Positions 1 to 64,000 of a stretch of 64,000 nucleotides of DNA are shown here, in pieces; positions within the stretch are counted from its first letter, which is position 1, and each line of letters starts with the position of its first letter. The stretch is from assembly GCF_053078305.1 (NCBI RefSeq), contig NZ_CP166879.1; one strand, 5' to 3'. Position numbers and translations under genes: made by a program. Below the pieces are notes generated by a model. It had not been told where the DNA came from. It saw only the letters and a program-made list of their open reading frames with translations, and searched no databases.

Positions 1-867
1 TTCGTGTTCCAGCATTACGCGCTGTTCCGCCATATGACGGTATTCGACAATATCGCTTTTGGCCTGACGGTGCTGCCGCGTCGCGAGCGCCCGAATGCCG
101 CGGCGATCAAAGCGAAAGTGACAAAATTGCTGGAGATGGTGCAGCTTGCTCATCTGGCGGATCGTTATCCGGCGCAGCTTTCCGGCGGCCAGAAACAGCG
201 TGTGGCGCTGGCGCGTGCGCTGGCTGTGGAACCGCAAATTCTGCTGCTTGATGAACCGTTTGGCGCGCTGGATGCGCAGGTGCGTAAAGAGCTGCGTCGC
301 TGGCTGCGTCAACTGCATGAAGAGCTGAAATTCACCAGCGTATTCGTGACCCACGACCAGGAAGAAGCGACCGAAGTAGCTGATCGTGTAGTGGTGATGA
401 GCCAGGGCAATATTGAACAGGCTGACGCGCCGGATCAGGTATGGCGCGAACCGGCGACCCGTTTTGTGCTCGAATTTATGGGCGAAGTGAACCGCCTGCA
501 GGGAACCATTCGCGGCGGGCAGTTCCATGTTGGCGCACATCGCTGGCCGCTGGGCTACACACCTGCGTATCAGGGGCCGGTGGATCTCTTTCTGCGCCCT
601 TGGGAAGTGGATATCAGCCGCCGTACCAGCCTCGATTCGCCGCTGCCGGTACAGGTACTGGAAGCCAGCCCGAAAGGTCACTACACCCAATTAGTGGTGC
701 AGCCGCTGGGGTGGTACAACGAACCGCTGACGGTCGTGATGCATGGCGACGATGCCCCGCAGCGTGGCGAGCGTTTATTCGTTGGTCTGCAACATGCGCG
801 GCTGTATAACGGCGACGAGCGTATCGAAACCCGAGATGAGGAACTTGCTCTCGCACAAAGCGCCTGA
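1..867 (+). CDS. cysA: sulfate/thiosulfate ABC transporter ATP-binding subunit, C-terminal part (gene starts upstream of window)
   Basis: ORF 4..867 runs to the window edge; ABC signature [15 protein letters not shown] and Walker [12 protein letters not shown] visible; position upstream of cysM. Confidence 0.9.
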
Positions 868-887
868 TAGGTTGAGTGAATGTTAAC

Positions 888-920
888 GCCCGGAGGCGCT
901 TCCCGCGATCCGGGCTTTTT
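888..920 (+). terminator. rho-independent terminator after cysA
   Basis: GC stem cccgga(889-894)/tccggg(909-914) followed by T-run 916-920. Confidence 0.5.
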
Positions 921-930
921 AATGGTGTAG

Positions 931-962
931 GCCTGATAAGACGCGCAAGCGTCGCATCAGGC
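931..962. repeat. REP (repetitive extragenic palindrome) element
   Basis: GCCTGATAAGACGCGCAAGCGTCGCATCAGGC imperfect palindrome typical of enterobacterial REP, between cysA and cysM. Confidence 0.7.
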
Positions 963-985
963 AACACCACGTATGGATAGAGATC

Positions 986-1897
986 GTGAGTACATTAGAA
1001 CAAACAATAGGCAATACGCCTCTGGTGAAGTTGCAGCGAATGGGGCCGAATAACGGCAGTGAAGTGTGGTTAAAACTGGAAGGCAATAACCCGGCAGGTT
1101 CGGTAAAAGATCGTGCGGCGCTTTCGATGATCGTCGAGGCGGAAAAGCGCGGGGAAATTAAACCGGGTGATGTGTTAATCGAAGCCACCAGTGGTAACAC
1201 CGGCATTGCGCTGGCAATGATTGCCGCGCTTAAAGGCTATCGCATGAAATTGCTGATGCCCGACAACATGAGCCAGGAACGCCGTGCGGCGATGCGTGCT
1301 TATGGTGCGGAACTGATTCTTGTCACCAAAGAGCAGGGCATGGAAGGTGCGCGCGATTTGGCGCTGGAGATGGCGAATCGTGGTGAAGGAAAGCTGCTCG
1401 ATCAGTTCAACAATCCCGATAACCCTTACGCCCATTACACCACTACCGGGCCGGAAATCTGGCAGCAGACTGGCGGGCGCATTACCCATTTTGTCTCCAG
1501 CATGGGAACAACCGGCACTATCACCGGCGTGTCACGCTTTATGCGCGAACAATCCAAACCGGTGACCATTGTCGGCCTGCAACCGGAAGAGGGCAGCAGC
1601 ATTCCCGGCATTCGCCGCTGGCCTACGGAATATCTGCCGGGGATTTTCAACGCTTCTCTGGTGGATGAGGTGCTGGATATTCATCAGCGCGATGCGGAAA
1701 ACACCATGCGCGAACTGGCGGTGCGGGAAGGAATATTCTGTGGCGTCAGCTCCGGCGGCGCGGTTGCCGGAGCACTGCGGGTGGCAAAAGCTAACCCTGG
1801 TGCGGTGGTGGTAGCGATCATCTGCGATCGTGGCGATCGCTACCTTTCCACCGGGGTGTTTGGGGAAGAGCATTTTAGTCAGGGGGCGGGGATTTAA
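986..1897 (+). CDS. cysM: cysteine synthase B (O-acetylserine sulfhydrylase B)
   Basis: 303 aa ORF; PLP-fold motifs (SVKDR, TSGNTG); synteny with cysA. Confidence 0.93.
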   Translation: MSTLEQTIGNTPLVKLQRMGPNNGSEVWLKLEGNNPAGSVKDRAALSMIVEAEKRGEIKPGDVLIEATSGNTGIALAMIAALKGYRMKLLMPDNMSQERRAAMRAYGAELILVTKEQGMEGARDLALEMANRGEGKLLDQFNNPDNPYAHYTTTGPEIWQQTGGRITHFVSSMGTTGTITGVSRFMREQSKPVTIVGLQPEEGSSIPGIRRWPTEYLPGIFNASLVDEVLDIHQRDAENTMRELAVREGIFCGVSSGGAVAGALRVAKANPGAVVVAIICDRGDRYLSTGVFGEEHFSQGAGI

Positions 1898-1899
1898 GA

Positions 1900-2359
<460 letters not shown>

Positions 2360-2372
2360 GAGAAAAAATTAA

Positions 2373-3224
2373 ATGAGTAGTTTGTTGTTGTTTAACGATA
2401 AGAGCAGGGCACTGCAGGCGGATATCGTCGCCGTGCAGTCGCAGGTAGTGTACGGCAGCGTAGGCAACAGCATTGCCGTGCCTGCTATCAAACAGAACGG
2501 CCTGAATGTCTTTGCCGTGCCGACGGTATTGCTGAGCAATACGCCGCATTATGACACTTTCTACGGTGGTGCGATTCCGGACGAATGGTTTAGCGGCTAT
2601 TTGCGTGCGCTTCAGGAGCGTGATGCGCTGCGCCAACTTCGAGCTGTAACCACGGGCTATATGGGAACGGCATCGCAAATCAAAATCCTTGCCGAGTGGC
2701 TGACTGCGCTACGCAAAGACCATCCTGACCTATTGATCATGGTCGATCCGGTGATTGGCGATATTGATAGCGGAATTTATGTCAAACCTGACCTTCCCGA
2801 GGCGTATCGACAATATTTACTGCCGCTGGCGCAGGGAATTACCCCCAATATCTTTGAGCTGGAAATCCTGACCGGTAAAAATTGCCGCGATCTCGACAGT
2901 GCCATTGCTGCCGCAAAAAGTCTGCTTTCAGACACATTAAAATGGGTGGTGATTACCAGCGCCTCCGGTAATGAAGAAAATCAGGAGATGCAGGTGGCGG
3001 TGGTCAGTGCCGACAGCGTGAATGTCATTTCCCATTCAAGGGTAAAAACCGACCTGAAAGGGACTGGCGACCTGTTTTGTGCTCAGCTTATCAGTGGTTT
3101 GCTGAAAGGGAAGGCATTAAACGATGCGGTGCACCGCGCGGGGTTGCGCGTACTGGAAGTGATGCGCTACACCCAGCAGCATGAGAGCGATGAATTGATT
3201 TTGCCGCCGCTGGCGGAAGCATAA
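2373..3224 (+). CDS. pdxK: pyridoxal/pyridoxine/pyridoxamine kinase
   Basis: 283 aa ORF, ribokinase-like fold, start [32 protein letters not shown]; synteny with crr. Confidence 0.9.
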
Positions 3225-3252
3225 AAAAATGGCGCCGATGGGCGCCATTTTT
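3225..3252. terminator. bidirectional rho-independent terminator between convergent pdxK and crr
   Basis: aaaaaaATGGCGCCgatgGGCGCCATttttt: perfect 8-bp stem flanked by A-run and T-run. Confidence 0.7.
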
Positions 3253-3266
3253 CACTGCGGCAAGAA

Positions 3267-3776
3267 TTATTTCTTGATGCGGATAACCGGGGTTTCACCC
3301 ACAGTCACGCTACCGGACAGTTTGATCAGTTCTTTGATTTCGTCCATGTTGGAGATAACAACCGGAGTCAGGGTAGACTTGGCTTTCTCTTCCAGCAGCG
3401 GCAGATCAAATTCAATGACAGTATCGCCAACTTTCACGCGCTGACCTTCTTCAGCAATACGCTTGAAGCCTTCGCCTTTCAGTTCAACGGTGTCGATACC
3501 GAAGTGGACGAACAGTTCAACGCCGCTATCAGATTCGATAGAGAATGCGTGGTTGGTTTCAAAGATTTTACCAATGGTGCCGTCTACAGGCGCGACCATT
3601 TTGTTACCCGTTGGTTTGATAGCAATACCATCACCAACGATTTTTTCCGCAAAAACGACATCCGGCACGTCTTCGATATTGACGATCTCGCCAGAGAGCG
3701 GAGCAATGATCTCAATAGTTCCGGTATCCTTCTTGTCGTCGGAAACCAGAGATTTCAGTTTATCGAACAAACCCAT
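3267..3776 (-). CDS. crr: PTS glucose-specific EIIA component
   Basis: 169 aa [19 protein letters not shown]...; last gene of ptsHI-crr operon. Confidence 0.95.
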
Positions 3777-3816
3777 GATCTTCTCCTAAGCAGTAAATTG
3801 GGCCGCATCTCGTGGA

Positions 3817-5544
3817 TTAGCAGATTGTTTTTTCTTCAATGAACTTGTTAACCAGCGTCATTAACTCGTCCGTTGTCGGTTGAGCAAGAGCCTGCTCTGC
3901 TAACACCTTCGCATCTTCGAAGTTCGTGTTACGGATAATCTTCTTAATGCGCGGGATAGAAATGGCGCTCATAGAGAATTCGTCCAGACCCATCCCCAGC
4001 AACAGAAGTGTAGCACGTTCATCGCCAGCAAGCTCACCACACATGCCAGTCCATTTGCCTTCAGCATGAGAAGCATCAATAACTTGCTTGATCAAGTTCA
4101 GCACGGACGGTGACATTGGCTGGTAAAGGTGTGAAATCATATCATTACCACGGTCAACTGCCAGAGTGTACTGCGTTAAATCATTGGTGCCGATACTAAA
4201 GAAATCAACTTCTTTGGCTAAATGACGTGCAATTGTTGCGGCAGCCGGTGTTTCCACCATTACGCCGATTTCAATTGACTCGTCAAACGCTTTACCTTCG
4301 TCGCGCAGTTCCTGTTTGTAAATTTCGATCTCTTTGCGCAGTGCACGCACTTCTTCAACAGAGATGATCATCGGGAACATAATGCGCAATTTACCGAAAG
4401 CCGAGGCACGCAGGATAGCGCGGAGCTGATCGCGCAGGATCTCTTTACGATCCATCGCGATACGGATAGCGCGCCAGCCGAGGAACGGGTTCTCTTCTTT
4501 CGGGAAGTTCATGTATGGCAGCTCTTTGTCGCCGCCGATGTCCATGGTACGAACGATAACCGCCTGCGAGCCACACGCTTCAGCCACTGCTTTGTAAGCA
4601 GCAAACTGTTCTTCTTCAGTGGGCAGCGCGTCGCGGTCCATGAACAGGAACTCAGTACGATACAGACCAACGCCTTCAGCGCCGTTACGCTCTGCACCTT
4701 CAACGTCACGAACCGTACCAATGTTAGCGCATACTTCTACCTGGTGACCGTCCAGCGTAATAGCTGGCAGATCTTTCAGTTTAGCAAGCTCTGCTTTTTC
4801 AGAAGCCACTTGCTCCTGAACAGCGCGCATTTTATCAATAACTTCGTTGGTTGGATTGACGTAAACCTGATTATTTACGGCATCCAGAATCAGATAGTCG
4901 TCATTTTTCACCTGAGAGGTGACGCTACCGGTACCCACGATAGCAGGCAGTTCCAGAGAACGCGCCATGATAGAGGTGTGGGAAGTACGGCCACCCGCGT
5001 CGGTGATGAAACCCAGCACCTTCTTCAGGTTCAGCTGTGCGGTTTCGGACGGCGTCAGGTCAGCGGCAACCAGAATGACTTCATCCTGAATGGCGCTCAG
5101 GTCGATAATCTTCAGGCCCAGGATGTTGCGCAGCAGGCGCTTACCGATATCACGTACGTCAGCCGCACGTTCTTTCAGGTATTCATCATCCAGCTCTTCC
5201 AGGGCAGAAGCCTGACCTTCGATAACTTCATGAGCAGCTGCGTCAGCAGTCATGTGTTTATCTTTAATCAGGGCTATGATTTCCTGCTCCAGCTCCTCAT
5301 CTTCGAGCAGCATAATATGCCCTTCAAAGATGGCTTCTTTTTCTTCACCGAACGTTTCACCAGCTTTCGTTTTGATCGTTTCCAGCTGGGCTGATGCCTT
5401 GGCACGACCGCTCAGAAAACGTTCAACTTCCTGATCAACCTGGTCGGCAGAAATTTTTTTCCGGTCAATGACAATTTCGTCTTCTTTCAGAAGCAGAGCT
5501 TTACCGAAAGCGATACCCGGGGATGCTAAAATGCCTGAAATCAT
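3817..5544 (-). CDS. ptsI: PTS enzyme I (phosphoenolpyruvate-protein phosphotransferase)
   Basis: 575 aa [22 protein letters not shown]...; between ptsH and crr. Confidence 0.95.
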
Positions 5545-5588
5545 AACCCTACCTTACTTGTGACTGATTTTTAAAAGAACCCGGGAAA

Positions 5589-5846
5589 TTACTCGAGTTC
5601 CGCCATCAGTTTAACCAGATGTTCAACCGCTTTCTGCTCGTCTTCGCCTTCTGCGGAGATAGTCACAACGGTACCTTGAGTCAGGCCCAGAGTCTGCAGT
5701 TTAAACAGGCTTTTCGCGCTGGCGCTTTTGCCGTTGGAAGTCACAGTAATTTCAGAAGTGAAGCCCTTAGCTTCTTTTACAAACTGGGCAGCAGGGCGGG
5801 TGTGCAGACCGTTCGGAGCGGTAATGGTAACTTCTTGCTGGAACAT
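5589..5846 (-). CDS. ptsH: PTS phosphocarrier protein HPr
   Basis: 85 aa [30 protein letters not shown], active-site His15 context. Confidence 0.95.
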
Positions 5847-6180
5847 TGTATTTCCCCAACTTATAGGTTTAGTGTTGTGGAACTAAAGTCTAGCCTGGCG
5901 GTTCGACTTTAGCCTGTATTGTTAGCGCCAGTTTTTAACAGACGCGACGCACGAAGAGCGCAATACAGTCCATTGCTGGCGGGTGTTGACCGCTGACGTT
6001 TCGTACGTCATTAAACATTATGCCGCTAAAGGAAGAATTGAACCAAATCATAAAATCGATTCAGCTTTGGCTTTTCCTGTAACGATTAATTTCGCGCATC
6101 AAAATAATTAGTCTGGTTAAATACCAGTTCCGACAGGCTGAATCAATGCCAGGAGGGGCGAAAGTTTGAAGCAGGCCACA

Positions 6181-6208
6181 AAAAAGCACCTAAAAAGGTG
6201 CTTTTTTA
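6181..6208. terminator. rho-independent terminator downstream of cysK (bidirectional form)
   Basis: aaaaAGCACCtaaaaaGGTGCTtttttt hairpin with flanking A and T runs. Confidence 0.65.
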
Positions 6209-6229
6209 CGCATTTTTAACAAGCTGGCA

Positions 6230-7201
6230 TTACTGTTGCAATTCTTTCTCCGTGAAGAGATCGGCAAACAATGCGGTGCTTAAATAACGCTCACCCGATG
6301 ACGGTAGAATAACCACAATATTCTTGTTGGTAAAGCTTTCATCTTCTTGTAGTTTCAACGCCGCAGCAACAGCTGCTCCAGAAGAGATACCTGCAAGAAT
6401 ACCTTCTTCTTCCATCAGACGACGCGCGGTAGAAATCGCTTCTTCATTGGTTATGCCAATGACTTTATCGACCAGCTTGAGATCGAGGTTAGCCGGGATA
6501 AAACCAGCGCCAATACCCTGAATTTTATGCGGGCCAGGTTTAATCTCTTCACCTGCCAGCGCCTGGGCGATAACTGGAGAATCGGTTGGCTCAACGGCGA
6601 CAGAGATAAGATCGGTCTTACCTTTGGTGCCTTTAATGTAGCGGCTGACGCCAGTCAGCGTACCGCCAGTCCCAACGCCAGCAATAAATACATCAACCTG
6701 ACCGTCGGTATCTTCCCAGATCTCCGGACCGGTGGTTTTTTCGTGAATTTCAGGGTTTGCCGGATTGCTGAATTGTTGCAGCAGCAGGTATTTCTCTGGA
6801 TTGCTGGCGACAATTTCTTCTGCTTTTTGGATTGCGCCTTTCATGCCTTTAGCACCTTCGGTCAGCACCAGGTTTGCACCTAACGCTTTCAGCAGCTTGC
6901 GGCGTTCAATACTCATGGTTTCTGGCATGGTCAGGGTGAGTTTGTAACCGCGAGCGGCAGCGACATAGGCCAGTGCAATCCCGGTATTACCGCTGGTTGG
7001 TTCAACCAGTTCAACGCCTGGTTTCAGCACGCCGCGCTTTTCGGCATCCCAAATCATGTTGGCACCGATACGGCACTTAACGCTGAAGCTGGGGTTACGA
7101 GATTCCACCTTCGCCAGAATGCGTCCGTTACCGATGCGATTCAGGCGAACCAGCGGCGTGTGACCGATAGTCAGCGAGTTATCTTCAAAAATCTTACTCA
7201 T
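6230..7201 (-). CDS. cysK: cysteine synthase A (O-acetylserine sulfhydrylase A)
   Basis: 323 aa [23 protein letters not shown]...; PLP-dependent fold. Confidence 0.95.
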
Positions 7202-7385
7202 GGCCTGTCCTTAACTGTATGAAATTGGGATACAACAGGTAGCATACCCGCTCAGAGAATATGCGGAAGTAAGGATTTAGCATATCTATATACAGAAGGG
7301 AAATAATGACATGAAAGATGGAATAAGGGGCGGCATAAGCCACCCCTGTTTCACACAAACGGTTTACAAAATAACCGGTAGATTG

Positions 7386-8147
7386 TTACCGCCACATCGC
7401 GTGTTTATCGCGATAGCAATCGACCCACATCGCCGTCGCGCCACAAACGGCAACGGGCATGATGAACAGATTAAGCAGCGGGATCATCGTAAACAGGCTG
7501 GTTAAAGCACCAAACTGCATATTGGTGATTTTGCGTGTGCGCAGGGCGGTGCGCATCTCTTTAAACGGCACTTTGTGGTTATCGAAGGGGTAATCGCAAT
7601 ACTGGATGGCTAACATCCAGGCGCTAAACAGGAACCACAGTACCGGCGCGACGGTTTGCCCAATACCAGGGATGAAGTAAAGAATTAGTAATACAATTGC
7701 GCGCGGCAGATACCAGGCAAATTTTTGCCATTCGCGTTTCATGATTCGCGGCACATCTTTCATGATACCGAAAATCCCGGTATCTGGCGGTGTAGCGCCA
7801 GTCAATCGTGCTTCCAGTTGTTCAGCCAATAAACCGTTAAACGGAGCGGCAATCCAGTTAGCAATCGTGGAGAAGAAATAGCCAAACACTAACAGCACAG
7901 AGATGACAGCCAGAGGCCACAACAGATAGCTCAGCCATTGTAACCAGTCCGGAACATAACTCATGAGAGTCGGGATCCAGACATCGAGTTGCGTAAAGAG
8001 CCACCAGAATGCGCCCCCCATCAACAAAATATTGACCAGCAGCGGTAAAATAACGAAACGCCGAATCCCAGGTTGCGAGACGAGCTTCCAGCCTTGCGCA
8101 AAATAGTAAAAACCGCTGCGTGGGGCAGATGTGAATGATGAAACCAT
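7386..8147 (-). CDS. cysZ: sulfate transporter CysZ
   Basis: 253 aa polytopic membrane ORF; upstream of cysK on same strand, divergent from zipA. Confidence 0.9.
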
Positions 8148-8376
8148 AATCAGGATGAGCTCCTTTTGACCAATCCCAGGAAAATTGTGCGTATTTTACC
8201 GGGTAATTGCGCAATGGACAGTTAGGATATGTTCGAAAAAACAGCAAAAAGCACGATTTCATCTATCTTTGTGCTGTGAAAGTTAATAGTGCACTTGCAC
8301 TTGAGGTAATCGGCAAATACTCTTAGTGAGTAAATGTTTGCCGTGGTGGCAAGGTGTTAGAACAACAGAGAATATA

Positions 8377-9375
8377 ATGATGCAGGATTTGCGTCTGATA
8401 TTAATCATTGTTGGCGCGATCGCCATAATCGCTTTACTGGTACATGGTTTCTGGACCAGCCGTAAAGAACGATCTTCTATGTTCCGCGATCGGCCATTAA
8501 AACGAATGAAGTCAAAACGTGACGACGATTCTTATGACGAGGATGTCGAAGATGATGAGGGCGTTGGTGAGGTTCGTGTTCACCGCGTGAATCATGCCCC
8601 GGCTAACGCCCAGGAGCATGAGGCTGCTCGTCCGTCGCCGCAACACCAGTACCAACCGCCTTATGCGTCTGCGCAGCCGCGTCAACCGGTCCAGCAGCCG
8701 CCTGAAGCGCAGGTACCGCCGCAACATGCTCCGCGTCCAGCGCAGCCGGTGCAGCAACCCGTGCAGCAGCCTGCCTATCAGCCGCAGCCTGAACAGCCGT
8801 TGCAGCAGCCAGTTTCGCCACAGGTCGCGCCAGCGCCGCAGCCAGTGCATTCAGCACCGCAACCGGCACAACAGGCTTTCCAGCCTGCAGAACCCGTAGC
8901 GGCACCACAGCCTGAGCCTGTAGCGGAACCGGCTCCAGTTATGGATAAACCGAAGCGCAAAGAAGCGGTGATTATCATGAACGTCGCGGCGCATCACGGT
9001 AGCGAGCTAAACGGTGAACTGCTTCTTAACAGCATTCAACAAGCGGGCTTCATTTTTGGCGATATGAATATTTACCATCGTCATCTTAGCCCGGATGGCA
9101 GCGGCCCGGCGTTATTCAGCCTGGCGAATATGGTGAAACCGGGAACCTTTGATCCTGAAATGAAGGATTTCACTACTCCGGGCGTCACTATCTTTATGCA
9201 GGTACCGTCTTACGGTGACGAGCTGCAGAACTTCAAGCTGATGCTGCAATCTGCGCAGCATATTGCCGATGAAGTGGGCGGTGTCGTGCTTGACGATCAG
9301 CGCCGTATGATGACTCCGCAGAAATTGCGCGAGTACCAGGACATCATCCGCGAAGTTAAAGACGCCAACGCCTGA
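8377..9375 (+). CDS. zipA: cell division protein ZipA
   Basis: Start placed at [26 protein letters not shown] (N-terminal TM anchor), long P/Q-rich linker, C-terminal FtsZ-binding domain; track ORF 8326 start is an upstream extension. Confidence 0.88.
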
Positions 9376-9436
9376 TACACTTAAGGCAAATTAACTCCTC
9401 TTCGAACCCCCGCTTGTCGGGGGTTTTTAGCATTGA

Positions 9437-11461
<2,025 letters not shown>

Positions 11462-11462
11462 G

Positions 11463-11666
11463 ATGGAAAAAGAGCAGCTGATTGAAATAGCCAATACGAT
11501 AATGCCGTTTGGCAAATACAAAGGGCGTCGCTTAATCGACCTGCCGGAGGAGTATCTGCTGTGGTTTGCCCGCAAAGATGAGTTCCCGGCAGGGAAGCTC
11601 GGTGAGCTAATGCAAATCACGCTGCTGATTAAAACCGAGGGGCTGACGCAACTGGTCCAGCCCTGA
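11463..11666 (+). CDS. ypeB: DUF3820-family small protein YpeB
   Basis: ATG 2 nt after ligA stop, 67 aa MEKEQLIEIANTIMPFGKYKGRRL...; the track ORF from 11370 is an in-frame extension overlapping ligA. Confidence 0.6.
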   Translation: MEKEQLIEIANTIMPFGKYKGRRLIDLPEEYLLWFARKDEFPAGKLGELMQITLLIKTEGLTQLVQP

Positions 11667-11676
11667 AGCGTCCGCT

Positions 11677-12675
11677 TTAAGCTTTATCGGTGCTGCTTTC
11701 CTGCTGCGCCTGTAACTGTTCGGTCTGGCGTTTGTATCGACGCGCCAGCACCGCACAGACCATCAATTGGATCTGATGGAAAATCATCAGGGGCAGCACC
11801 ATCATACCGATCACCGATGTGGGGAACAGAATGTTTGCCATCGGGATGCCATTTGCCAGACTCTTTTTCGAACCACAAAAGACGATAGTAATTTCATCTG
11901 CCTTATTGAAGCCCAGTCGGCGTGCCATAAAGACGTTAACTACAATCACGATAGCCAGAAGAACGCAGCTGACCACCACGATAAACAGCAATGATCCCCA
12001 GCCAACTTTATGCCAGATACCATTAACGACGGCTTCGCTGAACGCTGTATAAACCACCAACAGAATGGACGTCTGGTCAGTTTTCGCAATCCATTTTTTA
12101 TTGCGCGACACCCAGTCACCAATCCACGGCCGGGAAAGATGCCCCAACACAAACGGCAGCAGCAGTTGCAGCATAATTTTACCGACCTGCTCAAGGCTGC
12201 CCCCTGCACCGTGAACATTCATCACCAGACCAACCAGCAATGGTGAAAGGAAAATCCCCAGCAGGCTGGATGCTGACGCAGAACAAACCGCCGCCGCGAC
12301 GTTACCGCCCGCCATTGACGTGAAGGCGATTGCAGACTGCACGGTAGCCGGGAGAATGCACAAGTAGAGAAAACCGGAGTAGAGCATCGGGTCGACATTT
12401 ACCGGTTTCCACCAGGCAAACAGTACACCCAGAATCGGAAACAGCACGAAGGTGCTGCACATTACCCACAAATGCAGTCGCCAGTGACCACCGCCAGCAA
12501 TAATCGCCTCACGCGACAACTTCGCGCCGTGCATAAAGAACAGCAGGGCAATAGCTGCGGTGGTCAGATTTTCAAAGAAGGGGACGAAATCGCCTCTGGC
12601 CGGAAAGAAAGAGGCCAGCAACACCACCGTGATCAGGGTTAAGGTGAAAGGATCGAGGATACGAAAAAGTTTCAT
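11677..12675 (-). CDS. yfeH: bile acid:sodium symporter family transporter YfeH
   Basis: 332 aa polytopic membrane ORF; divergent from LysR regulator. Confidence 0.85.
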   Translation of the reverse strand: MKLFRILDPFTLTLITVVLLASFFPARGDFVPFFENLTTAAIALLFFMHGAKLSREAIIAGGGHWRLHLWVMCSTFVLFPILGVLFAWWKPVNVDPMLYSGFLYLCILPATVQSAIAFTSMAGGNVAAAVCSASASSLLGIFLSPLLVGLVMNVHGAGGSLEQVGKIMLQLLLPFVLGHLSRPWIGDWVSRNKKWIAKTDQTSILLVVYTAFSEAVVNGIWHKVGWGSLLFIVVVSCVLLAIVIVVNVFMARRLGFNKADEITIVFCGSKKSLANGIPMANILFPTSVIGMMVLPLMIFHQIQLMVCAVLARRYKRQTEQLQAQQESSTDKA

Positions 12676-12764
12676 AAAGACTCCAGATGATCGATGGTTC
12701 TATTGTGCTTCTTCCAGTTTGAGAAATAAAATTGATTTATTGCATCCATTCATGAAGAAAACAG

Positions 12765-13691
12765 ATGAATTATTCTTTAAAACAATTAAAGGTTTTCGTC
12801 ACAGTAGCGCAGGAGAAAAGTTTTAGTCGTGCAGGAGAGCGTATCGGCCTGAGCCAGTCGGCAGTGAGTCACAGTGTGAAGGAGCTGGAAAATCATACTG
12901 GTGTTCGCCTGCTGGACAGAACCACGCGTGAAGTGGTGCTTACAGATGCAGGGCAGCAGTTGGCTTTGCGTCTTGAGCGACTGCTGGATGAACTTAACAG
13001 CACGTTGCGCGATACCGGGCGTATGGGGCAACAACTGAGCGGAAAAGTTCGGGTCGCTGCCAGCCAGACCATTTCCGCGCATCTTATTCCGCAATGCATT
13101 GCTGAAAGCCATCGCCGCTATCCAGATATTCAGTTTGTCCTGCACGATCGTCCGCAGCAGTGGGTGATGGAAAGTATTCGCCAGGGAGATGTCGACTTTG
13201 GCATCGTCATCGATCCAGGCCCAGTGGGCGATCTGCAATGTGAAGCGATTCTTTCCGAGCCTTTCTTTCTGCTTTGCCATCGCGATAGCGCTTTGGCCGC
13301 GGAAGATTATGTACCCTGGCAGGCATTACAGGGAGCGAAATTGGTGTTGCAGGATTACGCGTCAGGCAGCCGACCGCTGATTGACGCAGCGCTGGCGCGC
13401 AATGGTATTCAGGCGAATATTGTGCAGGAGATTGGACATCCGGCGACGCTGTTCCCGATGGTAGCCGCAGGCATCGGCATCAGTATTCTTCCCGCACTGG
13501 CGCTACCATTGCCTGAAGGTAGCCCACTGGTGGTAAAGCGCATTACGCCGGTTGTTGAACGCCAGTTGATGCTGGTGCGCAGGAAGAACCGTTCACTTTC
13601 CACCGCCGCTGAAGCGTTATGGGACGTGGTACGAGACCAGGGCAATGCGCTAATGGCTGGGCGGGAAGGGGATCCGTTGTATCAGATATAG
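12765..13691 (+). CDS. yfeR: LysR-family transcriptional regulator YfeR
   Basis: 308 aa; N-terminal HTH ([35 protein letters not shown]) plus substrate-binding domain. Confidence 0.85.
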
Positions 13692-14023
13692 ATATCGATA
13701 TGAGTCGTATTTTCAACAGGATTTAGAAGGGATACATTCAGAGACAAACGCTGCTCTTTCTCCTGCGCCTTTTCTGCCTGCTGTCTCTGCAACTGCGCCA
13801 GTTGTGTTTCCAGTAGGGTGACTTGCTGTTGAATCAATTCGGCCTGTTTTTGCTTGTCTTCAGCACTGCCGCTAGTGTCTACAATCTCTTTAATTTGTTG
13901 AGTGAGTTTGATGATTTGCTGACTTATCCGCGCGATTTGTGAAGCAACATCGCTACCTTGTGATGCCCTGTTACTACTCTGTGTTTGTATGGAAGGAATT
14001 GAAGTTGAAGAGATAGTGGCCAT
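13682..14023 (-). CDS. FlxA-like small protein (Q-rich coiled coil, C-terminal ...HIDIYI)
   Basis: 113 aa ORF with GAGGA RBS 7 nt upstream of ATG; composition and C-terminus resemble FlxA family; overlaps yfeR 3' end by 10 bp on the opposite strand. Confidence 0.5.
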
Positions 14024-14051
14024 TGTTCAGTCCTCGTCACTGTACGAGGTA

Positions 14052-14078
14052 ATATCGGTAGAAGAACAAGGAACTTGA
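14052..14078 (-). promoter_or_regulatory. putative sigma-28 (FliA) promoter upstream of FlxA-like ORF
   Basis: On minus strand TCAAGTTC-N11-ACCGATAT versus consensus TAAAGTTT-N11-GCCGATAA, about 28 nt upstream of the start codon. Confidence 0.35.
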
Positions 14079-14110
14079 GAAGAAAAATCAATCTTACAAA
14101 TCGCAGATAG

Positions 14111-14139
14111 CAAAAAAGCGCCTTTAGGGCGCTTTTTTA
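14111..14139 (-). terminator. rho-independent terminator of the Val-Val-Val-Lys tRNA operon
   Basis: aaaaaaGCGCCtttaGGGCGCtttttt hairpin immediately 3' of tRNA-Lys. Confidence 0.7.
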
Positions 14140-14141
14140 CA

Positions 14142-14217
14142 TTGGTGGGTCGTGCAGGATTCGAACCTGCGACCAATTGATTAAAAGTCAACTGCTCTAC
14201 CAACTGAGCTAACGACC
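14142..14217 (-). tRNA. lysV: tRNA-Lys (anticodon UUU)
   Basis: Reverse complement reads GGGTCGTTAGCTCAGTTGGTAGAGCAGTTGACTTTTAATCAATTGGTCGCAGGTTCGAATCCTGCACGACCCACCA. Confidence 0.95.
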
Positions 14218-14221
14218 CGAA

Positions 14222-14297
14222 GTGGTGGGTGATGACGGGATCGAACCGCCGACCCCCTCCTTGTAAGGGAGGTGCTCTCCCAGCTGAGCTAATCACC
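14222..14297 (-). tRNA. valY: tRNA-Val (anticodon UAC)
   Basis: Reverse complement reads GGGTGATTAGCTCAGCTGGGAGAGCACCTCCCTTACAAGGAGGGGGTCGGCGGTTCGATCCCGTCATCACCCACCA. Confidence 0.95.
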
Positions 14298-14344
14298 CAC
14301 TTCGGTACTTCACATTTTTACAAGAAATTTAGCTGGTGAGAAAG

Positions 14345-14420
14345 TGGTGGGTGATGACGGGATCGAACCGCCGACCCCCTCCTTGTAAGGGAGGTGCTCT
14401 CCCAGCTGAGCTAATCACCC
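14345..14420 (-). tRNA. valX: tRNA-Val (anticodon UAC)
   Basis: Identical 76-nt tRNA-Val sequence, second copy. Confidence 0.95.
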
Positions 14421-14464
14421 ACTTCTCAATTTCTTGCTACACGGCGGAGACTACATAAAGTAGT

Positions 14465-14540
14465 TGGTGGGTGATGACGGGATCGAACCGCCGACCCCCT
14501 CCTTGTAAGGGAGGTGCTCTCCCAGCTGAGCTAATCACCC
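14465..14540 (-). tRNA. valU: tRNA-Val (anticodon UAC)
   Basis: Identical 76-nt tRNA-Val sequence, third copy; first gene of the operon on the minus strand. Confidence 0.95.
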
Positions 14541-14798
14541 CCGCTGTGTGGAGTCGCATTATAGGGAGAGTTCAAAATGAGTCAACGCATTTTCTAAAGA
14601 AATTGTTCGTTCGTCGTAAATTTAAGCAAGATGATCGCAAAACAGACTGTGTTGCGCAATTTGTCAACGAAAACAATAATGCGTAAGGTTGCAACCCGAA
14701 CTACATTGAGGAATCAGGCGGGAGTGATAGAATATCGCCCACTCAATTTTTCCAGGATTTGCCGGTTGTCGGCATCTTTCTAAACGTAAGGCCATTTC

Positions 14799-16214
14799 AT
14801 GAAAATCAAAACTCGCTTCGCGCCAAGCCCAACAGGCTATCTGCACGTTGGCGGCGCGCGTACTGCTCTTTACTCCTGGCTTTTTGCACGTAACCACGGC
14901 GGTGAGTTCGTGCTGCGTATTGAAGACACCGATCTTGAGCGTTCCACGCCGGAAGCTATCGAAGCCATTATGGATGGCATGAACTGGCTGAGCCTGGAGT
15001 GGGATGAAGGTCCGTACTACCAGACCAAACGTTTTGATCGCTACAACGCAGTGATCGATCAGATGCTGGAGGAGGGCACTGCTTATAAATGCTATTGCTC
15101 TAAAGAGCGCCTGGAAGCGCTGCGCGAAGAACAAATGGCGAAAGGTGAGAAGCCGCGTTATGACGGTCGCTGCCGCCACAGTCATGAGCATCACGCTGAT
15201 GATGAGCCGTGTGTCGTACGTTTTGCTAACCCGCAGGAAGGTTCTGTTGTTTTTGACGATCAGATCCGTGGTCCGATCGAGTTCAGCAACCAGGAGCTGG
15301 ATGATCTGATTATCCGCCGTACCGATGGTTCCCCAACCTATAACTTCTGTGTGGTTGTCGATGACTGGGATATGGAAATCACCCACGTTATCCGTGGCGA
15401 AGACCATATCAACAACACGCCACGCCAGATCAACATTCTTAAAGCCCTGAAAGCGCCGGTACCGGTTTACGCGCACGTTTCTATGATCAACGGCGATGAC
15501 GGCAAAAAACTGTCCAAACGTCACGGGGCAGTCAGCGTAATGCAGTATCGTGATGACGGTTATTTGCCAGAAGCACTGCTGAACTATCTGGTGCGTCTGG
15601 GCTGGTCCCACGGCGATCAGGAAATCTTCACTCGTGAAGAGATGATCAAATACTTCACTTTGAATGCCGTCAGCAAATCTGCCAGTGCGTTCAACACCGA
15701 CAAGTTGCTGTGGCTGAACCATCACTACATTAATGCGCTGCCGCCGGAGTATGTTGCTACTCACTTACAGTGGCACATTGAGCAGGAAAATATCGATACC
15801 CGTAACGGCCCGCAGCTGGCTGATCTGGTGAAACTGCTGGGCGAACGCTGCAAGACGCTGAAAGAGATGGCACAGAGCTGCCGTTATTTCTACGAAGATT
15901 TTGCTGAGTTCGATGCCGATGCCGCGAAAAAACATCTGCGTCCGGTAGCGCGTCAGCCGCTGGAAGTAGTTCGTGACAAACTGGCCGCGATTACTGACTG
16001 GACAGCTGAAAACGTTCATCACGCTATTCAGGCGACGGCGGATGAGCTGGAAGTGGGTATGGGTAAAGTTGGTATGCCGCTGCGTGTCGCCGTAACCGGT
16101 GCGGGGCAGTCTCCGGCACTGGATGTTACCGTTCACGCAATCGGTAAGACACGTAGCATTGAGCGTATCAACAAAGCGCTGGCCTTTATTGCTGAACGCG
16201 AAAACCAGCAGTAA
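14799..16214 (+). CDS. gltX: glutamyl-tRNA synthetase
   Basis: 471 aa; class I aaRS HIGH motif ([13 protein letters not shown]) and KMSK (KLSKR); divergent from tRNA operon. Confidence 0.95.
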
Positions 16215-16232
16215 TTAGCGTGTAAAAAGATA

Positions 16233-16265
16233 AACGGCAGGAGATAATATCCTGCCGTTTTTTAT
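16233..16265. terminator. bidirectional rho-independent terminator between convergent gltX and yfeD
   Basis: AACGGCAGGagataatatCCTGCCGTTtttt. Confidence 0.7.
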
Positions 16266-16658
16266 TTATGCTGATTCGTCAATATCGAGACGGGCGAGGA
16301 AATTGCGAATTCCTTCACGTGACAAAAATTGCGCGACTTTTTCCTGCTCAATGTCTGTCATATTATCTATCGCGTTGATGATTTGTCGATACGCCGGGGC
16401 GCGTGCTCCAGGAGCGTATTCAGCAATTCTCTCTTCAGCTTCCATCAACATTGGTGTGTTATGGAACGCAGGCGTGTTCTGAATAAACTCGCAAACTTGC
16501 GTATCGACCAGAATAAGTCTGGCACGACCGCCTTTCACGCCGGGAAATTTTTCCGTTTTCCAGCCTTTTTCTCTGATCCAACGGTTAACAGTTTGTTTAG
16601 CCACACCGAGGCATTCAGCCAGTTCTTCGGTGGTCATTTTATTGCGTAATCTTTTCAT
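16266..16658 (-). CDS. yfeD: DUF1323-family putative DNA-binding protein YfeD
   Basis: 130 aa; paralogous to adjacent ORF (shared QTVNRWIREKGWKT / QTINKWVRKEGWTT HTH-like motif). Confidence 0.75.
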   Translation of the reverse strand: MKRLRNKMTTEELAECLGVAKQTVNRWIREKGWKTEKFPGVKGGRARLILVDTQVCEFIQNTPAFHNTPMLMEAEERIAEYAPGARAPAYRQIINAIDNMTDIEQEKVAQFLSREGIRNFLARLDIDESA

Positions 16659-16659
16659 A

Positions 16660-17019
16660 TTATTTGCTATCGCGAATCCCTAAGCGTTGTAACAATCCGA
16701 TAATCCCTTCCCGCAGAAGCAAGGATGTAAACTGTTTTTGTTCAACTGGCGTCATCTCTTTCGCCAGTGTCACCAGCAATACTTCAAGCGGCGCATCACC
16801 AGAAAGGGCAGGCGCTTCTCCCTGACCTTCTGGACGTTCAGCATTACGAATATATTCACGAACCTGTTCATTGACGTGAACCAGTCGGGCTTTGCCACCC
16901 TGGACGCCTGGTTTTGGTGACGTCGTCCAGCCTTCCTTGCGTACCCATTTATTAATGGTCTGGCGGCTATAGCCGGTCAGTCTGGCAAGTTCATCTGGCG
17001 TCATCCTCTCCTTGAACAT
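16660..17019 (-). CDS. yfeC: DUF1323-family putative DNA-binding protein YfeC
   Basis: 119 aa paralogue immediately upstream of yfeD, 1-nt spacing. Confidence 0.75.
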   Translation of the reverse strand: MFKERMTPDELARLTGYSRQTINKWVRKEGWTTSPKPGVQGGKARLVHVNEQVREYIRNAERPEGQGEAPALSGDAPLEVLLVTLAKEMTPVEQKQFTSLLLREGIIGLLQRLGIRDSK

Positions 17020-17239
17020 AACAATTCCCTGAATGTATGTGGGTCTATTAGTAGTTCATTTTATAGCACCACTTTACAGGAAACCGTGACATGAATAACT
17101 ACTGAATGCGAGCGGTTTTCCAAAATTGTTCATTTGCCTGATTTTTCAGCGATTGAAACTACACGTTGCAATTTGCCGTTGACACATTCGGGCGGAATTC
17201 ATATGATGCCGCCCGTCAACTCGACAAGCTTTACGTGAC

Positions 17240-17315
<76 letters not shown>

Positions 17316-17354
17316 AATTTTGCACCCAGCAAATTTGGTACGTAAACGCATCGT

Positions 17355-17430
<76 letters not shown>

Positions 17431-17469
17431 AATTTTGCACCCAGCAAATTTGGTACGTAAACGCATCGT

Positions 17470-17545
<76 letters not shown>

Positions 17546-17554
17546 AATTTCCAA

Positions 17555-17582
17555 CCCTCGCTGCAAAGCGGGGGTTTTTTGT
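17555..17582 (+). terminator. rho-independent terminator after the tRNA-Ala array
   Basis: CCCTCGCTGcaaAGCGGGGG followed by tttttt. Confidence 0.6.
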
Positions 17583-17752
17583 CTCTGCTTTTTGCCGCTT
17601 TTGTAATACAGTCTACGTCCGGGTTAGCGCCGCCTGGTGAAAGCATCATTGGATGAAAAATCGGCAACAGGCTGGCCCTTGTTTGCTTCGCGATGCGAAT
17701 AAACTTATTATTTGTGTGCCTGAAAACCCCGATCAGTGAGAGTAGTGTACTC

Positions 17753-19942
17753 ATGTTTGTGGAGCATAACCTGATAAAAAATATCAAGATATTCACACTA
17801 GCGTTTACGCTCACCGTGGTACTTATTCAGCTTTCCCGTTTTATTTCGCCACTTGCCATTATCCATTCCAGTTATATCTTTCTGGCGTGGATGCCACTGT
17901 GCGTAATGCTGTCAATCTTGTTTATCTTTGGCTGGCGCGGTGTCGTTCCCGTTTTATGCGGGATGTTTTGCACCAATCTGTGGAACTTTCATCTCTCTTT
18001 TTTACAGACTGCGGTCATGCTCAGCAGCCAGACGTTTGTCGTGTTATGTGCCTGCGCAATATTACGCTGGCAGCTGGGGACGCGTTGGCGTTATGGATTG
18101 ACCAGCCGATATGTCTGGCAACGTCTGTTCTGGCTTGGTTTGGTGACGCCGATCGGCATCAAATGCAGCATGTATCTTGTGGGGAGCTTCTTTGATTTCC
18201 CGCTAAAGATATCCACCTTTTTCGGCGATGCGGATGCCATTTTCACGGTCGTTGATTTGCTAAGCCTTTTCACCGCGGTGCTGATTTACAACATGCTTTT
18301 CTACTATCTCACTCGCATGATTGTAAGTCCCCACTTTGCGCAGATATTGTGGCGCAGGGATATCGCTCCGTCGTTGGGCAAAGAGAAACGCGCATTTACC
18401 TTAAGCTGGCTGGCAGCGTTAAGCGTGCTGCTACTTCTGTTGTGCACACCTTATGAAAACGACTTTATTGCCGGTTACCTGGTACCCGTTTTCTTCATCA
18501 TCTTTACCCTCGGGGTCGGTAAGCTTCGCTATCCGTTTTTAAATCTCACCTGGGCTGTTTCAACGCTTTGCCTGCTGAATTACAACCAGAACTTTTTGCA
18601 AGGGGTGGAAACCGAATATTCGCTGGCATTTATTCTTGCGGTGCTGATTTCCTTTAGCGTTTGCCTGCTCTATATGGTGCGCATTTATCATCGCAGTGAA
18701 TGGCTTAATCGCCGCTGGCATTTGCAGGCGCTGACCGATCCGTTAACGCTCCTGCCCAACTTTCGTGCGTTGGAACAAGCGCCGGAGCAAGAGGCGGGCA
18801 AGAGTTTTTGCTGCCTGCGCATTGATAATCTTGAGTTTATGAGTCGTCATTACGGGTTAATGATGCGCGTTCACTGTATCCGATCAATTTACCGTACGCT
18901 GCTGCCGTTGATGCAGGAAAACGAAAAGTTGTATCAATTGCCGGGTAGTGAACTGCTGTTAGTGCTGAGCGGGCCGGAAACGGAAGGGCGACTCCAGCAT
19001 ATGGTTAACATCCTGAATAGTCGGCAAATTCACTGGAACAATACCGGGCTGGATATGGGCTATGGTGCTGCCTGGGGGCGTTTTGATGGAAATCAGGAAA
19101 CCCTGCAACCCTTGTTGGGGCAGTTAAGCTGGCTGGCGGAGCAATCCTGCGCACATCATCATGTGCTGGCGCTGGATAGCCGAGAGGAGATGGTTTCCGG
19201 GCAGACCACTAAACAGGTGCTATTGCTGAATACCATTCGCACGGCGTTAGATCAGGGTGATTTGCTGCTCTACGCCCAGCCAATTCGCAACAAAGAGGGT
19301 GAAGGTTATGATGAGATCCTCGCGCGACTGAAATATGACGGCGGCATTATGACCCCGGATAAGTTTCTGCCCCTTATTGCTCAGTTTAATCTTAGCGCGC
19401 GTTTTGATTTGCAAGTGCTGGAATCCTTGTTGAAGTGGCTGGCAACACACCCTTGCGACAAAAAAGGCCCGCGCTTTTCAGTTAATTTAATGCCGCTCAC
19501 GCTGCTGCAAAAGAATATTGCCGGGCGGATTATTCGTCTATTTAAGCGTTATCACATCTCCCCGCAGGCGGTCATTCTTGAGATCACCGAGGAGCAGGCG
19601 TTTTCTAACGCAGAAAGCAGCATGTACAACATCGAGCAGCTGCATAAGTTTGGTTTCCGGATTGCGATTGATGACTTTGGCACCGGCTATGCCAACTACG
19701 AACGGTTAAAGCGTTTGCAGGCTGATATCATCAAAATTGATGGCGTCTTTGTGAAAGATATCGTCACGAATACGCTGGATGCGATGATTGTGAGATCAAT
19801 TACCGATCTGGCGAAAGCGAAGTCATTGAGTGTGGTCGCGGAGTTTGTCGAGACGCAACAGCAACAGGCGCTATTGCATAAGCTCGGGGTGCAATATCTG
19901 CAAGGGTATTTGATTGGTCGCCCGCAGCCATTAGCTGATTAA
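17753..19942 (+). CDS. pdeA: cyclic-di-GMP phosphodiesterase (membrane N-terminal sensor domain, degenerate GGDEF, EAL)
   Basis: Start placed at MFVEHNLIKNIKIF (729 aa); multiple TM helices, C-terminal EAL motifs (EITEEQ, DDFGTGYANY); track ORF 17693 is an upstream extension. Confidence 0.85.
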   Translation: MFVEHNLIKNIKIFTLAFTLTVVLIQLSRFISPLAIIHSSYIFLAWMPLCVMLSILFIFGWRGVVPVLCGMFCTNLWNFHLSFLQTAVMLSSQTFVVLCACAILRWQLGTRWRYGLTSRYVWQRLFWLGLVTPIGIKCSMYLVGSFFDFPLKISTFFGDADAIFTVVDLLSLFTAVLIYNMLFYYLTRMIVSPHFAQILWRRDIAPSLGKEKRAFTLSWLAALSVLLLLLCTPYENDFIAGYLVPVFFIIFTLGVGKLRYPFLNLTWAVSTLCLLNYNQNFLQGVETEYSLAFILAVLISFSVCLLYMVRIYHRSEWLNRRWHLQALTDPLTLLPNFRALEQAPEQEAGKSFCCLRIDNLEFMSRHYGLMMRVHCIRSIYRTLLPLMQENEKLYQLPGSELLLVLSGPETEGRLQHMVNILNSRQIHWNNTGLDMGYGAAWGRFDGNQETLQPLLGQLSWLAEQSCAHHHVLALDSREEMVSGQTTKQVLLLNTIRTALDQGDLLLYAQPIRNKEGEGYDEILARLKYDGGIMTPDKFLPLIAQFNLSARFDLQVLESLLKWLATHPCDKKGPRFSVNLMPLTLLQKNIAGRIIRLFKRYHISPQAVILEITEEQAFSNAESSMYNIEQLHKFGFRIAIDDFGTGYANYERLKRLQADIIKIDGVFVKDIVTNTLDAMIVRSITDLAKAKSLSVVAEFVETQQQQALLHKLGVQYLQGYLIGRPQPLAD

Positions 19943-19950
19943 CAGGCGTA

Positions 19951-19982
19951 AAAAAACCGGGGAATTATCCCCGGCTTTTTTA
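19951..19982. terminator. bidirectional rho-independent terminator between convergent pdeA and nupC
   Basis: aaaaaaACCGGGGaattatCCCCGGCttttttt. Confidence 0.7.
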
Positions 19983-19991
19983 TGTATGGTC

Positions 19992-21194
19992 TTACAGCAC
20001 CAGTGCTGCGATTGACGCAGACAGCACACTCACCAGGGTAGAGCCGTAAACCAGCTTCAGACCGAAGCGAGAAACCACGTTACCTTGCTCTTCATTCAGG
20101 CCTTTAACTGCACCTGCGATAATCCCGATTGAAGAGAAGTTAGCGAAGGAAACCAGGAACACAGAGATGATGCCTTCAGCACGTGGAGAGAGTGTAGAGG
20201 CAATTTTCTGCAGATCCATCATCGCAACGAACTCGTTGGAAACCAGTTTGGTCGCCATGATACTGCCCACTTGCAGTGCTTCACTGGAAGGAACACCCAT
20301 CACCCATGCAATCGGATAGAAGATGTAGCCCAGGATGCCCTGGAAGGAGATGCTGTAGCCAAACCAGCCAGTCACGGTAGCAAACAGTGCGTTCAGCGCG
20401 GCGATCAGGGCGATAAAGCCGATCAGCATCGCGGCAACGATAATGGCAACTTTGAAACCTGCCAGAATGTATTCACCCAGCATTTCGAAGAAGCTCTGAC
20501 CTTCGTGCAGGTTGGACATCTGAATGTTTTCTTCACTGGCATCAACACGGTAAGGGTTGATCAGCGACAGCACGATAAAGGTGCTGAACATATTCAGTAC
20601 CAGCGCTGCAACGACATATTTCGGCTCCAGCATGGTCATGTATGCACCAACGATGGACATAGAAACGGTGGACATCGCCGTTGCTGCCATGGTGTACATA
20701 CGATTACGGGAGATTTTGCCGAGGATATCTTTATAGGCAATAAAGTTTTCAGACTGACCCAGAATCAGAGAGCTGACGGCGTTAAAGGATTCCAGTTTGC
20801 CCATACCGTTGACTTTGGAGAGCAGGAAACCAATTGCGCGGATAATCACCGGTAACACGCGAATGTGCTGGAGAATACCGATCAGTGCAGAGATAAAGAC
20901 GATTGGGCACAGCACTTTCAGGAAGAAGAATGCCAGGCCTTGATCATTCATGCTACCAAAGACGAAGTTAGTCCCTTCGTTGGCAAATCCGAGCAGTTTT
21001 TCGAACATTTCGGAGAAGCCTTTCACGAAGCCTAAACCAACGTCGGAGTTCAGGAAGAACCACGCCAGTAACACTTCGATAACAAGCAATTGAATAACAT
21101 AACGGATACGAATTTTTTTGCGGTCGCTGCTTACCAGCAGTGCGAGAATCGCAACAACGGCAAGTGCCAGTACAAAATGAAGGACGCGGTCCAT
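19992..21194 (-). CDS. nupC: nucleoside:H+ symporter NupC
   Basis: Start placed at [20 protein letters not shown] (400 aa); CNT-family membrane protein; track ORF extends 13 codons upstream. Confidence 0.88.
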
Positions 21195-21460
21195 ATTTGC
21201 TCCAAATATGAGGCAGGTTAAATTTCCGTGCACATTCTATGTAACATGGTTAAGGAAAACGAGATCTGACACACACTATAATGACGTCCTGTGACAAGCT
21301 TCAAAAATAGTGAGCTGTCATACATTTCTGCTATGTTGTGTATGGAAGCTGAAAGTTATGTAAATGTGCTAACATTAAACATAACCATAACATTCAAGTC
21401 ATCAATCTTTTCGTAGTCATAATCCTGGTCTATCAGAGAAATCACCACAATCCATTTAAA

Positions 21461-21517
21461 TGAATTTGATAATCATTCTCGTTTGACATAGCATGAAACA
21501 TAGCAAAGGCTATGTTT
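21461..21517 (+). promoter_or_regulatory. mntH promoter region with Fur-box-like sequence and MntR operator palindrome
   Basis: tgaatttGATAATCATTCTCg (Fur-box-like) followed by perfect palindrome AAACATAGCaaagGCTATGTTT at 21496-21517, about 12 nt upstream of mntH ATG. Confidence 0.6.
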
Positions 21518-21520
21518 TAG

Positions 21521-22768
<1,248 letters not shown>

Positions 22769-22774
22769 TTGAAT

Positions 22775-22885
<111 letters not shown>

Positions 22886-22908
22886 TTGTGCTCCATTGGC
22901 GAATGTGT

Positions 22909-23235
22909 TTAATGGCGGTGTCCATGTCCGCGGCCTTTTCCGCGATGATCGTCACGATCGCGCCAGCCTTCACGATAGCCACGCTCATATGCTTTACGCT
23001 TATCCCAGCCACGATGGTAGCCATTATCATGACGCCACCAGCGGTTTTTACGCCATTCATAATTGCGATGCCAGTAGTCACGGTCGCGCCAGTGACCACC
23101 GTCCCAGTAATTACCGTAATGATCGCGATCGCCAATTTGTAATTTGATTGATGGCAGTAGGGTGATTTCGCCTGCGTTTGCTGCAAGCGGGGTAAATGCC
23201 ATCAGGGCGGCCGCCAGAAACAGTGACCTGAACAT
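22909..23235 (-). CDS. ypeC: DUF2502 secreted protein YpeC (His/Arg/Trp/Asp-rich)
   Basis: 108 aa with signal peptide [21 protein letters not shown] and low-complexity R/D/H/W/Y-rich C-terminus. Confidence 0.7.
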
Positions 23236-23349
23236 TGTTATTCTCCTTCACGATCGAAGCCGTCAGCGGCCTGTTAACGCAATATTACGGGGAGGTAAAG
23301 CCCCGTATCATCGCCATAACTCTTAAATCATAAAGGAGAGCATTTTTTG

Positions 23350-24606
23350 CTAAACGTTATCGTGGGGGGGCTGTTGCTTCGGACGATTGACCATCATCAT
23401 CGGCTTACCTGCTAATAACAGCCATGCCGGAAGCATGACGATACAGAGCAGCGGTAGCAATGTGGTATTGGGTACAACGACTGCCGCCATAAAAAGGCTT
23501 AACCAGCCATCGCGTGTTACCACCAGCACGATGCCGAGAATAGCGCAGGAAACGGTTATTGCCGCTGGAACGGCGGGGACGTGCTCATGCAGCATCAACC
23601 CTAATGCCACGCCGACGAACACTGCCGGGAAAATTCGTCCACCGCGAAAGCCACTGGCGGCAGCAACGACCAGGGCGGTCAGTTTAATCACCGCCAGCAA
23701 AAAGTAATCGCTGGTGCTGAAAGCCTGATTTGCCACCATCTGCTGCATCTCATCCAGCCCTTTAAACAGCGAAACTGGTCCACCAATAACCCCCAGAATA
23801 CCGAGAATAAATCCGCCAATACCCAGCACGAGCACCGGATTTTTCATTTGATGCATCATCGCGTGCAACCGTGGTAAGCACCATACGGCGACCATCCCTG
23901 CTGCGATGGCAATCGCCGCGACAATTGCACCGCTGAGAATATCGGTCATTTCCATCTGTCCGTAATGCGCAATGGGCAGTGAAAAATGGGGATGGAAAAA
24001 TAATCCGGTAGTAAGTGCACCAGCTGCTGCCGCCATTAACGGCGCAAAAAGACGATCCCATAGCGGAACTTCACTACTGCCATTTAAGGTTTGCGAAAAT
24101 ATCAACGCCGCCGCAACAGGTGTACCAAACAGCGCGCCGATGGTTCCGGCAGAGGCTAAAATAGTCCACTCCATTCGGTTGACGCGCGGTAACAGACGAG
24201 CGCCAATGGCAACCGCAAGGGCGATATTGACGGTCATGATCGGATGTTCCGGCCCCAGGCTGACGCCGCCAGCAAGACCGAGAATTAATGCTACGATAAG
24301 TCCTGGTAGCGCAGAGGGCGGAACCGGTGCGCCGATCAGCGGTTCACAGGCGGGGTCTGGTCCGGCATGACCCTGGCTGAAACGGATAACCAACCCCACC
24401 GCAATACCCGTTAGCGTTAATACACCGATGATCCAGAGGGGTGAATCCTGGGCTATCCCCAGAGTTCCCGGCAGTCGTTGCCAGAGCAAATTCTGTAATA
24501 CCGAGGCGATTTTCATCACCACAATCAGAATAAGACTGGACGCAATCCCAATTGCCACGGCGGGGAGCGATAATAACAACATGGTTCTGGCTCGCGGATG
24601 GAGCAT
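23350..24606 (-). CDS. yfeO: ClC-type putative ion channel/transporter YfeO
   Basis: 418 aa highly hydrophobic ORF with Gly-rich re-entrant helices; divergent from glk. Confidence 0.85.
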
Positions 24607-24809
24607 GTTCTATTCCTTATGCGGGGTCAGATACTTAGTTTGCCCAGCTTGCAAAAAGGCATCGCTGCAATTGGTGCTGAAACGATAAAGTAATTGTGTG
24701 ACCCAGATCGATATTTACAGGGAGCCTGCCTTTCCGGCGTTGTTGTTATGCCCCCAGGTATTTACAGTGTGAGAAAGAATTATTTTGACTTTAGCGGAGC
24801 AGTTGAAGA

Positions 24810-25775
24810 ATGACAAAGTATGCATTAGTCGGTGATGTGGGCGGCACCAACGCACGTCTTGCTCTGTGTGATATTGCCAGTGGTGAAATCTCGCAGGCTA
24901 AGACCTATTCAGGGCTTGATTACCCCAGCCTCGAAGCGGTCATTCGCGTTTATCTTGAAGAACATAAGGTCGAGGTGAAAGACGGCTGTATTGCCATCGC
25001 TTGCCCAATTACCGGTGACTGGGTGGCAATGACCAACCATACCTGGGCGTTCTCAATTGCCGAAATGAAAAAGAATCTCGGTTTTAGCCATCTGGAAATT
25101 ATTAACGATTTTACCGCTGTATCGATGGCGATCCCGATGCTGAAAAAAGAGCATCTGATTCAGTTTGGTGGCGCAGAGCCGATAGAAGGTAAGCCTATTG
25201 CGGTTTACGGTGCCGGAACGGGGCTTGGGGTTGCGCATCTGGTCCATGTCGATAAGCGTTGGGTAAGCTTGCCGGGCGAAGGCGGTCACGTTGATTTTGC
25301 GCCGAATAGTGAAGAAGAGGCCATTATCCTCGAAATATTGCGTGCGGAAATTGGTCATGTTTCGGCGGAACGCGTGCTTTCTGGCCCAGGGCTGGTGAAT
25401 TTGTATCGCGCAATTGTGAAAGCTGACAACCGCCTGCCAGAAAATCTCAAGCCAAAAGATATTACCGAACGCGCGCTGGCTGACAGCTGCACCGATTGCC
25501 GCCGTGCGTTGTCGCTGTTTTGCGTCATTATGGGCCGTTTTGGCGGCAATCTGGCGCTCAATCTCGGGACATTTGGCGGCGTGTTTATTGCGGGCGGTAT
25601 CGTGCCGCGCTTCCTTGAGTTCTTCAAAGCCTCTGGTTTCCGTGCCGCATTTGAAGATAAAGGGCGCTTTAAAGAATATGTCCATGATATTCCGGTGTAT
25701 CTCATCGTCCATGACAATCCGGGTCTTCTCGGTTCCGGTGCACATTTACGCCAGACCTTAGGTCACATTCTGTAA
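24810..25775 (+). CDS. glk: glucokinase
   Basis: 321 aa; N-terminal ATP-binding motif [16 protein letters not shown]. Confidence 0.95.
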
Positions 25776-25993
25776 ATCCTTCCTGTTATATCGGGAGGTA
25801 ACTCTCCCGATAATCTTTTAAATCATACAGTTAATTCAATTTTTCTTTGTGTCCCCTCACAAGGCCGACCTGCGTCACACTTCCGTACAGCGGGATTAAT
25901 TCTCCAGTAAATGCATTATTTGTCTGGTAACGGCGATTTGTTTTGCACGTTCATAATTTCACTCGTCAACTATCACTGAACGAGGAATTAACG

Positions 25994-26320
25994 ATGAGTA
26001 AGAAACTGATTGCCTTATGTGCCTGCCCGATGGGCCTGGCTCACACCTTTATGGCCGCTCAGGCGCTGGAAGAAGCAGCGGTAGAAGCCGGTTATGAAGT
26101 GAAAATTGAAACCCAGGGCGCGGACGGTATCCAGAATCGCCTGACGGCGCAGGATATCGCCGAAGCGACCATCATCATCCACTCCGTGGCAGTTACCCCG
26201 GAAGATAACGAACGTTTCGAATCACGCGACGTTTATGAAATCACTTTGCAGGACGCAATTAAAAACGCTGCGGGCATCATCAAAGAAATCGAAGAGATGA
26301 TTGCCTCTGAACAACAGTAA
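25994..26320 (+). CDS. fryB: PTS fructose-like EIIB component
   Basis: Start placed at MSKKLIALCACPMGLAHTFMAAQ (108 aa) with active-site Cys in CACPMG; track ORF has 17-codon upstream extension. Confidence 0.85.
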   Translation: MSKKLIALCACPMGLAHTFMAAQALEEAAVEAGYEVKIETQGADGIQNRLTAQDIAEATIIIHSVAVTPEDNERFESRDVYEITLQDAIKNAAGIIKEIEEMIASEQQ

Positions 26321-26341
26321 TATTCGACAGGGATAATTGTT

Positions 26342-27589
26342 ATGGCCATTAAAAAACGCAGTGCAACCGTTGTGCCTGGCGCATCCGGTGCGGCAGCGGC
26401 AGTTAAGAATCCGCAGGCCTCTAAAACCAGCTTCTGGGGTGAACTCCCGCAGCATGTGATGTCAGGGATTTCACGCATGGTGCCGACCTTAATTATGGGC
26501 GGTGTGATCCTCGCTTTCAGCCAGTTGATTGCTTATAGCTGGCTTAAAATTCCTGCTGAGATCGGCATCATGGATGCTCTTAATAGCGGGAAATTCTCCG
26601 GTTTCGACCTCTCCTTACTTAAATTTGCCTGGCTGTCGCAGTCCTTCGGCGGCGTGTTGTTTGGTTTTGCCATTCCGATGTTTGCTGCATTTGTGGCGAA
26701 CTCTATCGGTGGCAAACTGGCGTTCCCGGCTGGTTTTATCGGCGGCTTGATGTCTACCCAGCCGACGCAACTGCTGAACTTCGATCCCAGCACTATGCAA
26801 TGGGCGACCTCTTCGCCGGTGCCGTCCACCTTCATTGGTGCGCTGATTATATCTATCGTTGCTGGTTACCTTGTGAAATGGATGAACCAGAAAATCCAGT
26901 TACCGGATTTCCTGTTAGCGTTCAAAACCACATTTTTGCTACCGATTCTTTCCGCCATTTTTGTCATGCTGGCGATGTACTACGTCATCACCCCCTTTGG
27001 GGGCTGGATCAACGGCGGTATCCGTACTGTGCTGACTGCCGCAGGTGAGAAGGGCGCGCTGATGTACGCAATGGGGATCGCCGCGGCGACAGCAATCGAC
27101 CTTGGTGGCCCGATCAACAAAGCCGCAGGTTTTGTTGCCTTCAGCTTTACCACTGACCACGTATTACCGGTCACCGCACGTTCTATCGCTATCGTTATTC
27201 CGCCGATTGGTCTGGGTCTGGCGACCATTATCGACCGTCGTTTAACCGGCAAACGCCTGTTCAGCGCACAACTTTATCCGCAGGGTAAGACCGCGATGTT
27301 CCTTGCCTTTATGGGGATCAGTGAGGGTGCGATTCCGTTTGCGCTGGAAAGCCCCATCACCGCCATTCCGTCGTATATGGTCGGCGCGATTGTCGGCTCA
27401 ACCGCCGCTGTCTGGCTGGGCGCAGTGCAATGGTTCCCGGAATCCGCTATCTGGGCATGGCCGCTGGTCACTAACCTGGGCGTCTATATGGCGGGGATCG
27501 CGCTGGGGGCAGTCATAACTGCGCTGATGGTGGTGTTCCTGCGTCTGATGATGTTCCGTAAAGGCAAATTGTTAATCGATAGCCTGTAA
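26342..27589 (+). CDS. fryC: PTS fructose-like EIIC permease
   Basis: 415 aa polytopic membrane ORF directly after the IIB gene. Confidence 0.88.
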
Positions 27590-27603
27590 GAAGGAAAATC
27601 CAG

Positions 27604-28689
27604 ATGACATTACTCGCTTCGCTGCGCGACTGGCTTAAGGCGCAACAACTGGATGCGGTGCTTCTCTCCTCACGGCAGAACAAACAGCCGCATCTGGGGA
27701 TCTCCACCGGATCAGGCTATGTGCTGATTAGCCGTGAAAGTGCGCACATTCTGGTGGACTCGCGCTATTACGCGGATGTAGAAGCCCGCACGCAAGGTTA
27801 CCAGCTGCATTTGCTTGACGCGACGCACACGCTTACAACCATCGCCAGGCAAATCATTGCCGATGAGCAGTTGCAAACGCTCGGTTTTGAAGGCCAGCAG
27901 GTGAGTTGGGAAACCGCGCACCGCTGGCAGTCTGAACTCAATGCGAAACTGGTAAGCGCCACGCCGGATGTGCTGCGGCAAATCAAAACGCCAGAGGAGG
28001 TGGAGAAAATCCGCCTTGCCTGTGGGATTGCCGATCGCGGTGCAGAGCATATTCGCCGCTTTATTCAGGCGGGGATGAGCGAGCGCGAGATAGCCGCTGA
28101 ACTGGAGTGGTTTATGCGCCAGCAGGGCGCAGAAAAAACCTCTTTTGACACCATTGTCGCCAGTGGCTGGCGTGGGGCGCTGCCGCACGGCAAAGCCAGC
28201 GACAAGATTGTTGCAGCGGGCGAGTTTGTCACTCTCGATTTCGGTGCGCTGTATCAGGGCTACTGCTCTGATATGACGCGCACCTTGCTGGTGAATGGCG
28301 AAGGGGTGAGCGCCGAATCTCATCCGCTGTTTAACGTCTATCAGATTGTTTTGCAGGCACAGCTCGCAGCAATCTCTGCAATTCGCCCCGGCGTGCGCTG
28401 CCAGCAGGCTGACGACGCCGCGCGCCGGGTGATTACCGAGGCAGGATTTGGCGACTATTTTGGTCACAACACCGATCATGCTATTGGCATTGAAGTACAC
28501 GAAGATCCGCGCTTTTCACCGCGGGATACCACGACGCTACAGCCAGGCATGTTACTGACCGTGGAGCCGGGGATTTATTTGCCAGGGCAAGGGGGCGTGC
28601 GCATCGAGGATGTTGTGCTGGTCACCCCGCAAGGCGCAGAAGTGCTCTACGCCATGCCGAAAACAGTGTTGCTCACGGGAGAGGCATAA
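27604..28689 (+). CDS. ypdF: M24-family Xaa-Pro aminopeptidase
   Basis: 361 aa; pita-bread fold metal-ligand region ([13 protein letters not shown]..., [10 protein letters not shown]). Confidence 0.85.
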
Positions 28690-29726
28690 TGGATTTATCG
28701 CTATTAAAAGCGTTGAGCGAGGCAGATGCGATCGCCTCCTCGGAACAGGAAGTGCGGCAGATCCTGCTGGAAGAAGCGGATCGCCTGCAAAAAGAAGTGC
28801 GATTTGATGGTCTGGGATCGGTGCTGATCCGCCTCAATGAATCGACAGGTCCGAAAGTGATGATCTGTGCGCATATGGACGAAGTTGGATTTATGGTGCG
28901 CAGTATCTCCCGCGAAGGCGCAATTGATGTGCTGCCGGTTGGCAACGTGCGCATGGCTGCCCGCCAGCTGCAGCCGGTGCGCATCACCACCCGTGAAGAG
29001 TGCAAAATTCCAGGCCTGCTTGACGGCGACCGGCAGGGGAATGATGTCAGCGCCATGCGCGTGGATATTGGCGCGCGCTCGTATGACGAAGTGATGCAGG
29101 CGGGAATTCGTCCAGGCGATCGCGTCACGTTCGATACCACTTTTCAGGTTCTCCCCCACCAGCGGGTGATGGGGAAAGCCTTTGATGACCGCCTCGGTTG
29201 CTATCTGCTGGTGACGTTACTACGTGAGCTGCACGACGCCGAACTGCCTGCGGAAGTGTGGCTGGTGGCAAGTTCCAGCGAAGAGGTGGGATTACGCGGC
29301 GGGCAAACTGCCACCCGCGCGGTGTCGCCGGACGTCGCCATTGTCCTTGATACCGCCTGCTGGGCGAAAAACTTTGATTATGGCGCGGCTAACCATCGCC
29401 AGATTGGTAACGGCCCGATGCTGGTGTTAAGCGACAAGTCACTGATTGCGCCGCCAAAACTCACCGCCTGGATCGAAACCGTGGCGGCAGAAATTGGCGT
29501 GCCGTTACAGGCGGATATGTTCAGTAACGGCGGCACGGACGGTGGAGCGGTGCACTTAACCGGTACCGGCGTACCCACAGTGGTGATGGGGCCTGCCACC
29601 CGCCACGGACATTGCGCCGCGTCGATTGCCGATTGCCGCGACATTTTGCAGATGCAGCAGCTTTTATCTGCCCTTATTCAACGTCTTACGCGTGAGACGG
29701 TTGTTCAACTGACGGATTTCAGATGA
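28689..29726 (+). CDS. ypdE: M42-family aminopeptidase
   Basis: 345 aa; start overlaps ypdF stop (ATAATGG); M42 glutamyl aminopeptidase-like motifs ([15 protein letters not shown]). Confidence 0.85.
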
Positions 29727-29750
29727 TCTCCTGATTAACCCGGAGCGGTT

Positions 29751-32246
29751 ATGTTAACGATTCAATTTCTCTGTCCTTTGCCAAATGGTCTACATGCTCG
29801 TCCGGCGTGGGAGCTTAAAGAGCAGTGCAGCCAGTGGCAAAGCGAAATCACTTTTATTAACCATCGCCAGAACGCAAAGGCCGATGCCAAAAGCTCGCTG
29901 GCGCTGATTGGCACCGGCACCTTATTTAATGACAGTTGCAGCCTGAACATTAGCGGCAGCGATGAAGAGCAGGCGCGGCGCGTGCTGGAAGAGTACATCC
30001 AGGTGCGCTTTATCGACAGCGACAGCATCCAGCCAACGCAGGCAGAACTGACGGCGCATCCGCTGCCGCGTTCATTAAGTCGCCTGAACCCTGATTTACT
30101 GTATGGCAATGTGCTGGCAAGCGGCGTCGGTGTGGGGACGCTGACCCTGTTACAGAGCGACAGCCTCGACAGTTACCGGGCGATCCCCGCCAGTGCGCAA
30201 GATTCCACCCGGCTGGAGCACAGCCTGGCAACGCTTGCCGAGCAATTGAACCAGCAATTGCGTGAGCGTGACGGCGAAAGCAAAACTATCCTCAGCGCCC
30301 ATTTGTCGCTGATTCAGGATGATGAATTCGCGGGCAATATCCGTCGCCTGATGACAGAACAACATCAGGGGCTGGGGGCGGCGATTATCAGCAATATGGA
30401 GCAGGTTTGCGCCAAACTTTCTGCTTCTGCCAGTGATTATCTGCGCGAACGTGTTAGCGACATTCGCGATATCAGCGAACAGTTACTGCATATCACCTGG
30501 CCGGAACTGAAGCCGCGCAACAATCTGGTGCTGGAAAAACCGACTATTCTGGTGGCCGAGGATTTAACCCCAAGCCAGTTTTTAAGCCTGGATTTAAAAA
30601 ATCTTGCGGGCATGATTCTGGAGAAAACCGGGCGCACCTCGCATACCCTGATTCTGGCCCGCGCCTCGGCGATCCCGGTACTGAGCGGCCTGCCGCTGGA
30701 TGCGATTGCCCGTTATGCCGGGCAACCTGCAGTGCTTGACGCCCAGTGCGGCGTGCTGGCGATTAACCTGAATGACGCGGTGAGCGGTTATTATCAGGTC
30801 GCGCAGACGCTGGCGGATAAACGCCAAAAACAACAGGCGCAGGCTGCCGCGCAGCTGGCTTATTCCCGTGATAACAAGCGTATTGATATCGCGGCGAATA
30901 TTGGCACCGCTCTGGAAGCGCCTGGCGCGTTTGCCAACGGCGCGGAAGGCGTCGGGCTGTTCCGTACCGAAATGCTCTATATGGATCGCGACAGCGCGCC
31001 GGACGAGCAGGAGCAATTTGAAGCCTACCAGCAGGTGCTACTGGCAGCGGGCGACAAGCCGATTATCTTCCGCACAATGGACATCGGAGGCGATAAAAGC
31101 ATTCCTTATCTGAATATTCCCCAGGAAGAGAACCCGTTCCTCGGCTATCGCGCGGTACGTATTTACCCGGAATTTGCTGGCCTGTTCCGCACTCAACTGC
31201 GGGCCATTTTGCGCGCCGCCAGTTTCGGCAACGCCCAGTTGATGATCCCGATGGTCCACAGCCTCGATCAGATCTTATGGGTGAAGGGCGAGATCCAAAA
31301 AGCGATCGTTGAGCTTAAGCGCGATGGCCTGCGTCATGCAGAGACGATTACGCTGGGTATCATGGTGGAAGTGCCGTCGGTGTGCTACATCATCGATCAC
31401 TTCTGCGATGAGGTCGATTTCTTCAGTATCGGCTCCAACGATATGACCCAGTATCTGTATGCGGTCGATCGTAATAACCCGCGCGTATCGCCGCTATATA
31501 ACCCGATTACGCCATCGTTCCTGCGCATGTTGCAGCAAATAGTTACCACTGCGCATCAGCGGGGCAAATGGGTAGGCATTTGCGGTGAACTGGGCGGTGA
31601 AAGCCGTTATCTGCCGCTACTGCTTGGGCTGGGCCTGGATGAGCTGAGTATGAGTAGCCCGCGCATTCCGGCGGTGAAAAGCCAGCTTCGTCAACTGGAT
31701 AGCGAGGCGTGTCGGGAACTGGCACGTCAGGCGTGTGAATGTCGCAGCGCGCAGGAAATTGAAGCGTTACTCACCGCCTTTACGCCGGAAGAAGACGTTC
31801 GCCCGCTGCTGGCGCTGGAGAATATCTTCGTTGATCAGGCCTTTAGCAATAAAGAGCAGGCGATCCAGTTCCTGTGCGGTAACCTCGGCGTTAACGGGCG
31901 CACTGAACATCCGTTCGAGCTGGAAGAGGATGTCTGGCAGCGGGAAGAGATTGTCACCACTGGCGTTGGTTTTGGCGTGGCGATCCCGCACACCAAATCT
32001 CAGTGGATCCGTCATTCCAGTATCAGCATTGCCCGGCTGGCGAAACCGGTTGACTGGCAGTCAGAAATGGGCGAAGTCGAACTGGTGATCATGCTGACGC
32101 TGGGTGCTAACGAAGGGATGAATCATGTGAAAGTCTTCTCGCAGCTGGCGCGTAAACTGGTGAATAAAAACTTCCGCCAGTCGTTGTTTGCCGCGCAAGA
32201 TGCACAAAGTATCCTGACGCTGCTGGAAACAGAATTAACCTTCTGA
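29751..32246 (+). CDS. fryA: multiphosphoryl transfer protein (HPr-like + enzyme I-like + EIIA-like domains), fructose-like PTS
   Basis: 831 aa; N-terminal HPr-like domain (LPNGLHARPA), central EI domain paralogous to ptsI in this window, C-terminal IIA-like. Confidence 0.88.
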   Translation: MLTIQFLCPLPNGLHARPAWELKEQCSQWQSEITFINHRQNAKADAKSSLALIGTGTLFNDSCSLNISGSDEEQARRVLEEYIQVRFIDSDSIQPTQAELTAHPLPRSLSRLNPDLLYGNVLASGVGVGTLTLLQSDSLDSYRAIPASAQDSTRLEHSLATLAEQLNQQLRERDGESKTILSAHLSLIQDDEFAGNIRRLMTEQHQGLGAAIISNMEQVCAKLSASASDYLRERVSDIRDISEQLLHITWPELKPRNNLVLEKPTILVAEDLTPSQFLSLDLKNLAGMILEKTGRTSHTLILARASAIPVLSGLPLDAIARYAGQPAVLDAQCGVLAINLNDAVSGYYQVAQTLADKRQKQQAQAAAQLAYSRDNKRIDIAANIGTALEAPGAFANGAEGVGLFRTEMLYMDRDSAPDEQEQFEAYQQVLLAAGDKPIIFRTMDIGGDKSIPYLNIPQEENPFLGYRAVRIYPEFAGLFRTQLRAILRAASFGNAQLMIPMVHSLDQILWVKGEIQKAIVELKRDGLRHAETITLGIMVEVPSVCYIIDHFCDEVDFFSIGSNDMTQYLYAVDRNNPRVSPLYNPITPSFLRMLQQIVTTAHQRGKWVGICGELGGESRYLPLLLGLGLDELSMSSPRIPAVKSQLRQLDSEACRELARQACECRSAQEIEALLTAFTPEEDVRPLLALENIFVDQAFSNKEQAIQFLCGNLGVNGRTEHPFELEEDVWQREEIVTTGVGFGVAIPHTKSQWIRHSSISIARLAKPVDWQSEMGEVELVIMLTLGANEGMNHVKVFSQLARKLVNKNFRQSLFAAQDAQSILTLLETELTF

Positions 32247-32248
32247 CG

Positions 32249-33106
32249 TTAGCCCTGAAAACGGGCGCTGTACTCTCCCGGCGTCAGACCAAACTGACGC
32301 CGGAAAACGCGACAAAAATAGTCGCTATCCGGAAAACCGCAACGCTGTGCCACTTCATGAATTGACAGATGATATTTCTGCAAAATCATCCTCGCCTTCG
32401 CCATTCGCACCCAACGCACATATTCGATAAAACGCATTGTTCCATGCTGAGCAAACAGTTTTGACAGATGATTGGGCGTGATATTAAAAAACTGTGCCAC
32501 GCTCTCGCGGGTGAGCTGCTGGGCATAATTATCCTGAACCCAGTTACAAATGCTGTGATAGAGAAAATCGCCGCGCGGCTGCGAATTGCCCGGTGGCATA
32601 TTCACCACGTTGCGGCAAAGATGCAGCAAACTTAACACCAGTGGCTGAATGATATTCTGCTCCAGCGGCGAACGGCTAAGATGGGTGAGGGCGGTAAGTA
32701 TCGCTTCACCTTCACCGCGTTGCAGGCTGGGAAGCTGGATCTGGCGGGCTGGATGCAACAACGACGTGGTGCGGCTATCGTAAAACGATAACCCAAGCCA
32801 GGTCGGTGCGAACACCAGACTTAACAGCATCACCGGTTTGTTGTTGATCGGTAAATTAGCCGCGCGCGCCGGAATAAACAGCATTTCTCCTTCCACCAAA
32901 CGTTGCTGCTTTGCTTCCAGCAGATTGCCGTATTCGCCGCGCAGCACGATATCCAGACGGGGAAAATCAATACATAAACTGCCCACCGGCAACGAGGCAG
33001 GCTGGCTGGCAAACCAGACGCGCCCCAGTAGTTGCGGGTTAAGCACCAGGCCGCTGAACAGATCGGCGAAAAATTGTTGATCGGCGGGCAAGCCTGGTGC
33101 TTTCAT
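32249..33106 (-). CDS. ypdC: AraC-family transcriptional regulator
   Basis: 285 aa; C-terminal AraC HTH (SIHEVAQRCGFPDSDYFCRVFRRQFGLTPGEY). Confidence 0.85.
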   Translation of the reverse strand: MKAPGLPADQQFFADLFSGLVLNPQLLGRVWFASQPASLPVGSLCIDFPRLDIVLRGEYGNLLEAKQQRLVEGEMLFIPARAANLPINNKPVMLLSLVFAPTWLGLSFYDSRTTSLLHPARQIQLPSLQRGEGEAILTALTHLSRSPLEQNIIQPLVLSLLHLCRNVVNMPPGNSQPRGDFLYHSICNWVQDNYAQQLTRESVAQFFNITPNHLSKLFAQHGTMRFIEYVRWVRMAKARMILQKYHLSIHEVAQRCGFPDSDYFCRVFRRQFGLTPGEYSARFQG

Positions 33107-33118
33107 GAAAGTTCCCGA

Positions 33119-33853
33119 TTAAAGATGCATTAACTGGCGAAATTCTTTTACTTTGCTGCGGCTGACTGGCACTTCAAAATCCAGATCTTTCAGCCGCAGA
33201 ATATAGGTGTTATTAAACCACGGTTCGATCTCGCGGATTTTGTTCAGATTGACACAAAATGAGCGATGGCAGCGGAAAAAATGCGACGGCGGCAGTTTGC
33301 TGCAAAATTCGGTAATGTTCATCGGCATTACGTAGGATTCACGCCGCGTATAAACAAAGGTCATTTTCTCGTGCGCTTCGGCGTAATAGATATCGTTAAT
33401 GGGGGTGACGATTATTCGCTCATCTTTCACCAGATTAATGGTGTCATTCTCACGCGTTACCGTCGCGGCAGGCGTGCTGCTGGTCTGCTGTTGTTGCCAG
33501 GCCGCTTCCAGTTTTTGCAGCATCCCGGTAATGCGTGACTCCTGATACGGTTTGAGAATGTAGTCAAACGCCTCCAGTTCGAACGCTTCTACCGCATGTT
33601 CTTTCCACGCGGTGATGAACACAATAAACGGTTTATGGGCGAACTGGCTGATGTTTTGTGCCAGCAACACACCATCCAGCGACGGAATATTGATATCCAG
33701 AAAAATGGCGTCGACGCGGTTATGCTGCAAAAACTTCAACACGTCCAGACCGTCGTCAAAGGTGCCGACAATCTCCATCTGGCTGTGCTCTTTAATTAGC
33801 CAGCTCAGTTCCTGTTGTGCCAGGAATTCGTCTTCAACAATGATGACTTTCAC
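33119..33853 (-). CDS. ypdB: LytTR-family response regulator (two-component partner of ypdA)
   Basis: Receiver domain (VKVIIVEDE..., D in FLDINIP) plus C-terminal LytTR; start chosen as GTG giving 244 aa, track ORF extends to 33871. Confidence 0.8.
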   Translation of the reverse strand: MKVIIVEDEFLAQQELSWLIKEHSQMEIVGTFDDGLDVLKFLQHNRVDAIFLDINIPSLDGVLLAQNISQFAHKPFIVFITAWKEHAVEAFELEAFDYILKPYQESRITGMLQKLEAAWQQQQTSSTPAATVTRENDTINLVKDERIIVTPINDIYYAEAHEKMTFVYTRRESYVMPMNITEFCSKLPPSHFFRCHRSFCVNLNKIREIEPWFNNTYILRLKDLDFEVPVSRSKVKEFRQLMHL

Positions 33854-33867
33854 AATATCACTCCGGC

Positions 33868-35565
33868 TCAAAGCAATAACGTAGCCTGTGAGGCGACTGG
33901 GGTGCGTTGGTTAGGAATGTAAAACGCAATTTCCGTTCCTGGTTCCAGGCGGCGGATATGCAGCCCCTCGCCATACAATAACTTCACGCGATGATGAACA
34001 TTCAGCAGGCCAATTTTATTGCCCGGCATTTCATTCGCTTCGACCCGCTCAATCACCTTTGGATCGATGCCGTGCCCGGTATCCCGCACCGCAATGCGTA
34101 CCCGATTGCCGCACTCTGCAACGCTGATGGTGACAACGCCTTTACCTTTGCAAGGCTGGATACCGTGGACAATGGCATTCTCCACCAACGGCTGGATCAG
34201 CAGGCTGGGAATGCAGCAATTCACCTCTTCATCAATATCATAGATAACCGTGAGCTTGTCGCCAAAGCGGGCCTGCTCAATGGCAATATAGTCTTTAATT
34301 TGATACAGCTCTTTTTTGATATCGATTTGCTCATCGTCTTTTAATTCAATGTTATAGCGCAGATAACGCGACAGATTAAAGATCAGCTGGCGAGCGGTAT
34401 CCGGATTCAGACGGATCGACGATGAAATAGCGTTCAGAGCGTTAAACAGAAAATGGGGATTAATTTTGCTTTGCAGGGCGCGAAGCTCTGCCTTATTTGC
34501 CATTTCACGTAGCTGCTCGGCGCGTGAAACCTCCAGTTGCGTGGAGATGATTTGCGACAGACCAACCGCCATTTCCTGTAATGACGAGGTTATCTGATGC
34601 GCGTGGCAGTAGTAAATTTTCAGCGTTCCGGTCACAACGCCTTTCTCCCACAATGGGATCACCAGCATGGAATGAATCTCTGGTGTGCGGTGGGCTTCAT
34701 CATTGTTTTTAATGATGATTTTTCCGTAATTCATCGCCTGACGGGTAGTCGGGCTAATGAAGTCATCGCCATTCTGATAGTTATGTTCACCCACGCCAAC
34801 ATAGGCCAGCACATGATCGGTATTGGTAATCGCCACCGCATCGGCGTGAATGTCATCGCGAATAATTTCACAAACTTTGCGTAATGACTCGCTATTGACA
34901 TGGCGAAACAGAGGTAGCGTTTTGTTGGCGATATCCAGCGCCAACTTGGCCTGCCGCGCGGCGCTGGCCTCTTTTTCGCCCTCAACGCTTTGCACCAGAA
35001 GCACAATAAAGCCGATACAGACGCTGCCGAGGATCATTGGAATCCCGATTTTAGAGACGATATCGATCCCCAACGCGGTAGTTGGTGCCCAGACAATCAC
35101 CAGAATCATGGTCAACGTTTCACACAACATGCCGCCGAGAATACCGACGCGCCAGCGCTGTGCTTTGGGGATTTTCAGGTTGATCCAGCCCGATATACAA
35201 CCAGCCAGAATGCTGGTGATAAAGCAGGGGATCGCCGTCACGCCACCGATATCAATTAAATAACGATGAATACCCGCAATCACGCCGGTAATGATGCCCA
35301 CCCACGGGCCAAACAGAATCCCGCCGGACATCACCGCGATAATACGTACGTTCACCAGCGAGCCTTCTACGGGAACGCCGGACCAGGTGCTGAAGAGGGC
35401 GAACAGCGAGAAAATGGCGGTAACGGCGAGCAACTCTTTCGGTGAGTGTGCCGACTTGTGCAACAGTTCGCGAAACAGGCGGATACGGATGAGAAAGAAC
35501 AGGCAGATAAGCATTAACGCTGCCCGATCGAAGACCGCCAGCAGCATGTTGAATATTTCGTGCAC
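33868..35565 (-). CDS. ypdA: LytS/5TMR-GAF-type sensor histidine kinase
   Basis: 565 aa; N-terminal TM sensor, GAF-like region, His-kinase H-box ([11 protein letters not shown]) and ATPase domain. Confidence 0.85.
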
Positions 35566-35941
35566 GGGTGACTCTGAATAAGGATTAAACCTCTATGATA
35601 GGTAACCTGAAGGCTGATGACCAGCAGGCCGTTTTTGAGGAAAAACCACAATTTTAAAAGGGGATTGATAGATAAATGGTGTATTAGCAATGCATCTCTT
35701 GATAATGCACTTCTGGTTAGTAAATTTATTGAAATTATTATGTTAATAAAATGAGTGGTAATTTTCTTGTTAGCGCAGATAATTTTCCTGTTTTTAAAGC
35801 AGAGTTCCTCATTTAACGTCATTAATAAAAATGTTCTAAAACGCTGGACAGACAGAAATTAATCAGGCTATTTTCAAAACAGCCACCATCGTGGCAGCGT
35901 CGCTCGGACGGTCCGGGCGCTAACGTTAATCTGAGGAAATT

Positions 35942-37180
35942 ATGGCTGACACTCGCCCTGAACGTCGCTTTACGCGCATTGATCGTCTCCCGCCCTATGT
36001 TTTTAACATTACCGCTGAACTGAAAATGGCTGCGCGTCGGCGCGGCGAAGATATTATCGATTTCAGTATGGGTAACCCGGACGGTGCGACTCCGCCGCAT
36101 ATCGTCGAAAAATTATGTACTGTGGCCCAGCGCCCGGACACGCATGGTTACTCCACTTCACGCGGTATTCCGCGGCTACGTCGCGCCATTTCCCGCTGGT
36201 ATCAGGATCGCTACGACGTTGAAATCGACCCGGAATCAGAAGCCATCGTCACTATTGGTTCGAAAGAGGGCCTGGCGCATCTGATGCTGGCGACACTGGA
36301 TCACGGTGACACAGTGCTGGTGCCGAATCCAAGTTACCCCATTCATATTTACGGCGCGGTGATTGCCGGGGCTCAGGTACGCTCAGTGCCGCTGGTGGAA
36401 GGTGTCGATTTCTTCAACGAACTGGAGCGCGCCATTCGTGAAAGTTATCCGAAACCGAAGATGATGATCCTCGGCTTCCCGTCGAACCCAACCGCGCAAT
36501 GCGTGGAACTGGAGTTCTTCGAAAAGGTTGTGGCGCTGGCGAAACGCTACGATGTGCTGGTGGTCCATGACCTGGCCTATGCCGATATCGTCTACGATGG
36601 CTGGAAAGCGCCGTCAATCATGCAGGTGCCGGGTGCACGCGATGTGGCGGTCGAGTTCTTTACGCTGTCGAAAAGCTACAACATGGCGGGCTGGCGTATC
36701 GGCTTTATGGTTGGCAACAAAACGCTGGTCAGCGCCCTGGCACGTATTAAAAGCTATCACGATTACGGCACCTTTACGCCGTTGCAGGTGGCGGCGATTG
36801 CGGCACTCGAGGGCGATCAACAGTGCGTGCGCGACATTGCCGAACAGTACAAACGCCGCCGTGATGTATTGGTTAAAGGGCTGCATGAAGCGGGCTGGAT
36901 GGTCGAAATGCCGAAGGCTTCGATGTATGTCTGGGCGAAAATACCGGAACCGTATGCTGCCATGGGCTCGCTGGAATTTGCCAAGAAATTGCTTAACGAA
37001 GCGAAGGTCTGTGTCTCTCCGGGGATTGGCTTTGGCGACTATGGTGATACGCATGTGCGCTTTGCACTGATTGAAAACCGCGACCGTATTCGTCAGGCGA
37101 TTCGTGGGATTAAAGCGATGTTCCGTGCCGACGGTTTACTACCCGCCAGCAGCAAACATATTCACGAAAACGCGGAATAA
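35942..37180 (+). CDS. alaC: PLP-dependent aminotransferase (glutamate-pyruvate type)
   Basis: 412 aa class I aminotransferase; PLP lysine context ([12 protein letters not shown]). Confidence 0.9.
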
Positions 37181-37197
37181 ACACCGACCTCAGAAAT

Positions 37198-37228
37198 GCA
37201 AACAGGAGCCTGATGGCTCCTGTTTTTC
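37198..37228. terminator. rho-independent terminator after alaC
   Basis: AAACAGGAGCCtgatGGCTCCTGTTTttc. Confidence 0.7.
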
Positions 37229-37244
37229 ATTGCACAGTTTGCTT

Positions 37245-37316
37245 TTAGATCATCAGGGCAAAAGTACCGGCCCAAACGATGACCATAAAAGAAATGCCCA
37301 TAAAGAAATATTTCAC
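37245..37316 (-). CDS. ypdK: 23-aa small membrane protein (GTG start)
   Basis: Minus-strand reading GTG AAA TAT TTC TTT ATG GGC ... = (M)KYFFMGISFMVIVWAGTFALMI*, matching my recollection of YpdK; too short for the ORF track. Confidence 0.4.
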   Translation of the reverse strand: MKYFFMGISFMVIVWAGTFALMI

Positions 37317-37671
37317 TTTACATCTCTCCGCGTAATTGCTGTTACGCCTGAATGACTTCATTACACCTGATACAGTGAGTTGACACCGGGCAAAACGACC
37401 TTAAAAGTCCTGTATTTTACCGTGGGCATCACCCCAGAATTCTGAGCTAAACTGCTCGAGACGGCGCTAATGTACGCCTAAAACTGAAACGAGACAAGAG
37501 GCATTTTCTTATTTACTTTTAGTAACTTACAGGTGTCTCATATCGGCGACAGTTTAATTTCTGACGGTAATAATTAGATATTCAGCGAAGGAAAAAACCT
37601 TAAGAAAAAAGCCATAAAAACCATGAGGTTATTATGGCTTATGTGAGGAGGTAAAGAGTCAGAGCAGTTTG

Positions 37672-38592
37672 TTAAATGTATAACGACGATTCTCCCACCG
37701 GGCGCGTTTTAAAGCGACGGTGGATCCAGAGGTACTGCTCCGGTGCGCGCATGATTTCTTTCTCGATAATCTTGTTCATATAGGCAGCGGCTTGATTTTC
37801 ATCTGTCGGGTAGCCTTCCATCTCTGGGGTGATGAACAAACGATATCCGCTGTAATCCGCTTTTCTTACCATCGTTACGGTCAACATGGCTGCGCCAGAG
37901 AGACGGGAGAGAACATAGGTGCCATTGGTTGTGGCGACATTTTCTACCGCAAAGAACGGCGCGAAGGAGCTGCCTTTACGACCATAATCCTGATCGGGAG
38001 CAAACCATACCGCTTCACCTTTCTTCAGTGCACTGACAATGCCGCGCAGATTATTTCTGCCGATCATCGCTTTGTTAGAGCGCATGCGACCACGGGTCTG
38101 CACCCATTCCATCAGCTGATTATTATGTGGACGATAGGTAGCCATCATTGGCTGACAAAGTCCCATCACGCGGCCGCCCAGTTCCAGCGACATAAAATGG
38201 ACGCCGACAACCATTACGCCGCGATTTTGCATTTGTGCGCGTTTAAGGTTATCCAGCCCTTCAACATCAAACCATTTACGTACGCGACTGTCGGGCCAGA
38301 ACCACGCCATGCCGGTTTCTACCAGCGCCATGCCGAGTGAACGAAAGTTTTCGGCAATCATCTTCTCGCGTTCTTCCGCAGAATGCTGCGGGAAGCAAAG
38401 TTCCAGGTTTTTACGGGCGATAGATTCACGCCGTTTCAGGAATGGTCGCGCCATTGCGCCAATACGCGTGCCGAGAAAGCAGAGAACAGGATAAGGAAGC
38501 TGTACCCAAAGCCAGAGTACACCAAGCCCAAACCATGTGAGCCAGTAGCGAGGATGCAGAAACTCGCGGGAAAATTTGCATTGTGGAAACAT
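37672..38592 (-). CDS. lpxP: lipid A palmitoleoyl (cold-induced lauroyl-type) acyltransferase
   Basis: Start placed at MFPQCKFSREFLHPRYWLTW (306 aa); LpxL/LpxM family HX4D-type acyltransferase; track ORF extends 22 codons upstream. Confidence 0.85.
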   Translation of the reverse strand: MFPQCKFSREFLHPRYWLTWFGLGVLWLWVQLPYPVLCFLGTRIGAMARPFLKRRESIARKNLELCFPQHSAEEREKMIAENFRSLGMALVETGMAWFWPDSRVRKWFDVEGLDNLKRAQMQNRGVMVVGVHFMSLELGGRVMGLCQPMMATYRPHNNQLMEWVQTRGRMRSNKAMIGRNNLRGIVSALKKGEAVWFAPDQDYGRKGSSFAPFFAVENVATTNGTYVLSRLSGAAMLTVTMVRKADYSGYRLFITPEMEGYPTDENQAAAYMNKIIEKEIMRAPEQYLWIHRRFKTRPVGESSLYI

Positions 38593-38944
38593 AGTTACCT
38601 TCTGTAGATACGAATTGTTGTATCGCAGAAGATTCCATGTCGACAGCGGTACACTCAATTGATTAGGCCATCATGTACGACAATGGTTCCTGTAAAGAGT
38701 GTAAAGACTAGTCAGGACATAACCACGAGGAGCATGAATGCGGTGGCTCTACTTTATCACTGGCTGACTGCTTTCAGCTACTGATTATTAATCGTGCAAA
38801 GTAAAAAATTTTCCGTATGCAATAGTGTTGCATTTAACATGCTGTTTTCATTGATGCTTAGCAAAAATTGCCAGAGGTTAAGGATTGTCTTACTATTAAA
38901 GTGACTGAAGTTACAGGTTTTTTAGCGCGGCAGGAGGTTGAGCT

Positions 38945-39187
38945 ATGATTTATTTATGGATGTTTCTCGCCCTGTGTATTGTCTGCGTAAGCGGCTACAT
39001 CGGTCAGGTACTGAACGTGGTATCGGCGGTCTCTTCTTTCTTCGGCATGGTGATCCTCGCTGCACTCATTTATTACTTCACCATGTGGTTAACAGGCGGT
39101 AATGAACTGGTGACGGGGATATTTATGTTTCTTGCCCCGGCTTGTGGCTTGATGATTCGCTTTATGGTGGGGTATGGCAGGCGGTAG
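38945..39187 (+). CDS. yfdY: DUF2545 small membrane protein
   Basis: 80 aa hydrophobic ORF MIYLWMFLALCIVCVSGYIG. Confidence 0.65.
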   Translation: MIYLWMFLALCIVCVSGYIGQVLNVVSAVSSFFGMVILAALIYYFTMWLTGGNELVTGIFMFLAPACGLMIRFMVGYGRR

Positions 39188-39263
39188 TGGGTCAGGATGG
39201 CTCATTTGGGCAGGTGTTCACATCAGCATCAGACATGATTGCTCACCTGCCATGTGACAGACG

Positions 39264-39539
39264 CTATCGCACAGGATGAATAAGATAACTCGCCTTTGTC
39301 GGATAAGTGGGCGTGGTTTCTTCTGTGAGGTTTAATGGTGGCGCATCTTCTCTCATCTTAAACAAAATCGCCTGTGATGGCTGAAATTTTGTAGAGTGAG
39401 TTGTCGTCATCGCTGACGTTTTTTCCGTCTCTTTATAGCTCGCCTCACTACCACCACCAGAAATAGAAAATGCAAAAACATTGCATGCCATAATAGAGAC
39501 CAATAAAAATAAGCTAAAAAGCATTAAGTTTACTTTCAT
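39264..39539 (-). CDS. ypdI: putative lipoprotein YpdI
   Basis: 91 aa with signal peptide and lipobox-like MAC at residues 17-19. Confidence 0.65.
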   Translation of the reverse strand: MKVNLMLFSLFLLVSIMACNVFAFSISGGGSEASYKETEKTSAMTTTHSTKFQPSQAILFKMREDAPPLNLTEETTPTYPTKASYLIHPVR

Positions 39540-39681
39540 AGAAAGTTATCCTGAAAATGGTTCACTGAAAACCTACGACGTTATGGCTGTATTTACATAT
39601 AATTAATCAGTATTTACATCGATATAATAAATGACATCTCTTTGTGGTATATAAGAATAGTTCTCTGTGACAGGAAGCAGA

Positions 39682-39699
39682 TTCCTACAACTGTAAGAT
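39682..39699. promoter_or_regulatory. EvgA-box-like 18-bp inverted repeat upstream of yfdX
   Basis: TTCCTACAacTGTAAGAT versus reported EvgA box TTCYTACA-N2-TGTARGAA; about 135 bp upstream of yfdX. Confidence 0.5.
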
Positions 39700-39834
39700 T
39701 AAAATACTTCTTGCGATAATAACTACAAGTGTAAGATAACCCTTTCAAAATGACCGTTGCTCTCTGATTTCTCATTTCATGCTCACCCAATATGATGGCG
39801 GCGTTTTCTAAAACTGTTAAAGAATGAGGTAAGT

Positions 39835-40467
39835 ATGAAACGTTTAATTATGGCTACGATGGTCACAGCTATTCTGGCATCTTCAACTGTATGGGCTGCT
39901 GATAATGCACCGGTAGCGGCACAACAGCAAACTCAGCAAGTTCAGCAAACCCAGAAAACGGCAGCAGCAGAGCGTATCTCTGAACAAGGTTTATATGCGA
40001 TGCGTGACGTGCAGGTAGCGCGCCTGGCTCTGTTTCATGGCGATCCGGAAAAGGCAAAAGAACTGACCAATGAAGCTTCCGCTTTGTTGTCAGATGACAG
40101 TACCGAATGGGCAAAGTTCGCTAAGCCAGGTAAAAAGACCAATCTCAATGATGACCAATATATTGTCATTAATGCATCTGTCGGAATTTCTGAGAGTTAT
40201 GTAGCGACACCCGAAAAAGAAGCCGCGATAAAAATTGCCAATGAAAAAATGGCGAAAGGGGATAAAAAGGGCGCAATGGAAGAGCTTCGCCTGGCCGGTG
40301 TTGGTGTAATGGAAAACCAATATCTGATGCCGCTTAAACAGACTCGTAATGCACTTGCTGATGCGCAGAAACTGCTTGATAAAAAGCAATACTACGAGGC
40401 AAACCTGGCGCTTAAAGGTGCGGAAGATGGAATCATCGTCGATAGCGAAGCACTGTTTGTGAACTAA
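39835..40467 (+). CDS. yfdX: periplasmic YfdX-family protein
   Basis: 210 aa with signal peptide [21 protein letters not shown]; first gene of the EvgA-regulated acid-resistance cluster. Confidence 0.85.
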
Positions 40468-40710
40468 TGCTGACAGGCAGTATATTGAGGTAAAGGATTT
40501 AACTCCCTCCAGCCGACAATTTTTTATGACCACAATACGACAGGTTGTGGTCATAAAATTATTTGGCGCTCGCTGTTCTATAAACTCGCATTTTATATTC
40601 CTCAAAGTAAACCGCAATAATCCCGTGTCATCACAAATTATTTAATATGTTATATTTTATGGTACGCTTTAAAAAGCGTAATCATACCCTTACTTGTAAA
40701 TCACCGGCGC

Positions 40711-40728
40711 TTCTTACAGTTGTAAGAA
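40711..40728. promoter_or_regulatory. EvgA box (perfect 18-bp inverted repeat) upstream of frc
   Basis: TTCTTACAgtTGTAAGAA, perfect palindrome matching EvgA consensus, about 250 bp upstream of frc. Confidence 0.55.
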
Positions 40729-40978
40729 TAACATCACAAATGTCGCGACTCTCTCTGATTACCACGAACCAATATTTATCATATTCTTCTTTTCGTCCTC
40801 ACTACTTACCATGCAGAAAGGAATTGGAAGTAGCGATGAAATGATTTTCAGTACTTGATACAGGAATGTAAAAATATCGAGTGCCGCTACGACGATATTT
40901 TGCGGATTATTTATAGAGGCGTTACGCCTTAAATAAACGCTAAATTAACACATATTTAATTAACTAATAGGTATTGCT

Positions 40979-42229
40979 ATGTCAACTCCACTTCAAGGAA
41001 TTAAAGTTCTCGATTTCACCGGTGTGCAATCTGGCCCATCTTGTACTCAAATGCTGGCCTGGTTTGGCGCTGACGTCATTAAAATTGAACGCCCCGGCGT
41101 TGGTGACGTAACGCGTCACCAGCTGCGAGATATTCCTGATATCGATGCGCTTTACTTCACCATGCTTAACAGTAACAAACGTTCTATTGAGTTAAATACC
41201 AAAACAGCGGAAGGCAAAGAGGTAATGGAAAAGCTGATCCGCGAAGCTGATATCTTAGTCGAGAACTTTCATCCAGGGGCCATTGATCACATGGGTTTCA
41301 CCTGGGAGCATATTCAAGAAATCAATCCACGTCTGATTTTTGGTTCGATCAAAGGGTTTGATGAGTGTTCGCCTTATGTGAATGTAAAAGCCTATGAAAA
41401 CGTTGCTCAGGCAGCGGGTGGCGCGGCATCCACTACGGGTTTTTGGGACGGTCCGCCGCTGGTAAGCGCTGCAGCGTTGGGTGACAGCAACACCGGAATG
41501 CATTTACTGATCGGTTTACTTGCTGCTTTGCTGCATCGCGAAAAAACGGGGCGTGGGCAACGAGTCACCATGTCAATGCAGGATGCCGTATTGAACCTTT
41601 GCCGCGTGAAATTACGCGACCAGCAGCGTCTCGATAAATTGGGTTATCTGGAAGAATACCCGCAGTATCCGAATGGCACATTTGGTGATGCAGTTCCCCG
41701 CGGAGGTAATGCGGGTGGTGGCGGTCAGCCTGGCTGGATCCTGAAATGTAAAGGTTGGGAAACCGATCCTAACGCCTATATTTATTTCACTATTCAGGAG
41801 CAAAACTGGGAAAACACCTGTAAAGCCATCGGCAAACCAGATTGGATTACCGATCCGGCATACAGTACAGCCCATGCCCGACAGCCACATATTTTCGATA
41901 TTTTTGCTGAAATCGAAAAATACACTGTCACTATTGATAAACATGAAGCGGTGGCCTATTTGACTCAATTTGATATTCCTTGTGCACCGGTTTTAAGTAT
42001 GAAAGAAATTTCACTTGATCCCTCTTTACGCCAAAGTGGCAGTGTTGTCGAAGTGGAACAACCGTTGCGTGGAAAATATCTGACAGTTGGTTGTCCAATG
42101 AAATTCTCTGCCTTTACGCCAGATATTAAAGCTGCGCCGCTATTAGGTGAACATACCGCTGCTGTATTGCAGGAGCTGGGTTATAGCGACGATGAAATTG
42201 CTGCAATGAAGCAAAACCACGCCATCTGA
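40979..42229 (+). CDS. frc: formyl-CoA:oxalate CoA-transferase
   Basis: 416 aa CoA-transferase family III (CaiB/BaiF) [43 protein letters not shown]. Confidence 0.9.
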
Positions 42230-42282
42230 TATTAACGGGGGCTTCTGGCTCCCAATTTATAAAAATTTCGAGGTTATTAATC

Positions 42283-43977
42283 ATGTCAGATCAACTTCAA
42301 ATGACAGATGGTATGCATATCATCGTTGAAGCATTAAAACAGAATAATATTGACACTATTTATGGTGTTGTAGGTATTCCTGTGACGGATATGGCGCGCC
42401 ATGCCCAGGCGGAAGGCATTCGTTATATTGGTTTTCGTCATGAGCAGTCGGCAGGCTATGCCGCTGCGGCAAGCGGTTTTCTTACCCAAAAACCGGGGAT
42501 CTGCCTGACAGTGTCTGCGCCAGGATTCCTCAATGGTTTGACCGCATTGGCCAACGCAACGGTAAATGGTTTTCCGATGATCATGATTAGCGGCTCCAGC
42601 GACCGCGCGATCGTTGACCTACAGCAAGGTGATTATGAAGAGCTGGACCAAATGAATGCGGCAAAACCGTATGCCAAAGCAGCATTTCGCGTTAATCAGC
42701 CGCAGGATCTTGGCATTGCATTGGCACGCGCTATCCGGGTCTCCGTATCGGGTCGCCCTGGCGGAGTTTATCTTGATTTGCCAGCAAATGTCCTGGCCGC
42801 GACGATGGAAAAAGACGAAGCGTTAACCACGATTGTAAAAGTTGAAAATCCGTCGCCAGCATTATTGCCATGCCCGAAGTCAGTCACTAGCGCAATTTCG
42901 CTTTTAGCAAAAGCTGAACGGCCATTAATTATCCTTGGCAAAGGCGCGGCGTATTCACAAGCTGACGAACAGCTTCGTGAATTTATTGAAAGTGCCCAGA
43001 TTCCATTCCTGCCAATGTCTATGGCGAAAGGGATCCTCGAAGATACGCATCCACTTTCTGCGGCAGCTGCGCGTTCGTTTGCCCTGGCAAATGCTGACGT
43101 TGTCATGCTTGTTGGTGCACGACTGAATTGGTTACTGGCACACGGTAAAAAAGGATGGGCGGCAGATACACAGTTTATTCAACTGGATATTGAACCGCAG
43201 GAAATTGACAGCAACCGCCCCATTGCTGTGCCAGTCGTTGGCGATATTGCATCCAGTATGCAAGGTATGCTGGCAGAACTGAAACAAAACACATTTACGA
43301 CTCCACTGGTATGGCGCGATATTTTAAATATCCACAAGCAGCAAAATGCACAAAAAATGCATGAAAAATTAAGTACAGATACCCAACCATTAAATTACTT
43401 TAATGCATTAAGTGCTGTGCGCGATGTATTGCGTGAGAACCAGGATATTTATTTAGTTAATGAAGGTGCAAATACCCTGGATAATGCACGAAATATTATT
43501 GATATGTATAAACCACGTCGTCGTCTGGATTGTGGTACCTGGGGTGTCATGGGCATCGGTATGGGCTATGCCATCGGTGCTAGCGTGACCTCTGGTTCTC
43601 CGGTTGTCGCCATTGAAGGTGATAGTGCTTTTGGTTTCAGTGGGATGGAGATTGAAACGATTTGTCGATATAACCTGCCGGTGACGATCGTTATTTTTAA
43701 TAATGGCGGCATCTACAGAGGAGACGGTGTTGATCTCAGTGGCGCTGGTGCACCATCACCAACAGATCTGTTGCACCATGCAAGGTATGACAAATTAATG
43801 GATGCGTTTCGTGGCGTTGGCTATAACGTCACCACGACAGATGAACTTCGTCATGCTTTAACCACCGGTATTCAGTCGCGCAAACCGACCATTATTAATG
43901 TGGTCATCGACCCTGCAGCAGGAACTGAAAGTGGCCATATTACCAAACTTAACCCAAAACAAGTCGCTGGTAATTAA
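42283..43977 (+). CDS. oxc: oxalyl-CoA decarboxylase (ThDP-dependent)
   Basis: 564 aa; TPP-binding motif GDSAFGFSGMEIETICRYNLPVTIVIFNNGG. Confidence 0.9.
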   Translation: MSDQLQMTDGMHIIVEALKQNNIDTIYGVVGIPVTDMARHAQAEGIRYIGFRHEQSAGYAAAASGFLTQKPGICLTVSAPGFLNGLTALANATVNGFPMIMISGSSDRAIVDLQQGDYEELDQMNAAKPYAKAAFRVNQPQDLGIALARAIRVSVSGRPGGVYLDLPANVLAATMEKDEALTTIVKVENPSPALLPCPKSVTSAISLLAKAERPLIILGKGAAYSQADEQLREFIESAQIPFLPMSMAKGILEDTHPLSAAAARSFALANADVVMLVGARLNWLLAHGKKGWAADTQFIQLDIEPQEIDSNRPIAVPVVGDIASSMQGMLAELKQNTFTTPLVWRDILNIHKQQNAQKMHEKLSTDTQPLNYFNALSAVRDVLRENQDIYLVNEGANTLDNARNIIDMYKPRRRLDCGTWGVMGIGMGYAIGASVTSGSPVVAIEGDSAFGFSGMEIETICRYNLPVTIVIFNNGGIYRGDGVDLSGAGAPSPTDLLHHARYDKLMDAFRGVGYNVTTTDELRHALTTGIQSRKPTIINVVIDPAAGTESGHITKLNPKQVAGN

Positions 43978-44046
43978 ATACTGACATCGTCTCCTCTTGC
44001 CAACTCATTATGCGATGGTGAGGGGACCCTTATCGGAAATACTATT

Positions 44047-44991
44047 ATGCTAACATTTTTTATTGGCGATTTATTGCCTATTATCGTAATCATGCTGTTG
44101 GGTTATTTTAGCGGCAGACGAGAAACTTTTTCAGAAGATCAAGCTCGGGCATTTAATAAACTGGTATTAAACTACGCTCTTCCTGCGGCTCTATTTGTAT
44201 CTATTACCCGGGCAAACAGGGAAATGATTTTTGCGGACACTCGTCTGACCCTTGTATCACTTGTGGTTATTGTCGGATGTTTCTTTTTCTCCTGGTTTGG
44301 TTGCTACAAATTTTTTAAACGTACCCATGCAGAAGCAGCTGTATGTGCATTAATTGCAGGTTCACCTACCATTGGATTCCTGGGGTTTGCAGTTCTCGAT
44401 CCTATTTATGGTGATTCCGTATCAACAGGTTTAGTGGTAGCAATTATTTCTATTATTGTTAACGCAATTACTATTCCTATTGGTCTGTATTTGCTGAATC
44501 CTTCCTCAGGAGCGGATGGTAAGAAGAATAGTAATCTGAGCGCATTAATTTCTGCGGCAAAGGAGCCAGTTGTATGGGCACCTGTTCTGGCAACGATCCT
44601 GGTGTTGGTTGGGGTAAAAATTCCGGCAGCATGGGACCCAACCTTTAATCTGATTGCGAAGGCTAACTCAGGGGTAGCGGTATTCGCTGCGGGGTTGACT
44701 CTGGCTGCACATAAATTCGAGTTCAGTGCCGAAATTGCTTATAACACCTTCCTGAAGCTGATTCTGATGCCACTGGCGCTGCTTCTCGTTGGTATGGCAT
44801 GTCATTTGAACAGCGAACATTTGCAGATGATGGTACTGGCAGGCGCATTACCGCCGGCATTCTCCGGAATCATTATTGCCAGCCGGTTTAATGTCTACAC
44901 CCGCACTGGTACAGCGTCATTGGCTGTGAGCGTACTGGGCTTTGTCGTCACGGCTCCCTTGTGGATTTATGTCAGTCGACTGGTTTCATAA
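44047..44991 (+). CDS. yfdV: AEC (auxin efflux carrier) family transporter
   Basis: 314 aa polytopic membrane ORF in the frc-oxc cluster. Confidence 0.85.
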
Positions 44992-45064
44992 TTAATCATG
45001 TTATTGATTTTACATAAATGCCGAAGTGTCTTTTCACCTTCGGCTTTTTTCAAGGCATAAGCAA

Positions 45065-46210
45065 ATGACAAATAATGAAAGCAAAGGGCCGTTTGAAGGC
45101 TTATTAGTTATCGATATGACACATGTCCTTAATGGACCTTTCGGAACTCAACTTCTTTGTAATATGGGCGCAAGGGTAATTAAAGTTGAGCCACCAGGTC
45201 ATGGTGATGATACCCGCACATTTGGTCCCTATGTGGATGGACAGTCACTCTATTACAGTTTTATTAATCATGGTAAAGAGAGTGTGGTTCTTGATTTAAA
45301 GAATGATCACGATAAAAGTATATTTATAAATATGCTTAAACAAGCTGATGTATTAGCTGAGAATTTTCGCCCAGGTACAATGGAAAAACTGGGGTTTTCA
45401 TGGGAAAGGTTACAAGAAATCAACCCGCGCCTCATATATGCTTCATCGTCAGGTTTCGGACATACCGGTCCGCTAAAAGATGCTCCTGCCTACGATACCA
45501 TCATTCAGGCAATGAGCGGGATAATGATGGAAACGGGATACCCTGATGCTCCGCCAGTGCGCGTTGGCACTTCTCTTGCGGATCTATGTGGCGGTGTCTA
45601 TTTATTCAGTGGAATAGTGAGTGCACTTTATGGCCGCGAAAAGAGCCAGAGAGGGGCGCATGTCGATATAGCGATGTTTGATGCCACGCTGAGTTTTCTG
45701 GAGCACGGGCTGATGGCATATATCGCGACTGGGAAGTCACCACAACGTTTGGGAAATCGCCACCCCTACATGGCACCTTTTGATGTTTTCGATACTCAGG
45801 ATAAGCCGATTACGATTTGTTGTGGTAATGACAAGCTTTTCTCTGCGTTATGCCAGGCACTGGAGCTTACGGAACTGGTTAATGATCCCAGATTTAGCAG
45901 CAATATTTTACGCGTACAAAACCAGGCTATTCTTAAACAATATATTGAGCGGACGTTAAAAACACAGGCAGCTGAAGTTTGGTTAGCCAGAATACATGAA
46001 GTTGGTGTGCCCGTCGCGCCGTTATTAAGTGTGGCTGAGGCCATTAATTTGCCACAAACTCAGGCGAGAAATATGTTGATTGAAGCCGGGGGAATAATGA
46101 TGCCGGGTAATCCGATAAAAATCAGTGGCTGCGCGGACCCGCATGTTATGCCGGGAGCGGCAACGCTCGACCAGCATGGGGAACAAATTCGCCAGGAGTT
46201 CTCATCATAA
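45065..46210 (+). CDS. yfdE: acetyl-CoA:oxalate CoA-transferase (family III CoA-transferase)
   Basis: Start placed at MTNNESKGPFEGLLVIDMTHVLNGPFGTQ (381 aa), paralogous to frc; track ORF has 13-codon extension. Confidence 0.85.
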   Translation: MTNNESKGPFEGLLVIDMTHVLNGPFGTQLLCNMGARVIKVEPPGHGDDTRTFGPYVDGQSLYYSFINHGKESVVLDLKNDHDKSIFINMLKQADVLAENFRPGTMEKLGFSWERLQEINPRLIYASSSGFGHTGPLKDAPAYDTIIQAMSGIMMETGYPDAPPVRVGTSLADLCGGVYLFSGIVSALYGREKSQRGAHVDIAMFDATLSFLEHGLMAYIATGKSPQRLGNRHPYMAPFDVFDTQDKPITICCGNDKLFSALCQALELTELVNDPRFSSNILRVQNQAILKQYIERTLKTQAAEVWLARIHEVGVPVAPLLSVAEAINLPQTQARNMLIEAGGIMMPGNPIKISGCADPHVMPGAATLDQHGEQIRQEFSS

Positions 46211-46232
46211 ATGTAAGATGTGCTGGTAAATA

Positions 46233-46259
46233 GCTCCCACATTTGAACATTGTGGGAGC
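46233..46259. terminator. hairpin between convergent yfdE and evgS
   Basis: GCTCCCACAtttgaacatTGTGGGAGC, 9-bp perfect stem. Confidence 0.5.
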
Positions 46260-46265
46260 CGCTAT

Positions 46266-49200
46266 TTAGTCATTTTGTTGACAGAAAACAGCAATCTCCT
46301 GGTCCAGCTCTGCAATGTGTTCTTTTACAGAGTTCAGCAACTGAAGAATTTCAGGTTTACTGTCATCTGAAACAGGTGTTATTTCTAACTGATGGCTAAT
46401 ATTAATCAACTTTTGCAAATTCAGGATGTTAGCCGCACCGTGGATGCGATGAATACATTGATGGAAAGTTCTGTTATCGCCAGCTTCTAGTGCATGAAAC
46501 GCAGCGGGTAGATCTTTATGGGTTTCATGCTGGAAAGTCATGAGAATCTCCTGCATCAGTTGTAGATCGTTCGCCGTATTATTTTTCAGGGCTTCGATAT
46601 CAAGGTGGCGATACTGAGGTGCAATATGCACAACCTGGTGTAACTGACTTAAATGTGTTTTCAGTACATCCAGGGTCAACGGTTTGAACAAACATAAGTT
46701 CATGCCGCAATTTAACCCTTTTTCACGTTCGTTAGCCTGTGCGTTGGCTGTAAGCCCCCAGATGGGTAAGGACGAATTTTGCTCACGGAGTTTGCGAGTC
46801 AACTCAAAACCATCCATATTCGGCATATTAACGTCAGTAATAAGCAGATCATAATGTTGCATACTGACTTTGTGTAACGCTTGCACACCATCAGTGGCTT
46901 CGTCAACATCATATCCTAATAGATTTAGCTGGCGTTTGAGTAATAGCCTGTTGGTCGGATGATCATCCGCGATTAATATGCTCAACTTTTCAGGTAGTGT
47001 GATAGGTTGTTCTGCTTTTGCCTCGACAGCCGCCACTTGTTGGGTAATTTCTACCGGGATTGTGATCGTAAATGTTGTTCCTATGCCTGGATGACTTTCT
47101 AATGACAAATCACCCTGCATGTTTTTAATTAATTCTTTGCAGATCATTAAGCCTAAACCAGAACCTGTTTGCTGACGACCTGCACTTGTTTGGCTATAAC
47201 GTTTAAACAGTTGTTGTTGTTCTTCCTGTGATAATCCACTTCCAGAATCCATAATCGTCATTTTGATTACAGCGTGGTTGTCATCAATGTGAACCAGGGA
47301 GGTCGTAATTTTTACTGCCCCCTCGGTGGTAAATTTGAGAGCATTGCTCAGTAAATTAGATAAGACCTGCTTAAACGCCTGAGGGTCGATCTTAACCAGG
47401 TAATGTTCAGGAAACGTACTGCTGCAACTTAATGCGATCGATTTGCTTGCAGCAATCGCACCGAAAGAGTGACAAGTGTTCTGGACTAAAGTAGGGATAT
47501 CGACCCATTGTGGTTGAAGTTGATAGTTACCCGATTCAATTTTGTCGACATCAAGGATTTCACCAATTAAGCCGAGGAGTGATTGTCCGGTGGCGTAGGC
47601 AAGTGAAATCGCCTCCACACGTTGCTCCTTGCTAAGACCAGAACCCGACAGAAGTTCCAGGAAGCCCATAATGGAGCTAATTGGTGTTCTTATTTCGTGA
47701 CTCATTGTTGCCAGAAACTGGCTTTTTGCGACAGTTGCATTGATCGCTTTATTTCTCTCTACTTCGAGTGCATGAATTAAATCACGCGTCTCGGTAATAT
47801 CTTGCCAACCACAAATATAAACAGCATGATCGCTGGCTGGCAGATTGCATAATGTATGCCAGTGATTAATGCATCTTTTCTCGATGCCATTATCAATTTC
47901 AAATACCTGTGTGTATATTGTTCGATTTTCTTTCGTTTCTGCTGTGACTTCATGCGCATTAGAAAAAACATCTTTAAAGGGGGAGTCACTGTTTTCTAAT
48001 GGTAACATTGCATTTTTGTAGTAATCCGCAGTGAAATAATGTTCAAAAGCACTATTATGACTAATGACATTACCTTGCCAGTTTACAACATAAGTTGGAT
48101 TCGGTAAGGAATCCGAGAGTGCTTTCCGGAATGATATTTGGTTTTCTAAATCACCCTGAATGACTTTACGACGACGAACTGAGCGTAACAGGTAGAATCC
48201 CCATAAAAGGCTACTGCCAACTAATAAAACGGATAATGTCGTAACAATATAAAATTGCTCGCTATAGAGGTCCCATGTGTCAATGGTCACATTGGGCATT
48301 TTAATCCATTTTTCGGTCAGGCGCAGAACTTCGCTTGGGGGGATTGCATTCAGTGCTTTATTAATAATATCCTTAAGTTCCGGTTCTCCGCGAGGAAAAG
48401 CGAACGAAAGCGATGCATTCGGAACGCCGGGAATAAGAAAATGATAAAGTTCATTAGGATAGTAATGGTCGATCATGTAACGTGAATTTAACTGTGTCGC
48501 GACCAGAGCATCAAGTTCGCCTTCCTTGACCTTGTGAAATGCAGCGCTGGCGTTATCGACTTTTATCCACTCTACCTCCGGATACATCTCTTTTAATTGC
48601 GAATGAAGCTCATAATAATATGGAATGGCAACTTTCATTCCTTTTTTTAATGTTTGTTCACTGTCAGGCGCTTTTTGCATGACAAAAACGTAAGGCGTTG
48701 TTATGAAGGCTTCAGCAAATAAAACATTATTTTCTCTATCTTCACTATAAATAGCACCGGGTAATATATCCCATCCGCCGGGATTCAGCTGTGTTCCAGC
48801 ATGGATATTGTGTGAAACGGTGATCGGAGAAAAATTTAAACCTGTTTGCAAGGTAATAATATTAAGAATGTCCCCCATAACGCCCCGAACCGAGCCATTT
48901 TCATCCGTCATAGAATAGGGGGGCGAGTAAGGATTTTCCAGCACCTTTAAATCGGGATGCTGCTTAATCCACTGTTTTTCATGTTCAGTGAGTTCTAATG
49001 GTTTGTTCAGAAAGGCCAGGTTTCCTGTATCAAGCCAATTTTGTGATACTTCATAGCGAACTTCATTTGTCAAAGCATCAACAAATCGATTGAGTACTTC
49101 ATTAAGAACGACAGATTCTTTTCTGGTCAAGAAAAAATTATATTGACGCGGTGAGTTATAATATTTCACTACATTTAAGGAGTGAGTGAAATAGCGGGAA

Positions 49201-49859
49201 ATCATACTGCTGGTAATGATGTTACTACCAATAAAGTAATCATTCTGTCCGGCTGAGACGGATGCTAATGCCTGATATAAATTTGTAAAAGAGATAATTG
49301 TTGCTTTTGGAAATGATTGATGAATTACCTCGTCAGGGGGATAATTTGCTACTCGAGCAATATTTACTGGTTTTGATGAGGTAAGCGGTCGCATTGAATC
49401 GTGAAGGGTGGTGACCAGCGCCGGAAAGGTAATTATCAGTGGTTTGGTTGCAGCAATGTCATCATTAAGAGGCGGCGAAGCAACTAAATGTGATAACACT
49501 ATATCGACTTCACCTTCTTCCAGCGCGTCCATTGCTTTTTGATGATCGGCGTATTCCCGGAGTGTTAATTTGATATTTAACGCTCTTTTTAAAAGATTTA
49601 AATAATCAGCATTAATACCACGAACCCGTTGCTGCGAATCGGTATGCAACAACGTAGCCGTTTGGGACTTATGTACTGCAATCACAAGATTTTTTTTGCT
49701 CGCTAACCAACGTAATTCCTTGTTGCTCAGACGTAGTGGATCAAGTGTGACACGGTTGTTACTACTGATGCCACGATATTCGATGTAATCTTCGTCTGCG
49801 AAACTTATGGTCGACCAAAGACCACAACAGAGAAGAAAAATATAGGGTAAAAACTTCAT
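46266..49859 (-). CDS. evgS: hybrid sensor histidine kinase EvgS (periplasmic Venus-flytrap domains, HisKA, receiver, HPt)
   Basis: 1197 aa; signal peptide, two PBP-like domains, TM, H-box (MSHEIRTPISSIMG), receiver (LIADDHPTNR), C-terminal HPt. Confidence 0.93.
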   Translation of the reverse strand: MKFLPYIFLLCCGLWSTISFADEDYIEYRGISSNNRVTLDPLRLSNKELRWLASKKNLVIAVHKSQTATLLHTDSQQRVRGINADYLNLLKRALNIKLTLREYADHQKAMDALEEGEVDIVLSHLVASPPLNDDIAATKPLIITFPALVTTLHDSMRPLTSSKPVNIARVANYPPDEVIHQSFPKATIISFTNLYQALASVSAGQNDYFIGSNIITSSMISRYFTHSLNVVKYYNSPRQYNFFLTRKESVVLNEVLNRFVDALTNEVRYEVSQNWLDTGNLAFLNKPLELTEHEKQWIKQHPDLKVLENPYSPPYSMTDENGSVRGVMGDILNIITLQTGLNFSPITVSHNIHAGTQLNPGGWDILPGAIYSEDRENNVLFAEAFITTPYVFVMQKAPDSEQTLKKGMKVAIPYYYELHSQLKEMYPEVEWIKVDNASAAFHKVKEGELDALVATQLNSRYMIDHYYPNELYHFLIPGVPNASLSFAFPRGEPELKDIINKALNAIPPSEVLRLTEKWIKMPNVTIDTWDLYSEQFYIVTTLSVLLVGSSLLWGFYLLRSVRRRKVIQGDLENQISFRKALSDSLPNPTYVVNWQGNVISHNSAFEHYFTADYYKNAMLPLENSDSPFKDVFSNAHEVTAETKENRTIYTQVFEIDNGIEKRCINHWHTLCNLPASDHAVYICGWQDITETRDLIHALEVERNKAINATVAKSQFLATMSHEIRTPISSIMGFLELLSGSGLSKEQRVEAISLAYATGQSLLGLIGEILDVDKIESGNYQLQPQWVDIPTLVQNTCHSFGAIAASKSIALSCSSTFPEHYLVKIDPQAFKQVLSNLLSNALKFTTEGAVKITTSLVHIDDNHAVIKMTIMDSGSGLSQEEQQQLFKRYSQTSAGRQQTGSGLGLMICKELIKNMQGDLSLESHPGIGTTFTITIPVEITQQVAAVEAKAEQPITLPEKLSILIADDHPTNRLLLKRQLNLLGYDVDEATDGVQALHKVSMQHYDLLITDVNMPNMDGFELTRKLREQNSSLPIWGLTANAQANEREKGLNCGMNLCLFKPLTLDVLKTHLSQLHQVVHIAPQYRHLDIEALKNNTANDLQLMQEILMTFQHETHKDLPAAFHALEAGDNRTFHQCIHRIHGAANILNLQKLINISHQLEITPVSDDSKPEILQLLNSVKEHIAELDQEIAVFCQQND

Positions 49860-49863
49860 GTGG

Positions 49864-50478
49864 TTAGCCGATTTTGTTACGTTGTGCGAATGTGTAAAGA
49901 TCCATCAGTGATTTACATTCTAATTTTTCCATCAGGCGACTTTTATAAGTGCTGACAGTTTTGTTGCTGATGAACATTTTTTCAGCAATGTCATTATTAT
50001 CCTTGCCATCAAGAATATAGCGCATGACACTAATTTCTTGTTTCGATAAGGAGTCGAGTTTTTGCTGGTCGGACGTTAAACTTCCAACAAACCGGTTGAG
50101 AGAGAAGGGGAAATAGCAGTAGCCATTTTTTGCAGCTTCAATAGCCGCAATGATATTGTTCATGCCTTCTTTTTTACTCACGAAACCATTAGCGCCAGCA
50201 TCAGCACAATGTTTCCCGTAAAAATGGTCATTTTTAGCGGAGACGATAATAATAATTCCGCTATATTGGCGCTTCCTCAGCGTTTCTAACACCTGGATAC
50301 CGTTAACTCCGGGGATATCGACATCAATGATGACGATATCAGGCTTAAGTGTTTCCACCCGCTGAACGGCACTTCCGCCTTCAGTCAACTCTGCTAAGAT
50401 TTCAATATCGTTTTTGATCAATAAATTACGAATTGCTGCGATAGCAAGAGGATGGTCATCAATAATTATTGCGTTCAT
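49864..50478 (-). CDS. evgA: NarL/FixJ-family response regulator EvgA
   Basis: 204 aa; receiver (MNAIIIDDHPLAIAAIRNLL) plus LuxR-type HTH. Confidence 0.93.
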   Translation of the reverse strand: MNAIIIDDHPLAIAAIRNLLIKNDIEILAELTEGGSAVQRVETLKPDIVIIDVDIPGVNGIQVLETLRKRQYSGIIIIVSAKNDHFYGKHCADAGANGFVSKKEGMNNIIAAIEAAKNGYCYFPFSLNRFVGSLTSDQQKLDSLSKQEISVMRYILDGKDNNDIAEKMFISNKTVSTYKSRLMEKLECKSLMDLYTFAQRNKIG

Positions 50479-50702
50479 AGATTATTCCCTTTGCAATGAA
50501 GCATCTCCCTTCTCCCTGTAGTAATACAGACATAAGGCATCATCTCATTTTCTCAATAAAAATAAGAAAATTTGAGCTTCCTTTAAGATAATTCGACAAG
50601 TATACCATATAAATAGTCGGCATATATGAAATGTCAACAATAAAATCAGGGATTATACCGATGATTTATAGTTTCAAGTTAGCACTATAAGTCTTCTCAC
50701 TA

Positions 50703-50720
50703 ATCCTACAGGCGTAAGAA
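50703..50720. promoter_or_regulatory. EvgA-box-like inverted repeat in evgA-emrK divergent intergenic region
   Basis: ATCCTACAggCGTAAGAA, close match to TTCYTACA-N2-TGTARGAA. Confidence 0.45.
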
Positions 50721-50893
50721 TTGTATTGCAAAAGCCACGGTTTAGTCCTCTGTTGTTTTTTTTGCACCTCATTTAAATTAGGCCTCCAACGTTCCTGGGA
50801 TAATGTGCAACACATGCACTGTGTTTGATATGAAGAATGAATACTCTTTTCATTCAATTCATAAATTTCATCTATGCGAAATGAGAGATAATA

Positions 50894-52057
50894 GTGGAAC
50901 AGATTAATTCAAATAAAAAACATTCTAACAGAAGAAAATACTTTTCTTTATTGGCGATAGTTTTATTTATTGCGTTTTCAGGTGCTTATGCCTATTGGTC
51001 AATGGAATTAGAAGACATGATTAGTACAGATGACGCCTATGTCACGGGGAATGCAGATCCAATTTCTGCACAAGTCTCAGGTAGTGTCACTGTAGTTAAT
51101 CATAAAGATACGAACTACGTTCGACAGGGTGACATTTTAGTTTCACTGGATAAAACTGATGCCACTATCGCACTCAATAAAGCTAAAAATAATCTGGCAA
51201 ATATTGTTCGGCAAACGAATAAACTGTACTTACAGGATAAACAATACAGTGCCGAAGTCGCTTCAGCACGTATTCAGTATCAACAATCTTTAGAAGATTA
51301 TAACCGTCGTGTGCCTTTAGCGAAGCAGGGGGTTATTTCAAAAGAAACGCTGGAGCATACCAAAGATACGTTAATAAGTAGCAAAGCGGCATTGAATGCC
51401 GCTATCCAGGCTTATAAAGCGAATAAAGCTTTAGTAATGAACACACCATTAAACCGTCAGCCACAAGTCGTTGAAGCTGCGGATGCAACCAAAGAAGCCT
51501 GGTTGGCGCTTAAACGTACGGATATTAAGAGTCCGGTTACCGGCTATATTGCCCAGAGAAGTGTTCAGGTCGGCGAAACAGTGAGCCCCGGACAATCGTT
51601 AATGGCTGTCGTACCGGCACGTCAAATGTGGGTTAATGCCAACTTTAAAGAAACACAACTCACGGATGTACGGATTGGTCAATCGGTCAATATTATCAGC
51701 GATCTTTATGGTGAAAATGTTGTGTTTCATGGCCGGGTGACAGGGATCAATATGGGAACCGGCAATGCGTTCTCCTTATTACCTGCACAAAATGCGACAG
51801 GGAACTGGATCAAAATCGTTCAGCGTGTACCGGTTGAAGTTTCTCTTGATCCAAAAGAACTCATGGAACACCCCTTGCGCATTGGTTTATCGATGACTGC
51901 AACTATTGATACGAAGGACGAAGACATTGCTGAGATGCCTGATCTGGCTTCAACCGTGACCTCCATGCCTGCTTATACCAGTAAGGCTTTAGTTATCGAT
52001 ACCAGTCCGATAGAAAAAGAAATTAGCAACATTATTTCGCATAATGGACAACTTTAA
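50894..52057 (+). CDS. emrK: multidrug efflux membrane fusion protein (EmrA-like)
   Basis: 387 aa; N-terminal TM anchor, HlyD-family coiled-coil/lipoyl regions; divergent from evgA. Confidence 0.9.
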   Translation: MEQINSNKKHSNRRKYFSLLAIVLFIAFSGAYAYWSMELEDMISTDDAYVTGNADPISAQVSGSVTVVNHKDTNYVRQGDILVSLDKTDATIALNKAKNNLANIVRQTNKLYLQDKQYSAEVASARIQYQQSLEDYNRRVPLAKQGVISKETLEHTKDTLISSKAALNAAIQAYKANKALVMNTPLNRQPQVVEAADATKEAWLALKRTDIKSPVTGYIAQRSVQVGETVSPGQSLMAVVPARQMWVNANFKETQLTDVRIGQSVNIISDLYGENVVFHGRVTGINMGTGNAFSLLPAQNATGNWIKIVQRVPVEVSLDPKELMEHPLRIGLSMTATIDTKDEDIAEMPDLASTVTSMPAYTSKALVIDTSPIEKEISNIISHNGQL

Positions 52058-53595
52058 TGGCAATCACTAAATCAACTCCAGCACCATTAACCGGTGGGAC
52101 GTTATGGTGCGTCACTATTGCATTGTCATTAGCGACGTTTATGCAAATGTTGGATTCCACTATTTCTAACGTCGCAATACCGACAATATCTGGCTTTCTG
52201 GGAGCATCAACAGACGAAGGCACCTGGGTTATCACCTCGTTTGGCGTAGCAAATGCCATTGCGATCCCTGTTACCGGCAGGCTGGCACAAAGAATAGGCG
52301 AATTAAGGTTATTTTTACTTTCAGTCACTTTTTTTTCGCTGTCTTCCTTAATGTGTAGTTTATCGACCAATCTTGATGTGTTGATATTTTTTAGAGTCGT
52401 TCAGGGGTTAATGGCAGGGCCGTTAATTCCACTGTCACAGAGTTTATTATTAAGGAATTATCCACCAGAAAAAAGAACATTTGCTCTGGCATTATGGTCA
52501 ATGACCGTGATTATAGCTCCGATATGTGGGCCGATATTAGGCGGATATATTTGCGATAACTTTAGCTGGGGTTGGATATTTTTAATCAATGTCCCTATGG
52601 GTATTATCGTCCTGACATTATGCTTAACCTTACTTAAAGGAAGAGAAACTGAGACTTCACCGGTCAAAATGAATCTACCAGGACTGACCCTGTTAGTGCT
52701 CGGTGTTGGTGGCTTGCAAATTATGCTTGATAAAGGGCGCGATCTGGATTGGTTCAACTCGAGTACAATAATAATATTAACAGTAGTATCAGTTATTTCT
52801 CTGATCTCTTTAGTCATTTGGGAGTCGACCTCAGAGAACCCGATTCTTGATCTCAGTTTGTTTAAGTCCCGTAATTTCACCATTGGTATAGTGAGTATCA
52901 CATGCGCGTATTTATTTTACTCTGGAGCGATCGTCCTTATGCCGCAGTTACTCCAGGAAACGATGGGGTATAATGCGATATGGGCCGGACTTGCTTATGC
53001 GCCCATCGGCATCATGCCACTATTAATTTCACCTTTGATAGGACGTTATGGCAACAAAATAGACATGCGGTTGTTAGTGACATTTAGTTTTTTGATGTAT
53101 GCGGTTTGCTATTACTGGCGTTCTGTGACATTTATGCCAACGATTGATTTTACAGGCATCATTTTGCCACAGTTTTTCCAGGGGTTCGCCGTTGCCTGTT
53201 TCTTTTTACCCTTAACAACGATTTCGTTTTCAGGGTTGCCAGATAATAAATTTGCCAATGCCTCGAGTATGAGTAATTTTTTTCGTACCTTGTCAGGATC
53301 AGTTGGTACGTCGTTGACAATGACGCTGTGGGGGCGACGCGAATCGTTACACCATAGTCAGTTGACAGCAACCATCGATCAATTTAACCCTGTGTTTAAT
53401 TCATCGTCACAAATTATGGATAAATACTATGGTTCGCTTTCAGGAGTTCTTAATGAAATTAATAATGAAATAACCCAGCAGTCACTTTCTATTTCTGCAA
53501 ATGAGATTTTCCGTATGGCGGCTATTGCTTTTATCTTACTTACGGTTTTGGTTTGGTTTGCGAAACCGCCGTTTACAGCGAAAGGCGTTGGGTGA
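52057..53595 (+). CDS. emrY: MFS multidrug efflux transporter (EmrB-like, 14-TM)
   Basis: 512 aa MFS ORF; start overlaps emrK stop (TAATGG). Confidence 0.9.
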   Translation: MAITKSTPAPLTGGTLWCVTIALSLATFMQMLDSTISNVAIPTISGFLGASTDEGTWVITSFGVANAIAIPVTGRLAQRIGELRLFLLSVTFFSLSSLMCSLSTNLDVLIFFRVVQGLMAGPLIPLSQSLLLRNYPPEKRTFALALWSMTVIIAPICGPILGGYICDNFSWGWIFLINVPMGIIVLTLCLTLLKGRETETSPVKMNLPGLTLLVLGVGGLQIMLDKGRDLDWFNSSTIIILTVVSVISLISLVIWESTSENPILDLSLFKSRNFTIGIVSITCAYLFYSGAIVLMPQLLQETMGYNAIWAGLAYAPIGIMPLLISPLIGRYGNKIDMRLLVTFSFLMYAVCYYWRSVTFMPTIDFTGIILPQFFQGFAVACFFLPLTTISFSGLPDNKFANASSMSNFFRTLSGSVGTSLTMTLWGRRESLHHSQLTATIDQFNPVFNSSSQIMDKYYGSLSGVLNEINNEITQQSLSISANEIFRMAAIAFILLTVLVWFAKPPFTAKGVG

Positions 53596-53702
53596 TGGTA
53601 AAAGCAGGGGGTTATAGCGGGTAAGACCGGGGATCTTAAGTCTGCGCCATCGGCAGCATCGCTCACCCAGGGAAAGGATGGCGATGCTGCGTTGAAATGT
53701 TA

Positions 53703-55031
53703 TTAACGGCCTTTTGCCAGATATTGCTCCATCTCTTCTTCCGGCACCATTCCACCTCCCGTCGCCCACACCAGATGAGTGGTATTACGCAGTTGTTCTG
53801 CGCTGAAACCGTGCATCTGTTGGTAACTTACTGATGCACACACGCGCTGAGGTCCGGCCATACCCGCCAGTGCCGAAGGTTCAAGACGAATACCTTCTTC
53901 CTGCGCCAGCCAGCCAAGCATGTCATACATGGTTTGATCGCTAAGGGTATAGAAGCCATCCAGCAGACGCTCCATTGCCCGCCCGACAAAGCCTGATGCG
54001 CGACCAACTGCAAGGCCATCCGCTGCGGTAAGGTTGTCGATACCAATATCCTGAACAGAAATCTGATCGTGTAATCCTGTATGGACGCCTAACAACATAC
54101 AAGGGGAGTGCGTTGGTTCGGCAAAAAAGCAGTGAACATGATCGCCAAACGCCAGTTTAAGCCCGAATGCGACGCCACCAGGACCACCGCCAACACCACA
54201 CGGCAGATAGACAAACAGAGGGTTATCAGCATCGACGATACGGCCTTGCTGGGCAAATTGCGCTTTAAGACGCTGGCCAGCGACGGAATACCCAAGGAAC
54301 AACGTGCGGGAATTTTCGTCATCAATAAAGAAACAGTTCGGGTCAGACTGCGCTGCTTTACGTCCTTCCTCGACGGCAACACCATAATCTTGCTCATATT
54401 CCACGACCGTAACGCCATGGCTGCGCAGTTTCGCTTTTTTCCATGCCCGGGCATCAGCAGACATATGCACTGTCACCTTAAAGCCAATGCGGGCGCTCAT
54501 AATGCCGATTGATAACCCCAGATTTCCGGTTGAGCCCACAGCAATGCTGTATTGGCTAAAGAACTGTTTAAACTCCGGAGAAAGCAGTTTGCTGTAGTCA
54601 TCATCAAGCGTCAGCAACCCCGCTTCCAGAGCCAGTTTTTCTGCGTGTGCCAGGACTTCATAAATCCCGCCGCGTGCTTTTATGGAGCCGGAAATGGGCA
54701 AATGGCTATCTTTTTTCAGTAACAGTTGCCCGCTGATCGGTTGTTGATATTCCTTTTCCAGCCGTTTTTGCATAGCCGGAATGGCAACCAGTTCTGATTC
54801 AATAATCCCCCCAGTGGCAGCAGTTTCAGGAAATGCTTTTGCCAGATAGGGTGCAAAACGGGATAAGCGCGCATGGGCGTCCTGAACATCCTGTTCGGTC
54901 AGGCCAACATAAGGTAAACCTTCAGCCAATGAGGTCGTGCCAGGATTAAACCAGGTGGTTTCTTTAAGAGCAACCAGATCCTTTACCAACGGATACTGGG
55001 CGATGAGCGAGTTCATTTTAGCGTTTTCCAT
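53703..55031 (-). CDS. dsdA: D-serine ammonia-lyase (D-serine dehydratase)
   Basis: 442 aa PLP enzyme [31 protein letters not shown]..., PLP lysine in SGSIKARGG. Confidence 0.93.
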
Positions 55032-55048
55032 AGTACGTCTCTTTGCGC

Positions 55049-55279
55049 TTAGATGATAAATGACAGCAGGAATGTGCCCGCCAGAGCGACGACTGAAGCG
55101 ATAAATGTCGCTGTCGTATAGTATTTAAATGTTTCATTGAGCGTAGCGCCGCAATATTGCTTCACCAGCCAGAAAAGCGAGTCCGTAACGATCGTGCAGC
55201 CAATCGCGCCTGAACCGATAGCAATCGCAATAATTTCCGGGCTGATGTCGGGATACAGCGGCAGCACAATGATCCATAT
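55049..55279 (-). pseudogene. dsdX: 3'-terminal remnant of D-serine permease gene dsdX (GntP family)
   Basis: Only the last ~72 codons of a GntP-type permease are present immediately upstream of dsdA; reading frame is closed by a stop at 55280-55282. Confidence 0.7.
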
Positions 55280-55373
55280 TTATATTTTCTTCTCCAGGTT
55301 GGCGATGCCAGTTGGCATGTTTTACTTACTTGCCTATATGGTTACTCGTTGGCGAGAACAGAGGCGGAATTGG

Positions 55374-55385
55374 GGACAATTGTCC
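55374..55385. promoter_or_regulatory. perfect 12-bp palindrome upstream of cscR
   Basis: GGACAATTGTCC about 110 bp upstream of cscR start; candidate operator. Confidence 0.25.
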
Positions 55386-55497
55386 GGGAATTATTGTTAT
55401 TTTTTATTGTATTGCCGTGTCAGGTGATAGGGCGTTGGATCTCGCCAGTGACGTCTGTTTCTGCTACAGTGCCCGTTTTACGGCAAACGGCTTGGGT

Positions 55498-56493
55498 ATG
55501 GCTTCATTAAAGGATGTCGCACGCCTGGCGGGAGTGTCGATGATGACAGTCTCCCGGGTGATGCATAATGCAGAATCTGTGCGTCCTGCAACGCGTGACC
55601 GCGTATTGCAGGCAATCCAGACCCTGAATTATGTTCCTGATCTTTCCGCCCGTAAGATGCGCGCTCAAGGACGTAAGCCGTCGACTCTCGCCGTGCTGGC
55701 GCAGGACACTGCTACCACTCCTTTCTCTGTTGATATTCTGCTTGCCATTGAGCAAACCGCCAGCGAGTTCGGCTGGAATAGTTTTTTAATCAATATTTTT
55801 TCTGAAGATGACGCTGCCCGCGCGGCACGTCAGCTGCTTGCCCACCGTCCGGATGGCATTATCTATACTACAATGGGGCTGCGACATATCACGCTACCTG
55901 AGTCTCTGTATGGTGAAAATATTGTATTGGCGAACTGTGTGGCGGATGACCCAGCGTTACCCAGTTATATCCCTGATGATTACACTGCACAATATGAATC
56001 AACACAGCATTTGCTCGCGGCGGGCTATCGTCAACCGTTATGCTTCTGGCTACCGGAAAGTGCGTTGGCAACAGGGTATCGTCGGCAGGGATTTGAGCAG
56101 GCCTGGCGTGATGCTGGACGAGATCTGGCTGAGGTGAAACAATTTCACATGGCAACAGGTGATGATCACTACACCGATCTCGCAAGTTTACTCAATGACC
56201 ACTTCAAATCGGGCAAACCAGATTTTGATGTTCTGATATGTGGTAACGATCGCGCAGCCTTTGTGGCTTATCAGGTTCTCCTGGCTAAGGGGGTACGTAT
56301 CCCGCAGGATGTCGCCGTAATGGGCTTTGATAATCTGGTTGGCGTCGGGCATCTGTTTTTACCGCCGCTGACCACAATTCAGCTTCCACATGACATTATC
56401 GGGCGGGAAGCTGCATTGCATATTATTGAAGGTCGTGAAGGGGGAAGTGTGACGCGGATCCCTTGCCCGCTGTTGATCCGTTGTTCCACCTGA
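55498..56493 (+). CDS. cscR: LacI-family sucrose operon repressor
   Basis: 331 aa from MASLKDVARLAGVSMMTVSRVMHN (LacI HTH); the track ORF from 55312 is an upstream extension. Confidence 0.85.
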   Translation: MASLKDVARLAGVSMMTVSRVMHNAESVRPATRDRVLQAIQTLNYVPDLSARKMRAQGRKPSTLAVLAQDTATTPFSVDILLAIEQTASEFGWNSFLINIFSEDDAARAARQLLAHRPDGIIYTTMGLRHITLPESLYGENIVLANCVADDPALPSYIPDDYTAQYESTQHLLAAGYRQPLCFWLPESALATGYRRQGFEQAWRDAGRDLAEVKQFHMATGDDHYTDLASLLNDHFKSGKPDFDVLICGNDRAAFVAYQVLLAKGVRIPQDVAVMGFDNLVGVGHLFLPPLTTIQLPHDIIGREAALHIIEGREGGSVTRIPCPLLIRCST

Positions 56494-56500
56494 TATTATG

Positions 56501-57934
56501 TTAACCCAGTTGCCAGAGTGCTCCATGTTGCACCACAGCCACTCCGTGGGAGGCATAAAGCGACAGTTCCCGTTCTTCTGGCTGCGGATAGATTCGACTA
56601 CTCATCACCGCTTCCCCGTCGTTAATAAATACTTCCACGGATGATGTATCGATAAATATCCTTAGGGCGAGCGTGTCACGCTGCGGGAGGGGAATACTAC
56701 GGTAGCCGTCTAAATTCTCGTGTGGGTAATACCGCCACAAAACAAGTCGCTCAGATTGGTTATCAATATACAGCCGCATTCCAATGCCGAGCTGTAATCC
56801 GTAATGTTCGGCATCACTGTTCTTCAGCGCCCACTGCAACTGAATCTCAACTGCTTGCGCGTTTTCCTGCAAAACATATTTATTGCTGATTGTGCGGGGA
56901 GAGATAGATTGATGCTGCTGGCGTAACGACTCAGCTTCGTGTACCGGGCGTTGTAGGAGTTTGCCATTGCTCTCTGATAGCTCGCGCGCCAGCGTCATGC
57001 AGCCTGCCCAGCCTTCACGTTTTGAGGGCATTGGCGATTCCCACATATCCATCCAGCCGATAACAATACGCCGACCATCCTTCGCTACAAAGCTTTGTGG
57101 TGCATAAAAGTCATGCCCGTTATCAAGTTCAGTAAAATGCCCGGATTGTGCAAAAAGTCGTCCTGGCGACCACATTCCGGGTATTACGCCACTTTGAAAG
57201 CGATTTCGGTAACTGTATCCCTCGGCATTCATTCCCTGCGGGGAAAACATCAGATAATGCTGATCGCCAAGGCTGAAAAAGTCCGGACATTCCCACATAT
57301 AGCTTTCACCCGCATCAGCGTGGGCCAGTACGCGATCGAAAGTCCATTCACGTAATGAACTGCCGCGATAAAGCAGGATCTGCCCCGTGTTGCCTGGGTC
57401 TTTCGCCCCGACTACCATCCACCATGTGTCGGCTTCACGCCACACTTTAGGATCGCGGAAGTGCATGATTCCTTCTGGTGGAGTGAGGATCACACCCTGT
57501 TTCTCGAAATGAATACCATCCCGACTGGTAGCCAGACATTGTACTTCGCGAATTGCATCGTCATTACCTGCACCATCGAGCCAGACGTGTCCGGTGTAGA
57601 TAAGTGAGAGGACACCATTGTCATCGACAGCACTACCTGAAAAACACCCGTCTTTGTCATTATCGTCTCCTGGCGCTAGCGCAATAGGCTCATGCTGCCA
57701 GTGGATCATATCGTCGCTGGTGGCATGTCCCCAGTGCATTGGCCCCCAGTGTTCGCTCATTGGGTGATGTTGATAAAACGCGTGATAACGATCGTTAAAC
57801 CAGATCAGGCCGTTTGGATCGTTCATCCACCCGGCAGGAGGCGCGAGGTGAAAATGGGGATAGAAAGTGTTACCCCGGTGCTCATGAAGTTTTGCTAGTG
57901 CGTTTTGCGCCGCATGCAATCGAGATTGCGTCAT
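56501..57934 (-). CDS. cscA: sucrose-6-phosphate hydrolase / invertase (GH32)
   Basis: 477 aa from MTQSRLH...; GH32 motifs WMNDPNG, FRDPKV, WECPD. Confidence 0.88.
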   Translation of the reverse strand: MTQSRLHAAQNALAKLHEHRGNTFYPHFHLAPPAGWMNDPNGLIWFNDRYHAFYQHHPMSEHWGPMHWGHATSDDMIHWQHEPIALAPGDDNDKDGCFSGSAVDDNGVLSLIYTGHVWLDGAGNDDAIREVQCLATSRDGIHFEKQGVILTPPEGIMHFRDPKVWREADTWWMVVGAKDPGNTGQILLYRGSSLREWTFDRVLAHADAGESYMWECPDFFSLGDQHYLMFSPQGMNAEGYSYRNRFQSGVIPGMWSPGRLFAQSGHFTELDNGHDFYAPQSFVAKDGRRIVIGWMDMWESPMPSKREGWAGCMTLARELSESNGKLLQRPVHEAESLRQQHQSISPRTISNKYVLQENAQAVEIQLQWALKNSDAEHYGLQLGIGMRLYIDNQSERLVLWRYYPHENLDGYRSIPLPQRDTLALRIFIDTSSVEVFINDGEAVMSSRIYPQPEERELSLYASHGVAVVQHGALWQLG

Positions 57935-57966
57935 TTTAATCATCCTGGTTAAGCAAATTTGGTGAA

Positions 57967-58044
57967 TTGTTAACGTTAACTTTTATAAAAATAAAGTCCC
58001 TTACTTTCATAAATGCGATGAATATCACAAATGTTAACGTTAAC
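57967..58044. promoter_or_regulatory. cscA / cscKB divergent control region with two copies of a LacI-type operator palindrome
   Basis: TGTTAACGTTAAC occurs at 57967-57980 and 58032-58044 (core GTTAACGTTAAC is palindromic). Confidence 0.55.
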
Positions 58045-58149
58045 TATGACATTTTGTGATCGAATATGCATGTTTTAGTAAATCCATGACGATTTTGCGA
58101 AAAAGAGGTTTATCACTATGCGTAAGTCAGATGAATTTAAGGGAAAAAA

Positions 58150-59064
58150 ATGTCAGCCAAAGTATGGGTTTTAGGGGATGCGGTAGTAGATCTCTTGCCA
58201 GAATCAGACGGGCGCCTACTGCCTTGTCCTGGCGGCGCGCCAGCTAACGTTGCGGTGGGAATCGCCAGATTAGGCGGAATAAGTGGGTTTATAGGTCGGG
58301 TCGGTGATGATCCTTTTGGTGCGTTAATGCAAAGAACGCTGCTAACTGAGGGAGTCGATATCACGTATCTGAAGCAAGATGAATGGCACCGGACATCCAC
58401 GGTGCTTGTCGATCTGAACGATCAAGGGGAACGTTCATTTACGTTTATGGTCCGCCCCAGTGCCGATCTTTTTTTAGAGACGACAGACTTGCCCTGCTGG
58501 CGACATGGCGAATGGTTACATCTCTGTTCAATTGCGTTGTCTGCCGAGCCTTCGCGTACCAGCGCATTTACTGCGATGACTGCGATCCGGCATGCCGGAG
58601 GTTTTGTCAGCTTCGATCCCAATATTCGTGAAGATCTATGGCAAGACGAGCATTTGCTCCGCTTGTGTTTGCGGCAGGCGCTACAACTGGCGGATGTCGT
58701 CAAGCTCTCGGAAGAAGAATGGCGACTTATCAGTGGAAAAACACAGAACGATCGGAATATATGCGCCCTGGCAAAAGAGTATGAGATCGCCATGCTGTTG
58801 GTGACTAAAGGTGCAGAAGGGGTGGTGGTCTGTTATCGAGGACAAGTTCACCATTTTGCTGGAATGTCTGTGAATTGTGTCGATAGCACGGGGGCGGGAG
58901 ATGCGTTCGTTGCCGGGTTACTCACAGGTCTGTCCTCTACGGGATTATCTACAGATGAGAGAGGAATGCGACGAATTATCGATCTCGCTCAACGTTGCGG
59001 AGCGCTTGCAGTAACGGCGAAAGGGGCAATGACAGCGCTGCCATGTCGACAAGAACTGGAATAG
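58150..59064 (+). CDS. cscK: fructokinase (ribokinase/pfkB family)
   Basis: 304 aa; pfkB motifs (VVDLLPE..., DSTGAGDAFVAGLL). Confidence 0.88.
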   Translation: MSAKVWVLGDAVVDLLPESDGRLLPCPGGAPANVAVGIARLGGISGFIGRVGDDPFGALMQRTLLTEGVDITYLKQDEWHRTSTVLVDLNDQGERSFTFMVRPSADLFLETTDLPCWRHGEWLHLCSIALSAEPSRTSAFTAMTAIRHAGGFVSFDPNIREDLWQDEHLLRLCLRQALQLADVVKLSEEEWRLISGKTQNDRNICALAKEYEIAMLLVTKGAEGVVVCYRGQVHHFAGMSVNCVDSTGAGDAFVAGLLTGLSSTGLSTDERGMRRIIDLAQRCGALAVTAKGAMTALPCRQELE

Positions 59065-59135
59065 TGAGAAGTAAACGGCGAAGTCGCTCTTATCTCTAAA
59101 TAGGACGTGAATTTTTTAACGACAGGCAGGTAATT

Positions 59136-60383
59136 ATGGCACTGAATATCCCATTCAGAAATGCGTACTATCGTTTTGCATCCAGTTACTCATTTCTCTT
59201 TTTTATTTCCTGGTCGCTGTGGTGGTCGTTATACGCTATTTGGCTGAAAGGACATCTAGGGTTGACAGGGACGGAATTAGGTACACTTTATTCGGTCAAC
59301 CAGTTTACCAGCATTCTATTTATGATGTTCTACGGCATCGTTCAGGATAAACTCGGTCTGAAGAAACCGCTCATCTGGTGTATGAGTTTTATCCTGATCT
59401 TGACCGGACCGTTTATGATTTACGTTTATGAACCGTTACTGCAAAGCAATTTTTCTGTAGGTTTAATTCTGGGGGCGCTCTTTTTTGGCCTGGGGTATCT
59501 GGCGGGATGCGGTTTGCTTGACAGCTTCACCGAAAAAATGGCGCGAAATTTTCATTTCGAATATGGAACAGCGCGCGCCTGGGGATCTTTTGGCTATGCT
59601 ATTGGCGCGTTCTTTGCCGGCATATTTTTTAGTATCAGTCCCCATATTAACTTCTGGTTGGTCTCGCTATTTGGCGCTGTATTTATGATGATCAACATGT
59701 GTTTTAAAGATAAGGATCACCAGTGCGTAGCGGCGGATGCGGGAGGGGTAAAAAAAGAGGATTTTATCGCAGTTTTCAAGGATCGAAACTTCTGGGTTTT
59801 CGTCATATTTATTGTTGGGACGTGGTCTTTCTATAACATTTTTGATCAACAACTTTTTCCTGTCTTTTATGCAGGTTTATTCGAATCACACGATGTAGGA
59901 ACGCGCCTGTATGGTTATCTCAACTCATTCCAGGTGGTACTCGAAGCGCTGTGCATGGCGATTATTCCGTTCTTTGTGAATCGGGTAGGGCCAAAAAATG
60001 CATTACTTATCGGTGTTGTGATTATGGCGTTGCGTATCCTTTCCTGCGCGCTGTTCGTTAACCCCTGGATTATTTCATTAGTGAAGCTGTTACATGCCAT
60101 TGAGGTTCCACTTTATGTCATATCCGTCTTCAAATACAGCGTGGCAAACTTTGATAAGCGCCTGTCGTCGACGATCTTTCTGATTGGTTTTCAAATTGCC
60201 AGTTCGCTTGGGATTGTGCTGCTTTCAACGCCGACTGGGATACTCTTTGACCACGCAGGCTACCAGACAGTTTTCTTCGCAATTTCGGGTATTGTCTGCC
60301 TGATGTTGCTATTTGGCATTTTCTTCCTGAGTAAAAAACGCGAGCAAATAGTTATGGAAACGCCTGTACCTTCAGCAATATAG
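59136..60383 (+). CDS. cscB: sucrose:H+ symporter (oligosaccharide:H+ symporter family, LacY-like)
   Basis: 415 aa 12-TM MFS ORF. Confidence 0.88.
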   Translation: MALNIPFRNAYYRFASSYSFLFFISWSLWWSLYAIWLKGHLGLTGTELGTLYSVNQFTSILFMMFYGIVQDKLGLKKPLIWCMSFILILTGPFMIYVYEPLLQSNFSVGLILGALFFGLGYLAGCGLLDSFTEKMARNFHFEYGTARAWGSFGYAIGAFFAGIFFSISPHINFWLVSLFGAVFMMINMCFKDKDHQCVAADAGGVKKEDFIAVFKDRNFWVFVIFIVGTWSFYNIFDQQLFPVFYAGLFESHDVGTRLYGYLNSFQVVLEALCMAIIPFFVNRVGPKNALLIGVVIMALRILSCALFVNPWIISLVKLLHAIEVPLYVISVFKYSVANFDKRLSSTIFLIGFQIASSLGIVLLSTPTGILFDHAGYQTVFFAISGIVCLMLLFGIFFLSKKREQIVMETPVPSAI

Positions 60384-60824
60384 ACGTAAACTTTTTCCGG
60401 TTGTTGTCGATATCTCCATATCCTTCAACCGGAAAATAATAATACTAAAATGCTTAGCCCTGCTAATAATCGCCTAATCCAAACACCTCATTCATGTTCT
60501 GGTACAGTCGCTCAAATGTACTCCGGATACACGGTTCGCTGATTTCCAGGACATTGTCGTCATTCAGCGACCTGTCGCGTGTATCACGGGCCTGCGAATT
60601 CATCAAGGAATGCATTGCGGAGTGAAGTATCGAGTCACGCCATATTTCGCTATCAGGATTCTGTGTGATGGTTACATCGCCCGGCCCAAGGCTGTTTAGT
60701 CATCAGCGCTTTCTGACAGTGCTGAGATTTCAACCTGTTGCAGTAAAAATGAGTAGATATAGGGCAAGTGTGCTGCCAAACCCATCGTTTACGGGATGAA
60801 GGTAGATTTGGTTTGAAGGGTATC

Positions 60825-60839
60825 TGGTGTCCCCTGCAG
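60825..60839 (-). other. prophage att core: copy of the 3' end of tRNA-Arg (argW-type)
   Basis: TGGTGTCCCCTGCAG is the reverse complement of ...CTGCAGGGGACACCA (3' acceptor end of tRNA-Arg-CCU as recalled); similarity stops after 15 nt, so this is a partial copy and not a tRNA gene. Confidence 0.5.
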
Positions 60840-60912
60840 ACATCTACTTGAAGCGGCAGGGGATTGATTGGAATGGTGTTTTTTAGATGTGAAAAATATT
60901 TTACCCGCTATT

Positions 60913-61113
60913 TTACCCATTGGCGCGGCTTAAGAGCTTATTTTTGAATTCACAATGGTCACGATATAACCATCTTGCTCGCCCGTGGATAACTTTGGCT
61001 TTAGGTAGGTCTCCGGACTTAATCCGGTCATAGATGAAGGTCTTACCGAAGCCAGTATCAGCCATGATGAATTTCAAATCAACCAGTGAATCAGGTTGTA
61101 GTTCGTGTTGCAT
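60913..61113 (-). CDS. torI: AlpA/TorI-type excisionase (recombination directionality factor)
   Basis: 66 aa MQHELQPDSLVDLKFIMADTGFGKTFIYDRIKSGDLPKAKVIHGRARW...; winged-helix Xis family; matches my recollection of TorI of the argW prophage. Confidence 0.6.
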   Translation of the reverse strand: MQHELQPDSLVDLKFIMADTGFGKTFIYDRIKSGDLPKAKVIHGRARWLYRDHCEFKNKLLSRANG

Positions 61114-61217
61114 GAGTGCTATCTCCGAATAGGGAATCGAACCTGCAAATCAGGCAATAAAAAAACCGCATTGATGCGGCGATGGTAGGTCTGGATATCT
61201 TGATAAATGAAAATGCC

Positions 61218-61496
61218 TCATCGAGTGTGAGGCGGTGTGATTCCATGGTTACCTCTGCTTTTTGAACGCATGTCACGTAACTTCTTAATGTGTTCTGCCG
61301 TTTCGATCTCTTCTGCTATCCGATCTGCATCAGCTTTATTCACAGGTTCAAAGTCATGATTAAAGCGGAACATGCTGGCGATACATGTTCTGCCTTTTCG
61401 GATGTAGTGAACTTTGTTGTGGTTAGAACGCAGGATTTTGCAGGGAGTGCCGTGGTGGTCGACGTACCAGGTGTTAGGCAAAATGATTCTGAACAT
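61218..61496 (-). CDS. hypothetical prophage protein
   Basis: 92 aa ORF co-oriented with the prophage early-left operon. Confidence 0.45.
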   Translation of the reverse strand: MFRIILPNTWYVDHHGTPCKILRSNHNKVHYIRKGRTCIASMFRFNHDFEPVNKADADRIAEEIETAEHIKKLRDMRSKSRGNHGITPPHTR

Positions 61497-61543
61497 TTTT
61501 ACACCTCAGTTGGACGATGTTGAAATTTGCTCCTTTGAGGTCA

Positions 61544-61762
61544 TCACAATCCCCATTGTTTGTTCTTAAGTTCGATCTCCTCCTGGCAACTTGCACAAGT
61601 CCGACAACCCTGAACGGCTAGGCGTCTTCGCTTATCTATGGGATCGCCACACTCACAACAATGAGTGGCAGATATAGCCTGGTGGTTCAGGCGGCGCATT
61701 TTTATTGCTGTGTTGCGCTGTAATTCTTCAATTTCTGATGCTGAATCAATGATGTCTGCCAT
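61544..61762 (-). CDS. DksA/TraR-family C4 zinc-finger protein (phage-encoded)
   Basis: 72 aa with CxxC-N17-CxxC (CCECGDPID...CRTCASC). Confidence 0.6.
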   Translation of the reverse strand: MADIIDSASEIEELQRNTAIKMRRLNHQAISATHCCECGDPIDKRRRLAVQGCRTCASCQEEIELKNKQWGL

Positions 61763-61860
61763 CTTTCATTAATCCCTGAATTGTTGGTTAATACGCTTGA
61801 GGGTGAATGCGAATAATAAAAAAGGAGCCTGTAGCTCCATGAAGATTTTGCTTTTCATGT

Positions 61861-62142
61861 TCACCGTTCCTTAAAGACGCCGTTTAACATACCGATTGCC
61901 AGACTTAAGTGAGTCGGTGTGAATCCCATCAGCGTTACCGTTTCGCGGTGCTTCTTCAGTACGCTACGGCAAATGTCATCGACGTTTTTATCCGGAAACT
62001 GCTGTCTGGCTTTTTTGATTTCAGAATTAGCCTGACGGGCAATACTGCGAAGGGCGTTTTCTTGCTGAGGTGTCATTGAACAAGTCCCATGTCGGCAAGC
62101 ATAAGCACACAGAATATGAAGCCCGCTGCCAGAAAAATGCAT
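61861..62142 (-). CDS. hypothetical prophage protein (start uncertain; internal Met would give about 71 aa)
   Basis: 93 aa ORF in the early-left region. Confidence 0.4.
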   Translation of the reverse strand: MHFSGSGLHILCAYACRHGTCSMTPQQENALRSIARQANSEIKKARQQFPDKNVDDICRSVLKKHRETVTLMGFTPTHLSLAIGMLNGVFKER

Positions 62143-62152
62143 TCAGTGGTTG

Positions 62153-62344
62153 TCATACCTGGTCTCTCTCATCTGCTTCTGCTTTCGCCACCATCATTTC
62201 CAGCTTTTGTGAAAGGGATGTGGCTAACGTATGAAATTCTTCGTCTGTTTCTGCTGGTATTGGCACAAACCTGACTCCAATTTGAGCAAGGCTATGTGCC
62301 ATCTCAATGCTCGTTCTTAACTCAACAGGAGATGCTTTGTGCAT
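62153..62344 (-). CDS. hypothetical small prophage protein
   Basis: 63 aa ORF immediately downstream of exo in the same operon orientation. Confidence 0.4.
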   Translation of the reverse strand: MHKASPVELRTSIEMAHSLAQIGVRFVPIPAETDEEFHTLATSLSQKLEMMVAKAEADERDQV

Positions 62345-62495
62345 ACAGCCCCTCGTTTATTATTTATCTCCTCAGCCAGCCGCTGGGCTTTCAGTGGATT
62401 TTGGATAACAGAAAGGCCGGGAAATACCCAGCCTCGCTTTGTAACGGAGTAGACGAAAGTGATCGCACCTACCCGGATATTATCGTGAGGATGCT

Positions 62496-63176
62496 TCATC
62501 GCCATTGCTCCCCAAATACAAAACCAATTTCAGCCAGTGCCTCGTCCATTTTTTCGATGAACTCCGGCACCATCTCGTCAAAACTCGCCATGTAATTTTC
62601 ATCCCGCTCAACCACGACATAATGCAGGCCTTCACGCTTCATGCGTGGGTCATAGTTGGCAAAGTACCAGGCATCTTTTCGCGTCACCCACATGCTGTAC
62701 TGCACCTGGGCCATGTAAGCCGACTTTATGGCCTCGAAACCACCGAGCCGGAACTTCATGAAATCCCGGGAGGTAAACGGGCATTTCAGCTCAAGACCAT
62801 TGCCGTCACTGCATAAACCATCGGGAGAGCAGGCGGTGCGCATACTTTCGTCGCGATAGATGATCGGGGATTCAGTAACATTCACGCCGGAAGTGAATTC
62901 AAACAGGGTTCTGGCGTCGTTCTCGTACTGTTTTCCCCAGGCCAGCGCCTTAGCATTAACTTCCGGAGCCACACCGGTGCAAACCTCAGCCAGCAGGGTG
63001 TGGAAGTAGGACATTTTCATGTCAGGCCATTTCTTTCCGGAGCGGGGTTTTGCTATCACGTTGTGAACTTCTGAAGCTGTGATGACGCCGAGCCGTAATT
63101 TGTGCCACGCATCATCCCCCTGCTCGACAGCTCTCACGTCGATCCCGGTACGCTGCAGGATAATGTCTGGTGTCAT
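62496..63176 (-). CDS. exo: lambda-type 5'-3' exonuclease (Red alpha)
   Basis: 226 aa [37 protein letters not shown]...; matches phage lambda Exo as recalled. Confidence 0.9.
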
Positions 63177-63958
63177 GCTGCCACCTTCTGCTCAGTGGCT
63201 TTTTGTTTCAGGAATCCAAGAGCTTTCACTGCTTCGGCCTGTGTCAGTTCTGACGATGCACGAATGTCGCGGCGAAATATCTGGGAACAGAGCGGCAATA
63301 AGTCGTCATCCCATGTTTTATCCAGGGCGATCAGCAGAGTGTTAATCTCCTGCATGGTTTCATCGTTAACCGGAGTGATGTCGCGTTCCGGCTGGCGTTC
63401 TGCAGTGTATGCGGTATTTTCGACAATGCGCTCGGCTTCATCCTTGTCATAGATACCAGCAAATCCGAAGGCCAGGCGGGCACACTGAATCATGGCTTTA
63501 TGCCGTAACATCCGTTTGGGATGCGACTGCCACGGGCCGGTGATTTCTCTGCCTTCGCGGGTTTTGAATGGTTCGCGTCGGCATTCATCCATCCACTCGG
63601 TAACGCAGATCGGATGATTACGGTCTTTGCGGTAAATCCGGCATGTACAGGATTCATTGTCCTGCTCAAAGTCCATGCCATCAAACTGCTGGTTTTCATT
63701 GATGATGCGGGACCAGCCATCAACGCCCACCACCGGAACGATGCCGTTCTGCTTATCAGGGAAGGCGTAAATTTCTTTCGTCCACGGATTAAGGCCGTAC
63801 TGGTTGGCGACGATCAACAATGCGATGAACTGCGCATCGCTGGCATCGCCTTTAAATGCTGTCTGGCGAAGAGTGGTGATCAGTTCCTGTGGGTCGACAG
63901 AATCCATGCCGACACGTTCAGCCAGCTTCCCTGCCAGCGTTGCGAGTGCTGTACTCAT
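63173..63958 (-). CDS. bet: lambda-type single-strand annealing protein (Red beta)
   Basis: 261 aa [35 protein letters not shown]...; start overlaps exo by 4 nt. Confidence 0.9.
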
Positions 63959-63963
63959 CCGTT

Positions 63964-64000
63964 TTATACCTCTGAATCAATATCAACCTGGTGGTGAGCA
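63964..64000 (-). CDS. gam: Gam-like RecBCD inhibitor, C-terminal end only (gene continues beyond window)
   Basis: Minus-strand frame ends ...AHHQVDIDSEV* 5 nt upstream of bet start, consistent with the lambda Gam C-terminus. Confidence 0.6.
   Translation of the reverse strand, partial: AHHQVDIDSEV

Follow-up and report, generated by a model that had tools for sequence, protein, structure and literature searches.

An apparently intact lambda Red gene set in a lambdoid prophage at the argW site of Escherichia coli strain 48

Lambda Red, KplE1 and the prophage at argW

The Red system of phage lambda is among the best-characterised recombination systems. In lambda (31348-33232) its genes stand in the order gam-bet-exo, with an ATGA overlap between bet and exo, and both the order and the overlap are the same in the prophage described here. 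The orf60a/orf63/orf61 block that follows downstream in lambda is also collinear in this prophage, at 96.9% DNA identity. The two differ in what surrounds these genes and in gam: where lambda has kil, cIII, ea10, ral and N upstream, the prophage has a Rac-type kilR instead; where lambda has xis-int downstream, the prophage has torI at attR; and whereas lambda gam includes the GamL extension, the prophage encodes the 98-aa GamS form only. GamS corresponds to residues 41-138 of the long Gam form of lambda and acts as a RecBCD inhibitor both in vitro and in vivo (PMC5218532). The stretch of DNA analysed here (the window) is 64,000 nucleotides long, and its end very probably holds the genes farthest from the promoter in the early-left operon of a prophage of E. 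coli strain 48; this prophage is lambdoid, would have entered tRNA-argW by way of an IntS/TorI module of the KplE1 type, and carries an apparently intact lambda Red system.

The other closely related element is KplE1 (CPS-53) of K-12, which has the chromosomal site, the 15-nt attR core and TorI (100% identical) in common with this prophage. CPS-53 is a 10.2-kb remnant that has no repressor and no similarity to exo, bet or gam (PMC2951348), whereas in the prophage here the early, replication and lysis regions are all present in full. The only part of the window that CPS-53 matches is 60825-61239, comprising attR, torI and some of ypdJ, at 93% DNA identity. When Exo, Bet and Gam were searched against CPS-53 of K-12 by tblastn, nothing better than E=0.19 was obtained, and blastn likewise found no Red sequence. 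Since the blastn and tblastn matches comprise attR, torI and ypdJ only, Red remnants in CPS-53 were ruled out. The original prediction had described the argW prophage of K-12 as retaining only fragments of this region; the element is indeed a remnant, but it contains no Red sequence at all.

The attR core, CTGCAGGGGACACCA, a duplicated 3' end of argW, lies at 60825..60839 on the minus strand. It occurs exactly once in the window, against 0 expected by chance. The core sequence of KplE1, CTGCAGGGGACACCAT, is duplicated at the KplE1 ends (PMC2951348), and 15 of its 16 nt are matched exactly at 60825..60839; this region also aligns with pawZ of K-12. The position of the core indicates that the prophage ends at about 60825. 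Neither an integrase gene nor the argW tRNA was found within the 64-kb window, as is expected of the KplE1-type module, which has intS and argW at its opposite end. In the relative NADC1036, which carries a prophage at the same site, yfdC, argW and intS are at the far end, roughly 40 kb away. The prophage is thus placed at argW, and its recombination module is of the KplE1 type.

The end of the prophage directly adjoins the csc sucrose genes. The genes cscR, cscA, cscK and cscB lie within 55049..60383, between dsdA and the attR of the prophage, with cscB ending at 60383. A dsdX remnant of 72 aa is present at 55049..55267 and dsdC is absent, whereas in K-12 dsdC-dsdX-dsdA abuts attR. The interval of about 440 bp from cscB to the attR core (60384..60824) contains short ORFs only and is conserved in csc-positive relatives; blastn detected no K-12 counterpart of this interval. 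Elsewhere in the window, three tandem tRNA-Ala(GGC) genes about 40 bp apart were observed at 17240..17545, and a cluster of three tRNA-Val(UAC) genes and tRNA-Lys at 14143..14540.

The layout cscB-attR-torI-...-exo-bet-gam-kilR is shared, at 96-98% identity, with the csc-adjoining argW prophages of NADC1036, PM22 and ECC-1470 and with temperate phages such as PhiR70_1, Turner and 2G7b. The csc-attR-torI-Red arrangement recurs in dozens of genomes, and the block from torI to gam is also present in isolated temperate phages at about 97% identity. These relatives are mosaic: they vary in an accessory gene that separates orf60a from the TraR-like gene, in what lies between repressor and pL, and in the late regions. 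The terminase, for example, is HK97-like in NADC1036 and of the lambda Nu1/A type in the prophage here. In a 7.5-kb Logan contig (SRR34061455), the torI-to-gam block is 99.97% identical over 3190 bp, and its repressor and insert genes differ from those here; this contig illustrates the shuffling of modules around an almost invariant Red block.

Taking exo-bet as present when at least 80% of the segment was covered, lambda-type exo-bet was detected in 3138 of 5426 complete E. coli genomes (58%), in up to seven places per genome. Since more than half of the complete genomes carry it, the Red genes here are real but ordinary, and a Red gene set in a prophage is already known. An Exo of exactly this sequence appears in 8186 indexed blocks of a public collection, at several integration sites.

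The exo, bet and gam genes

The window contains two full-length Red genes on the minus strand. The exo gene (Red alpha, lambda exonuclease) at 62496..63176 encodes 226 aa, and bet (Red beta, the single-stranded DNA annealing protein) at 63173..63958 encodes 261 aa; both were identified by ORF listing, BLASTP and Pfam. In BLASTP against the lambda proteins (NC_001416), Exo showed 222 of 226 identities (98%) and Bet 260 of 261 (99.6%), both without gaps. Pfam assigned Exo to YqaJ (PF09588, E=4.5e-30) and Bet to RecT (PF03837, E=2.7e-33). As had been predicted, both genes are uninterrupted in the ORF listing, with no frameshift, and the bet stop and exo start share the canonical 4-nt ATGA, at 63173-63176, as fits a translationally coupled pair. 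Compared with lambda, exo carries 16 synonymous and four non-synonymous codon changes (N168D, I189V, K194N and I202M) and bet carries 21 synonymous and one non-synonymous change (A255T). The catalytic residues of Exo, D119, E129 and K131, are all kept. The synonymous excess in the minus-strand frames reflects purifying selection on exo and bet rather than chance. Three plus-strand ORFs of 103, 116 and 158 aa lie opposite the two genes. They were rejected as spurious, as the codon changes are of the kind expected for the minus-strand frames. The two of them that were searched, of 116 and 158 aa, gave no Pfam match.

The 3' end of gam occupies 63964..64000 on the minus strand, up to the window edge, with the remainder of the gene lying past it. 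These last 37 bases of the window comprise 11 codons (AHHQVDIDSEV) and TAA, and the lambda gene ends identically. As in lambda, 5 nt separate the gam stop from the bet ATG. The gam end had been described as being in frame upstream; an ORF does end there, but gam and bet are in different phases, a difference of no significance between separate ORFs. Just 36 nt of gam fall within the window, and the intactness of the Red module is not readable from the window alone. That of gam was therefore read in the public contig JPQG01000003.1 (GCA_000736735.1), which was taken as the source of the window since it is identical to window positions 51218-64000 (100% identity over 12,783 bp, no mismatch). This contig comes from the subAB2-3 reference strain E. 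coli 48 (PMC5323612). Among complete RefSeq genomes of E. coli none is an exact match; the best reach 96-98% identity at 92-96% coverage.

Sequence past the window edge was read in two loci from JPQG01000003.1, L014 and L026; the overlap of L026 with the window is identical, and L026 reaches 15.4 kb past the window, up to the start of terminase A. In JPQG01000003.1, gam is complete with 98 aa (L014 7237..7533), in place of the truncation that had been named as a finding that would speak against an intact module. The protein aligns end to end (residues 1-98) with the Gam chains of PDB 5MBV, a RecBCD-Gam complex, and 2UUZ (E=2.5e-61), and is identical to the GamS portion of lambda Gam at 96 of 98 residues, with two residues differing. 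Homology to lambda begins just 82 nt upstream of the gamS ATG, which indicates that the N-terminal extension of GamL is not encoded. By these alignments, the gam of JPQG01000003.1 is the GamS form.

Downstream of exo, the window from 61567 to 64000 is collinear with lambda 30418-32852 at 96.9% DNA identity. The orf60a homologue (62317..62499, minus strand; Pfam DUF1317, E=5.7e-40) has a start that overlaps the exo stop by ATGA, and is followed by the orf63 homologue (62153..62344, minus strand; Pfam DUF1382, E=5.2e-30). In the orf61 region, a 93-aa ORF from the ORF listing (61861..62142, minus strand) lies inside the lambda-collinear block and has no Pfam match; this gene is called as 71 aa in the public annotation (L014 and L026). 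Next to this block are genes for a TraR/DksA-type C4 zinc-finger protein of 72 aa (61544..61762, minus strand; Pfam zf-dskA_traR, E=3.4e-8) and a DUF4222 protein of 92 aa (61218..61496, minus strand; Pfam DUF4222, E=5e-19). By exact-sequence look-up, the DUF4222 protein sequence is rare, being found in four contigs only, JPQG01000003.1 among them; an exact look-up of the O protein also led to this contig. The last gene is torI (60913..61113, minus strand), which encodes a KplE1-type recombination directionality factor (excisionase) of 66 aa; in tblastn it shows no difference from K-12 TorI (100% identity), and relatives carry the torI annotation. The order of the operon is the candidate pL, kilR, gam, bet, exo, orf60a, orf63, orf61, the TraR-like gene, the DUF4222 gene and torI, and then attR.

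Repressor, candidate pL region and later genes beyond the window

Beyond the window edge, a Rac-type kilR lies upstream of gam, and the 500-bp non-coding stretch upstream of kilR holds the best promoter match of the region. This candidate, TTGATA-17-TATTAT (10/12), is at L014 6649-6677; the scan overall returned 8 sites, no excess over shuffles (6.7). Operator-like motifs, ATAGCAAT, flank the promoter candidate at L014 6636 and 6661 and occur twice more in the intergenic region between the repressor gene and ydaS. In the locus as a whole the motif occurs five times, against 1.0 expected, and none of 100 shuffles reached five. Loss of the pL region had been named, along with truncation of gam, as evidence that would speak against an intact module; instead, a pL-like promoter candidate with operator-like repeats is found upstream of the Red genes.

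From the repressor to kilR (L014 6450..6955 and 3941..4046), gene calls include no N, cIII or lambda kil gene, and the small ORFs in the interval gave no Pfam match. N_peptide/N36 genes were called in other loci, and N, cIII and kil-type genes in loci with an identical Exo. In many prophages the pL-to-kilR block recurs with 88-96% identity, as a conserved module in its own right. An antitermination RNA, put-like or of another structured kind, was considered for the stretch separating pL from kilR and was rejected for want of evidence: Rfam gave no match at E<=1 on this interval, its fold z-score is just -1.14, and it has no similarity to HK022 (region 20-32 kb, searched for put). Terminator-like hairpins in the interval are weak and no commoner than in shuffles.

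The LexA-like, cI-type repressor, of 230 aa, contains HTH_3 and Peptidase_S24 domains, and its AG, GDSM and VKRL motifs are readable. Between the repressor and pL lies an insert of two genes (L014 4877..6450, equal to L026 6602..8175), encoding a HipA_2-like protein of 249 aa and a DUF3037 protein of 275 aa. In PADLOC the pair matches a candidate system for defence, PDC-M66A/B (E=5e-15 and 9e-16), and relatives have other genes at this spot. In lambda, the place between repressor and pL is that of rexAB.

Farther on, the prophage contains ydaS/ydaT, O, P, nin-region genes, Q, holin, lysozyme, Rz, Bor, Nu1 and the start of terminase A, and the genes from ydaS/ydaT to the terminase A start have the same lengths as in relatives. 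The porin moron between Q and holin (L026 16083..17181) is represented by two overlapping ORFs of 158 and 240 aa, whereas the porin has 360-365 aa in relatives. The split gene is probably a frameshift pseudogene, which suggests some decay in the prophage. Of the genes that had been proposed for checking beyond the window, gam, a cI-type repressor and O/P are thus present, but N is absent.

Predicted Red activity and its alternatives

The mechanism that we propose draws on what is established for lambda Red and for repressors of the LexA kind, to which the sequence adds the parts and the purifying selection only. In the lysogen, the cI-type HTH/S24 repressor would keep pL shut. On DNA damage, self-cleavage of the repressor stimulated by RecA would derepress pL. 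Gam would then block RecBCD, Exo would resect the 5' strands from double-strand ends, and the 3' single strands exposed in this way would be annealed by Bet to complementary DNA. Acting in concert, Gam, Exo and Bet may promote recombination-dependent replication of the phage and exchange with other lambdoid prophages. We infer that the operon would be expressed on induction, independently of N, and that Red would be active in vivo. With caveats, the parts described above support the original prediction that the prophage, if induced, could supply RecBCD inhibition and Red recombination.

The main rival explanation holds that the intact Red genes reside in a defective, non-inducible remnant like CPS-53 or Rac, as silent cargo that is never naturally expressed. 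The K-12 prophage at the same argW site is such a 10-kb remnant (PMC2951348), and the porin moron of the present prophage is frameshifted. In the 15 kb past the window, however, the repressor, ydaS/ydaT, O, P, Q, holin, lysozyme, Rz and Nu1 genes are of normal length and terminase A begins, as in relatives; the sequence recovered ends at that point, so that head, tail, intS and attL fall beyond it. Within these 15 kb, large deletions or IS insertions that would separate pL from gam-bet-exo are excluded. The lack of an N gene in the early-left region also speaks for a remnant; yet Red could be expressed with no more than a repressor, pL and the operon, and each of these is present, with pL as a candidate. 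The repressor retains the S24 self-cleavage motifs, and the purifying selection seen on exo and bet also argues against silent cargo. Taken together, we consider a defective remnant unlikely.

It is very improbable that the ORFs look intact and the system is inactive, whether through the five substitutions relative to lambda in Exo and Bet (N168D, I189V, K194N and I202M; A255T) or because gam encodes the short form only, without the GamL extension: the occurrence of the exact Exo in 8186 public blocks and of similar alleles in isolated phages is not expected of inactive variants, the catalytic residues D119/E129/K131 of Exo are unchanged, and GamS is the form that was crystallised with RecBCD and is active in vivo (PMC5218532).

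The preferred reading therefore remains an apparently intact Red operon in a lambdoid prophage at argW. A more far-reaching version combines several proposals: that the prophage is a fully inducible lambdoid phage, that its early-left region and Red are expressed without N by an undescribed mechanism of the kilR-type module, that the HipA_2/DUF3037 pair is an anti-phage defence expressed in the lysogen, and that Red drives exchange between this prophage and the other lambdoid ones that the subAB-positive strain carries. Taken jointly, these proposals are offered tentatively, as a possible but doubtful combination.

For the description of E. coli prophages, the finding has little importance beyond bookkeeping. 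For strain 48, if the Red operon is intact and probably SOS-inducible, the lysogen would be able to inhibit RecBCD transiently and to carry out recombination between short homologies. These capacities bear on prophage mosaicism and on the engineering of strain 48, in which Red function might come from a resident prophage instead of a plasmid.
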